A stretch of DNA of 58,364 nucleotides, taken from Cyanophora paradoxa CCMP329. Lineage: Eukaryota > Plantae > Glaucophyta. Shown here piece after piece: positions 1 to 58,364 of this stretch; position 1 is the stretch's first letter; the number at the start of each line of letters is the position of its first letter. The stretch is from contig QPMI01000697.1 of assembly GCA_004431415.1 (NCBI GenBank), positions 1 to 58,364 of the forward strand. The letters run 5' to 3'. The position numbers were made by a program, and so were the translations under genes. The notes under the pieces were generated by a model, which worked only from the letters and a program-made list of their open reading frames with translations, did not search any database and was not told where the DNA came from.

Positions 1-1380
1 AGCTAGTTTTGGTCCTTTCTCTTAGTGTTCTTTGAGGTTTAGGGGCTGTATATGACTCCTTAGTAGTCTGAAAGTCATTATACCATCTCTGGCTATTCAC
101 TTCTGAAAGTTTCTGTGTTCCTGCTATAGTGAGCTTTTTGAGTTCCCTGTTAACTTTGCCAGCCTTCTCCTTTCTAGCCTCTATCAAAGGCTTATCTGGG
201 ACTTCATTAGCAGCTTCTATGCCCTCTCTCCTTATAGCAGCATCAACCCTAGCTTCCTCTTTAGCTTGCTCTAAGGCATCCACTGTAGGGGTTTCCAGAT
301 ACTCAACTGCATTCACAGGCAACAGCTCATGGAAAGCAAACCTGTTATCTATGATCTCTCCAGTGGGACTCTTTAGCTTAAACTTAAAGCCTTCTCTACT
401 ATCAACAGTGTAAACCATCCTAGACCAATTGTTACCCTGTTTAGCAAAGGGGTTCTTCTCAACTTTCACTCTAACAAACATGCCAGGCTGCATGGTATCA
501 AGATAAGCTATAGATTTCTTGAATCTTTCATCTTCTAATCCTACTATATACCTATAATGCTCCTCTGTAGTTTCACCTGGCTTCATCTTAGTAGCTGAGT
601 GAACTGTATTATTGTAATTATACTCAATATCACCTAACACATCAAAGAATCTAGCTGTGTTATTAGCTATGCAGTAGTTTGTGATCAGTCTCTTAATCTG
701 CTTGTTAAAGGCTTCAATTCGACCTTGGCTTCTATGGTCAGCAGTTCCACTCACTTGGTGTTCTATGAATTTACTAGATAAATACTCCTGGAATATTCGA
801 TTTTGGAATTCACTCCCAGCATCTGATTGAACTTTTACTATGGGTCTTGCCACTCTCATTTCAAGCTGTTTAAATGCAGCTAATGTAGTGAGAGCTGATT
901 TATCCTTATAGGTATGATATACCCAGTTCTCAGTGTTGATTCCATTGCAGTCATAAAGGTATCATAGCCATTGTTTTGTTTCTTATAAGCTGGGAAAAAG
1001 AGCAAATCAATCACATAGGTATCAAGGGGTTGCCTAATTGGACCATGGGATCTCTCTTCCTAGATATAGCAGGTGCATTGATCTGAACAACTTCTTGTTT
1101 TTTATAGAACTCTTGCAACTGCTTATAGGATTCATCAGGTAACTCAGCCCTCATAGCTTGAAGCCCTTTGTAACCAGTTCTCACATCATAGAATCTCTTG
1201 GCAATCTTGCTGTTTCTTTCACTGCAATAGCAACTGGGATCTCTACTGGGACAAGCTCTTTCATCTCTGACTTTTTTACAATTCGAGATTCCCTTTTCCT
1301 CCTTTGGGAACTGTGATAGGCAGTAGGTTACCTTGTAGTTGCTCAGTGGTTCTCCTAACTATTCTTCCAGTTGCTGGCAT
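1..1380 (-). CDS. Retroviral-type (rve) DDE integrase, frameshifted, 3' end runs off window
   Basis: Not in the ORF track. Manual minus-strand translation gives VIDLLFF, KVQSDAGSEFQN (~806-829), GRIEAFNKQIK, YNYNNTVHSATKMKP and VRVKVEKNPFAKQGNNWS, typical Maverick integrase motifs. ATG at 1380 directly follows the PolB stop. Confidence 0.9.
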
Positions 1381-1383
1381 CTC

Positions 1384-4300
1384 TTAATTAAAAGGAACAG
1401 AATTAATACCATCTGGTAAGATGTATCTCTTTGCATCAAAGCAGTTTAGGGCAACCCTTCTACTCACAGTGTCTATTATTGTGTGATCTGCCCTTCTTTC
1501 TGCTTTGCAGTCACAGTCTTGCTGATACCTGCAAATAAACACTGTTTAAAATCATTAAATTGGAGTTCCTCAGTGAAGTCCCAGAGAGCTTACTCCTCTC
1601 AATCTCAGCAGTTCTGAAACTGTAAACTTTAGCTCTCAGACCCACATACTCCAATATAGCAGAGCCAGGCATCTCATTTTTGTATTTACCTGGGGTCATT
1701 CTGGAATCACCTCCAAGGTCCATGCATAGATATATTCTCTATATCTTTTTGTAGGGTCTTAGATTCGAATATAGACAAAAGGAATCAGTATCATGGAAAG
1801 TAACTTTGCTTTGGACCATTGGGACCTTACAGTATCATAGAAGAACTGGTAATTATGCAGTTTGGCTGCATCCAAAACATAAGCCCCTTGCAACAGGCTT
1901 ATCTAGTTTCACATGCTTTTGTGTAAAACTCAAAGGCAACTGCCCTTTCACTTATGGGACTTGTTGATTTCACCAATGGGAGCTGCATATTTCATAAATA
2001 GCTTCTCAGTGTTGGCAATCTTAACCACAGATCGACCTCTACATGATTCAATGCATTTCCCATAGATTGAATTATTCATGAGCTTATAGAAATCAGCCTC
2101 GAATTTATTCACTGCTTTCCTTCTCATATCAGTATTCAGCTCAATGTAGGGTTTCATTACAGGAGCCACAGTAAATGATAGGACCCTGTGAACCTTCTTT
2201 AGTTTCACACCTTTAGCTAACATGTATTGTAGAAGAGGCTCAGAAACTACATAGTTGGTCACAGAACCAAAGGTTGCAGTTAGCTTAGGGGTTTTATCAA
2301 GCTCTTCTCCTGAGAGATCCAATAGGCTTTTTGATATTGTGATAATTCGGCATATTCTACTATTTTCTTGTTAATAATTAGAGGGAAATCACTGTGATCT
2401 AGAAACAGCCTAATTGGGTATCCAGATCAACTTCTAGGAAACTGGATCTGTTATCTTGTGGGTTGAATTCGGTCTCCCATCTAAAATCACCAACTGGGAT
2501 TGGCTGACTCAAACAGTAGCCATACAAGTTGTTAGCATCAAACAGCATAATATGGGAGTTCTCACCATCAGCCTCAGCATACCTACAAGGCATTGTTGCA
2601 AACCCACCCCTGATTCCCCTCTCAACAAATTCGTATTGCTCTACATCACTTATAAGCTCTATTTTTGCCTTGGTGGTCCTTAACATAGCATCCCAAGATA
2701 GCCCAGGTGCAGATACATAATGAACTGGGTCAAGTCCATATACTGAGTGTGAAAGCCTTCTAAAAGCCTGGAATTTGTTCATTAACTCAGTCCACATCAG
2801 CAGCTCCGAAATCCATGAAATTGCTTGCATCAATGAACTTGTAAAGACCCCATTGCAATGAAGGTATTGATCAAAGTTTTTCGAAAGGATTTCGATTCGC
2901 TTTTTATCACCCATGCCTGCTATTTTTCTGAAAATGAATGTCCCACAGTCATCCATTTGGTCAACAACCACTGCAACTTTGGTTTGCTTTGAGATTCTCC
3001 TATGGAGATTGCAGTTTCTGCATGCAGGAGCAATATAATTGCCTGTGTGATGATCATGATCCCTGCATTTGAAGTTCTCTTTGGTGAACCTCTCACTGCA
3101 AAGGTAACAGTGTTTAGTAGCCTTGTAAATTGCTTTCTGCTCATCTGTGAGTTCATTCATGGGAATATTGGTAAACAGGAAATCGATCAGCTCTCTTGCT
3201 TTGGATTCCAAGCATTCAAACAGATCTCCCATTGGATCCTGCCCCTCAAATCGAAAATCTTGAACATCTGCCCCAGTGACTATTCTAAGGTTGACTGCTG
3301 AAACTTCCCTCTTGGATTTCGATGCATCAATGGGGATGCTTCTATGTTCAATCTTGCAGTAGACCACAACAGGAAGCCAACAGTTTTCCTAAGGTTTTTG
3401 AGTCCAAACTCTATGGTGGTCTCAGGTTTAGGGGTGATTCCCTTGAGAGTCTCCAATCAATGCATCTGTTTGAGTCCACATGAGCAGTGAGTTTAGCCTC
3501 AGACCTGAATCGAGATTAAGCATGTGTCACAGTAGTGTAACTTTTGATCCTTGTGTTTTATCAAGGGCAACTCTGAGAGTCTTGAAAGGGACATGATAGT
3601 AATATAGTGACCATTCCCTTCATCATCATGAATGAGCATGAGATTAATCTTTTGCTTTCTGCCTGGGTTGCTGGATTGATGCAGGGATAAATAACCTCTC
3701 CATCGATTCCAAATATATTAATGCTAATGCCTGCATTTTGAGCCTCGAATTTATCAATTATTTCAGCATCACAGGCAACAGGGAATGGGATATTGTCGAA
3801 ATTGAGAGCCAAAGGATGTATGTGGTTGGTGAGTATTTCCATTTGCGATATTGTGTAAGCTCACTTCTCTTGTGGGAATTTACATCTTTCCTATGGATCC
3901 ATGCCAAAATGGCATTTTCAAAGCAAGAATCATCAATATTTCGAATATTCACTGTGGCTCTCTTGGCTGCAATTGATTCTGGTGTTTTAACATAGCAGCC
4001 ACCAGTTGGAGCATAACTCATAATAGCTACTCTGAGCATTTCGATTCTCTCAAGTCGATAGCTATCAACCACATTCATCTGCTCCTGACACATTTGGGCT
4101 GCTTTATTCAGCTCAGTTCGAATATTTCTCGATTTAGTTAATACAAAATAATCGCTGTAAATGTATTTCGATATCCAAACCTGCGGATTGCTGACTTTAA
4201 CGAACTTGCAGATAACGATAAGCGAACCTTTATTGCCCTGAATTGATCCAGACTATCCCTTAAACGTTTTGGTAGAGAGGTTGCAATTCTATCTAAATAT

Positions 4301-4620
4301 TCAATCACATCTACAACAACTTCCCTTCTGGCTCTGTATGTGAGCCAGCGATATAATTCATTCATGGCTGTGCCATCTTCTGCCTCTGGTTCTATTTGCC
4401 TCAGGCGATCGAGTTCATCAAGAGTTTCAACTTTATCATAGAGGTTATTGGCTTTTCTGGTTAATTTTGCTAAAGTGGGTCTGCCCCTTGAAATAAATCC
4501 GATTTCCCGGTCATATTCAGCCTCTGTGATTTCATGGGCTGCATACAGTGTTCCCAGTAATCCCATAAGTTCCCATTTCTTCTCTCTAATGAGTCTGTTG
4601 CTAATTCGGGCATAGTTCCT
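1384..4620 (-). CDS. Protein-primed family B DNA polymerase (pPolB), split by several frameshifts
   Basis: Fragments carry GGCYVKTP..VNIRNIDDSCF, a C2H2-like CDTC, endonuclease-VII-like CYLC..CRDHDH..CRNCN, SAPGLSW, GIRGG, DANNLYG, KLMNNSIYGK, FHDTDS (~1781-1799), GLRAKVYS and the C-terminal DAKRYILPDGINSVPFN*. Start position approximate. Confidence 0.92.
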
Positions 4621-4723
4621 AACTTGTTCCTACTAAAAGGGAGGTTTTAAATGGGGATATTCCGAACGCAAAAATTTGATGAAAACTACTTAAAGAAATA
4701 TCTTCTATATATATAAAAGGACA

Positions 4724-5301
4724 ATGGCAGAGAACAAAGCAACATCTTCTCTGGAACGCTTGAAGGCTACATTAATGTTTCTTTGTGGATCTAATAACTT
4801 TAAAGACTTTGTCGCTTTGGGAGAAGCAAATATATGAACTCTTTGTATTTGAAACTTGCAAAGTATGATTTGACTCACGAAAGCCTTCCTCCACACTCAA
4901 ACAGCTGTGCTTGCAAGCATCATATTGAAGAACAATGCTACATCTTGCATGTGGATAAAAAGATTGTGGTTCTTGTTGGCAACTGCTGCATTAAACGATT
5001 TATGCCAAATGGTGCAAGGAGGGAAGATATATGCAAGAAATGCGGAGATCGACATAAAAACCGTAAGGATAATTTCTGCAATAAGTGCAGGATTATCATA
5101 AAGGAGGAGGAATTGGAAAGAAAAAAGCAAATCCAGAAAGAAGCAGAGGAGCGAAAGAAACAACTTGAATTAGAAGAAAGAGAGCGAAGGCAGAGAGAAT
5201 TAGAACAAGAAAGAGCAAGGAATAGACATGCAGTTAATCTTTTCCTGATTTGGTGCAACCAGTTCATTCAAAAATGGATAATCTTCGCAGAGATGATATA
5301 G
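4724..5301 (+). CDS. Cys/His-rich putative Zn-binding protein with coiled coil; possibly the frameshifted N-terminus of the helicase
   Basis: CACKHHI..VGNCCIKRF..CKKC..CNKC followed by an E/R/K-rich helix. An upstream ATG at ~4724 is out of frame with ORF 4834-5301. Confidence 0.55.
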
Positions 5302-6714
5302 AGAGGTTCAGAGAGGGTAGATCTGCATTGATTGAAATGTATGCAGAACTCAGTACAACAAACACATTGGTTGCTGGGTTTCAGGTGCCTTTCTTAAAAA
5401 AGATATCGCAAAAGGATTAGATTGCAGATGGAATAAGGACAAGAAAAACATGGGAGACCTTGGAATCGAACCATTTGTAGCATTGCTTTCGAAGCAGCTT
5501 TCGAAGAAAGATCCAAAACATTGATGACCATTGCCAAAATCTTAAACAATCAGGATTTCGCAAATCCCTTCTGACTGACTTGGTCCCACTGCTGAATGAT
5601 GATGAATTCTTTGAGAAGATTGACACTGTACCATATGTGATTGGATTCGAAAATGGTGTATTTGATCTGACAACTATGACTTTCAGAAAGGGGAAACTGG
5701 AAGATATGGTGAGCAAGACTGTGGGTTATGACTATACTGAAAATGTAGACCCCAAGAAAATAGAGCATCTCAATCAGATTTATAAAGAGATTGTGGATGA
5801 TCCAGCAGAGCGAAAGTACCTTCTGGCATCCATTGCAATTGCTCTTAGTGGATCAACTAAATCCCAGAAGTTCTATATGTGACTGGTGCTGGTGCTAATG
5901 GTAAATCACTTGTTCAGGAATACTGCAAACAGATATCTGGTCGTTATTACAGCCCTCTCGAAATATCCTATTGGACTAAGCCTAAAAAGAACTCATCAGA
6001 GGCTACTCCTGAACTTGCCAAACTCCTTGGAAAGCGACTTGTATTCAGTAATGAGGCTGAAGATGGTGATAAACTGCAGATCTCCAAGATTAAGGAGGTC
6101 ACAGGTGGAAATGAAATGACTGTGAGAGCCTTGTTCAAAGATCCAGTTATCCTCACTCCAATGTTTCAAGTTTACATTACAACTAATGACAATTTGACTA
6201 TTAATAAACCAGACTTCGCAATTCAAAGAAGACTTTCATACCAGAGATTCAACAATATTTTCAGAGAGAAGCCAGAAGCTGGTCAGAAGAAAGCTGATCC
6301 AACTCTGTTCACACTTCTTCACAATGATGATGAGTATAAGATGGCTCACATGAAGATATTACTGGATATGTGGAAAAACAAAGAGGTTGAAGAGATCTTA
6401 AGAAGTCCCCCTCAATCGATTATTGAACAGGGAATTAACTTTATAGCTGAAAATGACAAGATGGTGAATGGCTTCGAGATAATTTCGAGGTTACACATAA
6501 TGCTAACGACTTTGTTTCCAGTGATATCATTTACAAATCATACAAAAGTGTTGATGATAAAGTTGAATGTGTATCTGTGATGAAAAGAGTAAGGGAAATC
6601 TTCAATGTTAAATCAGAGGTTAAACGAATTCATGGAACCAGAGCAAGGGGCTACATTGGACTTCGAAAGATAACAAGGGTTCAAGAAGACAATGGAGAGG
6701 ATGTTGAATATTAA
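5302..6714 (+). CDS. D5-like SF3 helicase with C-terminal winged-helix-like region, frameshifted
   Basis: D5_N motif IGFENGVFDL..FRKG..EDMVSK, Walker A GAGANGKS, LGKRLVFSNE, KEVTGG..VRALF, TTN, AIQRRL. A shifted frame continues WLRDNFEV..RGYIGLRK to the stop at 6712-6714. No primase domain recognised. Confidence 0.9.
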
Positions 6715-6777
6715 ACAAAACGATTAATGATTGATTTGTATATGTAATTTTTATAGCCTTACTGGAAATGGTGTTGT

Positions 6778-6905
6778 TCACAGGTGTCACAGGTCCATCC
6801 CAGGGAAAGTCAAACATAAAAAATGATTTTGAAAATCGGTGGGATAGACCTGTGACACCTGTGACACCTGTGACACCTGTGACACCTGTGACACCTGTCA
6901 CACCT
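6778..6905. promoter_or_regulatory. Candidate iteron-type replication origin, copy 1
   Basis: Two inverted plus six direct 9-bp ACCTGTGAC units flank an AT-rich core containing GATTTT-G-AAAATC. Lies ~65 bp downstream of the helicase stop. Confidence 0.6.
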
Positions 6906-6971
6906 ATCGAAAAAGACCAAAATTTGACAAGAATACTTAAGGCTTACTTGATTGTGTATAGTGAAGACAAA

Positions 6972-7193
6972 ATGGCAAAGACTCTTGATGAGATGACCAT
7001 GACTGAGTTAGATAAATGCATAAAGCATGGAGATATTGGAGCATATATCGAAATGTCACAGAGATTGATAGGTTACAATATGTATGCAGCTAAACCAAAG
7101 AGAAATAGATCAGTTAACATTCACATTACTGTTTCAGTGTCTGAGAATGCAAACAAAAAACAACAAAAGCATATTTACAAAAGTTATCTGTGA
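6972..7193 (+). CDS. Small hypothetical viral protein
   Basis: ATG-started 3' part of ORF 6768-7193 (MAKTLDEMT...). The upstream part of that ORF is the iteron repeat. Confidence 0.4.
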   Translation: MAKTLDEMTMTELDKCIKHGDIGAYIEMSQRLIGYNMYAAKPKRNRSVNIHITVSVSENANKKQQKHIYKSYL

Positions 7194-7280
7194 CTTGATT
7201 GCAAGTATAAAGCCAATTCCTTTGTATATATTTTTATAGCTGCCTCAGTAGCATACTGAGACCGCTTTTTCTCAATTTTC

Positions 7281-7530
7281 TTATAGACCTGGGGTTCCAT
7301 TGCTACTATCAGTTGGCAAATAATATTTAATCGGTCTTCCTCTGGGTCTCTGCTCCTCTTTTTGGGCTTTTCTGCGATAATAGGATGCCAGGGCTTGCTG
7401 CTTTTTATACTCTCTATATTCTGGGTCCTCTCTATATCGTTTCTGCTTTGCTAGAATGTGTCTAATAGCACCCTCAGTTAAAGGCTCATCACTGGTAAAC
7501 TCGATCAAACTAATTGTATCCTCCATTAAT
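7281..7530 (-). CDS. Small basic DNA-binding protein with AT-hook
   Basis: KQKRYREDPEYREYKKQQALASYYRRK..RPRGRP; start approximate (MEDTIS...). Confidence 0.55.
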
Positions 7531-7842
7531 ATTTGCTGAGAAAACGTTTTCGCCTGGCAAAGAACTTCTCCTTGGATACTCCTGTTGCTCATATGTATAC
7601 TCTGTGGGGTCTGCTGGCATTGACTCCACTGAAACTGTTGATCTCCTTCTCTCTCTTGCTTCTGAGGCATTATCCTCATTATCTGACATCTCAAACTCCA
7701 CTGTTGTCTCACAACATCCACTGTGGCAATTGCTCACCACATGCAGACTGAACATCTCGAAGAACTTTCGTATTATGTCCATATCTCTAATAAAACAGAG
7801 ATAATTAAAGCCAAACTCGTCTTTTATATACTGTTGGGGCAA
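7510..7842 (-). CDS. Hypothetical viral protein
   Basis: Open frame colinear with neighbouring minus-strand genes. Confidence 0.4.
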   Translation of the reverse strand: MPQQYIKDEFGFNYLCFIRDMDIIRKFFEMFSLHVVSNCHSGCCETTVEFEMSDNEDNASEARERRRSTVSVESMPADPTEYTYEQQEYPRRSSLPGENVFSANINGGYN

Positions 7843-7851
7843 CTCCCTTTT

Positions 7852-8538
7852 CTACTTCAGCTTTGGTGGCACCAGGTTCAATGGTTCCCTTTTGGGTTTT
7901 TGTTTCATTTCATCTACTGCCTGCTCATCGATTTGGTTCTCTTTCTTAGCAATAAACTGTTTATCTGGGACACCAGTGATTCCCATTTTATAAACTTCCT
8001 TTCGAAGCATCTCCTTTAGCTTGGCTCTCTCTTTCTTCTCAGTAACATACTGCTCCAAAGCACTGGATTTGGCTTCCAGATCTTTGAGTTTAGCAGTCAT
8101 CTCATCCCATTGAGCCTTGGGAATTCGATGAATATTTTGAGTGGGAGCAGTCTTGTATGTGACTTCACCAGCCATAGACTGAATAACCTTGTCTGATTCT
8201 TTACTAAGACCCTCACCTTTGCGAGCCAGTGAAAGATCTTGCAAGCCTAAACCTTTGTCATCAGCAGCCCCAATAATTCGCCTGGCACCCTCAGCAACAG
8301 ACTTCATCTTTGAGGCTTCAGGTGAAATGTTGAGTTGGTCACTGGTTGAAGCCTGTGGGGCTTTGTCATCAAATGATTCCTCATAGGCAGCATTGAGGGG
8401 GTCTTCTTGTTGTTGAGAGGGCTTCACTTCATTCATACCATTGAATTTCAGTGGGTCTGTGTTAATGGATCCATTGTTTCCACCACCTGAATAGCCAACA
8501 GCCCCAGCTGGGATCCCTATCTTTCGTTTGGGAGGCAT
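7852..8538 (-). CDS. Hypothetical viral protein (NLS-like N-terminus, coiled coil)
   Basis: 228-aa ORF starting MPPKRK, adjacent to the ATPase in the morphogenesis block. Confidence 0.65.
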   Translation of the reverse strand: MPPKRKIGIPAGAVGYSGGGNNGSINTDPLKFNGMNEVKPSQQQEDPLNAAYEESFDDKAPQASTSDQLNISPEASKMKSVAEGARRIIGAADDKGLGLQDLSLARKGEGLSKESDKVIQSMAGEVTYKTAPTQNIHRIPKAQWDEMTAKLKDLEAKSSALEQYVTEKKERAKLKEMLRKEVYKMGITGVPDKQFIAKKENQIDEQAVDEMKQKPKREPLNLVPPKLK

Positions 8539-8566
8539 TGTATCTTTATTAGAATGAGAGATAATT

Positions 8567-9347
8567 TTATAAACCGCGTTTATATCGCATCAATTTATTG
8601 CTATGGACTTGGCTTTTCACTTCTTTGGGGGCTTCCTCTTTCTCTGGTGGTTTCAGTTCATCTTCTTTCTTTTTTGGCTTCCTGTGGAAGCGAGGAAATG
8701 GGAAATCTTTCACAAGCTCAGCTTTATCTACATAGTATTTAACTGAGTAGTTTGCAGAGGACCAAATGATATACTGATAGGAGTGAACATACTCTTCAAA
8801 CATCTTGTAGAAATCCTCTTTATTTCGCATTATATTGTATTCTTCCTCTATGGCTTCCAGTTCTTTGCGATTTGCAGCACTTAGAAACATTGCATAATCC
8901 GAATTTACTCGAATAGTCGAAGAGACTTTCTTAGCTTTTGTGTGATGCAGATAATGGATATTTTCGAATGGCGACCTCTGGAATACAGAGATCCGATTAT
9001 TTTATCCCTTGTGAGATCGACTATCTCATTATCGATTAAATCATCTAAAACCACACACAATTGGTTACAGGTTCACCTTTCTCTATTTTCTCTTGCCTCT
9101 CATCTAGCAATTTAGCAATGTAAGGGGCATCCCATTTTCCCAGTTGCAGTGTTGCCACTTTATCCCAGAAATGATTGAAGCTGGTTCCACTCACAACTAA
9201 TACAACATCAATCTTTTTGGCATCATGTAATTGCTTTAACCAATACTTTACAGCTTCTGATTTACCAGTTGCTGATTTTCCTATTGCCAATACACGAAAT
9301 GGTGGTTCTATCATTTCACCAGCCACAAATTCATCCAAATCAGTCAT
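8567..9347 (-). CDS. A32/FtsK-HerA family genome-packaging ATPase (one frameshift near 9055)
   Basis: Walker A IGKSATGKS. After the shift: VLDDLID (Walker B) and LYSRGRHSKISIICITQ..STIRVNSDY, joining ORF 8567-8890. Confidence 0.9.
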
Positions 9348-9411
9348 TGTTGTATATCTTTCTTAATAAAGACATATAAAAATAATGCAGGAGACTGAAA
9401 ATCGTAACAAT

Positions 9412-10808
9412 CTATAAATTAATTCTGCGTAAACCATCTTTGTCGACAATAATAAAGCTATGCATGAGAGCGCGAACATTAACATCGATTACCTTATCTG
9501 AAGGCATGTAGAGGGTGAGGAATGAAGAGGAGGAATTTGTTAAATCAACATAACCAGACTGGGCAATATTTCGAATCGCCTTTTCTCCATCAAGGCAGAA
9601 AGGCAATCCTGAAAGGACATAGCGATCAGCAACCTTATCCATGTTAGAGCATTTGAAGGCATCAGCAATTAGCTCAGCACCTTTGAGTAGGGAAATTGGC
9701 TCAGTGGCAAAAAGTCGCTGACCATTTATTTCAGTTGTAAATGTTATGTCTTTGGAGTTGGCATAGGTCTTAAGAACACTGTGGGAGCCATTGGATTTGT
9801 CAACAGTTGCATTATCACGAACTGAAACAAGCAGAGCATATACAAGACCTGAGATTTGAGAGAGGTTAATTCGATTGGGTTGGGCATTGCCCTTAGCAGG
9901 GAAAGCAATAGCATCAACAATCCAATATCAAGGGAGGGAATAGCCATGCCAGTAGTCTTAACTTTTTCAATTACAGTAGCGAAAAGCTCATCAGAAACAT
10001 TAATAGCATGCATATAAAGGCGAGGAGAAGTAATTGAAATTTCAGGAGTTGTTGCACCAAGAGTAAAGTCTGTGATGTTTTGACCAACATTTGCCAGAAC
10101 AGTTTCAGCAGGGGCAGTTCCAAGACCATCATCTTTTGAATAATCTACATCAGCTGCTGCAACAGTAAGACCACGACCACCATAGGAAGTTTCAACATAA
10201 CCCTTTCCAGCATCCTTAAACCAAACAGTAACAACCATTTCACCAGATAAAGCACCAAGGGGAAGGTAGTGATTTAGCCAAGGCACAGGAATTTCAACAA
10301 AGAATGAGCCACCAAGGCGGTTGGTTCCATGAGCAGGGATGCCATGAACCATGCCCATTGATCGCTTCTTTTTAGCTAGTTGATCCTCCGAATAATAGAC
10401 CAGGGGGAAATGAGCAAGGAAATCAGATGGAATATGGTAGGTGTAAGATCCATAGGTAATTTCAAGTCGCTGAACTAAAGCACCAACTGGGCGAGTGTAT
10501 CCATTGCGAACTAGATCAGTATCACCAGCAAAAGTGATAGCTGGAAGGTCAAAAGCAAGTTCGAGTTTTCCACAGAAATTGTAGCGAGGTAGCTTGAAGG
10601 AAATGCGATTTCCTACATTATTTGTGAAAGTATTACTAGGATTCACAACAACTAGAACTGGCTTAGACTTGGATTCGAGACCAAGCATAAGGGAGTTATC
10701 CAGGAAAAAGGCTTTCGCCTCCTCTGGGTTGTTAGGGCTTCTTTCAGCGAAAGTCTTTGAAGAGTGGAAGTGATATCCATTATATTCTCTTTTATTATAC
10801 TGCAACAT
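9412..10808 (-). CDS. Major capsid protein, double jelly-roll (one frameshift near 9925; ~465 aa)
   Basis: Located between ATPase and penton. Beta-rich motifs ISFKLPR, LVQRLEITYG, YLPLGAL, and a C-terminus VNVRALMHSFIIVDKDG. One base restores a continuous frame. Confidence 0.8.
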
Positions 10809-10833
10809 AAAAAATCTACCAATGATCCTTAAT

Positions 10834-11844
10834 TTATGCGAAGTTTGTAATAACTGGATAGGAAGGGTGAAGCTGCGACATTCTCATCTTATAGTATTCA
10901 TAAACTGGGTCCCCAGCTGGCTCATCACCATAGCGAATTTCAAAGGTAAGATGAACAGGTTGACCCTCGAAATCAATTGGTTCATTAACAGCATTCACAA
11001 TATCAACCGAGAAAGTGGATAATCCAACCTTCTTATTATAGTATTTGTAAAGTGGATGAGCCTCTGTCGAATTGTAAACTACATGCTCACCATAATCTTT
11101 GTCAGGGACCACTATTTTATGGAAGTAACCAGTCAGGAGACCATCCCCACATTGCACCAGATCACCCAGCTCCTTTACTCTCACAAACAAAACACTGTCC
11201 CTGGTCATTTCAGGCTCAAATGAAGATATAATACCGTTTACTCGAGTTCCAGTAAAGATTCCATCAGTGAGAGCATCATAGACCTGTGATTTGATTGGGG
11301 AATTACCATATCTTCCAGGATCAAGACCAAGCAGTCTACCTGAACTCAATAGCTTTTGAATTGTTTGCAGGTTTGGATTTACAGCAAGTGAGAAAGCCAG
11401 GTAAAACTTTTTTTCGGAATGGAATACTATTCGTTTCAGTGACTCATCCCATTTGCAGCGAACAGATGGTTTAGGATTTCTGTCATTAAACTTTTCATTT
11501 ATAACATTCACCAGCTGTTGGTGGTTTTGAATGGGGGTTTCGCGATTTACAATGAATTGTTTCCATTGTTCAAAATCAGCAGCTGGGCGAGTTGTTGGAA
11601 TTCCTGTAATTCCAGCTCCCGCAAGCTCTTCAGAATAGTAAATACTAAATGAATTGTCGATTGTTACATCTCCTACTTTGGTTTCCCCACTCACCATAGG
11701 GATGCTGTTATAAAATTCGGCTGAGACCAGTCTCACAGCCCTCACATTCTCATAAGTACTGGGGAGTCTAGCCACAAAGCTTGATGTGGGACCATCACCA
11801 GAGATTGTATTAAATGAGCTAACCTCGATGTAATCCACAGGCAT
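10834..11844 (-). CDS. Minor capsid (penton) protein 1
   Basis: N-terminal IEVSS..PTSSFVARLP..ENVRAVRLVSAEFYNS and C-terminal LSTFSVDIVN..IDFEG..LTFEI, the PLV/NCLDV penton pattern. Confidence 0.82.
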   Translation of the reverse strand: MPVDYIEVSSFNTISGDGPTSSFVARLPSTYENVRAVRLVSAEFYNSIPMVSGETKVGDVTIDNSFSIYYSEELAGAGITGIPTTRPAADFEQWKQFIVNRETPIQNHQQLVNVINEKFNDRNPKPSVRCKWDESLKRIVFHSEKKFYLAFSLAVNPNLQTIQKLLSSGRLLGLDPGRYGNSPIKSQVYDALTDGIFTGTRVNGIISSFEPEMTRDSVLFVRVKELGDLVQCGDGLLTGYFHKIVVPDKDYGEHVVYNSTEAHPLYKYYNKKVGLSTFSVDIVNAVNEPIDFEGQPVHLTFEIRYGDEPAGDPVYEYYKMRMSQLHPSYPVITNFA

Positions 11845-11873
11845 TCTTCTTTTATCTATATTTATATATTAAA

Positions 11874-12806
11874 ATGAACCGGCTCGTTAATATTGATAGC
11901 AGGGATAGAAGCCAAGGACAAAATGAAAACTCTTACAGGGTCACCCTCACAACTCCAGTAGAGAGACCAAGGGAATGCAGGGTTCTATATGCAGAGATTC
12001 CAAACAGCATCTATAACAGTGTGGGAACTGATCATCTAACAGTTCAGTTTAATTACCAAGATGGTTCATATAACCAAGTGATCACACAACAAGTGTATCC
12101 CCTTCCCAGTGGCTACATCAATCAGGGTCATTTTGGGGTAACACACCCTTATAATTATGGGCTGAACTATTCAAGCTTCCAAACCATTGCAGGCAAAACA
12201 GTAGCTTTTGAGTTCAAGATATTCTATAACCCAACTACCTATAAAGTGGAGTTTTACAGTAACCATGAGTTTCGTTTTATTGCAAGCAACCAGAGAATAG
12301 GGAAGCTTTTGGGTGTAAGTTCTACTGAATACACCAATGGGTATTATAGCACTCCTCCTGTTGGTGGATCACCCTATCGACCTGAGAACCTGTTAAAGTA
12401 TGATGGCAAACCTATTACACCTGATCACCCAGCATGGGGAACCACCTTTTCAGGACCCAGACTCTCATCTAAGCCCTTGCAATATTATTTTGACAGCAGA
12501 AAGATGTCTGATATGAATGCTGAGCAGTATCTATACATGCACATTAAAGAGCTTGCCCCTTTTGCCAGCAGACACAATATAGTTCCGAAATCGCAACCAC
12601 ACAACCAGGGGGCAATCCTTAGATTGCAATTGAGTAAAGATATAGGTGGCTATGTTTACCATAGTGGTGAGCATGCCGAATTTATTCAAATAAATGACAG
12701 AAACCTGGTGATAAGGGAACTCACAGTTGAGTTTAAAGATTACTTTGGTGAACTGATTGATATGAATGGAATCGATAATTCTTTTCAGTTGGAGTTTATC
12801 GAATAA
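11874..12806 (+). CDS. Minor capsid (penton) protein 2
   Basis: VNIDSRDR..YAEIPNS and IRELTVEFKDYFGELIDMNGIDNSFQLEF. Confidence 0.85.
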   Translation: MNRLVNIDSRDRSQGQNENSYRVTLTTPVERPRECRVLYAEIPNSIYNSVGTDHLTVQFNYQDGSYNQVITQQVYPLPSGYINQGHFGVTHPYNYGLNYSSFQTIAGKTVAFEFKIFYNPTTYKVEFYSNHEFRFIASNQRIGKLLGVSSTEYTNGYYSTPPVGGSPYRPENLLKYDGKPITPDHPAWGTTFSGPRLSSKPLQYYFDSRKMSDMNAEQYLYMHIKELAPFASRHNIVPKSQPHNQGAILRLQLSKDIGGYVYHSGEHAEFIQINDRNLVIRELTVEFKDYFGELIDMNGIDNSFQLEFIE

Positions 12807-14352
12807 AGGCACCTGTAAAGTCAACTCTCATTGTGGGAGCATTCACATACACAAGGGGATAAATGCGAATATATTTAATTCTGAGAGAAAAACCTATGTA
12901 AAAAGCATCCTTGATGCTGAGAGGAAATCCACTCAATAGAGCCACATCACCTGAGTTGTGAGCATTGTTAATGTTCTCACAGACATATATTTTGTTTTGC
13001 CCATCTGATCGAATAAAAGACCAGTTGATCCCATCAGTGGATGTTGCCACATTGAAAGTCTTAATAAAAGCATTGGTGTCCCCTGAACCATAGGCAATAA
13101 CAGAGGAGAGTTCGAAAGTATATGGGAAAGCAACTTGAAGGTATTCAGTGGGGGTTTCCCATATCTGCTCAGGAGCATAGGCTCCAGCTTCCCAGCCAAA
13201 TGCTGAAGGTCTAGCCATGAAAGGCTCTTTACCTGTCACAGAGGATGAGGCAGTGAAGGCATCATCTGCAAGCTGATACCAATTTGCATCCAAAGGAGGT
13301 GATGTAGTGAGAGTGGATGAGATGTAAGCCTTTGTAGGGTTCTTTAATTCATAGTTTGCTACTAGAATGCTGCAAAGCTTATTAATCATATCATTGTTTG
13401 CTGCTATGTATGTTTCAGTGAATGCTAGCATATCTGGGATCTTAGAAGTGTCATCAAGGGAGCTTACTATGTGATTTGGAAGTGGGACTGATAGCCTATA
13501 GTATCTACCATAATCTTGATCATAGTTGTAGGGTAACAACTCCTCCATCTTATCAAGGGCAGAAAGCTCACTTGCAGCCATGAGCATGTTAATCAATGGG
13601 CTTCCATCTGTTGAGGCAATCCATGAGAGAATGCCCCAGCTGTTCACAGTCTCATAAGCATAACCCACATAATCAGACTCTAAATGTGGGTCCACCTCAC
13701 CACAAGAGATACTTATTACTATTATATCATCATCATCACTGTAAATCTTCTTTGCATGGCTGTAACCACACACACTGGGATTATTGTTTCCCGAAATGGC
13801 ACCATCAATGAGACAGACAAATACTCCCCGATTGAAATCAACAATGCTTACAGGAGAGAAATATGTAGGAGCAGCAGAAGTAGCCCTAGCAGCAATCTTA
13901 CAAGGCATAAAGTTGTAGTTGTTGTCATTTGTGATAAATATTGGTTTCATATTCTGAGTATCAAAGGATGTAATCACAATGTCCTTTAGGGAATCCTGTA
14001 TTAGTGATTCACCAGTAACTGAATTAATTGCAGTCTCCAAGGGTCCCACATCATATTTTGTATTAAAAAGGGCATTTTCGATGATATTTCGAGGATTTGC
14101 GAAAATCAAGGGCAGTTGAGTTAGGTAAATATTGTGTAAATCGTTTGCTGTCAGTTTAGGTTCACCTGGTTTATCAGGATGCCTGATATTCAAACCTATT
14201 GCAATGATCCCACCAGTGGAAGTTCCACTTACAAGATCCACAAGATCGATTACTCTTCTGCCAGTTCGATTTTCGATTTCTTTTAGCAGCCTGGTTATGA
14301 TAATGCCCCTTGCACCCCCGCCAGAAAGACTTAAAACGACCTTGAGAGGCAT
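12796..14352 (-). CDS. Patatin-like phospholipase fused to F5/8 type C (discoidin) domain
   Basis: GGGARG, GTSTG, ATSAAPTYF and DGA motifs. C-terminal FTASS..EYLQV..IKTFNVATSTDGINW..KYIRIYP..MRVDF. Confidence 0.92.
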   Translation of the reverse strand: MPLKVVLSLSGGGARGIIITRLLKEIENRTGRRVIDLVDLVSGTSTGGIIAIGLNIRHPDKPGEPKLTANDLHNIYLTQLPLIFANPRNIIENALFNTKYDVGPLETAINSVTGESLIQDSLKDIVITSFDTQNMKPIFITNDNNYNFMPCKIAARATSAAPTYFSPVSIVDFNRGVFVCLIDGAISGNNNPSVCGYSHAKKIYSDDDDIIVISISCGEVDPHLESDYVGYAYETVNSWGILSWIASTDGSPLINMLMAASELSALDKMEELLPYNYDQDYGRYYRLSVPLPNHIVSSLDDTSKIPDMLAFTETYIAANNDMINKLCSILVANYELKNPTKAYISSTLTTSPPLDANWYQLADDAFTASSSVTGKEPFMARPSAFGWEAGAYAPEQIWETPTEYLQVAFPYTFELSSVIAYGSGDTNAFIKTFNVATSTDGINWSFIRSDGQNKIYVCENINNAHNSGDVALLSGFPLSIKDAFYIGFSLRIKYIRIYPLVYVNAPTMRVDFTGAFIR

Positions 14353-14395
14353 CTTTTACTTATCAGGAATTTTATAAATCCATATAGTAAAAGCC
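14353..14395. promoter_or_regulatory. Symmetric bidirectional viral promoter candidate
   Basis: 43-bp divergent spacer with AGTAAAAG before each ATG and a central palindrome ATTTATAAAT. Confidence 0.5.
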
Positions 14396-17300
14396 ATGAG
14401 CTTCAATTACCCACCAAATCTAGAAACCATTCAAGATGATAATGCAAGCAGCACCAAGCATGTGAACTTTGATAATATTAAAGTAAAGGGTTCAGTTTCA
14501 ATTGACCACAGCTCTGATAATTCATCAAAGACTCAATCAAGGGAGCATGCTTTATCTGTGAATCAAACCGATCCAGATAAGGAGGAAGTCAGTGTAGCTT
14601 TTAGCTTGGGTAATGTGAAAGCAAACCAAGTGGCAGAGATCAAAGCAACAAGAAGGAGACCTAGGAAACTAAAAACCAGTGGCACTCATCCAGATATACC
14701 TTCCAGGTTTGATAGTGGTCGTTTGGTTTTCAATGTTCAAGATGAGCAGGGCAAACAGAACACAGCTTTGCGAATTTACAATGAGGGCAGCACTGCAAAA
14801 GCTGAGGTCCCCAAGTATTGCAAGTGGGTCCCATTGCCAACACAAATCAGGTCTCCTACACAAATGATGTCTACCCAAAGGATATTACATATGACTTTGC
14901 AAGGAATGAGCCTTTTGGGTTCTTTACTCCAAAAGATGTCCATCAAAAAAAGCCATCAATTACAATCAACAGTAGCCCCAGTCAACCAGTAGCAATCCAT
15001 TTACATCCTGATTTAGTCGAAATGGATAGGCACCTTTTGCCTTTGTATAGCAATGTGAAAGACCTTGGAATTCGAACCAGGCAATGGCGAAATATCCATG
15101 GCAGTAATGTGTATGCAAATGGTGAGAAGCTTGTAAGTGAGAAGACCATAAGAGAGATCTTTGAGTATTATGGACCTGTCCCAGTTCCCTTCCCTCTTCC
15201 ATGGGATCCACCGGATTTAACACCAAAGAAGCAGCCTGGAAGAGAATACACAGCAACTGAAGATGTAGCCTTTGGGCAGCATATTGTTAGTTGGGAGCAA
15301 GTTCGCAATAAACCGATAATTGAACCCAGAAAGCAAATAGATGAGCAGTATTTACCTCCTGAAGTCGATATTTTAGAGCTTGATGAATATCAATTCGTTC
15401 CAGATGAGGAGGAGTATTTACCAGATGGTTTTGACCCACAAGAATATGAATATGATCAGTATGACCCCAATGAGGAGGAGATACTACCAGATGGCTTAGA
15501 TCCTCAAGAGTATGAGTATGAGCAGAACTATGAACCTGATGAGGAGTATTTACCAGATGGTCATGATCCACCAGTTGTTGACTATGAGCAACCTTATGAA
15601 CCCCATGAGGAATTATTACCAGATGGATTTCGACCTGAGATCTGGGAGTTCTTTCCTGATTATGAACAAATTAATAATAAACCTGCAAAGTATCCCCCAG
15701 AGGATCACAATCATGATTGGGATGAGATCTTAGGCAAACCTCAAAAGTATCCACCAGAGGATCACAGGCATGATTGGGGTGAAATTGATGGGATACCTAC
15801 TGAGTTCCCACCAAGCAAACATGAACATATTTGGGATGAGATCAATGACCAACCAGAATTTGCAAAGGTAGAGCCTCTTGATAACTTGGGGGTTTCTCTT
15901 TACCAGACTTGCAATGTCCCTGAAAGAATCTTTTTGAATGAACACTATGTACATGTGAATGGGACACTTGCGAATTCAGCTATGAGAGGACCACTTCATA
16001 TTAGGACATTACCAGGCTCTTATGAAACCCCACCTGAACCAGGAGCAACCATACCAAATATCTTTGTGTCAAGCTACATGGAGGCTGACATTCCCACAGA
16101 TACATTCAGAGTCCCAACAGACCCAGCAACCTACCAAAATTACAACTCTGCTATACAGGTTCATGTAGCAGATGTAAGCAGCTTAGATGGCTCAAGACCA
16201 ATGATAGTATTCAGTCGAGATAAATATTCCTACATTCCCATAGTGGGAACTGCAAATGATAACTATGGGAGGGCAGAGCTTGCATGGATTAAAACAGATT
16301 ATGGTGGGGTTCTGGAAGCTAATCAGAGGATGGCTGCAAAAAACATACACAATGAGAACATTTCGAGAGTGGTCACAGAGGATTACCTTACTGCAGTAAT
16401 CCTTGTTAATTTTGTAACCCTTGCTATGCTTGATCAATTTATTACAGAAGCTGAACTTGCAGCAGAACTATCCAAATATCTCCCTCTTGTGGGTGGGACA
16501 ATCACAGGAAACCTCACAGTTAATAGTAATATTTACAGCAGCAATATAGTGACCAGCAACCTAAAAGTAAATGGAATCCTCACAATTGGCTCTTGCAATT
16601 TCAATACCATGAATCAGGTTTACGAAGAATGGTATGATGTCCCACCAAGCTTTGATCCAGCATCAAATATCTCGAACTGCATTTTTGCTTGGAAGGCATC
16701 AGGAGTACCAGGTCAATCAGCAATGTATACAACTATAGTAAGCAGAGTCCCGAATTCAGTTGTTCCAGACTTGTTTATCTACGGAGCCAGTTCCTATTAC
16801 ACCAATCCCGAAATCAACAACCAAATTAGTGTTTCAAGCCCAACAGGTACTTTTTATGCATATACCTCAGCTACAAGGACTATTGATTTTTCAAATGGGC
16901 TTACATTTTTCTTTGTGGGAAAATATCATCCAACAACCTCTTCTATGCAAGTTCATTTGAGACTTTACAGAAGCGCCTCTCCATCACGATATTGTTATTA
17001 TGGGGCTACATCTTCTACTGCTATTGGAATGAACCAGTTCACTATTAATGGAGTATCCCAAACCCGCCCAGTTATTACGGTTCCTTCTTTAATAAATACA
17101 TGGTATTACACTGACCAAACAATTACTTCTAGCAGCTACACAGTCGGGTTAAATGGAGTAGATATTCAAACACTTGTAGGAACGAATTATCTACCAGATA
17201 ATACTGTCAATCATTTCGGATTTGGTAATATTGTGAATGGTGGTATTTCCGAGTTGATTGTTTTCAATAGGGCTTTGACAACTTCTGAAAAGAATGCTGT

Positions 17301-19536
17301 GAGGTATTACATTCAACAAAAATATGGATTCACTCATACCCAGACTCTGAATATTTACAGAGGATTAAAAATAACCTCACCTGATACTGTAATAGATTAC
17401 CTTACAGTTACAAGCAATGCAAATTTACCACATCATCCAACCTCTAATGTGGTTCAAGGTTGGATTCAAAATCACACTCACACAAAAGCCCAGATTACAG
17501 ATTTTGACCACACCCATGCCTGGTCGAATATTGTAGATAAACCTTTGACCTTCCCTCCCAGTTCTCACAATCACTTATGGGAGCATATCACAGACAAGCC
17601 ATTGACATTCCCTCCCAGTTCTCACAATCACTTATGGGAGCATATCACAGACAAGCCATTGACATTCCCTCCTGATTCCCATACTCATGATTATACCCAG
17701 ATCACCAACTGTAATCACAGACACCCTTGGAGTGAAATTGACCAGCAACCCAAATTTGCATCTGCAGGCAACCTGCTAACAGACTTCCCACATGGTGTGA
17801 GTCTTTACCAGAGTAATACCATACCTGAGAGGCTACAACTAAATGATTATTATGTCAATCGAAAGGGTATTGATGCAGGCACTACTATGGAAGGTGAATT
17901 ATACATTAGACCCCCTACAAGAATGCAGATGATTGCAGCAGGTGGAAATTTCGGAGCATTGGACACCAAACCAGGTATCTATTTAACCAGTTACTATGCT
18001 GATGACATCCCAATGACAGGAGGATTAATATCTCTACCATCTGATCCAGTCAACTATGATGACAAAGATGCAGCAATCCAAATTAATGTTACTGATGTGA
18101 GTGATTTGGATGGTTCAAGACCAAAATTAATATTCAGCAGGGAGAGACTGTTACCTGATGCTCTCATAGGAAATCGAGATGACTATAAGAGATGTGAGAT
18201 GGCATGGATCAAAACGAATTATAATGGTGGAGTTGGTGAGGGAGTTCTAGAGATCAATCAGAGGGCAGCAGCAAAGAATATTCACAATGAGACCATATCA
18301 AGAGTGGTGACAGAGGATTACCTTCAAGCCCAGAACTACATAGATGAAACAGAACTTAATACAATCATTGCAGGTATACATGTCACAGGAAATTACCTCC
18401 CTCTCACAGGTGGGATTATTGATGGAACAGTAACAGCATGCAACTTCTTTGTTCATACTGAAAGCAATCAAACCTTCCCTGTGGTTCATCCAGGAGGTGA
18501 GTATGAGATACCAGATGATCCAGCTATAATGCCCATCAAGATTGATCTACCTTCTGATTATGTTGGAAGGGGTGAACTGAAGACAATTTCATTCACAGGA
18601 GACTATAATGATCTCATCAATAAACCTACTGCTGCAAATCTGCATCCTGTTGCATTTTCGGGGAGTTTCCTTGATCTCAATAATAGATCACACACCCACA
18701 CAAAAGCAGAGATCACAGATTTTGCACACACTCACACAAAATCCCAGATCACAGATTTTGCACACACCCATACAAGGGAAGAAATAACGAATTTTGCTCA
18801 CGCCCATTTTAAATCCGAGATCTCAGATTTTGCACACACTCATGTAAAGAGTGAGATTACAGATTTTGCCCACAATCACACAAAGGCAGAGATTACAGAT
18901 TTTGCACACACTCATGATTGGAATACAGATATTTATAACAAACCCGCGATATTCTCAGGTAACTACAATGATCTGACCAATAGACCAACTCTTGATCCCT
19001 TTACAGCAACCACTATTAGAGCCAACAACACTATGTATGTAGGATCGGGTCAGATAGTAGAACCAGCAGGACCTATGTTTGATGAAACATGGTTCTTCCA
19101 CAATTCGCAGAATTATTATGATCAAACTCTATTGGTCAGAGGAAATGCATATGCAAGGAATTTTTATGCTATGAACCCTACCGATAGCTCGACTATTAGT
19201 AGATGTATTACAGAGGCGGATCTTTCCAGTCAACTCAATGCATATTTTAATGGGAAAATCCAAGCAGGAACGTATGTTTACACTACTCCTTATCTTTGGG
19301 CAAACCCTGACCATAGATTTAACCTCACTATTAATTTCAACAGCAGTTTTGCTAACCCTCCTATTGTAACAACCGGTATACAACACAATGAGACAGCCTA
19401 CTACTACCGCATGTATGTTAGGCTTAAACAAGTTTACAGTAGCTATTTCACATGTGAGCTTGAAATAGTTCCATTAAGTTCTTTTGACAGACCAGGATTT
19501 CCAGTTACAATTCATTACACTGCTGTCGCAATTTAA
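14396..19536 (+). CDS. Giant fibre/spike protein (~1,710 aa, one frameshift near 14815)
   Basis: Acidic LPDG repeats, phage-fibre HxH repeats, YLPLxGG motifs, a LamG-like domain (ISELIVFNRALT..YIQQKYG), an internal duplication, and an H-lectin/gp53-like C-terminus. Confidence 0.8.
17548..17672 (+). repeat. 57-bp coding tandem repeat (TFPPSSHNHLWEHITDKPL)
   Basis: Near-exact direct duplication visible in the DNA. Confidence 0.85.
18690..18916 (+). repeat. 36-bp coding tandem repeat (HTHTKAEITDFA, ~6 copies)
   Basis: 12-aa periodic repeat in the translation. Confidence 0.85.
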
Positions 19537-19555
19537 CTATTTCGTTATTACAAAG

Positions 19556-20604
19556 ATGACCTCTCTATTAGAAATCCCAAACTACGAATTTGCAGCCAAA
19601 TCAATCCATAGCACCTCTCATGGAGTAGTTGATTCAACCCTGGGTATATTTGCACTGAAACTTCAAGCAACACCTCTTTCACAGAGAACAATATACTCAG
19701 AGTCAAAGAAATTCGATGTGATCGCAATGGAGGCAAGATAAGAACCACAGGAATTATAATCTCGAATAAAAATCAAGTTCAAGCAGGTCAAGTAGTTCCC
19801 GATTCAGCAATATATGATAATGTGAGTGGATTTACCACTGCACAGATAGTTACTTTTGGGAACACAAGCAATACTGCAGCTCTTGTAGTTAAGAGTGGAG
19901 GGGCATACTTTGGAGAGGCATTAAAGGTGAATGGAACAGTAACAGCACCCATACTAAATGCTGGAAGTGGAACTTTTGAGAGTCCAATAACTTTTCAGGG
20001 TGGATTTAATGCGAGTAGTCTTTCAGTTGGTGTTGGTGTCTTCTCCACAAAGTTAAACACACCTGAAATTCAAACAACAGCTGCACTGAATATAAAAAGA
20101 AATGCAGTTGTTACAGCAACCATTAACAGTGTTTCCCCATCCATTGATCTACTTAAATATCTGAAAGTTCCACACCCTCGTTTTTGTGTTGTTGCTTATT
20201 CAACATCAGGATTTAATGTTGGAGCAACAGTAGCAACAAGGAAATTCACTTATAATAGAGTTCTTGTAGATGCAAGCAATAGTGTCAGCAACGCAGGCTA
20301 TTTTACAGCACCTGTTTCAGGAATTTATAGATTCTTCTTTATGGTTCAAATGTCAACAACAGCATCCACAGGGGAGTGTAGAATTAGTTTTCAAAAGAAT
20401 GATTTGTTTATTTCCCCCCAATCGGTTCAAGTATTTTCAACTTTCAATGGAAAGCGAAGTGTTCACATGGAGGCTTCTTTTCCTGTATATGAAAACGAAT
20501 CTGTGAATGTCATACATATCTGGTCATCATACATATATGTTGAACCAACGGGGACAATTGGTGGTACTACCTGTTTCGGGGGGCATCTCATCAGTAGATT
20601 ATAA
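19556..20604 (+). CDS. Fibre paralogue 1 with C1q/TNF-like head (one frameshift near 19645)
   Basis: Restored N-terminus aligns with 20627 (ICTET..IRCDRNGGKIRTT); FTAPVSGIYRFFF C1q motif. Confidence 0.8.
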
Positions 20605-20626
20605 ACTTTTTGTAGGGGTTTTATAG

Positions 20627-21649
20627 ATGGCTACCCAAATCGCAGTCCCTGTTTTCTGTTATGCAGCGCCTAAATTGCATCAACTGAACCACACAGTCAC
20701 AGATGCTATTCCCGGGTTTATTTGCACAGAAACCACAGGAGCAGATTCGTTTACTCAAAATTCGATTATCAGATGCAAGGAAATTCGATGTGATAGAAAT
20801 GCTGGAAAAATAAGAACCACTCAATTAATCGTGAGTAACAAGAATCAGGTTTTAACAGGTGGTGTAGTTGCTGATGCAGCAATTTATGATGATGCAGGAG
20901 GGGTGACCACACCACAAATTGTTACTTTTGATGGGACAGAAAATAATGCAGCACTTGTAGTTAAATCAGGTGGAGCATGGATAGGTTCGGGAGCTTTTGT
21001 GAATGGGACACTCTCAGCTACAAACGTTTTAATTTCAGGAGCAACAACATTTACAGGTGTTGTGAATGCAAATGGTGGTCTTTCTGTTCCTACTAATACA
21101 GTCCCTGTAATGACCACAACCACAAAGATACAAACACCTGAAATAGATACAGGAGCAAATGTGGATCTGATTCTGAAACGAAATAGTACAGAAGTTGCAC
21201 GAATTGATGCAGGAGGTCTCACAATCGCAGCAAACTTTTATTTGAAGCAAGCAACCCAACCTCGATTCTGTGTTGGGTTCGGTTTAGCAACAAGAGATGC
21301 AGTCTTTGGACGTCTTACGAATTGGTTGCATGAATTCTTTGATAATACCAACTCATTCGATTTAGTAGAAGGGAAATTCACAGCACCTGTTTACGGAGAT
21401 TACAGATTCTCTCTAACTGCTTATAGTATTACTACATCAACTGTGAGTGTAGATCTGAAAGTAAATGATCAGAATGTTTCAACAGAATTCAATTTCAGGG
21501 TAAACAACTCACAAACTGTAACCAACAAAACAATCAATTTGAGCGCAATAGTAAGACTTGGAGCAGGCGATAATGTTTCTATTCATGCTAATCATACTTA
21601 TCTTTCGGAATTCACAACATTTAGTGGCGAATTGCTGAGCATAATTTAA
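20627..21649 (+). CDS. Fibre paralogue 2 with C1q/TNF-like head
   Basis: FTAPVYGDYRF, LGAGDNV and FSGELL motifs. Confidence 0.85.
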   Translation: MATQIAVPVFCYAAPKLHQLNHTVTDAIPGFICTETTGADSFTQNSIIRCKEIRCDRNAGKIRTTQLIVSNKNQVLTGGVVADAAIYDDAGGVTTPQIVTFDGTENNAALVVKSGGAWIGSGAFVNGTLSATNVLISGATTFTGVVNANGGLSVPTNTVPVMTTTTKIQTPEIDTGANVDLILKRNSTEVARIDAGGLTIAANFYLKQATQPRFCVGFGLATRDAVFGRLTNWLHEFFDNTNSFDLVEGKFTAPVYGDYRFSLTAYSITTSTVSVDLKVNDQNVSTEFNFRVNNSQTVTNKTINLSAIVRLGAGDNVSIHANHTYLSEFTTFSGELLSII

Positions 21650-21668
21650 TTTCTACAAGTAGTATAGA

Positions 21669-21932
21669 ATGTCGAATATCTACCAAGTGGTTCTTTCAGA
21701 TACTGAAAATCTCGCAATGGAATATTGCGCTTTATCTGTTCAAGATTGGATTGATAATGCTGTTCACAACAGGGCGAGAATTGCAATTGATGAAATTGTT
21801 CAGAAAGAGATTCAATCTTGCATCTCATCAGGAGTTCAAATACCAACCTCAAAGGAAGCAATTGTGTCACAGGCATTCCAAAGGGGAACTGTAAAGAAAG
21901 GTATTGAGTATAATAATGTTACAGAAGAGTAG
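21669..21932 (+). CDS. Small protein resembling phage tail-fibre-associated proteins
   Basis: EYCALSVQDWIDNAVHNRARIAIDEI resembles, from recollection, small ORFs that follow fibre genes in aquatic phages. Confidence 0.6.
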   Translation: MSNIYQVVLSDTENLAMEYCALSVQDWIDNAVHNRARIAIDEIVQKEIQSCISSGVQIPTSKEAIVSQAFQRGTVKKGIEYNNVTEE

Positions 21933-21969
21933 TGAACATTATTTTCTTTCCTTCTTAGTAAAAGAAGCA

Positions 21970-22814
21970 ATGGGTGAATATAATCGAGTTCAACTGCCTA
22001 TATATTCCTTGGATCCCCTGCAATGCATTTTCGCCAGCATGAAGTTAATGATGAGGTTCGTGGTTTAGAATCCACAGAGAGACCCAACTCCAATGGTAAC
22101 TCCTTTGATAAAAATTCGATTATTCGAGTTAAAGAGCTGAGAGCTGATAAGAATTCTGGTGTGGTTAAAACAACTCGACTGCTTGTCACAAATGCAAACT
22201 TCTTTCAGCCTACCAATGGAGGTCCAGATGCTTACAGTGTTGATCTGAAAGCCCTTGATTTCGATAAGAATTCTGCAGCTGTCACTGTGAGATCAGGAGG
22301 AGCATTTATTGGGGGTGGCTGTCGAATTTCAGGTCAGCTTTCATCCTCAATTTCGTATAATGATGTCCCAGATACTCTAGAGCAAAATGTGGAAGACCCC
22401 CAACGAATTCGATTATATACTCCTGTCGCACAGCAGCCATTAATTCAATTTTACATTGGATATACTGTTACTCTTGAAAACTCGGAATTAATTGAAGGAA
22501 CCAAAAGAGTACTGAGAGGTCTTGCGATTCCATCTGCAATGCTTTCCCTTTGTAGAGCCAACAACAATCAAGTAGGTCATAAATACTATTTCAATGTTCA
22601 GGGATATAATCATTTCGGTTATGGCTACTGTGTTTATAATAATAATTTCACCTTTGACTTGTTTGTTACAGATATTGGGTTATATACTATAACTCTTATC
22701 GGTTTGAGAACAGATATAGCCGCTGTATCAGCTCTTAGAGGTGTAACTCCTGATACTCTTTCAGTTACAGGGTTTTACCAAGAGCCAGATGTAATTGATG
22801 ACCCAACCCCATAA
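21970..22814 (+). CDS. Fibre paralogue 3 (frameshift near 22012)
   Basis: Shares the KELRADKNSG..TTRLLVTN..SGGAFIG N-terminal domain; non-C1q C-terminus. Confidence 0.75.
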
Positions 22815-22837
22815 AAGATATATCCCTTTAATGTAAA

Positions 22838-23671
22838 ATGGCTGAGCAACCCCCACTTGAACGAATTATTACACCACAGCTATCATTAGCTGCCCCAGCA
22901 AACCATGTTCTGCAGCATGCTACCTTTGATGATGTAGAGGGTCTCCAATCAACAGAGGTCCAACCTACAATGAACACCTTTGGTTCCACCCACAAACTGA
23001 GATTACAGGAACTCAGATGTGATAAAAATAATGGTATAGTTAAGACAACTAAGCTACTTGTCACAAATGCAAACTTTTCTGCTCATTATGGAGACCCAGA
23101 TAGCTATGGAGATCCTCTGTCTACTTATTCTTTTGAATCTAGGTCGGGAGCTATTAACTGCAAATCGGGGGGAGCTTATATTGGTGATGGTCTTAGGGTT
23201 GGTGGGGCTGTTGGAGCGCCTTTATTTGTGAATGATCAACCCAATCCCATTGATCCCAATACAAGAATTCGAACCTATGTCCCCAGCATGAATGCCCCAT
23301 ACATTATAAAGATATTCCCCATTGTTGTAAATGAACAAACAGCAGTAGTAGACTCTCTTGTTGAAATTGGTGACCACTACAAGGTAGTTGTGGATATCCC
23401 ACCAGATGTTTATGCTCTTTGTCAAGTAGAGGGTGGAACTCCTAATTTTGCAGTTGTGATCACCCCATATGATAATTTTGGTATTGCTTATCATGGAGTC
23501 AATTTCGGTTTAGAAGATTACCAGTTCCTGGTTAGAGCCACCAAGTTTGGTATCTACAAGTGTGTATTATATGCTGAGAGAACCGATTTTATTGCAAAGC
23601 AGAATACCTATGCTGAATACTATGGGACAAATCGATATTTCCCCATTTTTGGGCAGGATACTGCTCCATAA
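22838..23671 (+). CDS. Fibre paralogue 4
   Basis: QELRCDKNNG..TTKLLVTN..SGGAYIG; C-terminus homologous to paralogue 3. Confidence 0.78.
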   Translation: MAEQPPLERIITPQLSLAAPANHVLQHATFDDVEGLQSTEVQPTMNTFGSTHKLRLQELRCDKNNGIVKTTKLLVTNANFSAHYGDPDSYGDPLSTYSFESRSGAINCKSGGAYIGDGLRVGGAVGAPLFVNDQPNPIDPNTRIRTYVPSMNAPYIIKIFPIVVNEQTAVVDSLVEIGDHYKVVVDIPPDVYALCQVEGGTPNFAVVITPYDNFGIAYHGVNFGLEDYQFLVRATKFGIYKCVLYAERTDFIAKQNTYAEYYGTNRYFPIFGQDTAP

Positions 23672-23693
23672 GAATATTGGTTATATATAGAGT

Positions 23694-23966
23694 ATGGATA
23701 GTAAAACAAAAAAGTTTATTGATGCTGCTATGACAGTTCATGGTAAAGATAAATTCGATTACAGTGAGACACATTACATCAAAGCTCAAGAGAAAGTATC
23801 TGTTAGATGTTTGCAGTGTAACAAGGTGATCCTTACATATCCCTTTAATCATGTGAAGGGATCAGGTTGTAGGGAATGCAACAAAAAGCATTCTCAGGCT
23901 TACAGGAAAAGGGCTACTTCATCAATCAAAGTAGAGTACAGGGATATTTGCATTAGGTTCGATTAG
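23694..23966 (+). CDS. Zn-ribbon protein (DUF723-like, homing-endonuclease-associated domain)
   Basis: FIDAAMTVHGKDKFDYS..KVSVRC..C..NHVKGSGCREC; no nuclease domain follows. Confidence 0.7.
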   Translation: MDSKTKKFIDAAMTVHGKDKFDYSETHYIKAQEKVSVRCLQCNKVILTYPFNHVKGSGCRECNKKHSQAYRKRATSSIKVEYRDICIRFD

Positions 23967-23995
23967 GATTAATTAATTTTTCTAAGGTATTCTTA

Positions 23996-24394
23996 ATGGA
24001 GACTAAATACAGAGGCTTTCATGTAATGCTTGATTACAAGGCTAAAACAGCTATAGCAACAGGTTATGAGCATGTTAGCTTTCTTGGTAATTGGATTATG
24101 AGAACCCTTGAACAAGCAATATTGAGACAAGGTATTAGGATTGTTCATAAACACTGTGAGATATTTGATGGGAAACTATCACCTCCTGGTTTTGCATTGG
24201 TTCTGCTATTAGATGAAAGCCATTGTACAGCTCATTGTTATTCCAATGAAGGCATGTTAGCAATTGATATATTCAGTTGTGGTAAAGAAGCTCAGCATAA
24301 AACACAAGCAGTAGCAGATGAGATCGATAAAACAATGAATTTCCTCACATTTGAGAAGACTGAGAGACATAAACATGATAGATTCCCGTTTTAA
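23996..24394 (+). CDS. speD: S-adenosylmethionine decarboxylase proenzyme (short prokaryotic/viral type)
   Basis: G.H..LD at the N-terminus, PPGFALVLLLDESHCTAH with the E-S self-cleavage site, AIDIFSCG. Confidence 0.9.
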   Translation: METKYRGFHVMLDYKAKTAIATGYEHVSFLGNWIMRTLEQAILRQGIRIVHKHCEIFDGKLSPPGFALVLLLDESHCTAHCYSNEGMLAIDIFSCGKEAQHKTQAVADEIDKTMNFLTFEKTERHKHDRFPF

Positions 24395-24822
24395 TGGGTT
24401 TCTATAATGATAATCAGGGTGATTTACCTTTTTTATTACAATAGCTTTCTACAATGATTATTTTCCGGATTCCGGACATTTTTTACAGTAGACATTCTAC
24501 TGTATGATGTAGCCGAAATATGAATGCACCCTACACATTCAAGTGTAAGATTTCGAATAATGTTCGATTTCCTTACACTAAAACTCAGCATCTGCCCAAG
24601 ATTCCCCCTATAATTAAAGTGGCCTCAAGGTTGACTCATATTAATCGATAGTATATGGATTTTGTTACGAATTCAATGCAAGGGTTGACTAAGTGGGTTG
24701 AGTTGACTCAAATTTCACAGGAAATAACAATGAATCAGAGTATAAAATGCATTTTTTGAATCAACTACACCAACTAACACTGAGATTTTCACAATATATG
24801 AGGTCCTTACTGAATATGGTTT

Positions 24823-24925
24823 GTGTCACAGGTGTCACAGGTCTATCCCGTGGATTTTAAAAATCAATTTCTCACTAGGACTTTCCTTGGGATTGACCTG
24901 TGACACCTGTGACACCTGTGACACC
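24823..24925. promoter_or_regulatory. Candidate iteron-type origin, copy 2
   Basis: Two inverted plus three direct ACCTGTGAC units; the core is the reverse complement of the copy-1 core. Confidence 0.6.
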
Positions 24926-25167
24926 CAAATTCCTAAGGGTCCCCCCTTAGACTCAACAAAACAATGATAAAATCATATAAGTTTCATGTATAATTACGAT
25001 TGAATTCAATAAGAGATCTATTTGTTAATATAAACAAATGAATCATTTATGGATCTTAATCGAGTTTAGCGATATGTTTCCGATTAAATGAATTAAATTT
25101 AATTAAATTTAATCGAGAAAGTACATGAATATAATATCGATTAAATCAATTAACTTTTAGACCAATC

Positions 25168-25450
25168 ACACATAGTAAAATGCGGAGTTTTAACCAGAGG
25201 CAAGATCTAATTGAGATTCAGTTATATTATTCGGAAATATATACAGATTATCGATTAACTCAGTAAGACTAATCGGAAAATAAGAGAAATTTACGATAAA
25301 ATATCAAAAAGAATACAAAATAATCGAAATAATTGAATATTCGATAAGATATACACAGATTATCGATTGATTGAAATAGAATATACGAGATATATCAACA
25401 AAATCAATTAAGATAAGCCGAGGGTTAAAACTCCGCATTTTACTATGTGT
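25168..25450. repeat. Right terminus: perfect 28-bp inverted repeat (25168-25195 / 25423-25450)
   Basis: ACACATAGTAAAATGCGGAGTTTTAACC and its exact reverse complement; host-like composition starts immediately afterwards. Confidence 0.8.
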
Positions 25451-25739
25451 AGTAGCATTCGACGTTTGCTCGCCGAAATAGTGGTTGGCATTTTCGGAAT
25501 CTCTGTTCGTGGAAAAGCGGAATTAATTTTGCGCCCGGAGACCGATACGTAAACGTATATGCATTTCGAATTCGGCAATAGAATGCGCACTGAACCGGAT
25601 TTCTGTGGCAGAGAAGATTTCCGCTTCTTCGGCCAGGACGCTGGATCCGCTCACAGGATCTATAATCGAGATCTGGATCGGCGCTCCACGCTGCAAAGAA
25701 TAAATCGATCAGAAGACGTCACCGCGCATGGGCAGCTAG

Positions 25740-28700
25740 CTTGCAATTGTACACGTATCAGCGCGCTCACGACTAAATTGTTGCCCTGAATCGTCACGAA
25801 ACCGCTTGAGCCCGTCTGCGTCAGAAATAGAAATATTAGATTCTGCTGTTTGCTGTGTACATGTACATGTCGTGGAGTTTGGACTCTCCAGCTGGCTAAG
25901 CTTGGAAAAAATAACGATGGTGGCACACAGTGGGGGTTGTCACGATGGGATTTGCAAGGGAGACCCTGTAGGATCCATCGTTGCGTTGCTCGCCGCCTGT
26001 GACATTGAACTGAAGGAATTCGAATGCGGAAAATCGCGTGATGGTGATATCATAACTATTAATTGCGTGATCATGAGCCGCAAGGAAGTGTTAAAAAAGC
26101 ACCGCAAAGCCGTTGACGACGATTGCAACAAGTGGCAGCCGAGGCTGGTGCAATTGTGCGCTTCAGAGGTATATATATCGATGAGCTGAAAGAGCACTAG
26201 CTATAGTGTCGAGATAGATTCAATTAGGGTTCCGCACCAGATTAAAGAAGCTAGTCGTGTTCGTCGAGACGGTACCAGCGCCATTGCCGGGCGTACCGTT
26301 GCTGGATGTGCCGTTGCCGGCCGCGGGCGTGCCGTTGCCGGCCGGGGGCGTGTCGTTGCCGATCGTGCTGTTGGAACTTGAGTTTGCGCTCGAATCCGTC
26401 GCGTTCTTCGTCTCGCATGAACAATTGCAGTGAGATGTCGCTGCCCTGACTTCAATTGCGGTGCTGTTGGCGAGTGTCGAGCCGCTGTCCTTTGCTGTGC
26501 ACGTGTACGTCCCCGCGGCTCCGAGCACCACCTGCCCCGGCGATAATACACGACACAGAGAAAATGATATCAAAAAGCAGTTGAATAGAGGGAATCGCTC
26601 TGTTCTAGGGGGCCATCGATATCCCACCGTGAAGACTTGTCCGGAGCTCGCGGCGGAAGCCATCGAAGGAGAGATAGAAGACGCGGAAGTTGTCCCGTCC
26701 GCACACGAGAGCGTGACGTTTCCGACGGCGCCGACGTAGTTCACCGCCACTTCGGCCCGGGCGCTTCCGCCGCTCAGCTCCACCAAAGTTGGTGAGGGGG
26801 AGATCGACATGCTGGGCGGCACGACGTAGATGGTGGCAGTCCCCTTCGTGGCGCCGTCGTCTGCAGTCGCGGTGCAGGTGTACGCGCCAGCCGCGTTAAA
26901 CACCACCTGCTCGGTGGAGCCCGTGTGCGGTGCATGAGCAGAGGAGAGCAATGCAATGATCATGATCCAAGCGTGAAGGATCACCGTGAAGTTTTGTCCG
27001 TTCGAAGCGGCATTCGGGGGCGAGAGCGAAGCCGGTGCAGGTGCGCAAGACACGCTGGCGCTGCTGAACCCAAAGAAGTAAACCTCGAACGTCGCGGAAA
27101 CCGTGCTGGCGCCGAAGGGGAGAACAATAGGGTTTCCAGACAGGCGACCCAATTCCACGGACGGCTCGCATGTGGGGCTAGCAAAGCACTGTGTGTTAAC
27201 TGCAATAGGACATGCATGCTCATGATCAGCGATCAAGATCAGAAATAAACGAATTTGCATGTCTTAAGCTTGTTTTCTTGCAGGTAGCTGTGCGCACTCC
27301 CTTCGTGCTCGGTCACGAACAAGTCCTTCGAGTATGTCGGCGACGAGCCAGCAACAATTTGGGTGCCACTGAAGAGAACAGCTTTCGAGGTGGAGTTAAT
27401 GGCGACGCTAGCTCCACCTGCCACCGTTGGGGACCGGTGTCAAGGAAGCGTTAAGATGTAAAATGCCAGATCGGAAGGCTCACCGTAGATATTAATATTG
27501 TCCCCAACGGACGTCAGACGCGAGAACGGAGTCGCTCCCGGGACTCCAACGCAATCTTTGCAGGAGCAGCGACAAATAAATTCGAAGCTCTCAAAAGCGC
27601 GTGGGAAATTAGAATTCGAATGGAAATTATCATATGCATGCGCACGCGGCTTGAATATCCAAGCCCCAGGCGCGATGCTCTTGCTATCGTTTGAGGCTCC
27701 GCCGACAATGATCTGATCATGATCATGAGTTGGCGCAAATCAGCACTGCAGGTGACTGATGGTTATCAATATATATTTGGTGATCATTATGGGAATATAC
27801 AAGGAATATACAAGCGTATGGGCTTGCCAGCACGCACAAACATAGTCTTGTTGTTTTCCGTCACCTGCCAGCTCCTGCGAATAAATATGTAAGCAGATAT
27901 ATCGATATAGACACACGGTCCGATCCTCAGATGCAGTTCATATGCCCTCCAGGTACCACGAAGTGTGGCGGCTGGAAGGCTGCTGTTCCGTGCGGAGGGA
28001 TGCCAGGGGGATCCACTTGGGATCGGAAGAATCAAGGTCGACGTATCTGTTGTCCATGAATATGAACACGCGTTCCCGATAACAGAATATTGTCTTCAGA
28101 GCGCGAAGTGCAGAATATTAATCGCAACGCACGCAGCGGCTGTGCCGTCTGGATCCGCTCCCGCGCCGTCGCATCCGGTCTTGAAAGAGCCGCCAAACGT
28201 GTACCTGATTCGAAAGCGTGTGCGATATCGATGTGTCAAATGTTCCCCAGGTAAAAGCAATAAGTGTGACAATTACCGACATCGACGCACAATTTCGACC
28301 CAGCAAGGGCGCAAACCGGCGCAAACCGCGGCCGCGGGTCCCGGGCGCATGAAGATTTTATTAGTGTGGTCCAGGCCAGCGTGTTCAGGTCAAACTGCTT
28401 CAAATCTAGGTGCACGTGTAGTGGAATTAATTGATGTTAGTAATGCACGATCGCTATAGCTATAGCGTGGGGGCCTCACCGTTGTAGAAATCGGTCCCGT
28501 CTGTGCCACCAGTGGAGTAAAGTGCGTCCTTATAGATCACCTGGTTCATTGGTCACAAAAGAAAATAGTCATGATCAATATGATTGGTCGGATTGCAGCC
28601 GTGAAAGGATGCGATTCTCTGTTCTCCCCACCACAGCTAAAGTCCGGTATTCAACGACGCAAATTAGCATACCATGCAGTGCCCGGACCGGCGCTCGTCT

Positions 28701-29600
28701 CCATCTTGGTGAATTACGCGTGGAATCAAGGAACCCTCCAGATGGGCTTTCCACGCGATGGTCGCCGGGGACGGGGATTTGCTTGCGTCGTGCAGTCCTG
28801 CGTCGGAGTTGAAGCTCAAGCAAGCAAATTATTTCAGTTGCTCCGCTCTTTTTCTAATTATGTAATAGCACAGCCGTGCCAACCGAACCTCCATGCGTAT
28901 AAATCCAGCCGAAAGGATTGTCGGAAGTGGAAGAACTTGGCTCGTGAAGCACGGCCGCATCTTTCTGCGGGCAAACCCGTTACTCTGCATCATGGCATCC
29001 TCAAACTCATTCACACGACGTTGACTTACTGACTTAAAGAAGGCGCTCGCGAAGGAATTTTGAGGGTTGGGCTGCAGTGCATTCCACGATTTCACCGAGG
29101 TATCCTCAAGCATGGATAAGTCCACGCTGGTGGAATAGAAGCCGCCAGAAGTGTTGCTGTCGTTGGTACCGGTGTATCCGCCCTGCGCATGAACATGCGC
29201 ATGTCTCGGCAAAAGCCGCTGCGGCCGTCACCGGAGCACGCACGAATGCGACGATCCAGGTTCCCAAGAGATCCGACAAGTCCAAGCCAAGCTCTGTTAA
29301 ATCGTCCGTGTCGAAATTTCCTAGCATTGAGTTGGTCACTGTTACAATGACTGCCTGACTCCCCGGCGATGTGCATGCCCCAAAGTCAGAGCTCGAGGAT
29401 CCGGAAGCTGCAGGACCTTAAATATATACTGCTCACCTGACGGTGAAGCTCTGCTGCGACGGGGCCCTTGTTTGGCTTCAAAGTTGACCGGAGCGTGCCG
29501 CATCCCGCCGAGGCGTGCAGCAAGACGATGAGCGCAACATGTACTAGCAGCTGCTTGCCATGGGCGTGCCGGAGACCGCGGCTTTGCTGGGCCATCGAAA
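25740..29600 (-). CDS. Host multi-exon gene(s), probable secreted glycoprotein with Ig-like repeats
   Basis: Repeated S..P..A.S.GQ.FTV / QVV..AAG.YTCTA exons, an NGT-rich linker and short introns. Boundaries uncertain. Confidence 0.45.
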
Positions 29601-29849
29601 TTAATCGGTGTATAATTTATCGACGCGCCCTCACTGGGCCTTCGATTCAACTGCAGGCAGGCCGATCGCGAGGCGACAGCTGCAGCTGGCTCGGCTAATG
29701 ACTCGGGAGTAATGAGCGGCTGCCGCGGTGCTGCGCGTACGGTGTGTCTGCTTGACGCGCACTGCGGCGTACGTCGATGTCGAGTCCCCGACGACGAACC
29801 GTGCACCCTGCCAGGCTAGTACCGGTAGATAGCGCTACGGTAGCCTATA

Positions 29850-30096
29850 CTGTAAACGTACGAATATCCGCCGGCACTTTAATAATACTAATTCGCCAGA
29901 ACCCGGAAATCCTGGCGAAAATTAATCCGCCAGCGTCTTGATTTCTCCACTCCGCGACTTCGCCATAGATCGGTCAGCCGCGGGTACCCCTCTCTCCATA
30001 CAAAGGCTTAATTCGCCAGCGTCAAATATTCGCCAGCGCGAGGGTCTGGCGAATATAGTCGAAATTAAACGCTGGCGGATATTCGTACGTTTACAA
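29850..30096. mobile_element. MITE, Tc1/mariner-like (TA target duplication)
   Basis: 22-bp perfect TIR TGTAAACGTACGAATATCCGCC, TA on both sides, internal TTCGCCAG repeats. Confidence 0.85.
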
Positions 30097-31662
30097 TATA
30101 TATAGGCACTTCCCGAATCCAGCCAAACTTCGAAACTTCCTACGGAATTCGAAGTTCCGAAGTTGCAGGCTTCCAGCCTCAGGCAGCCTGCCAGGCTGCA
30201 GCTGGCTCAACTGCTGCGGTACCAGTATTTCGCTCAACGGAGGGCCGGGTTGTATACAGTATATGTACAGCTGCTGCTGAGCTGCATGCTGCAGGCTGCA
30301 GCGCGTTGATTGAACAAGTAATGCCGCGGTAATTTAGTGCCCGACGGTACCGGGTAGCATGCCGCCCGGCCGAGTCATTGCAATTGCCGATCTTGAACTT
30401 GCCAATTGCAAGTTGGCTTGAGGCTTCATCAAAGTACCGGTAGCGCGGCTACTACTAGCCAACTAGTGGCGTCGTACTACGGTACGGCAGTGTATCGGCA
30501 CGAGCGGCGACAAGCCGCACGGTAGTGACGGTACAGGGCCTTACTACAAAAAAAGTTACATCACGTAGTACCGCGTACCTGTACCATTTCTCGAAAGCAA
30601 TATATACAATACCTGGTATTATGCGGCTTTTCTTATGCCATATGCATGCATATGTCTGGTTCAGTATACGTAATAGTACTACGGTACCGACTTACCGGTA
30701 CCGATCGCGAACTGGTACGGTATACCGAAATTTGACGTCGACTTATTGAGTTCACAAAAAATAAACTAGCTGATCAAATTCGATCAAATTCGAAGCGAGA
30801 GTCTGCGAGACTAGTCCATAAATTAAATCGATCAAATTCGAAGCTGATCATGAATCATGACTCACACAGTGATTCATGAGCCGCTGCAGCTGAGCGGCTG
30901 ATCGAAGCCTTGACTCAGGCCGAAAACCGGATGAACTTAAACTTGGTACTTTTCCAAGTCTCTTTCCGAACTCGGGACTTGAGTGTTCGGGTATTTGCCG
31001 GGTCCTAGCATGTCAGGAGGAGACTTGAAAAGTTGAAGCAAAGACCCTCAACCGGTTCGAGCTTTTCTGCCGGGAGAGCTTCGGTCAGCATGCAAGTGTC
31101 TCTGATTGGCTGCAAATGCAGCGCACTAGTACTACCCCCCCAGCAGCCAGCTTGCAGGGAGCAACGCACCGCGATATCGATCGATGGAGGGCGATGCGTC
31201 TAGCGCGGCAGTAGCGCCCCGCCGCCGCTCAGCGTGGAGCAGCGCAAGCGGCTGCTGGTCATCTTAGTGCTGCGACGCGGTTACTATGGCAACCGCCGCT
31301 TGAACCGCGTCACAGGCCCAACTACCGAAGCGACCAAGTGCCAAAAAAATGATGTCATGGCCCCTTCGGTAGTTGGCAAGTACCGGCTCTTTGCAATTGT
31401 GGGACTTGAGAAAGTACCATCTTTTCGTCATCCGGTTTTCGGCCTCAGTGAAGGGCGCGCGGCGGCGCCGCGGCGGCGGCACGTGCACCGCCGGGTCCGC
31501 CGCGGCCGCGCGCGCGCCGCGGCGCGGCGTACTGGTACTGTATACGGTCACCGCCGGGCCGGGTAGGCAGTGAACTAGGCACACTGCACACTGCCAGCCT
31601 GGCAGGCAGCTGCAGGCTCAGCGGCTACCTTTAGCGGCGTTGGCTAGTTGCAATTGGCTATA

Positions 31663-31905
31663 CCGTAATGCAGAATATTAAGGTCTGTACTTTATTATGT
31701 CGTCCCGAAATTATGTCGCCTCGGAAGTGAGATAACGACATAATTTGGGACCGTCATAGTAGGGCACGCTCACTGCCAGAGTCACTGGTACCCCAGCAAA
31801 TTTACCGTCCCATACAAGCCTGTAACTTTCATGCCGACATAATTTGGGGACGTCATATTTCGCATAACGACATAAATTTGCATGACATAATATTGTGTAT
31901 TACGG
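31663..31905. mobile_element. MITE family B, copy 1 (TA|CCGT ends, pogo/Tc1-like)
   Basis: TIR CCGTAATGCAGAATATTA matches the right end at 16/18; internal CGACATAATTT repeats. Confidence 0.8.
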
Positions 31906-33462
31906 TAGTACTAGTAGTAGCCGCCGTACGCTTTTAGTACGCGGTACTCCGGGAAAAAATCCCGGCGCATCGTCACTCTCAGTCTAGATCACCCATCGTG
32001 TACTGGGATCCGGGCCATCATCCGGCCCATCATCCGCCTGACAATGGCTGACCGTCGGACATCCGAGGCCCAGGGCAGGCCCTGGGGACTCGGCGGGGTC
32101 CGGGGAGCATCGGCTGCTGAACTTCGGCGGTGAGAGTGGTACCAGGGAGCATCGGGCGATTCGGGCCATCAATGGCCCATCATCCCGGCCTGGGCCGGCC
32201 AATATTCAATGATTAATGCTGCGGCCATCGGCCGCGGAGATCGAACGTTAACTGCGCGCGGGGCCGCCGCAGCCCGCGGCGCAGGCCGCGCAGCGCCCCG
32301 CGCTCCGGGCCTCCGGCACTGGACGCCGACCGGCAGCCTCCGAGTACTAGTACGTCCCCGTCCGACGGTCGACTCTAGATCTCCGACTCTCAGAGTCTAC
32401 CGGTAGCCTCCCGCGGCTCCGAGGCTCTCGGGCCGACTTACAGTATGCATGCATACTAGTATGCATGATGCATCCAGGCGCCCGGCGGCCGGCTCTGAGC
32501 CTCTGATCATGATTCATGAATCATGATATGATACTGGTACTGGGTACTACGTATACTGGCCCGTGGTATGTCGACGTCGACAGACTCGACACTACTGTAT
32601 GATAGTCCACTTAGACCGTCGGACATTGAAGTTAGACTCCACTAGTGGAATACTCAATTGCAACATGTTGACGTGGACTCAGCGATACTGAAGTAGTGCA
32701 CTTCCTGATTCAGATCATGACTGTATTTTGGACTCAAGTAAGTTTGGAGTCCAGCAGCTCCAGGCTCCAGCCTCCACGCTCCAGCAGCTGCGCTAGTTTA
32801 CACTGTGTCACAGTGTGACGGTAGTTCCGAAATTCAGCCGCCAGCCGCTGAGCTGCACAGCAGCACAGGCTTAGGCTGCACAGCGGCACATCGAACGTCG
32901 ACTCCCGTCCCGGCCCGAGCCGACGTCCGAGTCCCGGGAGGTCCACGTCCGATCGCGAGGATCGGCGCGCGCGGCATCGAAATATTAGAAAGGAAGGCGG
33001 ACGAGCCAAATCACAATTCGCGGTGGACGAGCCACATGCATGCCGCCGAGCCAGAGATTGAGCTGCAGCCAAATATGTACGCGCAAGTCACCATAGATAC
33101 GCACAATCCTGTCCAGCTGCAGTCGAATTCAAAGGACGCACACGCGCAATTCGCAACTCTCGGAGGTACCGGTGCCGCAAATTTAAACGGCGACGCCAAG
33201 GCATAGTTTTGCATGCGTATAAGAATGCGCATCCATCTTATCACGCGTACGGTTTGTACAGGATCCGGATACAAAGGAGATGCATATGCGTCCGTGTTCA
33301 TCCAATTCCGTTCGCCCTTCACTTCGTTTCCATTTGTATTTGTGCATGCGCATTGCGCTTACGCTATAGCTAACTACAACGCCATCTTCAATTTGCTGTC
33401 GCAGAGAAGTCCGCTCGTTTTCTAAAGATCATGGCAATGTAGGCAAATAATTATAAACCGCC

Positions 33463-36177
33463 GTGTGTCTATGCCGCCCGCTGAATCACAGCCCCGCGAG
33501 CAGCGTCCTCGCCGTGTTCTTGGTTCTGTCCTCCCTCGTGCTTGGAGGCATCACCTTCTGGCTCATCCAGATCACGAAGGAGACGCGTGTGCACCCCAGC
33601 GGCTTCATGGTGGCCATGGCCTCAACGCCCGCATCCGGCGCGACCGCTCGCGAACAGGCCGTCCTCGTCGGCAGGCCTGTACGTTTTGCCCCAATGTTTG
33701 TCCAGACACGTACTAAATGCACTCATGATCACGCACTCGCTGGCGCCCAGATGACGAGTTTCACACTCGACACTTCGCTCGTTCAGGCGCATATTCGACG
33801 TGTCCTGCTCTCCGCGTTCTCCGGGAACGGAACCGAAGAAGATCCGATAATTGCGTTCGGCACGGCAAAGCGCGATACGGCTGTACCAGTCTGTCACGCA
33901 TACAACCAAGGACACCTTCTCATTTCCGTACACGTGCGTCTACTTTGTAAACTTTGCGAATGAAGAAATCAGCGTCGATATCGTTAAGTTCCCGATACCG
34001 ATGCGAGGACAAGTATTCGCGATCGGGCAACGCGCGCAATGCCGTCAATACGTATGCGTATGCAAGTCAACCAATGCCGCAGTGCGCACGCACAGGTCCG
34101 ACTGGGCGCAACGCGCGTCAAGGAGGTGGATGAGGTCCGCATCGTCTCGGCCAGCGGGTGCGCAGAGGCGGACGAGGGCGCTGAAATTGCTGGCGAGGTG
34201 AGCGTTCGCAGAGGAGTTTTCGCGTGCCAAAGTAAAATATAATTTGAATAACATAGACGTCAACGTCGGCAGATACACTGGAGATCGGCGCAGATCACCA
34301 TATTGTGCCCTGCGGCAACGAATGTTTCGAAGGACGTCGAACCGCAAGGAAACATGAGCTCTCCAGTTTGTACTCTTTTCACACGCCAGAAATGTGCGTG
34401 ATCGCGTTTTGCTGATGCATATATGCGCGCTATCGCTACTTATGTAATTATAATTACGAGCTATGCCATTATTTTTCTACATATATATGCATTTATAATT
34501 ACCTATATTGTGAATAAAACTGCCGCTGCGCCAAGATTTCATTAATATTCGATATTTTGCCACATACATACATTCCATAATATAAGCTCGAATCGAAAAG
34601 CCAATTATGAGTAAGTGGACTTGTTCATGAATCGCTTCTAATAACCAGAGCAGCGGTGGCGCGAGCGCTCAAGGACATGGCTCTTTCGAGCCGAAATACG
34701 CTTGTTATGGAGAAGGGTCTGCGGCGTTCGCTTATGTCCGCTCTGAACGAAGTGGGTTTCACAACTGCGGATCCGGATGAGGCCATGGCCAGTCCTTTCA
34801 AAAAATCGGATAACCTTGAGCGGGCTGTGGGTTGGCACAGGTTGGTGCCTGTGGGCTGTTCTCTTCGAGGCTCTTTTACATGCATATGGTCTCGATGATT
34901 GCGTCAGGCTCGGCTTCTTCTCATATGATGAATGCACCCTTGCTGCATCCAACTCAAGCGCAAGCTCGCGATCGGCTCTTCATACGCACTCTGCTGAAGA
35001 GTAAGCAAGCGCTTGAAAGTCCTTCCGATACTCTTTTACAAAGTACCATAGAAATAATAATTCGCAAGAATTTCACCAAGCTTTTATATATGCATTGAGC
35101 AACAAAATATATCAGAACGTAATATCAAACTGTGCTATTCAAAATATTGCCTTCAGTCAACTTGTGAGTCAAGGAGTCTAATTAATCTCGGCAGATGCGG
35201 CTCCGCTTTCTTCTCCGGCCGTGAACAGCACGGGCGACTCCGCAACGGCAGGAATCTGTTGAGAACACTTGATGAGTGCTTCCACGGCTCGAGCACGCTG
35301 CGCCTGGAGGACGGCCGCGTCCTGCGCGTCGACGATCCGGCCCTCCGCCACAGCCCCGACCGCCACCTCCGCGTCCAGGCCGTCGCCCCTGACGGCTCAC
35401 TCCGTTTCATGGCGCGCGCGCTCCGACGCTGCGACATCCCGCTGCCTCCGGCAATACTGATCAGAAGCTTGATCGCTCTCTCAGACGCTGTATGGGCAAG
35501 CCCACAGGCCGCAGTACGAGCCGCGGCCTTTTGTCAATATCACCACCCCGTCCTCTTCCCTCGTGCTTACGCCGGGTCCGCGCGAATACGTAAACATATA
35601 TATACCTCGTATCTTTATCGTCCACGCAGGCCACTTGCTCTATGCTGGGACGCTTCGCAACTGGCGCTTCGCAACTGTGACGCCCGCCGAGCAAGTCTCT
35701 GAGGGACAGTACGTGTTCGTGGAGAGCTCGAACGGCGCAGGCCTGCAGCTGGTGGCGGAGCAAGTCATCAGCGTGGAGCGAGTGGTCGAGTCCGGGGCGT
35801 TCGGGCTCTGGGTAGACGGCGGCAACATCGTCGCCAACGGCGTCGCCGCCTCCTGCTCCTCTGTCCCCTCCGGTGCGCGTACATGCATTGCGATTGCCTC
35901 GAGCTCGCGGTCGGCTTGCGACGTGGGTTCCGACGGGCTCTCAGGTGACATGGCCGGCTGGAAGGTGCAAGCATACTACCTGCTGGATCAGGCATCCATC
36001 TTTTTCATTGGCCTCATCTACCCGCTCTTCCGCCTATTCGCGGAGAACCCTCGCCTCGCCTTTGAAAACTACATGCACAACTCGTGGACCTTTCACCCTC
36101 ACATCCGCTGCTGCGTCGCAGCTGCCCTTTTTGTTTCCGTCTCGCACCGTCTTTCAGCCAAGGCTGTTACAAAATAA
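33463..36177 (+). CDS. Host multi-exon gene(s): N-terminal membrane segment and C-terminal Hedgehog-type Hint domain
   Basis: ECFHGSSTLRLEDG, spliced LTPG|HLLY, GNIVANGVAASC. Whether the exons at 33.5-35 kb belong to the same gene is uncertain. Confidence 0.75.
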
Positions 36178-37249
36178 AAGGCTGCTTAGTGGCCCGACTG
36201 CGCAGATCTAGAGGCGCATCATTAGCTTTAGCGAAGCAGTGAAACTTCACAAGCCTCAGTTTAGCAACACAGGTTTTCGCTTTCGACATTGCACGTGCGT
36301 AAATAAATCAGATACGTGTCTGGAAAATATATATACACAATTGTAATTGCAATTGCAAGCATGCGCCGAAAAAAGACTTAATTGTGACTGGCAGCGGCGC
36401 ACTAAAAGCAGAAGCTAAGCGCTCGCGATCGCTGTTGTTGTTGGGAGCGCCCTTATATATGTTACTATTAATTATATTATTAAGCTTGTCACTTCTTATA
36501 TATATAATTATTGGCGACATTGCGAACTTGCGCATGCTTGCTTGTGCTCGAGCGCACTGATATATATATATGGTCACGACGACGAATTCGAAGTACATGT
36601 GATTGCTTTGTTGTCTCTTAATATCACTCCGTATACCTACGGGGGGTTCGCCCTGCTGTAGTCTACACAGCGCTGTTAATGTAATGTATATATATTATAA
36701 TACGTGTACGATTACGTATACATAGTCTCCGAGTCTCCGCGAGCCATATTCCGAGGTTCGATCGTAACGACTCGAGAGCAGGCCCCACGTGCACGCGTAC
36801 GTGCACGCCACCGCTATGTGGGGCGGGCGCGCGCAAGCGATTAGCAGATGTCGGTCGCATGGTTAATCCCCTGGCGAGCTCGTAGATAGAGGTGCACTTT
36901 GAATGCACGAACGACCCCAGCGGTACCCGGTGTCCTCTTCCGGAATCACATTGCAGACAAGACAGTAGACTCAACAGGCTAAGAGAAGTATTGTGGGCGA
37001 TGCACGTGCGCGCGCTCAAGCCGCGGACTGCTCATGATCACGTGTGTTTCGAGATTCAAAGACATGGAGCGACTCTGGATCCGCACACGCCCCGCGGTCG
37101 AGATCTAGATTTATCTATAAACCTCGCATCGATAACACTTCTTTCTTGAGTTCCACACTGCGTAGTTGTTGCCGCGACTGCGTCATTTGATAGGCGCGGC
37201 TTGCGGCTGACGACGAACTCGTATCTGTCCTATCGGCGAATATCAAATC

Positions 37250-39750
37250 AGCTCATTCACGTACGCATACATATAAGTCAGGGCGCCGGCTTCCGAGTTC
37301 GCACTTGTCCGTGAATAGTTGCGCCGTGGATCCATAAAGCTGAGGCAGGAAGAGGAAGGGCACCAAGCCCGAGAACATGCTCAGGTAGTCGATCACCATA
37401 TGCCACCAGGACCGGAGTGCTAGATGGTTCATATCCAAGTTTCGTATACAAAACTCGTGATACCTGCACGTTTACATAGAACTAAGTATAAACAGTGTAA
37501 ATTTAAATATGTGTGTGTATTATCTAAGCAGTACTTACCACTCGTACCAGTACATATTAATCGAGTGAGCAATGAAAAGGGCCGCTTGCAAGTAAAACCC
37601 AATGTGAACGGAGAGAGAAGCCCACGGGTCGTTAATTTTAACGTTCTTGGAAACGAAGAAAGACGAAATGGCCAGGATGAATGTGTGAAGATTCAGAATA
37701 TGAATCTGCAGCGTAACGCAGGCGATGTTCGTGACTCATTCTCGTCTTTTCTCGCAATTGATTACTAGTAAGTGCGAAAGCGATTCGAAGTTCGCACCTC
37801 AAAAAGCCTGAACCCGTACAAGAGGATGAGTCGAATTGGAGGCTTTTTTTCGTTGAACATGGCCTCCGTAAAAAAGTACGCAAGGTCAACACTGCCCCAC
37901 ATATGGCGTTTGGCCTAATCATGATCATGAGCCGCGCGCGCGCGCTGAGCACACGCATATGCATGGCGTCGATATTCGAAGGCATGCGCATTTGAATGTC
38001 GATATATGATTGATGTGCAGCTTGCGCATGCTCACCTGTTTGAAGCGACTGCGTATAGTGCCGAAGTACGTGGGCTCCCAGACGTCGCTGTAGGATAAAG
38101 GAACAGGGATAAAAGTCGTGCTAACGGAACCCTGCGTCTTGAAGAAGCACTTTAAATACATGTGAATTTCCTGCGGATGCGATAATTAATACTTGTAATT
38201 ATAGTGCGCATTAATATTGTTAGCTGAAATATTTGCGAAGATTTGTGGTTTGCTCACATCGCCAATAGCATCGTCCCCGGTGTCCCAGAATCCAACATTT
38301 TTCGCAAGTGCCAGTGACAGAGAGTAGGTCGAGCATGGAGGGGAGAAGACCGCTGACGGATGAATAGTAGACAGGACGGCTACGGCCCAGCTCATATCTG
38401 CTCGCCTCACCATCGATGGCACTTCCTGTAAGACAAATTTAGCTATAGTGGGACAACGATGCGAAGTTATCTGTCAGGTGACATGTACAGGTCTTATAAT
38501 TAACACAGGAATGCGCACGAGAAGATTTTGATCAAAAATCTGAGGGGGTGCGAACATCATGCGCCTCCGTTCGTCCAGCGACGCCGCAGCAAAATGACAC
38601 GCAAGCGCCTCAAAGTACGAAGCGCTGAAAAGAGTGTCCTGCGCGCGGCAACGTACTCGAAATCTAATGATCGGATACTGATCATGGTCATAATTGGAAA
38701 GGCGTTTACGCACCGCGTCAGCCAAGGTGACGACAACTTGGTCAATATCGACATCAAGCATCTCGCACACACGACGGACCGCCCAATTCATGTTCGATCC
38801 CTTATGGCGAGCTTCGCCTGGCAAATTTGCCGGATGAAAGGTCGTGTCCAGGCGTCTAAATGCATTTTTATAGAGCCTTCCAATGCGTGCAGCCTTCGAT
38901 CTTGAGCCGATCTCGCGCTCCTCCATCGCTGGTCGTGAACATAATTCACAAATCAGAAGGCAGACCTTCGGACACAGGCTTAAGCACTGTGTTCTAAGCG
39001 AAGCTCGAGGGCGGTTCACATACCGAGCACAACGTGGTACGTTTTGCGGGCTGCGGCATGGGAAGCCAGGCGGGAGAGGGTCGCACGCAGCGTGGCCTCG
39101 TCCTCCATGTAATTCGGGATGACGATAAGCTGCTGCACGTCATTGAACGCGAGGTCTGATTGCGAACAGCGGCCGCGGGCAGCGTCCTGCGTTGAATTTG
39201 GTCGCGAAGATGGGTCCGTGCACACGCAAAATTCGAAGCCGCCGCTGCTGGTACGTATACTAGTACTGCGCATGCTGCTGGCCACGGGTTGCACACCTAG
39301 ACCTACGCCCGCAGAACGATGCTCCTTCAGCTGCTTGCAACGCAAGCGCCAGTCGATCCCTTTGGCGGCAACGACAGCACACAGGCTGCGGTAAAAGTTG
39401 TACGTGCTCCGCAGGGTGCAGTACACGAGCACACTGTGATAAGCTAGAAAGACGAAAGCGTAGGCAGACGGGAAGCTTTCGGGGCCCCAGATGGCTGCGC
39501 AATCGCGATCGGCTACGATCCGGAAGCGATGTTTATCGATAATGCGCATGCATTCGTCCGCACCGAAAGGAATTAAGGTCCAGAGCCAAACACCATGCAG
39601 CCGCCGCGCGACGCGCCGCACCCACTGGCGGACACGCGTCGGCGAGCTCGAGCTCGAGGCCGTCAACGGTGGTGAGCGCATATGCATGGAGCTGCAGCAA
39701 GCAGCTGCAGCACGCAGCTGCAGCTGCATGGATCGGGATTCCGGGAGCTG
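37250..39750 (-). CDS. Host GT2-family membrane glycosyltransferase, multi-exon
   Basis: IVIPNYMEDEATL, VVLGMEERE, HPANLPGE..KGSN, TLADA|DT, VGFWD..IGD, and R.KQ..RH.WG across an intron. Confidence 0.85.
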
Positions 39751-40143
39751 CCTCACTGCGGGCCCCAGCCGGTCGGTCGGGCCGGTCGGGCTGCGCGGCC
39801 AGCCGGCGCCGCCGCAGCGCTACCGTAGCGCAGGCTGCAGCTGCAGGCTGCAGCTGCAGCGGCAGTGCAGCCTGCAGCCTGCAGCGCGGCTCGTCGCGTG
39901 CCACGGTGTGACGGTGAGCCTGGCCCAGCCGGCGGACGGCTAAAAAAGCCATCCTACAGTAATGAATTCACTGTTCACTGCCGTTACACTGACTCAGTGA
40001 CCGTGAGGTCCGTGACTCGGACGTACGCGCCGCGTGGCTTCCGAGTTCAGCAGCTTCAGCTGCAGGCTGCAGCCTGCAGCCGCAGCCACGCGTACCGCGG
40101 CGTACGTAGTACGTAGTACGTACTCGCGCACGTACTACGTATA

Positions 40144-40404
40144 CCGTGTAACACAAAAATATGGCTGACAGATTTATGTCGTTATAAATGTAAAACTTGA
40201 CCCTTCTCATGGTGAAATATGACGGTCCCAAATTATGTCGCCATGAAATTTTCAGGCTTGTATGGGGCAGTACATTATATGGGGCGACTTACTGTACCCG
40301 TTTTATGACGGTCCCAAATTATGTCGTCAGATCATGTCCGAACCGACATAATTTGGTACCGACATAGTAAAGTGCCCGTCATATTATTGTGTTATACTAT
40401 ACGG
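40144..40404. mobile_element. MITE family B, copy 2 (inverted relative to copy 1)
   Basis: Reverse complement shares GACATAATTTGGGACCGTCATA and CCATACAAGCCTG blocks with copy 1; TA|CCGT...ACGG|TA ends. Confidence 0.8.
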
Positions 40405-41093
40405 TATACTGTAGCTAGCTGTTCAAAAGTTAGATAACAATCAACGCAAATTGCCATGGCCAGGACCGTCGGACCGTTGATGGCTACATTGGCTAGTAGC
40501 CTAGTAGACTAGTAGTAGTAGGATCTCCCATCATCTTCGCCGAGTACTACTACTGTACTCAGTGACTACGGTACTACTACAGTACTAGTACTACTAGGCC
40601 GGCTAGTACGTCTGGACTCTGGACTCTGGATGGCACTGATGTCAGTCTGATGATGGCAGAAATTGGCAGTGCGCATCACGCAGCGCATCATCGCTGCGCA
40701 TGCTGCGCATGCGCTGCCTGCGCATACAGTAATTTTTTTCGATCAATTGCAAGTTGGTACCATGTACTACCCATCGATTGGAACCTCAAGCTCGCAAAAA
40801 ACAACGTACCAGTACTACTGGTCCAGTAGTAGGGTTGCCGGCGACTTGCCGCTTACACTTACGAACGACTTACGTAAGTGACTTAACTTACACTCTACTT
40901 ACACTTACGGCCCCCGAAAACCGACTTACGGGAATTCGAAGTTACGGCCGTAAGTCGTAAGTCGCCCCCCAGGATACCCCCTTCGACCAGCGAAAAACGA
41001 CCTAATTCGGACCCAAAACGATCTATAGAAACACTGTAAAAGACTCTGAGAGTGTTTCTCGCTCAAGCTTGTTCAGCAGTCAGTTTCACCAAG

Positions 41094-41141
41094 AGAAGGG
41101 TCAAGTTTTATAACGACGTCGTTATAAAACTTGACCCTTCT
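41094..41141. repeat. Perfect 48-bp palindrome
   Basis: AGAAGGGTCAAGTTTTATAACGAC immediately followed by its reverse complement. Confidence 0.9.
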
Positions 41142-42049
41142 GTTCGCGCCGCGGCCGACCGCTTCGGAGGGATCTGGCACGCTGCACCGCAGCGCCTGCG
41201 CCCGCTTCGCGGCCGCGGGTTAACGTTAACGTTGCTCCGCGCCCGGCTCGCGGCCGCCGGCACCGCCGATGACTCGGCGACGAGCGCTGCGAATCGAAGG
41301 CGCCGTCGGCTTCTGCCACGGTCTTCAGAGCCACTGTCTCAAATTTTGGGTCACTGAGTCAGTGGCGCGCGCCCCGCCGGGGCTCGTGTCGTCCGCTATC
41401 AGTTACTGAACTTTGGTGCAAGAAATTGAACAATTGCGAAGGGGGTAGAATGCGCTGGTCAGTCCCTGATAGGGGGGTATAGAATGCTCTCGAGCTCAGT
41501 GGTCCCTCACAACCATTGCAATTTCCCAGCCAGGCCTGGCCATGGTACTGTGGTGAAAAGGTACTCAGTGGCTATAGTTCATTGTACTACAGTTAAGCCA
41601 ATTTAACGTTAAAGGTTACCCGGTGACCAGTACTCTCACTGTTACTCATCAGTGACTAATTATAAACTTTGTAAAAGTAACTTCAAGTAAAAGGCGCCCC
41701 CCCGGCTTGTGCGAAATCGCGAATTTCACATTAAATACAAGCACATCATGATCAGTTCTAGTACGGGCCCGGTTGCTACGGGTGCGCTGAGAGCACAAAT
41801 CACGGGGGTACCACTTCGACGTTGGCGCCCCTTGACCGAATTCTAGCAAAAAAGCTAGGAAATCTAGAAAAAGAAAGAAAGACATCTACCGGCAGGAGTG
41901 CAGGAGGCCGAAAATAGGCCTGCAATACGTTTTCGAAACCCTACGACCTACGTACGTGTACGCGTACATTTACAGGGCCGAGACGAGCGAGGAGCGTCTG
42001 TAGAGCAGCCGAGACGAGAAATTCCAGCAGTTACCGAGTCTAATTACAA

Positions 42050-45000
42050 GTTTGCGCCGGCGTCCGGCGAGGCTACGAGGAGGGGCGGGCGGCCGGGCCG
42101 CCGACGCCCTGCCGCTGGCAGTGGGCGCCGCGCGCGAGGAGGGCGCCCGGCACAGCGATGCTTGCCACCCGCGGGGGCCGGCGGGGCGGGGGCGGGGCGG
42201 GGCGCGGGCGGCCAGCGCGCCGGCGGGGGTTGGGGCTGGGCGGGCGCCGGGGCGGGCCGGTGCAAGTGCGCGTGGGCGGCGGCGGGCGCGGGAGGGGCGA
42301 GGGTGGGTCGGGCCGCTCGGGGCCGCCTCCCGGTCGGGGTCGCCCCCGGGCCCTGCCCGAACTTGCGGGCCAGCCGCACCTGTGCGCGCGGGGCGCCGGC
42401 GTCAGGACCCCGAGACCCCAGGGGCGGGGCGGGGCGGGGCGGGCGGGGCGGGCGGGGCGGACCGTGTCGAAGCGGGAGAGGGGCGCCGGCCCGGCGCGCG
42501 CCGGGGCGACGCGCACGGGGCGCGCCCCTCCTCCTCGTCGGCCGCCAGGAGGGCCTCGGGGTTGGCCTGCGCCCCGGCGGGGGCGCCCGGCGGGGCGGCC
42601 CGCGGCCGCGCGTGCGCCGCCTGCAGCCGCCGCGCGAGCATCGCCCCCTTCTCCGACGAGAGGCGCGACCCGCCGCCGCCACCGCCGCCGCCGCCCGCCC
42701 CGGCCCGGCGCACGTCTCGCCGCCCGCCGGCGCCGGCGCGGGAGGGGCCGGCGGGTGGCTCGCGGTGGCAAGGGCGGCGGGGGCGCTGCGGGTGGCCGCC
42801 GGCGCGTCGGGGCCCGAGGGCGCGAGCGGCTCGTCCGCCGAGCGTGAGCGGCCGATCGGGCCTGCCGCCGCCTCCGACGCCGGCGCGGGGGCGGAGCGGG
42901 GGCCTCAGAGGGGCCGCCGAGGGGGCCGGCGGGTGGGAAGCCGAGGGGGCCGCCGCGGGCGCCCCGCGCGGGTGGGGAGGAGCGCGGGGCGGGCGGGTGC
43001 GGGTGCGGTTGCGGTTGCGGGGGCGGATACGCCCTCGGCCGCCGCCGGGGAAGGGTGGTGTTCGGGGCGGTGGGGCGGTTGCGGGGCGGCTCGGGGGCCG
43101 CCCCGAGGCCAGGGGCGGCCTCCTCCTCGGGGGGGAAATCGTAGGGGAGTACGGCGTCGAGGGCGCGCCCGCCACCGCCGCCGCCGCCGCCGCCAACACC
43201 GCCGGCCCGGCGCCCGCCGCCGCCTCGCCGCTCCGCCCCGCCGTAGCCGTGCGCGCCCGCCGCGCTCTCCGCCTGCGGAAGAGAGTGGTCAGGCGGCGGG
43301 TCCAGCTGAATGCAGCGGGGGAGGGGCAGGATGAAGGCGCGATCAGCGAAGCAGAATAGGTGATCTTCAGAGCTTCGCTCGGAAGCAGAACTGGATAATT
43401 GGTTTGTCATCCTTTAGAGCGTCTCAGCCTAAAGAGGTTCTAGAGTGTTCGGCTATCCCACGAGACGCGATCAGCGAAGCAGAATAGGAGATCTTCAGAG
43501 CTTCGCTCGGAAGCAGAACTGGATAATTGGTTTGTCATCCTTAAGAGCGTCTCAGCCTAAAGGGGTTCTAGAGTGTTTGGCTATCCCACGAGACGCGATC
43601 AGCGAAGCAGAATAGGTGATCTTCAGAGCTTCGCTCGGAAGCAGAACTGGATAATTGGTTTGTCATCCTTTAGAGCGTCTCAGCCTAAAGAGGTTCTAGA
43701 GTGTTCGGCTATCCCACGAGACGCGATCAGCGAAGCAGAATAGGAGATCTTCAGAGCTTCGCTCGGAAGCAGAACTGGATAATTGGTTTGTCATCCTTAA
43801 GAGCGTCTCAGCCTAAAGAGGCTCTAGAGTGTTTGGTTATCCCACGAGACGCGATCAGCGAAGCAGAATAGGAGATCTTCAGAGCTTCGCTCGGAAGCAG
43901 AACTGGATAATTGGTTTGTCATCCTTATAGCGCCTCAGCCTAAAAGGGCTCTAGTGTTCGGCTATCCCACGAGACGCGATCAGCGAAGCAGAATAGGTGA
44001 TCTTCAGAGCTTCGCTCGGAAGCAGAACTGGATAATTGGTTTGTCATCCTTAAGAGCGTCTCAGCCTAAAGAGGTTCTAGAGTGTTCGGCTATCCCACGA
44101 GACGCGATCAGCGAAGCAGAATAGGTGATCTTCAGAGCTTCGCTCGGAAGCAGAACTGGATAATTGTTGTGTCATCAAATAAGCGTCTCTAGCCCGCCAC
44201 GAAAAGATATCCCACCAATGCCCCCCCCCCGGCCGCGGCGGCAATCAGGTGGAGAAAGGTCGTGATCTTCAGAGCGGCGCTCGGAAGCAGAACTGGACAT
44301 GACGTGGTTCTCATCACGCAGCCCGCGGCCGGGCACCAAACCCCCCTCGAACCCCGCCCGCCCTCCCACTCCCCACCCGCCCCCGCCCGCCCTCCCCGCC
44401 CGCCCTCCCCGCCCCGGGCAGGGCCCTCGAGGAAAGCGCACCGCGCGGGCGACGGCGGTGGAGTCGGCGCCGAACTCGATGCGCGCGAGCTCGCGGTCCC
44501 CACCGCAGACGGCGTGCTCCTCCGGCCCCGCCTCGAACAGGCTCTCCCCCCTGCGCCCCCCGCTCGCCCCCGGCGCCCCGGTGCGCGGGGCCCGGGCCCG
44601 CCGCACCGCGCGACGTCGATGAGGGGGCAGGCCGGCCCGCGCCCGTACGCCTGCGGGGGCGGCGGCGGCGGTCGGACCGGACCGGCTCGCTCGCGAGGCG
44701 GACGCGGCGCGGGGAGGCCGCCCGCACCGCGACAAGCGCGTCCACGAGATCGTCGCCGTAGCCGGCCGGCGGCTCGTCCGGCCCCGCCCCGGAGGAGGAG
44801 GAGGAGGCGAGGGGCGCCAGGTCCTCCGTCTCGAGCATCGACTGCAGCTCCCGCGCCGGCTGCCCGCCGCGCGTCAGAGGCGGGGCGCGGGGCGGCGCGC
44901 GCGGGCGAGGTCGTGGGCGGCGGGGCGGGGCGGGGCGGACCTCGGCGAGGAGGCGGTCGAGGTCGGCGTCCTCGACGGGCGGGCACGGCCGCACGTTGCT

Positions 45001-48000
45001 GTCGTCCACCACCTGCGCCCCCGGCCCCGCCCCGCTCGAGCCAACGCCCCGGGGCCCGACGAGGCCACGCGGCCGGCGGCGCGGCGGGGGCGGCGCGGAA
45101 GGCGGGAGGGCTGACCCACTTGGCGACGCCCATCTTGGCGAGCTGGCGGGCGTAGACCTTCTCCTCGATGGTGCCGGCGGTGACGAGGCGGTAGATGTGG
45201 ACGGTCTTGGTCTGCCCGAAGCGGTAGACGCGGCACGCCGCCTCGACGTCGTGGCACGGGTTCCACGAGACGTCGAAGAGGACGACCCGGTTGGCGCCCG
45301 TCAGCGTGATCCCCTCGCCCCCCGCCAGCGTCGAGATCACGAAGACGTCGCACGCCGCCGCCGGGTCGTTCAGCCGTGCGATCCGCGCCGCCCGCTCCGC
45401 CAGCGGCACTTGCCCGTGGAAGCCGTCGACGGCGAGGAGCGCGCGGGCCGGGGCGCCGCGGGCGAGCAGGAGGGCGTTGTGGCGAGCGAGGGCCCCCTCG
45501 ATGTAGCGGAACGCGTCCAGCGAGCGCGTGAAGACCACGAGGCGGTCCCCGCGCGCCTTGCTGTGCACCGCGATGTGCAGCAGCATCAGCTGCGCCCCCG
45601 CCGCGTCAGCAAAGGGAGGTGGAGGGAGGGGGCGAGGGAGGGGGCTCGCCATCTTGGGCGAGACGTGGAGGCTGTGGGCGGCGCGCTCGTCGTAGCGCAT
45701 CTCCGCAAGGGCGGCCTCCAGCCAGACCAGGCGCGAGGCGATCAGCTCCGCTCCGGGGGCGCACCACGGCGCCGCCGCCGCCGCCGCCGCCGGCGCCGAC
45801 GGCGGCTCCACCAGCTCGCAGTCCGAATCGTCCGCGTCCAGCGCGGCGGCCACGGCCGAGGACGAGGAGGAGGCGGACGCCTCCGCGGCCGAGGCGGAGG
45901 CGGAGGCGGAGGCGGAGGGGGCGGGCGGGGCGGCGAGGCGCGCGGCGGCGTAGGCGCGGAGGATGTCGGGGTGGCCGAGGAGCATGACGAGGGCGTCGTA
46001 GGCCCAGAAGTGGACGCGGTTGGTGAAGTCGCCCGACTTGATGGCGGCGACGAGCAGGCGGTAGAGGGCCACCTGCTCCTCCGACGGCCGCAGCCGCAGC
46101 GTCACCTCCACCTTCCGCGGCAGCTGCGACTGCGCCCGCCCCTCGCTCGCTCGCGTGCTCGCGGGCGGGGCGAGGCGCGCGGGGCGAGGCGGCGTGCCTG
46201 GAGAATAGTGGCGTCGCGTCGGAGGACGATGGGGCGCAGCGCGTCGTGGAGGAGCCACGCGCGCCGGCGCCCGTGCGAGATCTGCGCCGGCGTCGCGCGC
46301 TGCGGGCGAGGGGCGGCCGTCAGAAATGATTGGAGCGGGGCGGGGCGGGGCGGGGCGGGGGGGGGCGGGGCGGGGCGGACGGGGAAGGAGGCGCGGAGGA
46401 CGGGGCGCTCGAAGCAGAGGCGAAAGTGGTGGACGCCGCCGAGGCAGCCCGGCCGCACAAACTCCAGCATCGAGTAGTACTCCGTCAGGTTGCTGCGCCC
46501 GCCCGCCCGCCCATCAGCTCCCGGGGCGTGCTCGGGTGGGAAAGCGGGCGCGGGCCGCACTTCTGGAGCGGGTAGCCGGTGAGGACGGCGCGGCGCGGGG
46601 TGGCGACGCTGGCGAGGGCGCGGGAGACGGCGGCCCCGAGGTCCTTGAGCTTGTGGCCCTCGTCGGCGACCACCACGTCCGGCCCCGGCGCGCACAGCGG
46701 CTCCCGCAGCGCCGAGTCCCCGTCCTGCGCGCCCGTCAGGCGGCGCGTGCGGGCGGGCGCGGCGGGGGCGGGCGGGCCTGGGCCAGGCGGCGGAACATGT
46801 CGTAGTTGACGAGGAAGACGCCGCCCTGGCGGTGCCACGCGGCGAGCGCCGCGACGCGCTCCTCGCGCGTGCGGCTCCGCGCCCGCTCGAAGCTGTGCAC
46901 GGGCGGCACGGCCTCCGGGGGGCAGCGCGGCCGCAGCCACCGCGCGAACTCGTCCTCCCAGGAGCGCACGACGGTGGCCGGGCAGAGGACGAGGATCGTG
47001 CGCGCGGCGCCGGCCGCGTAGAGCGCCTGCGAGAGCGCGACAACCTGCAGCGTCTTCCTGCTCGGCCGCCCCGGGCGATCAGCCGAGGCCGGCCTCTCGG
47101 GCGGGCGGAGCGGAGCAGAACGGCGCGGCGCACCCGAGGCCCATGTGGTCGGCGAGGACGCAGCCGCCGGGCTCGCCCACGAAGCGGAGGGGCGAGTCGG
47201 GCGCGGGGCGCGGGGCCGAAGCGGCGGCCTCGCCGCCGGCGAGGTGGCACCACATGAAGCGGATGCCCTCGACCTGGTGCGGGCGCAGGCACGCCGACAG
47301 CGCCGGCGGGAGCCGCACGGGCGCCCCGTCCTTCGGGTGCCGCCCGATCACGAGCCCCAGCGGGTCCGCTGGCACGAGGGCGGCGGGGCGCTGCGGCGCC
47401 TGCGGCTGCGCCGCGCCGACCGCAGGGCCTGGGACGGCGCGCGCCGCGATCGATCCGGCGATCGAATCCGCCGCGCTGCAGAAGGAGGAGAAGGAGGAGC
47501 GCCCGCCGGGGCGAATCGTGGCGAGCACGTCCGCCGGAGGGCGGCGGAGGGGCGACGCGGAGAAGACCGACGGGGCCGGGGCTGACGAGAGGTCTGGAGG
47601 CGAGACGCTGGCCTGAGAGCGCTGGGCGGGCGATGTGTGGCTCGACGAGAGCGCGCCGAAGCTGGCGGAGCCGGCTGCGAGATCTTCGACGCACATGGCG
47701 TCGGTCCGGCCGGCCGTCCCAGCGCCGCGGGATCCATCGAGCGCGACCGAAGTGAGCTCGGGCATGCCGAGATCGCCGCCCTCGATGCTGCTGTTGCTGC
47801 CGAGGGACGGGGTAGCATCCGCGGAACAGGGCGCGCCCGCCGCGGAGGAGCTCTCTTCTGCGGGAGTCGGGCAAGGCCGCTTGTCGGAAGTCGCCGGGAG
47901 CGCCGCCTTCCGCTTTCTTTTCCTCCGCTTGGCAGACGATGAAGTGAGAGCCGAGTCATTGTTGGGAGTCTGCCGTGGCGAAGCGATGAGCAAGATGGCG

Positions 48001-48480
48001 CACGTGACAGGAGCGCGCGCGCAACAAATGGAGCGAACCGGAGATGGACGGGGTGTCTGCAACCGGATCACGGCCTTGACGGCTTCGAGCTCGCGATGCA
48101 AGACGGCAACGGTAGCCTCAAGGTCGACGATCCGTCGCTCGAGGGCAGGGCAGCTCTGGCAACCGAGGGGCCAAGAGCCGGGGGTGAAGAGGATTGGCGT
48201 CGGCCTGCGCGGCGATCGGAGGAGATCGAATGAAAGGAAGACCGTAATCGAAGGAATGGGCGCACGCGATTTGCGCCGCGCCCGGCGGGAATGGCGCGAA
48301 CATTGGCGGGGGTGCTCAGCGTCTTCGTGCTATTACTCTTGGTTGTATCATTAAGCTGGTGTCCAAGATCGCGGCGATGCAAGAAGAGGTCGAGGCGGAG
48401 TTGGCGAGGGCGGCGTTGGTGAGAGCAGCGTGAAGATGCAGCGACATAGGATCCGGGGCTTCGGCGGTCATCATGACGAC
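42050..48480 (-). CDS. Host SNF2-family helicase, ATRX/ARIP4 (RAD54L2)-like, multi-exon
   Basis: LRPHQVEGIRFMW, LADHMGLG|KTLQ, ADEGHKLK, LTGYPLQ, SPKM|LMLL, GITLTGANRVVLFDVSWNP..RVYRFGQ. The low-complexity exons at 42.0-43.3 kb are joined by inference; both ends approximate. Confidence 0.88.
43343..44317 (-). ncRNA. Tandem array of 8 box C/D snoRNAs, snR61/SNORD38 (U38)-like
   Basis: Each unit of ~71 nt reads C box (GTGATGA, TTGATGA or AGGATGA), guide CCAGTTCTGCTT + D' CCGA, C' TGAAGA, second guide + D CTGA. The guide is antisense to conserved LSU rRNA AAGCAGAACUGG. D boxes start at 43343, 43471, 43599, 43727, 43855, 43980, 44108 and 44245. Confidence 0.82.
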
Positions 48481-48929
48481 GTTTTCTGAAACGAATCCAG
48501 AGTGCTGTGAGCGTGTGACTGCTGTGCGGCCGGCGAGAGTGTTGGCGATTTGCTTCGAGTGTGTGTACCCCGGGAACACCCTTCAGTGCCGTTGCAACTT
48601 GCAAGCGTCCAGCGCATCACACACACCACCCGCAGCTCATCGCCCAGCCAGAGCCCAGCCTCCCGCAGGCTTTCAATCTAGAAAGGAAGCTCCCCCGAGG
48701 CCGGTTAGCCCAGCAGCGTGACCGAAAGAGACCTCGTGACGATGTTCCCGCTGGCGGTTGAGGAGTCGGCGATGTATGCGTCTCCAGGTCCGCGGAGTGA
48801 CCGAAATGTCCACTTAAAGTAGTTTAGCTTGCGCCAACGACCGTCTAGGCTAGGAAACGGTGGCGCGGGCCTTGATCTGAGCGGATTCCGAGGGCCGCAG
48901 CTGATCGGGGGCCGGGGGCGGCAGGAGCG

Positions 48930-50537
48930 GTGAAGAAAAGCATCCTGAGGCTGGACCTGGTGCCGGCCCTGGACCAGATGGAGGCGGACCTGAAGGCGAA
49001 AGCGGGAGCCGGTTCGGGCCCCGACCCGAAGCCGCAGCCGGCAGGCCGCTCTGACGCGGAGGGTCCCTTGCCTGCAGAGGCGATGGGCCTGGTGATCTCG
49101 GAGCAGCCGGGGACGCGCGTCGGGTCGCTGGCGCCGACGCCGCGCGAGCTCTCCGAGGCCGGCGAGGAGTACGAGGCGGCCAAGCTCGCGCTCCTCAACA
49201 AGCGCTTCGCCCCGCTCGGCGTCATCGTCGAGCGCTCCCCGGCGCGCCCCCTCGAGCGCGGCTCGCCCGAGTCCGTCCGGACGGCCGGTGGGGAGGCGGC
49301 GGCGGCGGCGCCGCCGCGCCCGACGACGGCGGGGGCCGGCCCGGGGCGAGGCCCGGGTCAGCGGCCAGCAGCCGTCGCTCGTCCCTGCGCAGCGTCGGCG
49401 GCCTCTCCGTCGACAGCGCCCTCCGCCCCTCCAAGTGCGCCCCTCCGCCCCGCCCCGGCCCGCCCCGCTCGGCGGCGGCCGGCGCCGACGCCTGCTGCGG
49501 CGGCGCGGGGGCAGGGAGCCGGCGATTGGGTTCCGGCGGACGGCGCTGGACGACGCGGCGCCCGAGGGCGAGTACGAGGGCCAGCGCGAGGTCCGCCCCC
49601 CCGCCCCCCGCCGGCCCCGGCGCGGACTGAGCGGGCGGGGCGGGGCGGGGCGGGGCAGGTGCACCAGCTGGTGAGCCGCATCACGGCGGTCCGCAGGGAG
49701 CGCGACCTCTTCGCCGCCAAGGCCAGCCGCCCCGGGCCCGGGCCCCGGGGGCGCCGCGGGCGCCGAGGTCGGGACTGGGGCATGACTGGCGGGGCCGGCA
49801 GATCGAGGGGGCGGTACGGGCGGCGGCTGAGGCGGAGGCGGCGGCGGCCTCGGCGCGGTGCGCGGCGGAGAAGGACCGGCGGGCGGCGCGGGCGGCGGCG
49901 GAGCGCGTGGTGGCGGCGCACGCGAAGCTGCGGGCGCTGGAGGCGGAGCGGGAGCTGTACCGCCGGCGGGCGGGGCGGGCGGCCGAGGAGGCGGCCGCCG
50001 CAGCGCGCACGGCCGGCGAGGCGGAGAAGGCGCTCGAGGCGGCGGGGCGCGAGCGCGAGGACGCCGCCGCCGCCGCCGCCGCCGCCGAGCGCGAGGCGCG
50101 CCCTCTCCCGCCCCCCCGCCCCTCCCTCTCACGCGCCTGGGCAGGTCTCGGAGGCGCGGCGGCAGCGGGACCTGGCGGCTCGGGCGCGCACGGAGGCGGC
50201 GGCGCAGGCGCGGGCGGCCGAGGAGGCCTGCCGCTCCGCAGAGGCAGGCGCCCGCGGCGCCGAGCGCGTCGCCGAGGCGGCCGTCGGGCGCGTCAAGGCC
50301 GTCGCGGCGCTGCTCGCGCGGGCCCGCGCCGAGCGCGCGGGGGCCGAGCGGGCGGCGCGCGCCGAGGAGCAGCGGGCGGGGGAGGCCGGCCGGCGGGCGG
50401 CGTCGCTGGCGGCGGAGCTGCAGCGGCAGCGGGCGGCGTGGGCGGACGACGTGCGCGCCCTCGCCCGGGCCGCTCTCCAGCCGGGGCCCCGCGCCGCCTG
50501 CTCCTTCGAGGACGACCTGGAGGCCCCCGCCGCCTGA
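48930..50537 (+). CDS. Host coiled-coil protein, multi-exon
   Basis: A/E/R-rich helical exons separated by short GC-rich introns; start uncertain. Confidence 0.6.
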   Translation: MKKSILRLDLVPALDQMEADLKAKAGAGSGPDPKPQPAGRSDAEGPLPAEAMGLVISEQPGTRVGSLAPTPRELSEAGEEYEAAKLALLNKRFAPLGVIVERSPARPLERGSPESVRTAGGEAAAAAPPRPTTAGAGPGRGPGQRPAAVARPCAASAASPSTAPSAPPSAPLRPAPARPARRRPAPTPAAAARGQGAGDWVPADGAGRRGARGRVRGPARGPPPRPPPAPARTERAGRGGAGQVHQLVSRITAVRRERDLFAAKASRPGPGPRGRRGRRGRDWGMTGGAGRSRGRYGRRLRRRRRRPRRGARRRRTGGRRGRRRSAWWRRTRSCGRWRRSGSCTAGGRGGRPRRRPPQRARPARRRRRSRRRGASARTPPPPPPPPSARRALSRPPAPPSHAPGQVSEARRQRDLAARARTEAAAQARAAEEACRSAEAGARGAERVAEAAVGRVKAVAALLARARAERAGAERAARAEEQRAGEAGRRAASLAAELQRQRAAWADDVRALARAALQPGPRAACSFEDDLEAPAA

Positions 50538-51974
50538 GGCGGGCGGGGGGGCGAGCCCCGGGAGGGAGGTTGGGGGCTCAAGTCGTCGTCGACACGATAT
50601 CCTTCCGAGTGGGCCCACGGGGCCAAAAGGGGCGCGGCGCTTACTTTGCGCCGCCGCCCCACGCATTAGAGTAGTAGGAACAGCGGGAGACTCTGAGAAA
50701 GACAGACAGAGGCTGGATTATTTGTGATCGCGTTCGAGCGTAGCCGGTCTTTATTGCATGGCCGGTAGCATGTGGGTTTGCAATTGTGCAGGCTCGTGTA
50801 ATTAATTATGAGAAGCCTTGAAGCCTCACGAGTCACTTAGCCTCGGAGCCACGGTATCGATGAAACTTCGGACACCCTTATATATACTATGATATATAAA
50901 AATAACTGAATCAAAGCGTGCAGCCCTGGCAGTATAGCGATCGAACCCTCCGAGCTCGAGACTCATGATCATGCTCAGACCCTTCAACTTGGCCAATTGG
51001 CAAGGGCGAAAGGCTTCCAAAGCTCGCACCCCCACGCACGTGCAGTCTTTAATTATATTTCAATTCCCGAAGCTAGCGCTCGGGCTGAAGCTTCAACTTA
51101 ATTAGTTGAATTCCGAGTTCGAAACCCATCATGGCATCTCGAAGCCTGGTTCGTTCTCAGAGGCCGGCGCCGCGCCGCATGCGCAGTGCCGCATGCATGG
51201 TCTGCCTGGCCCGGCCCCGATTCACGTGCACGGCTGCAGACTCTGAGAAAGCCTTGACTTGGTCCCCGGCCCGGAAGGGGACCGTCGACGTCGAACGGCG
51301 AACTTCCGAAATTCGGAAGCCTGGATAAGCTTAAGTCAGCGGAGTAGGCTCCAGGACAGAGATACGGCGACGGAAAGAAACCGTGGACGAGGCGAAGGGC
51401 GTGCATTAGAGCGGGGCCGGGGAGCCGAACTTCGGAAGGCAGAAGCGCTAGCAGAGCGTGGGCCGAGGAGGCTACAACTTTCGCAATTGACGGACTTGGG
51501 AGGCGCGAGGCACTGCGGTGGCTGGCATTGGGGCACACACAAAATAAATTGCACAGCTTCGTGGCCGAAGGGCCGGACCTCGGCTTGACGCCACAATCGC
51601 GACCTCGGCTAGTCTACACATGTACACTTACGGTGAACATCGGAAAACTATTATTCGGGTAAAGTGGGGAAGCCCCGTCGGGAAACGTGGTATATCGTTA
51701 TGAACTGCTGCAGCCGACTCGAATCGAATGGAACGCTGCAGCTAGTATACACGGCAAAGTACACGCGAAGGCAATTGCATCAAAATGATGATAGAGCACC
51801 GAAATCGAATCGATTTCGGTACCTATGACAAAGCAAGGCATTATGATAAATAACCCGAAGAAACCCACGATGGCGAGATTTACACTGAACGGGCGCGCGC
51901 ACTATCCTATCTTCTACGCGCTCTCTAACTAGGCGAAAGGAAACGGGCGTGTTGCAGTTCACGAGGCCCGCGGC

Positions 51975-54900
51975 TTAGAAGGAAATCGGGGAGGGCGTGC
52001 GGGTCGCCGCGAGGTCGTCCACGCGGAGCTCGCCGCGGCCGCGGCCGGGGCTGAGGTCGCGGACGGGCGTGAGCTCCGCCTCGGCGGCCTGGTTCGGGGC
52101 GAGGAGGCCGGTGCGCGAGGCCGACTGGAAGCCGCGGGTCGCCGACGCCAGCTCCGAGAGCGACGAGACGACGAAGCTCGGGGCGCGGGGCGCGGCCTGC
52201 CGCGATCGCGATCGCGCGCGTGAGCCACCGCAGCCGCGACGACGACGGTGGGCGCGGGCTTCGCACCTTGGGGCGCATCGGGGCGTCGGGGATGACGAGG
52301 TTGACGGGGTTCGCGGCGGCGACGGGCGCGGGGGAGCGGGAGCGCAGGACGAGGAGGGTGGCGGCGACGGCGACGGCGGCGAGCGCGGCGACGCCGGCCG
52401 GGACACCTGTCGGAGGGCCGCGGGTCAGCGGACAAGTCGAGAACAGCGCGCGCAGAGTCCGCGAGGGGGCGCGCGGACCGATGGCGACGGCGAGGATGGA
52501 GCCCGAGGTGGAGGAGCCGGCCGAGGCGGCGCCGGTGGCGGCCTCGCCGGCGGCGGCGGCGAAGGAGCCGGACTGGGCGGCGCCCGCAAAGATGGACTTG
52601 AGGATGGTGCCGCTGCCGGTCTTGAATGCCGAGCAGGCGAGGAACTCCTTGTAGTCGACCTTGGGGCTGTTGCTCGGCTGGAACCAGCTCTCCGACTGAT
52701 CGCCAGCGGCGGCGGTATCGGGCGTGCAGCACAGGCCGGCGGCGTTGCAGAGAGTCACGTTGTAGCTGAGGAGAGCGTGAGGGCGCACGCAAGGCACAAG
52801 TACTGGATGAATTTTGGAAAAAGCACCTGTAGCACTTGGACGGCTGGAGATCCTGCAGGATTCTCGCGTTGGCCGCGTCAAGGCCGCCGCTGTACTGTAG
52901 AGGTGAAGCTCACGATCAGAGCGCGTCTGGGGAAAGGCAGCATGGAGGGCGAGACGCACGGAGAGCTCCTGGTACTTGAGGAGGGACATGCCGTTGTTGC
53001 CGGCGATGTAGCGGCGGAGAACAGCGCGCCACGTGCCGCCGTTCTCATCGATCGCAGCACCGCCCGAGTACCTGGCAGCGCCAGTCAGAAGAGAGACAAG
53101 TCAATCGAGAAGCACTGTAGGAAACTGACTGGATGGCAGGCCAGAAGACCATAGCAGTCTTGAAACCCATTGCGGACAGCGATTCATCCGAAAACATAGG
53201 GTCCTCAGCCACGAGAGCATCATTCGCATTGATGCCCACCGCGTTCTTGGTCTGTGTGCATTGGCAACTTAAGAGTCAGCTATTGAGAACATTCGAGTTC
53301 GGCCGCGACGCACCGACATGCCGGCGTAGTAGCCATTCCCAGAGGTGCTGGACGTGGTGGGAACTCCGCAAACCGGAGCGACGGCTGCGCAACCGAGTCA
53401 GACCAAGCGCAACAGGCTTGATCAGTCAACCGAAGGCTGGCGTTCGCACGGTCAATTGTAACCGACGCCGACTCAGGCGCGCTGCAGCGCTCAAGGTTCG
53501 CATCGTTGCAAGCGACGACAGTGAAGGTGTAGGTGTTGCCTGCGAATAACATATTAATTCATGAGAATCAAACAACCCCTCGCCTGGTTCGTGGTCACCG
53601 GGGCACAAATCGGTGGTCACGGAGCTGGACTCCGTGGTGTTAGTGGCCGTTGTGGCCGTGACGGCCGTGAACGGAGTCTTCGGCGTGAGCGCATTGAGCG
53701 GGCACGCGATCTCGCTGGTGGGCCTGCCCAGGGTGATCTTGTACTGCAAGTTCATAGGAGTCAGCAAATTAATGCGGGTGCATCGTGTCATTCACAGAGC
53801 CTTGCCTTGACAGGGGCGGCGCCACCGTCATAGGCGGAGAAGGTGTAGGCGACGGTCCCCGGGGTGCCGGCGGGGTACGAGAAGGTGCCCGCGGTCGCGG
53901 TGATGGAGGTGACAGCGGACGGGGCGACGGCTGCGTCCAGAGGTCTCACGATTAGCTGTCATGTTGTGTGCAAAAACTGGCGAAAAGAGCTTTCGCACGC
54001 ACGATCGATCAGCTTGATGACTGTAGAAGCTGCTGAGCACCCAGCATCGTTGCAGGCCTTCACGTCGATGATGTACTTGTAGCCCGGGCACACGTAGTCC
54101 AGGTCGACAGAGAGCGCCGCGTCCGCGCCAGCGCTGACAGTGATAGTGGAGCCGACGGTGAAGACTCCGCTGCCGTCGGGCTTGCTGAGCACGAAGCCCG
54201 AGGGGCAGTCCATGATGTCTCCGTTAGCGGTATTCTTTTCCACGCTGACGAGCTTGACTTCGTACTGCGTTTATTCAGAGGGCATATCAGCACCGCCATT
54301 AAGCAGCAGGAGAGAGGGCGCACGGAAGTCGGGGCGGGGGCGGTCAGGTCGGCGTTCCTCGACGCGGTCAGCGTGCTGGGGATTCCCTTGGCGGAGTCGT
54401 AGTTCAAGTAGTCGGGCGTGAGGGCCGCGTTTGCGGGCTCCAGGGGTTTCGGGGACGGCTGCGGGGTGCTATCTCCGCCAACCGTGCCGGCGTTGCAGTG
54501 CGACTCCTTGTCATTGATTGTTGGGTTGATGAAATCATCAGCCCTGTTCGACTCGCTCAGGTCTTGAGGGGCGAAATTAAAAAAGATATCTGTTACCAGC
54601 ACTCGCCGTCTCCGGCAATCGGTGTGAGCTGGGGATTTGAAAGTGTGAGAAAGGAACGCGGCGCGTTCCGAAACGCTGTAGCCGAAGCCGCACCATTATG
54701 AAGGCCTGGCGGCCGGGCGTGCATGCGGCCGACGAGTCCTTGGAGAACCCAATCTTGAAGTTGACGGTCCAGACCTTGATTTCCTCGTTCTGATTGGAAA
54801 TCTTCAACGAGGTGTACTTGATCGTGAAGTCGTACTCTTTGTCCGAGATGACGCCCGACAGGGTAGCCGCAGCTTGGAGGTCAGAGTTGAGCGAATTGCG

Positions 54901-55402
54901 CTGTGTCGTTGACAGAGAGAAGGGGCCCACTGAGACGAGAGGTGCAGCGTTCGGATTGCCCCCATGCCTCATTTGCAGAACGATGTCCGGATTCGGGAGC
55001 CTGCGCACGTGGATTCGAAATCGGACCCATGACCAGATAACTGTGAAGATGTGAAAGCACTTACAAGTTAATCTCGAAATCAGAACATTCGATGAAACAG
55101 TGTGTCGTGTTGCAGCCCCCGCTCCTGCACTTGTCGCCGACATTGTTGACGCCGGCGCTACGAGCGATAAGCAAATTAGTTGAGTACTAGTGTCAAGTTC
55201 GCGCCGCAGTCGCGCGTACTTTGAGAGGTCGAGGCCTGCGTGCGGCGCGGGGCGCGTCAGCTCAGATTCGAGGGCCAGGCTTTAGGATTTGCAATCAGGT
55301 AAGCTTACAGGTCGGTCTAGCCAGCGACTGAACGGCAAGGCTGAACACGACGGCGAGGGCCAGGGTGAGGCCGAAGCCCCCCATAAGACGACGTTGCGCC
55401 AT
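51975..55402 (-). CDS. Host type-I membrane protein with fibronectin type III-like repeats, multi-exon
   Basis: Signal peptide MAQRRLMGGFGLTLALAVVFSLAV; repeats YKYIIDVKACNDAGCS, YTFTVVACNDAN, SYNVTLCNAAG; C-terminal TM GVAALAAVAVAATLLVL. Confidence 0.72.
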
Positions 55403-56859
55403 GGCTTTCGAGAAAGTAGGTCTGAGAATAAGATTCAGATCTAGAGAAGATAATTTTTGGCAGGGCTTGGGGAAGGCGAAAGCGCAGGGCCAAAGTCAAG
55501 TGGACGCACCCGAGATCTAGAGTCAGGGCAACCACGGAACCAGCTCGTCTGAACGGGCGAAAGTCAGACCTGGGTGATCAAGATTGCAAAACCGCGATCA
55601 TAGAGCGTTTAGAAGGTCTGGTGCCGTGCCCACTGGTATTGACTCTGAGGAGTCTAGAAGGAAGGGACTCGGCCGGGGGATTTTAGGCTGGGCGGCTTCG
55701 GCCTCGCAGGATTCAGCGATCTAGGCCACGGCCAGCGACGGCCGCGGTCACTGGTGCCCGGGGCATGATCGCGCGCAACGTTTAACCGCAAATTTCAGAT
55801 CTAGAGAGCTGCGGATGGTGGGCAATCGGGGGCGCAGCCGCGCTCGAGGAAGCCGCAAACGGGGCCCTAGAGATAAGAGCCGTCCGAAAGGCTTGGAAAA
55901 GGCCGCACGGCGTTCCGCGGTCCCGGCAACCGCCAGCCCGCCCTCAAAAAACCGCGCGGGGAAGCGGCAGCCGGCCGCGGATCTCGGGCGTACCTGGAGC
56001 TGGATGAGCGCACTGCCGCTGTGATACCAGCGAAGTGCTGTGTCCCGCTGCTGCTGCTGAGGGCGCGGGATGGTCGGTGGGATCCTCGCAACCGCGACCG
56101 CTCGAACTGTCTGCAGGCTGCGGCTCGCCGGCTGCGCGACCGAGGTTGCGGGACGCCGGGAGCAGGATCTGCAGCTGCAGCATGCGTACCCCCTCCACGG
56201 AAACCCATAGAGGAAGCTCCGCGACGCACAAACCACCGGCGGTTCGAACTTGAACACGCAAAAACTGAATCGGCCTGTGGGCCCCAGGCTGTGGCAGATG
56301 TAGAGCGTCTGTAGCCGCCGCAAGTAGACGCCGAAATTTCAGCAGAACGTTATCTTTTAATTAAATTATATTGGGAGTTTGATTATAATTTATAACTATT
56401 ATTATTAGAATCGTTTTAAATTCAGTGTTTAAAACGTATATTGAACAGATATATATATAGTGTTTGTATATCAAAAAAAGGTTTCTTGTACGTACGAATT
56501 AAGCTTTCACTTTTAATTTTACTTTTCATGCCTCTTTAACTTTCATGTGTTCGATCGATCGTGCGTTCCGGCTCAGGGCCGTGCACGTGATTCGGCCCGT
56601 GAATCACGTTGTTCGAATTCCCTAATTTCCAGATGGGGGGAGGATCCGCCGCATCCGCGGACCCCCCCCCGGCCCGCCCCCTCGAGCTCGCTCGAGCTCC
56701 CTGCTCGCAGGCCCTAGCTGCGGAGCTCGAATCGAAATCGGAGTGCACGTGGCGGCGCCGCGCTGGCGACGTCGGCGACAGCGGGGGCGGGCGGCGCATC
56801 GGATACGGGGCAGGGCGTGGGCCTTTTAGATCTAGATGAGACTAGATCTAGATCTCACA

Positions 56860-58030
56860 GTCTAGTCCAGCAGGGGGTGGGATCCCCCGGAGTTGCCCGA
56901 GCGGGCCCCCGGGGGCGGCGGCGAGGGCGGGCGGGGCCCGGCGCCGGCGGAGGGGGCGGGCAGGTCGGGGGGCGGGAGGGCCTCCAGGAGGGGGAAGAAG
57001 TCCAGCGATGGGGGCCCGCGGTGGCCCGCGGGGGCGCCCCGGGGCGAGGGCGGGCGGGGGCGGGGCCAGGCCGGCCCGCGGGGGCCGGGCCGGGGCCGGG
57101 GCCAGGGGCGGGGGCGGGGCCCTCGTCGGCGAATCGGACGGCGCGGGCGGGCGCGCGGCCGGCCGCTCCTCGTCCTCGTCCTCCAGCAGGCTCGAGCTCG
57201 GGCCGGCGCCGCCCGCGGGCGCCCCGCCGGAGCAGCCGCCAGCAGCCGCGCCCCGCCGCCGCAGCCGCCGTCCTCGGACCCGCCTCGTCGTCCTCGTCCC
57301 CGTCGGCCGCCCTCAGCGGGGCGTACCCGTACCGTCCCTCCCGCGGGAGCCGGCCCCGCCCGCTGCGGCCGGGCGGCCCCGCCGCCGCGGCCCGCCGCCG
57401 CAGGATGAACGCCACGGCGCCCCCCGCCGCCAGCAGCGCCCCGCCCACGCCGAGCTTCGGGTCCGGTCGGGTCAGCAAAGGATAGACGTGAAGGGGGAGG
57501 CGGCGCACCGTGATCATGATCGCCAGGCGGCTCCGGGGCCCGAACTTCGGAACCCCGCCGCCTGCGCCAGCGCCTGCGGTACGCCCATCCGTCAGGAACT
57601 TCGGAACCCGGCGACTATTTTAGGAGCGGAAAAGGGGTACCTAGAGTGCGGTTGAATCGGCGGGGATCGCCGTCGCGGGAATCGCCGTCGCCGCCGCCGT
57701 CGTCGTCGAAGTAGGCGCCGGGATCGCTCGCCCCGTACGGCCTCACCGACACCTCCACGCCCTGCGGCGAATCAGTGAGCTAGACTGAGCGAGAAGGGAT
57801 GGCCATGGGGCGGGGCGGGCGCGCCGGGGCGGAGGCGGGCCAGTGGGCGAAGCTGTAAGGTGCGGAGGAGGTTTAGCTCCACCCTGTCCGATGGCTGATA
57901 GGTTTTTGACACAGCGTAACCAGTAGGCTCATCTCTCGACTTGACACTTTACGGAAACCTCAGTTCTATCATTAGCCGTATAGTCTCGGTGTGTGCGAAT
58001 TCATTGATTGGAAGGTGCGGAGGAGGTGCT
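56860..58030 (-). CDS. Host membrane protein, 3' exons only
   Basis: TM-like LGVGGALLAAGGAVAFILRRR and intron-like GC tracts; gene probably continues off the window. Confidence 0.4.
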
Positions 58031-58254
58031 GGCCCCCGCCCCGCAGCGGCACCGCGAAGCCCTGCGCCGCCCCGCGGCCGAGAGGTGAGGGGGAAGGGAA
58101 AAGGGGGGAAGGTGGAAGGGGCGGGGCGCACGGCGGCGGCGCCCGGGGCGGGGAGGAGGAAGCGGGAGCCGGCGAGGGAGAGGGCGCCACGGCTGTCCAG
58201 GCCCGCCCCCAGCAGGTCCCAGTGAGGGGGAAGGGAAAAGGGGGAAGGTGGGGA

Positions 58255-58364: not shown

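Follow-up and report, generated by a model that had tools for sequence, protein, structure and literature searches.

Paired converging-iteron elements with a reversed core are candidate helicase-loading sites in a putative polinton-like virus of Cyanophora paradoxa

The window, the whole 58,364-nucleotide stretch of Cyanophora paradoxa CCMP329 DNA that was analysed, carries two homologous elements of converging 9-bp iterons, one just behind a D5 helicase gene and the other 18 kb away, whose AT-rich cores lie in opposite orientations. Taken as a whole, they are best explained, with a probability of roughly 0.6, as iteron loading sites of the SaPI/P4 type for the D5 helicase encoded beside them, with copy 2 a duplicate and the core of one copy probably flipped locally.

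Results

The surrounding virus-like element

The genes that surround the iteron elements (Table 1) are best read as a polinton-like virus (PLV) inserted in a eukaryotic genome, with both a protein-primed DNA polymerase (pPolB) and a DDE integrase detected by weak, fragmented matches. A host-flank contig that starts at 25424 places the junction with the host at about 25453. The capsid candidate has one relative at 55% and a fold model with a pLDDT of 33, and it matches no family or structure. Searches with the capsid candidate or with protein P0001 revealed no close viral relatives, and no tyrosine recombinase was found among the 29 open reading frames scanned in the window, outside which the left end of the virus lies.

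Table 1 Features of the putative PLV and its two iteron elements.
Feature	Coordinates	Strand	Basis
DDE (rve-like) integrase, 3' end outside window	2..859	-	PHROG transposase E 3e-9; NCBIfam IS481-type E 2e-8
Protein-primed family B DNA polymerase (pPolB), frameshifted pieces, endonuclease-VII-like insert	1948..3367	-	PF03175 E 5e-5 twice, PF02945
D5/P4-type SF3 helicase, frameshifted pieces (D5_N, ATPase, C-terminal domain)	5430..6714	+	PF08706, PF19263, TIGR01613
Helicase C-terminal domain, predicted RFX-type winged helix, likely iteron reader	6469..6711	+	AlphaFold model and fold matches
Copy 1 left flank, 16 bp	6757..6772	+	direct repeat of 24805-24820, 14/16 match
Copy 1 left arm: two iterons (outer degenerate) and inner arm ending ATCCC	6775..6801	-	
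Copy 1 core, 39 bp, 31% GC, GATTTT-N-AAAATC palindrome	6802..6840	.	
Copy 1 right arm: GGGAT arm and 6.4 iterons	6841..6905	+	
Putative structural module: P-loop ATPase piece, capsid candidate, fibre-like proteins, patatin	7852..23671	.	
Copy 2 left flank, 16 bp	24805..24820	+	
Copy 2 left arm: two iterons and inner arm	24823..24849	-	
Copy 2 core, 39 bp, reversed relative to copy 1	24850..24888	.	core match and short-read contig
Copy 2 right arm: GGGAT arm and 3.3 iterons	24889..24925	+	
AT-rich right end of the virus, 26% GC; low-depth host-flank contig begins	24930..25453	.	

Anatomy of the two iteron elements

Tandem 9-mer arrays were located at 6848-6905 (6.4 copies), 24823-24842 and 24896-24925. 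Each element is an inverted repeat of 24-27 bp, made up of iterons and ATCCC/GGGAT inner arms, that flanks a 39-bp core with a GC content of 31%, compared with about 39% for the whole virus. At least two iterons oppose each other on either side, and the mapping bears out the predicted 2+6 arrangement in copy 1, where the outer left repeat is degenerate, and 2+3 in copy 2. Eleven of the 12 exact matches to ACCTGTGAC in the window fall inside the two elements; with up to one mismatch, the window holds 33 matches against an expected 8.0±2.8. A converging-repeat detector run from 1 to 25 kb was positive in 7 of 250 scanning windows, every one of which overlaps copy 1 or copy 2, and the hairpins predicted for the elements have z-scores of -8.5 to -10.1. 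The first repeat of copy 1 begins ~60 bp past the helicase stop codon (6712-6714), just behind the gene as the original prediction had placed it. Copy 2, which has no helicase neighbour, is 530-650 bp away from the right end of the virus, in a non-coding stretch of about 1 kb.

Alignment of the two elements confirmed the predicted reversal of the core. The 63-bp segments at 6790-6852 and 24838-24900 agree at 50 of 63 positions when one is reverse-complemented, the same count as that made by hand, and at 39 of 63 when aligned directly. For the inner 39 bp the values are 27/39 reversed and 17/39 direct, and none of 100,000 shuffles reached 27. The left flanks match in direct orientation at 14 of 16 positions, a level found at about 2e-6 among random 16-mer pairs, and this match is absent when the elements are aligned in reverse. 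Both the core length, with no indels, and the iteron spacing (61 bp) are identical in the two copies despite 31% divergence of the core, and the core palindrome is conserved at 12 of 13 positions. By sequence the two elements are homologous and, because they share the left flank, copy 2 is a duplicate of the copy 1 unit.

The original prediction had named misassembly of copy 2 as a risk. Flank, arm and core of copy 2 are linked, in the window orientation, by an independent contig of short reads (24798-24866, 3 differences), which excludes misassembly. No single site showed both core orientations, and no joint with a change of strand was present, among the 15 of 29 joints listed or in the short-read contigs, which are short and for which the depth of summed contigs does not equal copy number. 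In three runs, a joint at 6802-6891 may conceal a core that is diverged or flipped, and one loose contig end carries TGATTTT in the copy 1 register together with a third core variant; the loose contig ends tested match nothing in the window.

Because the flank is direct while the core is reversed, a local flip is indicated rather than a single 18-kb inversion. The flip is most simply an inversion of the spacer between mirror-image arms, which was probably harmless; template switching is described as one way in which spacers between inverted repeats become inverted (PMC5453318). The reversed core in itself is probably ordinary.

The helicase and its C-terminal domain

The helicase retains its Walker A and B motifs. 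Pfam scans of the open reading frames in the window, which does not include the left end of the virus, found no primase domain. Homology to 150 helicase relatives begins at 5430 at the earliest, with none upstream to the primase domains of these relatives, the nearest of which are full primase-helicase fusions; a strict homologue search with the helicase found nothing. Because the helicase lacks a primase domain, the virus, as far as its genes can be read, is not a self-sufficient replicon of the SaPI/P4 kind.

The AlphaFold model of the C-terminal domain has a pLDDT of 87 and superimposes on the DNA-binding domain of RFX (1dp7) with a Z-score of 9.6 and an rmsd of 2.0 (67 aligned), and its fold matches have TM-scores of 0.70-0.71. 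The predicted fold, an RFX-type winged helix, is that of the origin-binding domains of P4 alpha and pRN1 (PMC2777425). A profile of the domain gave no alignment with the P4 alpha tail (probability 0.1), and the P4 domain, which may still be similar, was not among the fold matches listed. A wing motif, RG[YF]..[ILVY], chosen after the sequences had been inspected, occurs in 5 of 22 helicases that adjoin the same iteron, in 0 of 69 D5 proteins of eukaryotic viruses and in 0 of the 150 best ATPase relatives. The five carriers constitute one family (52-97% identical), the motif is missing in 13 VapE-type helicases that adjoin the same iteron, and it is present without this iteron at 1 of 58 bacterial or phage D5 loci.

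The same iteron beside SF3 helicases of bacteria and phages

Among metagenome loci selected only by the motif, a D5 or VapE helicase ends within about 310 bp at 9 of the 19 with tandem iterons but at 0 of the 54 with a single arm; the seeds for this count were derived from those same loci. No helicase match was found at the other 10 of the 19, several of which belong to a bacterial family where the gene upstream is unrelated. In viral contigs with the tandem 18-mer, an SF3 helicase ends within 350 bp at 14 of 35 loci. Conversely, when bacterial and phage D5 loci were collected by protein alone, 26 of 58 had converging repeats where the gene ends, against a background of 118 of 1,169 windows. 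Several viral contigs carry the same 18-mer as collagen-like coding repeats.

The closest counterparts are bacterial Prim-Pol-D5 elements (L040, L041, L061, L072, L238 and L239, the last two located in alphaproteobacterial genomes) and phages with VapE helicases. Like the window, they have tandem 9-mers of the form TGTCACAG/CTGTGACA, in their case arranged 2+2 around an AT-rich core and, in most, 5-26 bp past the helicase stop codon, and they share a similar wing sequence with the window helicase. Unlike the window, they possess a primase, the family members listed show no core flip and their cores have no evident sequence similarity to those of the window. These elements are themselves uncharacterised.

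The expectation that related viruses would carry similar arrays behind their D5 genes was not borne out. GC-containing converging arrays were detected at 0 of 67 eukaryotic-virus D5 loci (79 loci less 3 short and 9 duplicates), against a background of 15 of 2,332, in a set that holds many giant-virus contigs by name and in which PLVs are not separated. Under relaxed detector settings 0-9 of 67 loci were positive, with a background of 1-6%, and three high-GC, phage-like loci had the clearest arrays. Pattern searches with the flank and inner arm yielded one match, apparently coding, and in a second search none.

Comparison with characterised origins

SaPI origins lie immediately downstream of rep and have at least two opposed iterons on each side of an AT-rich region, which are read by the C-terminal winged helix of the helicase (PMC9371898; bioRxiv 10.64898/2026.10.17.759575). 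Copy 1 likewise lies directly 3' of an SF3 helicase gene, as do the sites of the self-loading helicases Rep1 and PriRep5, and both window elements share the opposed layout and AT-rich middle. The window differs in its eukaryotic host, in the pPolB and the DDE integrase that the virus also encodes, in the missing primase, in the 9-bp period of its tandem iterons, the extended inner arms and the second full copy 18 kb away, and in element size (about 130-150 bp versus about 300 bp in SaPI).

Phage P4 also has two sites with the same repeats, one adjoining a D5-type helicase gene and one distant: in the P4 record, crr lies 46 bp past the alpha gene and ori 4.5 kb away. Repeat polarity is the same as in the window, the AT spacer is 35 bp (31% GC in crr), the repeat TGTTCACC/A is one base longer than TGTCACA, and the first two crr repeats are 9 bp apart. 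P4 alpha has a primase, unlike the window helicase, and the two tails cannot be aligned by sequence. Whereas crr and ori differ in layout, the window sites are duplicates of one unit.

The pRN1 origin is an essential stem-loop of ~100 bp with a 21-nt stem that starts 54 bp downstream of the gene (PMC4234260). Its helicase, ORF904, is an SF3 enzyme with an RFX-like winged helix, as predicted for the window, and the hairpins are comparable, but pRN1 has no iterons and ORF904 contains a prim/pol domain.

In PLVs, replication modules bracketed by repeats have been described (PMC11296320; bioRxiv 10.64898/2026.10.13.758929), and such repeats have been proposed as origins for primase-helicases (PMC11296320). 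The direct repeat of Gezel-14T (Barth et al. 2024, 2026) resembles the window in that one copy follows the replication module directly and another lies at or close to a terminus; the word 'iteron' occurs 0 times in the main texts of both papers, and these texts describe no iteron architecture. The literature searched contains no description of an iteron origin in PLVs or virophages, although such repeats may appear in figures or supplementary files of PMC12220804 and the Barth papers.

Discussion

The original prediction of a helicase-loaded origin is supported in part. The position of copy 1, the motif behind bacterial and phage SF3 helicases, the predicted winged helix and the two-site layout of P4 argue for it, while the missing primase domain argues against it. 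We infer that the converging 9-mers would be bound by the predicted winged-helix tail of the D5 helicase and the 39-bp core opened. Copy 1 would probably be the cognate site, moving together with the helicase gene; copy 2 is its duplicate near the right end. Because no primase was found, the opened DNA would most likely serve the virus's own pPolB, with an integrated copy or an end unwound for release and protein-primed copying; alternatively, a primase could come from the host or a helper virus. A single event probably reversed the core, either a template switch or a crossover between the inverted arms of the element, with its breakpoints inside the iterons; given the symmetry of the site, the change would be neutral.

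A different use of the two sites, unlikely in our judgement, is a bipartite origin as in P4, with copy 1 corresponding to crr and copy 2 to ori, the two non-redundant and both bound and bridged by the helicase, a primase borrowed from the host or a giant virus, and internal replication running alongside or replacing terminal protein priming. P4 alpha loops ori to crr. The cis-required crr directly behind alpha, the distant ori with the same repeats and the non-coding surroundings of copy 2 fit this arrangement, and opposite core orientations would be tolerable if the sites are symmetric, but no primase was found and the window sites duplicate one unit.

It is rather unlikely that the elements are relics of replicase turnover, in which a phage-like primase-helicase module was acquired with its origin, the primase was lost after pPolB took over, functionless repeats persist by slippage or template switching, and copy 2 marks a module-exchange boundary. 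The primase-helicase fusions among the nearest relatives and the repeats described around PLV replication modules are consistent with such a history, and tandem and inverted repeats could homogenise themselves. Against decay stand a 39-bp core kept free of indels at 69% identity, the conserved palindrome, the retained Walker motifs and the recovery of both regions in contigs of high depth from four runs.

A role as recombination sites for inversion, excision or amplification of the 18-kb structural module, as had also been proposed, is very improbable. Quasi-palindromy makes the two sites a direct and an inverted repeat of each other at once, with up to 30-38 bp of near-identity, but no joint between 6.8 kb and 24.9 kb was present among the 15 of 29 joints listed or in the short-read contigs, which are short, no tyrosine recombinase was found in the 29 frames, and a single 18-kb inversion, which we rejected, fails to produce a direct flank with a reversed core. 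Coding or transcription-regulatory repeats (a VTP-repeat protein, promoter or terminator) are just as improbable: copy 1 lies inside a 141-codon open frame and the 18-mer is coding in some viral contigs, but the matching frame of copy 2 closes after 14 codons there is no Pfam match, and coding would leave the converging arrangement and reversed core unexplained; the coding reading was rejected.

Helicase loading at the iterons, the reading we prefer, bears on how integrated PLVs are reactivated and why many pair a helicase with a protein-primed polymerase. Cis-acting origins in PLVs have been proposed in general terms only (PMC11296320). A more specific version, tentative and on balance doubtful, is that the PLV has a P4-like two-site origin, in which the primase-less D5 helicase would load at both sites, possibly bridging them, and open the provirus internally for release and copying. 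If true, a PLV would possess an internal origin defined by sequence, which would answer how a provirus without free ends restarts replication. With its candidate site of 100 bp and candidate reader of 80 residues, the locus is directly testable, and it would extend the origin design of phage satellites, down to the 9-mer, into a eukaryotic virus.

Structure and homology of the two copies

Both copies consist of a 24–27-bp inverted repeat around the core and can be folded into hairpins, with z from −8.5 to −10.1. Their 63-bp segments are identical at 50 of 63 positions in reversed alignment versus 39 of 63 in direct alignment, and the inner 39 bp at 27 versus 17, the reversed core match being reached by none of 100,000 shuffles. 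The 16-bp left flanks match in direct orientation (14/16, about 2e-6), and this match is absent from the reverse alignment. These comparisons bear out the original prediction of paired converging 9-mer elements with a reversed core and a direct flank; copy 2 also withstood a check against reads, as one short-read contig covers its flank, arm and core in the orientation of the window. The outer-left repeat of copy 1, TGTTCACA, is the same as the first repeat of crr, an iteron site of phage P4, probably by chance through a one-base insertion.

The element and its setting

The element is present in four short-read runs, where most of its contigs exceed the flank contig many-fold in depth; this would fit a multi-copy family, although contig depth is no copy number. 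Two frameshifts in the capsid candidate, whose identity our attempts did not confirm, are sites of one-base insertions in nearly all contig depth, so at least some frame breaks are errors or private to the window copy. The 1,504-aa ORF resembles the C. paradoxa polinton-like virus (PLV) fibre with an H-lectin end mentioned in the available part of PMC12220804. Our search found no close viral relative.

Coordinates of features in the window
Feature	Position	Remarks
Element	1 to ~25,453	AT-rich (~39% GC), in GC-rich eukaryotic contig; right end reads ..GTAGT
DDE integrase		in element
Protein-primed family B polymerase		in element, in pieces
D5-type SF3 helicase		in element, in pieces
Putative structural module		after polymerase and helicase genes
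Copy 1	~6757–6905
Degenerate outer-left repeat of copy 1	6775–6782
Patatin-discoidin protein	12796–14352	in element
Likeness to N-terminus of HNH endonucleases	23694–23966
S-adenosylmethionine decarboxylase	23996–24394	in element
Copy 2	24805–24925	530–650 bp from right end of element
47-nt inverted repeat (81%)	25168–25214 / 25404–25450	within right end; terminal sequence thus recurs inverted ~240 bp inward
Long inverted repeats	31643–31861 / 40214–40419	host part; 116 nt at 72%, 71 nt at 85%; ~8.5 kb apart; possibly ends of another mobile element
Tandem array	43338–44176	128-bp unit, 6.6 copies, 95% matches

Iterons beside SF3 helicases

Searching by DNA motif alone gave at least 119 metagenome and four viral loci. 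Among the matches listed, with distinct cores counted on loci of at least 1 kb, the end of a D5/VapE helicase gene lay within ~310 bp in 9 of 19 loci with tandem 9-mers (no helicase match in the other 10) versus 0 of 54 without them. This count is partly circular, as its helicase seeds were drawn from Pfam matches among 63 of the 95 ORFs nearby. In viral contigs, an SF3 helicase ended within 350 bp of a tandem 18-mer in 14/35 loci, many of the remainder being collagen-like coding repeats. Searching by protein alone gave 87 bacterial and phage D5 loci, reduced to 58 on removal of 3 short and 26 near-duplicate ones; converging repeats, varied in iteron sequence, lay at the D5 gene end in 26 of the 58 versus 118 of 1,169 background windows. 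The SaPI layout described in the available parts of PMC9371898 and bioRxiv 10.64898/2026.10.17.759575 is the same arrangement. The original prediction also proposed a search for similar arrays behind the D5 genes of related PLVs; converging iterons were seen at none of 67 eukaryotic-virus D5 loci.

Seven bacterial-looking loci (L014, L027, L029, L035, L037, L050 and L053) carry the iteron origin and right flank of the helicase-linked copies and are possibly orphan, helicase-less origins; the three checked (L027, L050, L053) have an unrelated gene upstream. The phage-like contigs L002, L124 and L016 bear the same converging site with no nearby SF3 helicase match, that of L016 following a family A DNA polymerase gene. 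An environmental viral contig of 9,950 nt (L159:632-9319) has gene pairs in mirror image, each arm encoding a product of 356 aa and a PriCT_2-D5 helicase of 803 aa.

The helicase C-terminus as candidate reader

A confident model (pLDDT 87) was predicted for the C-terminal 81 residues of the helicase. Its best structure matches, in Foldseek as well, were winged helices of the RFX type (Z 9.6 and 9.0, the following match scoring 5.1). The tails of P4 alpha and pRN1 ORF904 have been likened to an RFX-type fold (PMC2777425, available part); the tail of the helicase studied here gave no sequence alignment with alpha. A wing motif chosen post hoc on inspection of sequences, RG[YF]..[ILVY], occurs in 5 of 22 helicases beside a window-type iteron, but in none of 69 eukaryotic-virus D5 tails and none of the 150 best ATPase relatives; of the 58 bacterial/phage D5 loci, one has the motif but not that iteron. 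The five carriers are a single family, and the motif is missing from VapE-type helicases that adjoin this iteron. For the proposed iteron/winged-helix co-variation the motif counts as a hint, not as a passed test.

Why two sites

In the P4 record, crr, annotated as cis-required, lies 46 bp behind alpha and ori ~4.5 kb away; both are built of the same repeats with 35-bp AT spacers, and the window copies share their repeat polarity. Since P4 is arranged so, paired iteron sites, one of them following the helicase gene, are a known design. The window copies are duplicates of one unit, and that they cooperate as a P4-like pair is an unlikely reading, though the best placed of the alternatives. A relic comes next and is doubtful.

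A recombination switch is very improbable, and coding or regulatory repeats are just as improbable; like the relic, both rank below a helicase-loading origin.

The proposed inversion of the 18-kb module gained no support: one such event cannot give two direct flanks and a single reversed core; local inversion of the spacer could. Inter-strand template switching between inverted repeats is described as inverting the spacer (PMC5453318, available part). The base adjoining CAGGTC moves with the core, so the flip breakpoints lie within the iterons. No strand-change joint occurred among the 15 of 29 joints listed or in a further short-read contig check; these contigs, mostly <100 bp, decide neither way on ongoing flipping.

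For Gezel-14T and other PLVs, PMC11296320 and bioRxiv 10.64898/2026.10.13.758929 report repeats that follow replication modules or lie within terminal inverted repeats; the available parts contain no iteron analysis of them. The literature searched (main texts of freely available papers) holds no description of an iteron origin in PLVs. The helicase-loaded origin first proposed gains from the iterons beside SF3 helicases and the predicted winged helix, and loses by the eukaryotic-virus loci and the missing primase. The window system likely works like SaPI/P4 origins, yet is not classed with those replicons because its helicase lacks a primase, one of their defining features; its nearest relatives have one. 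The feature is real. Most likely, with a probability of about 0.6, it is a duplicated origin at which the helicase loads, built on the phage-satellite plan but carried by a eukaryotic virus with protein priming.
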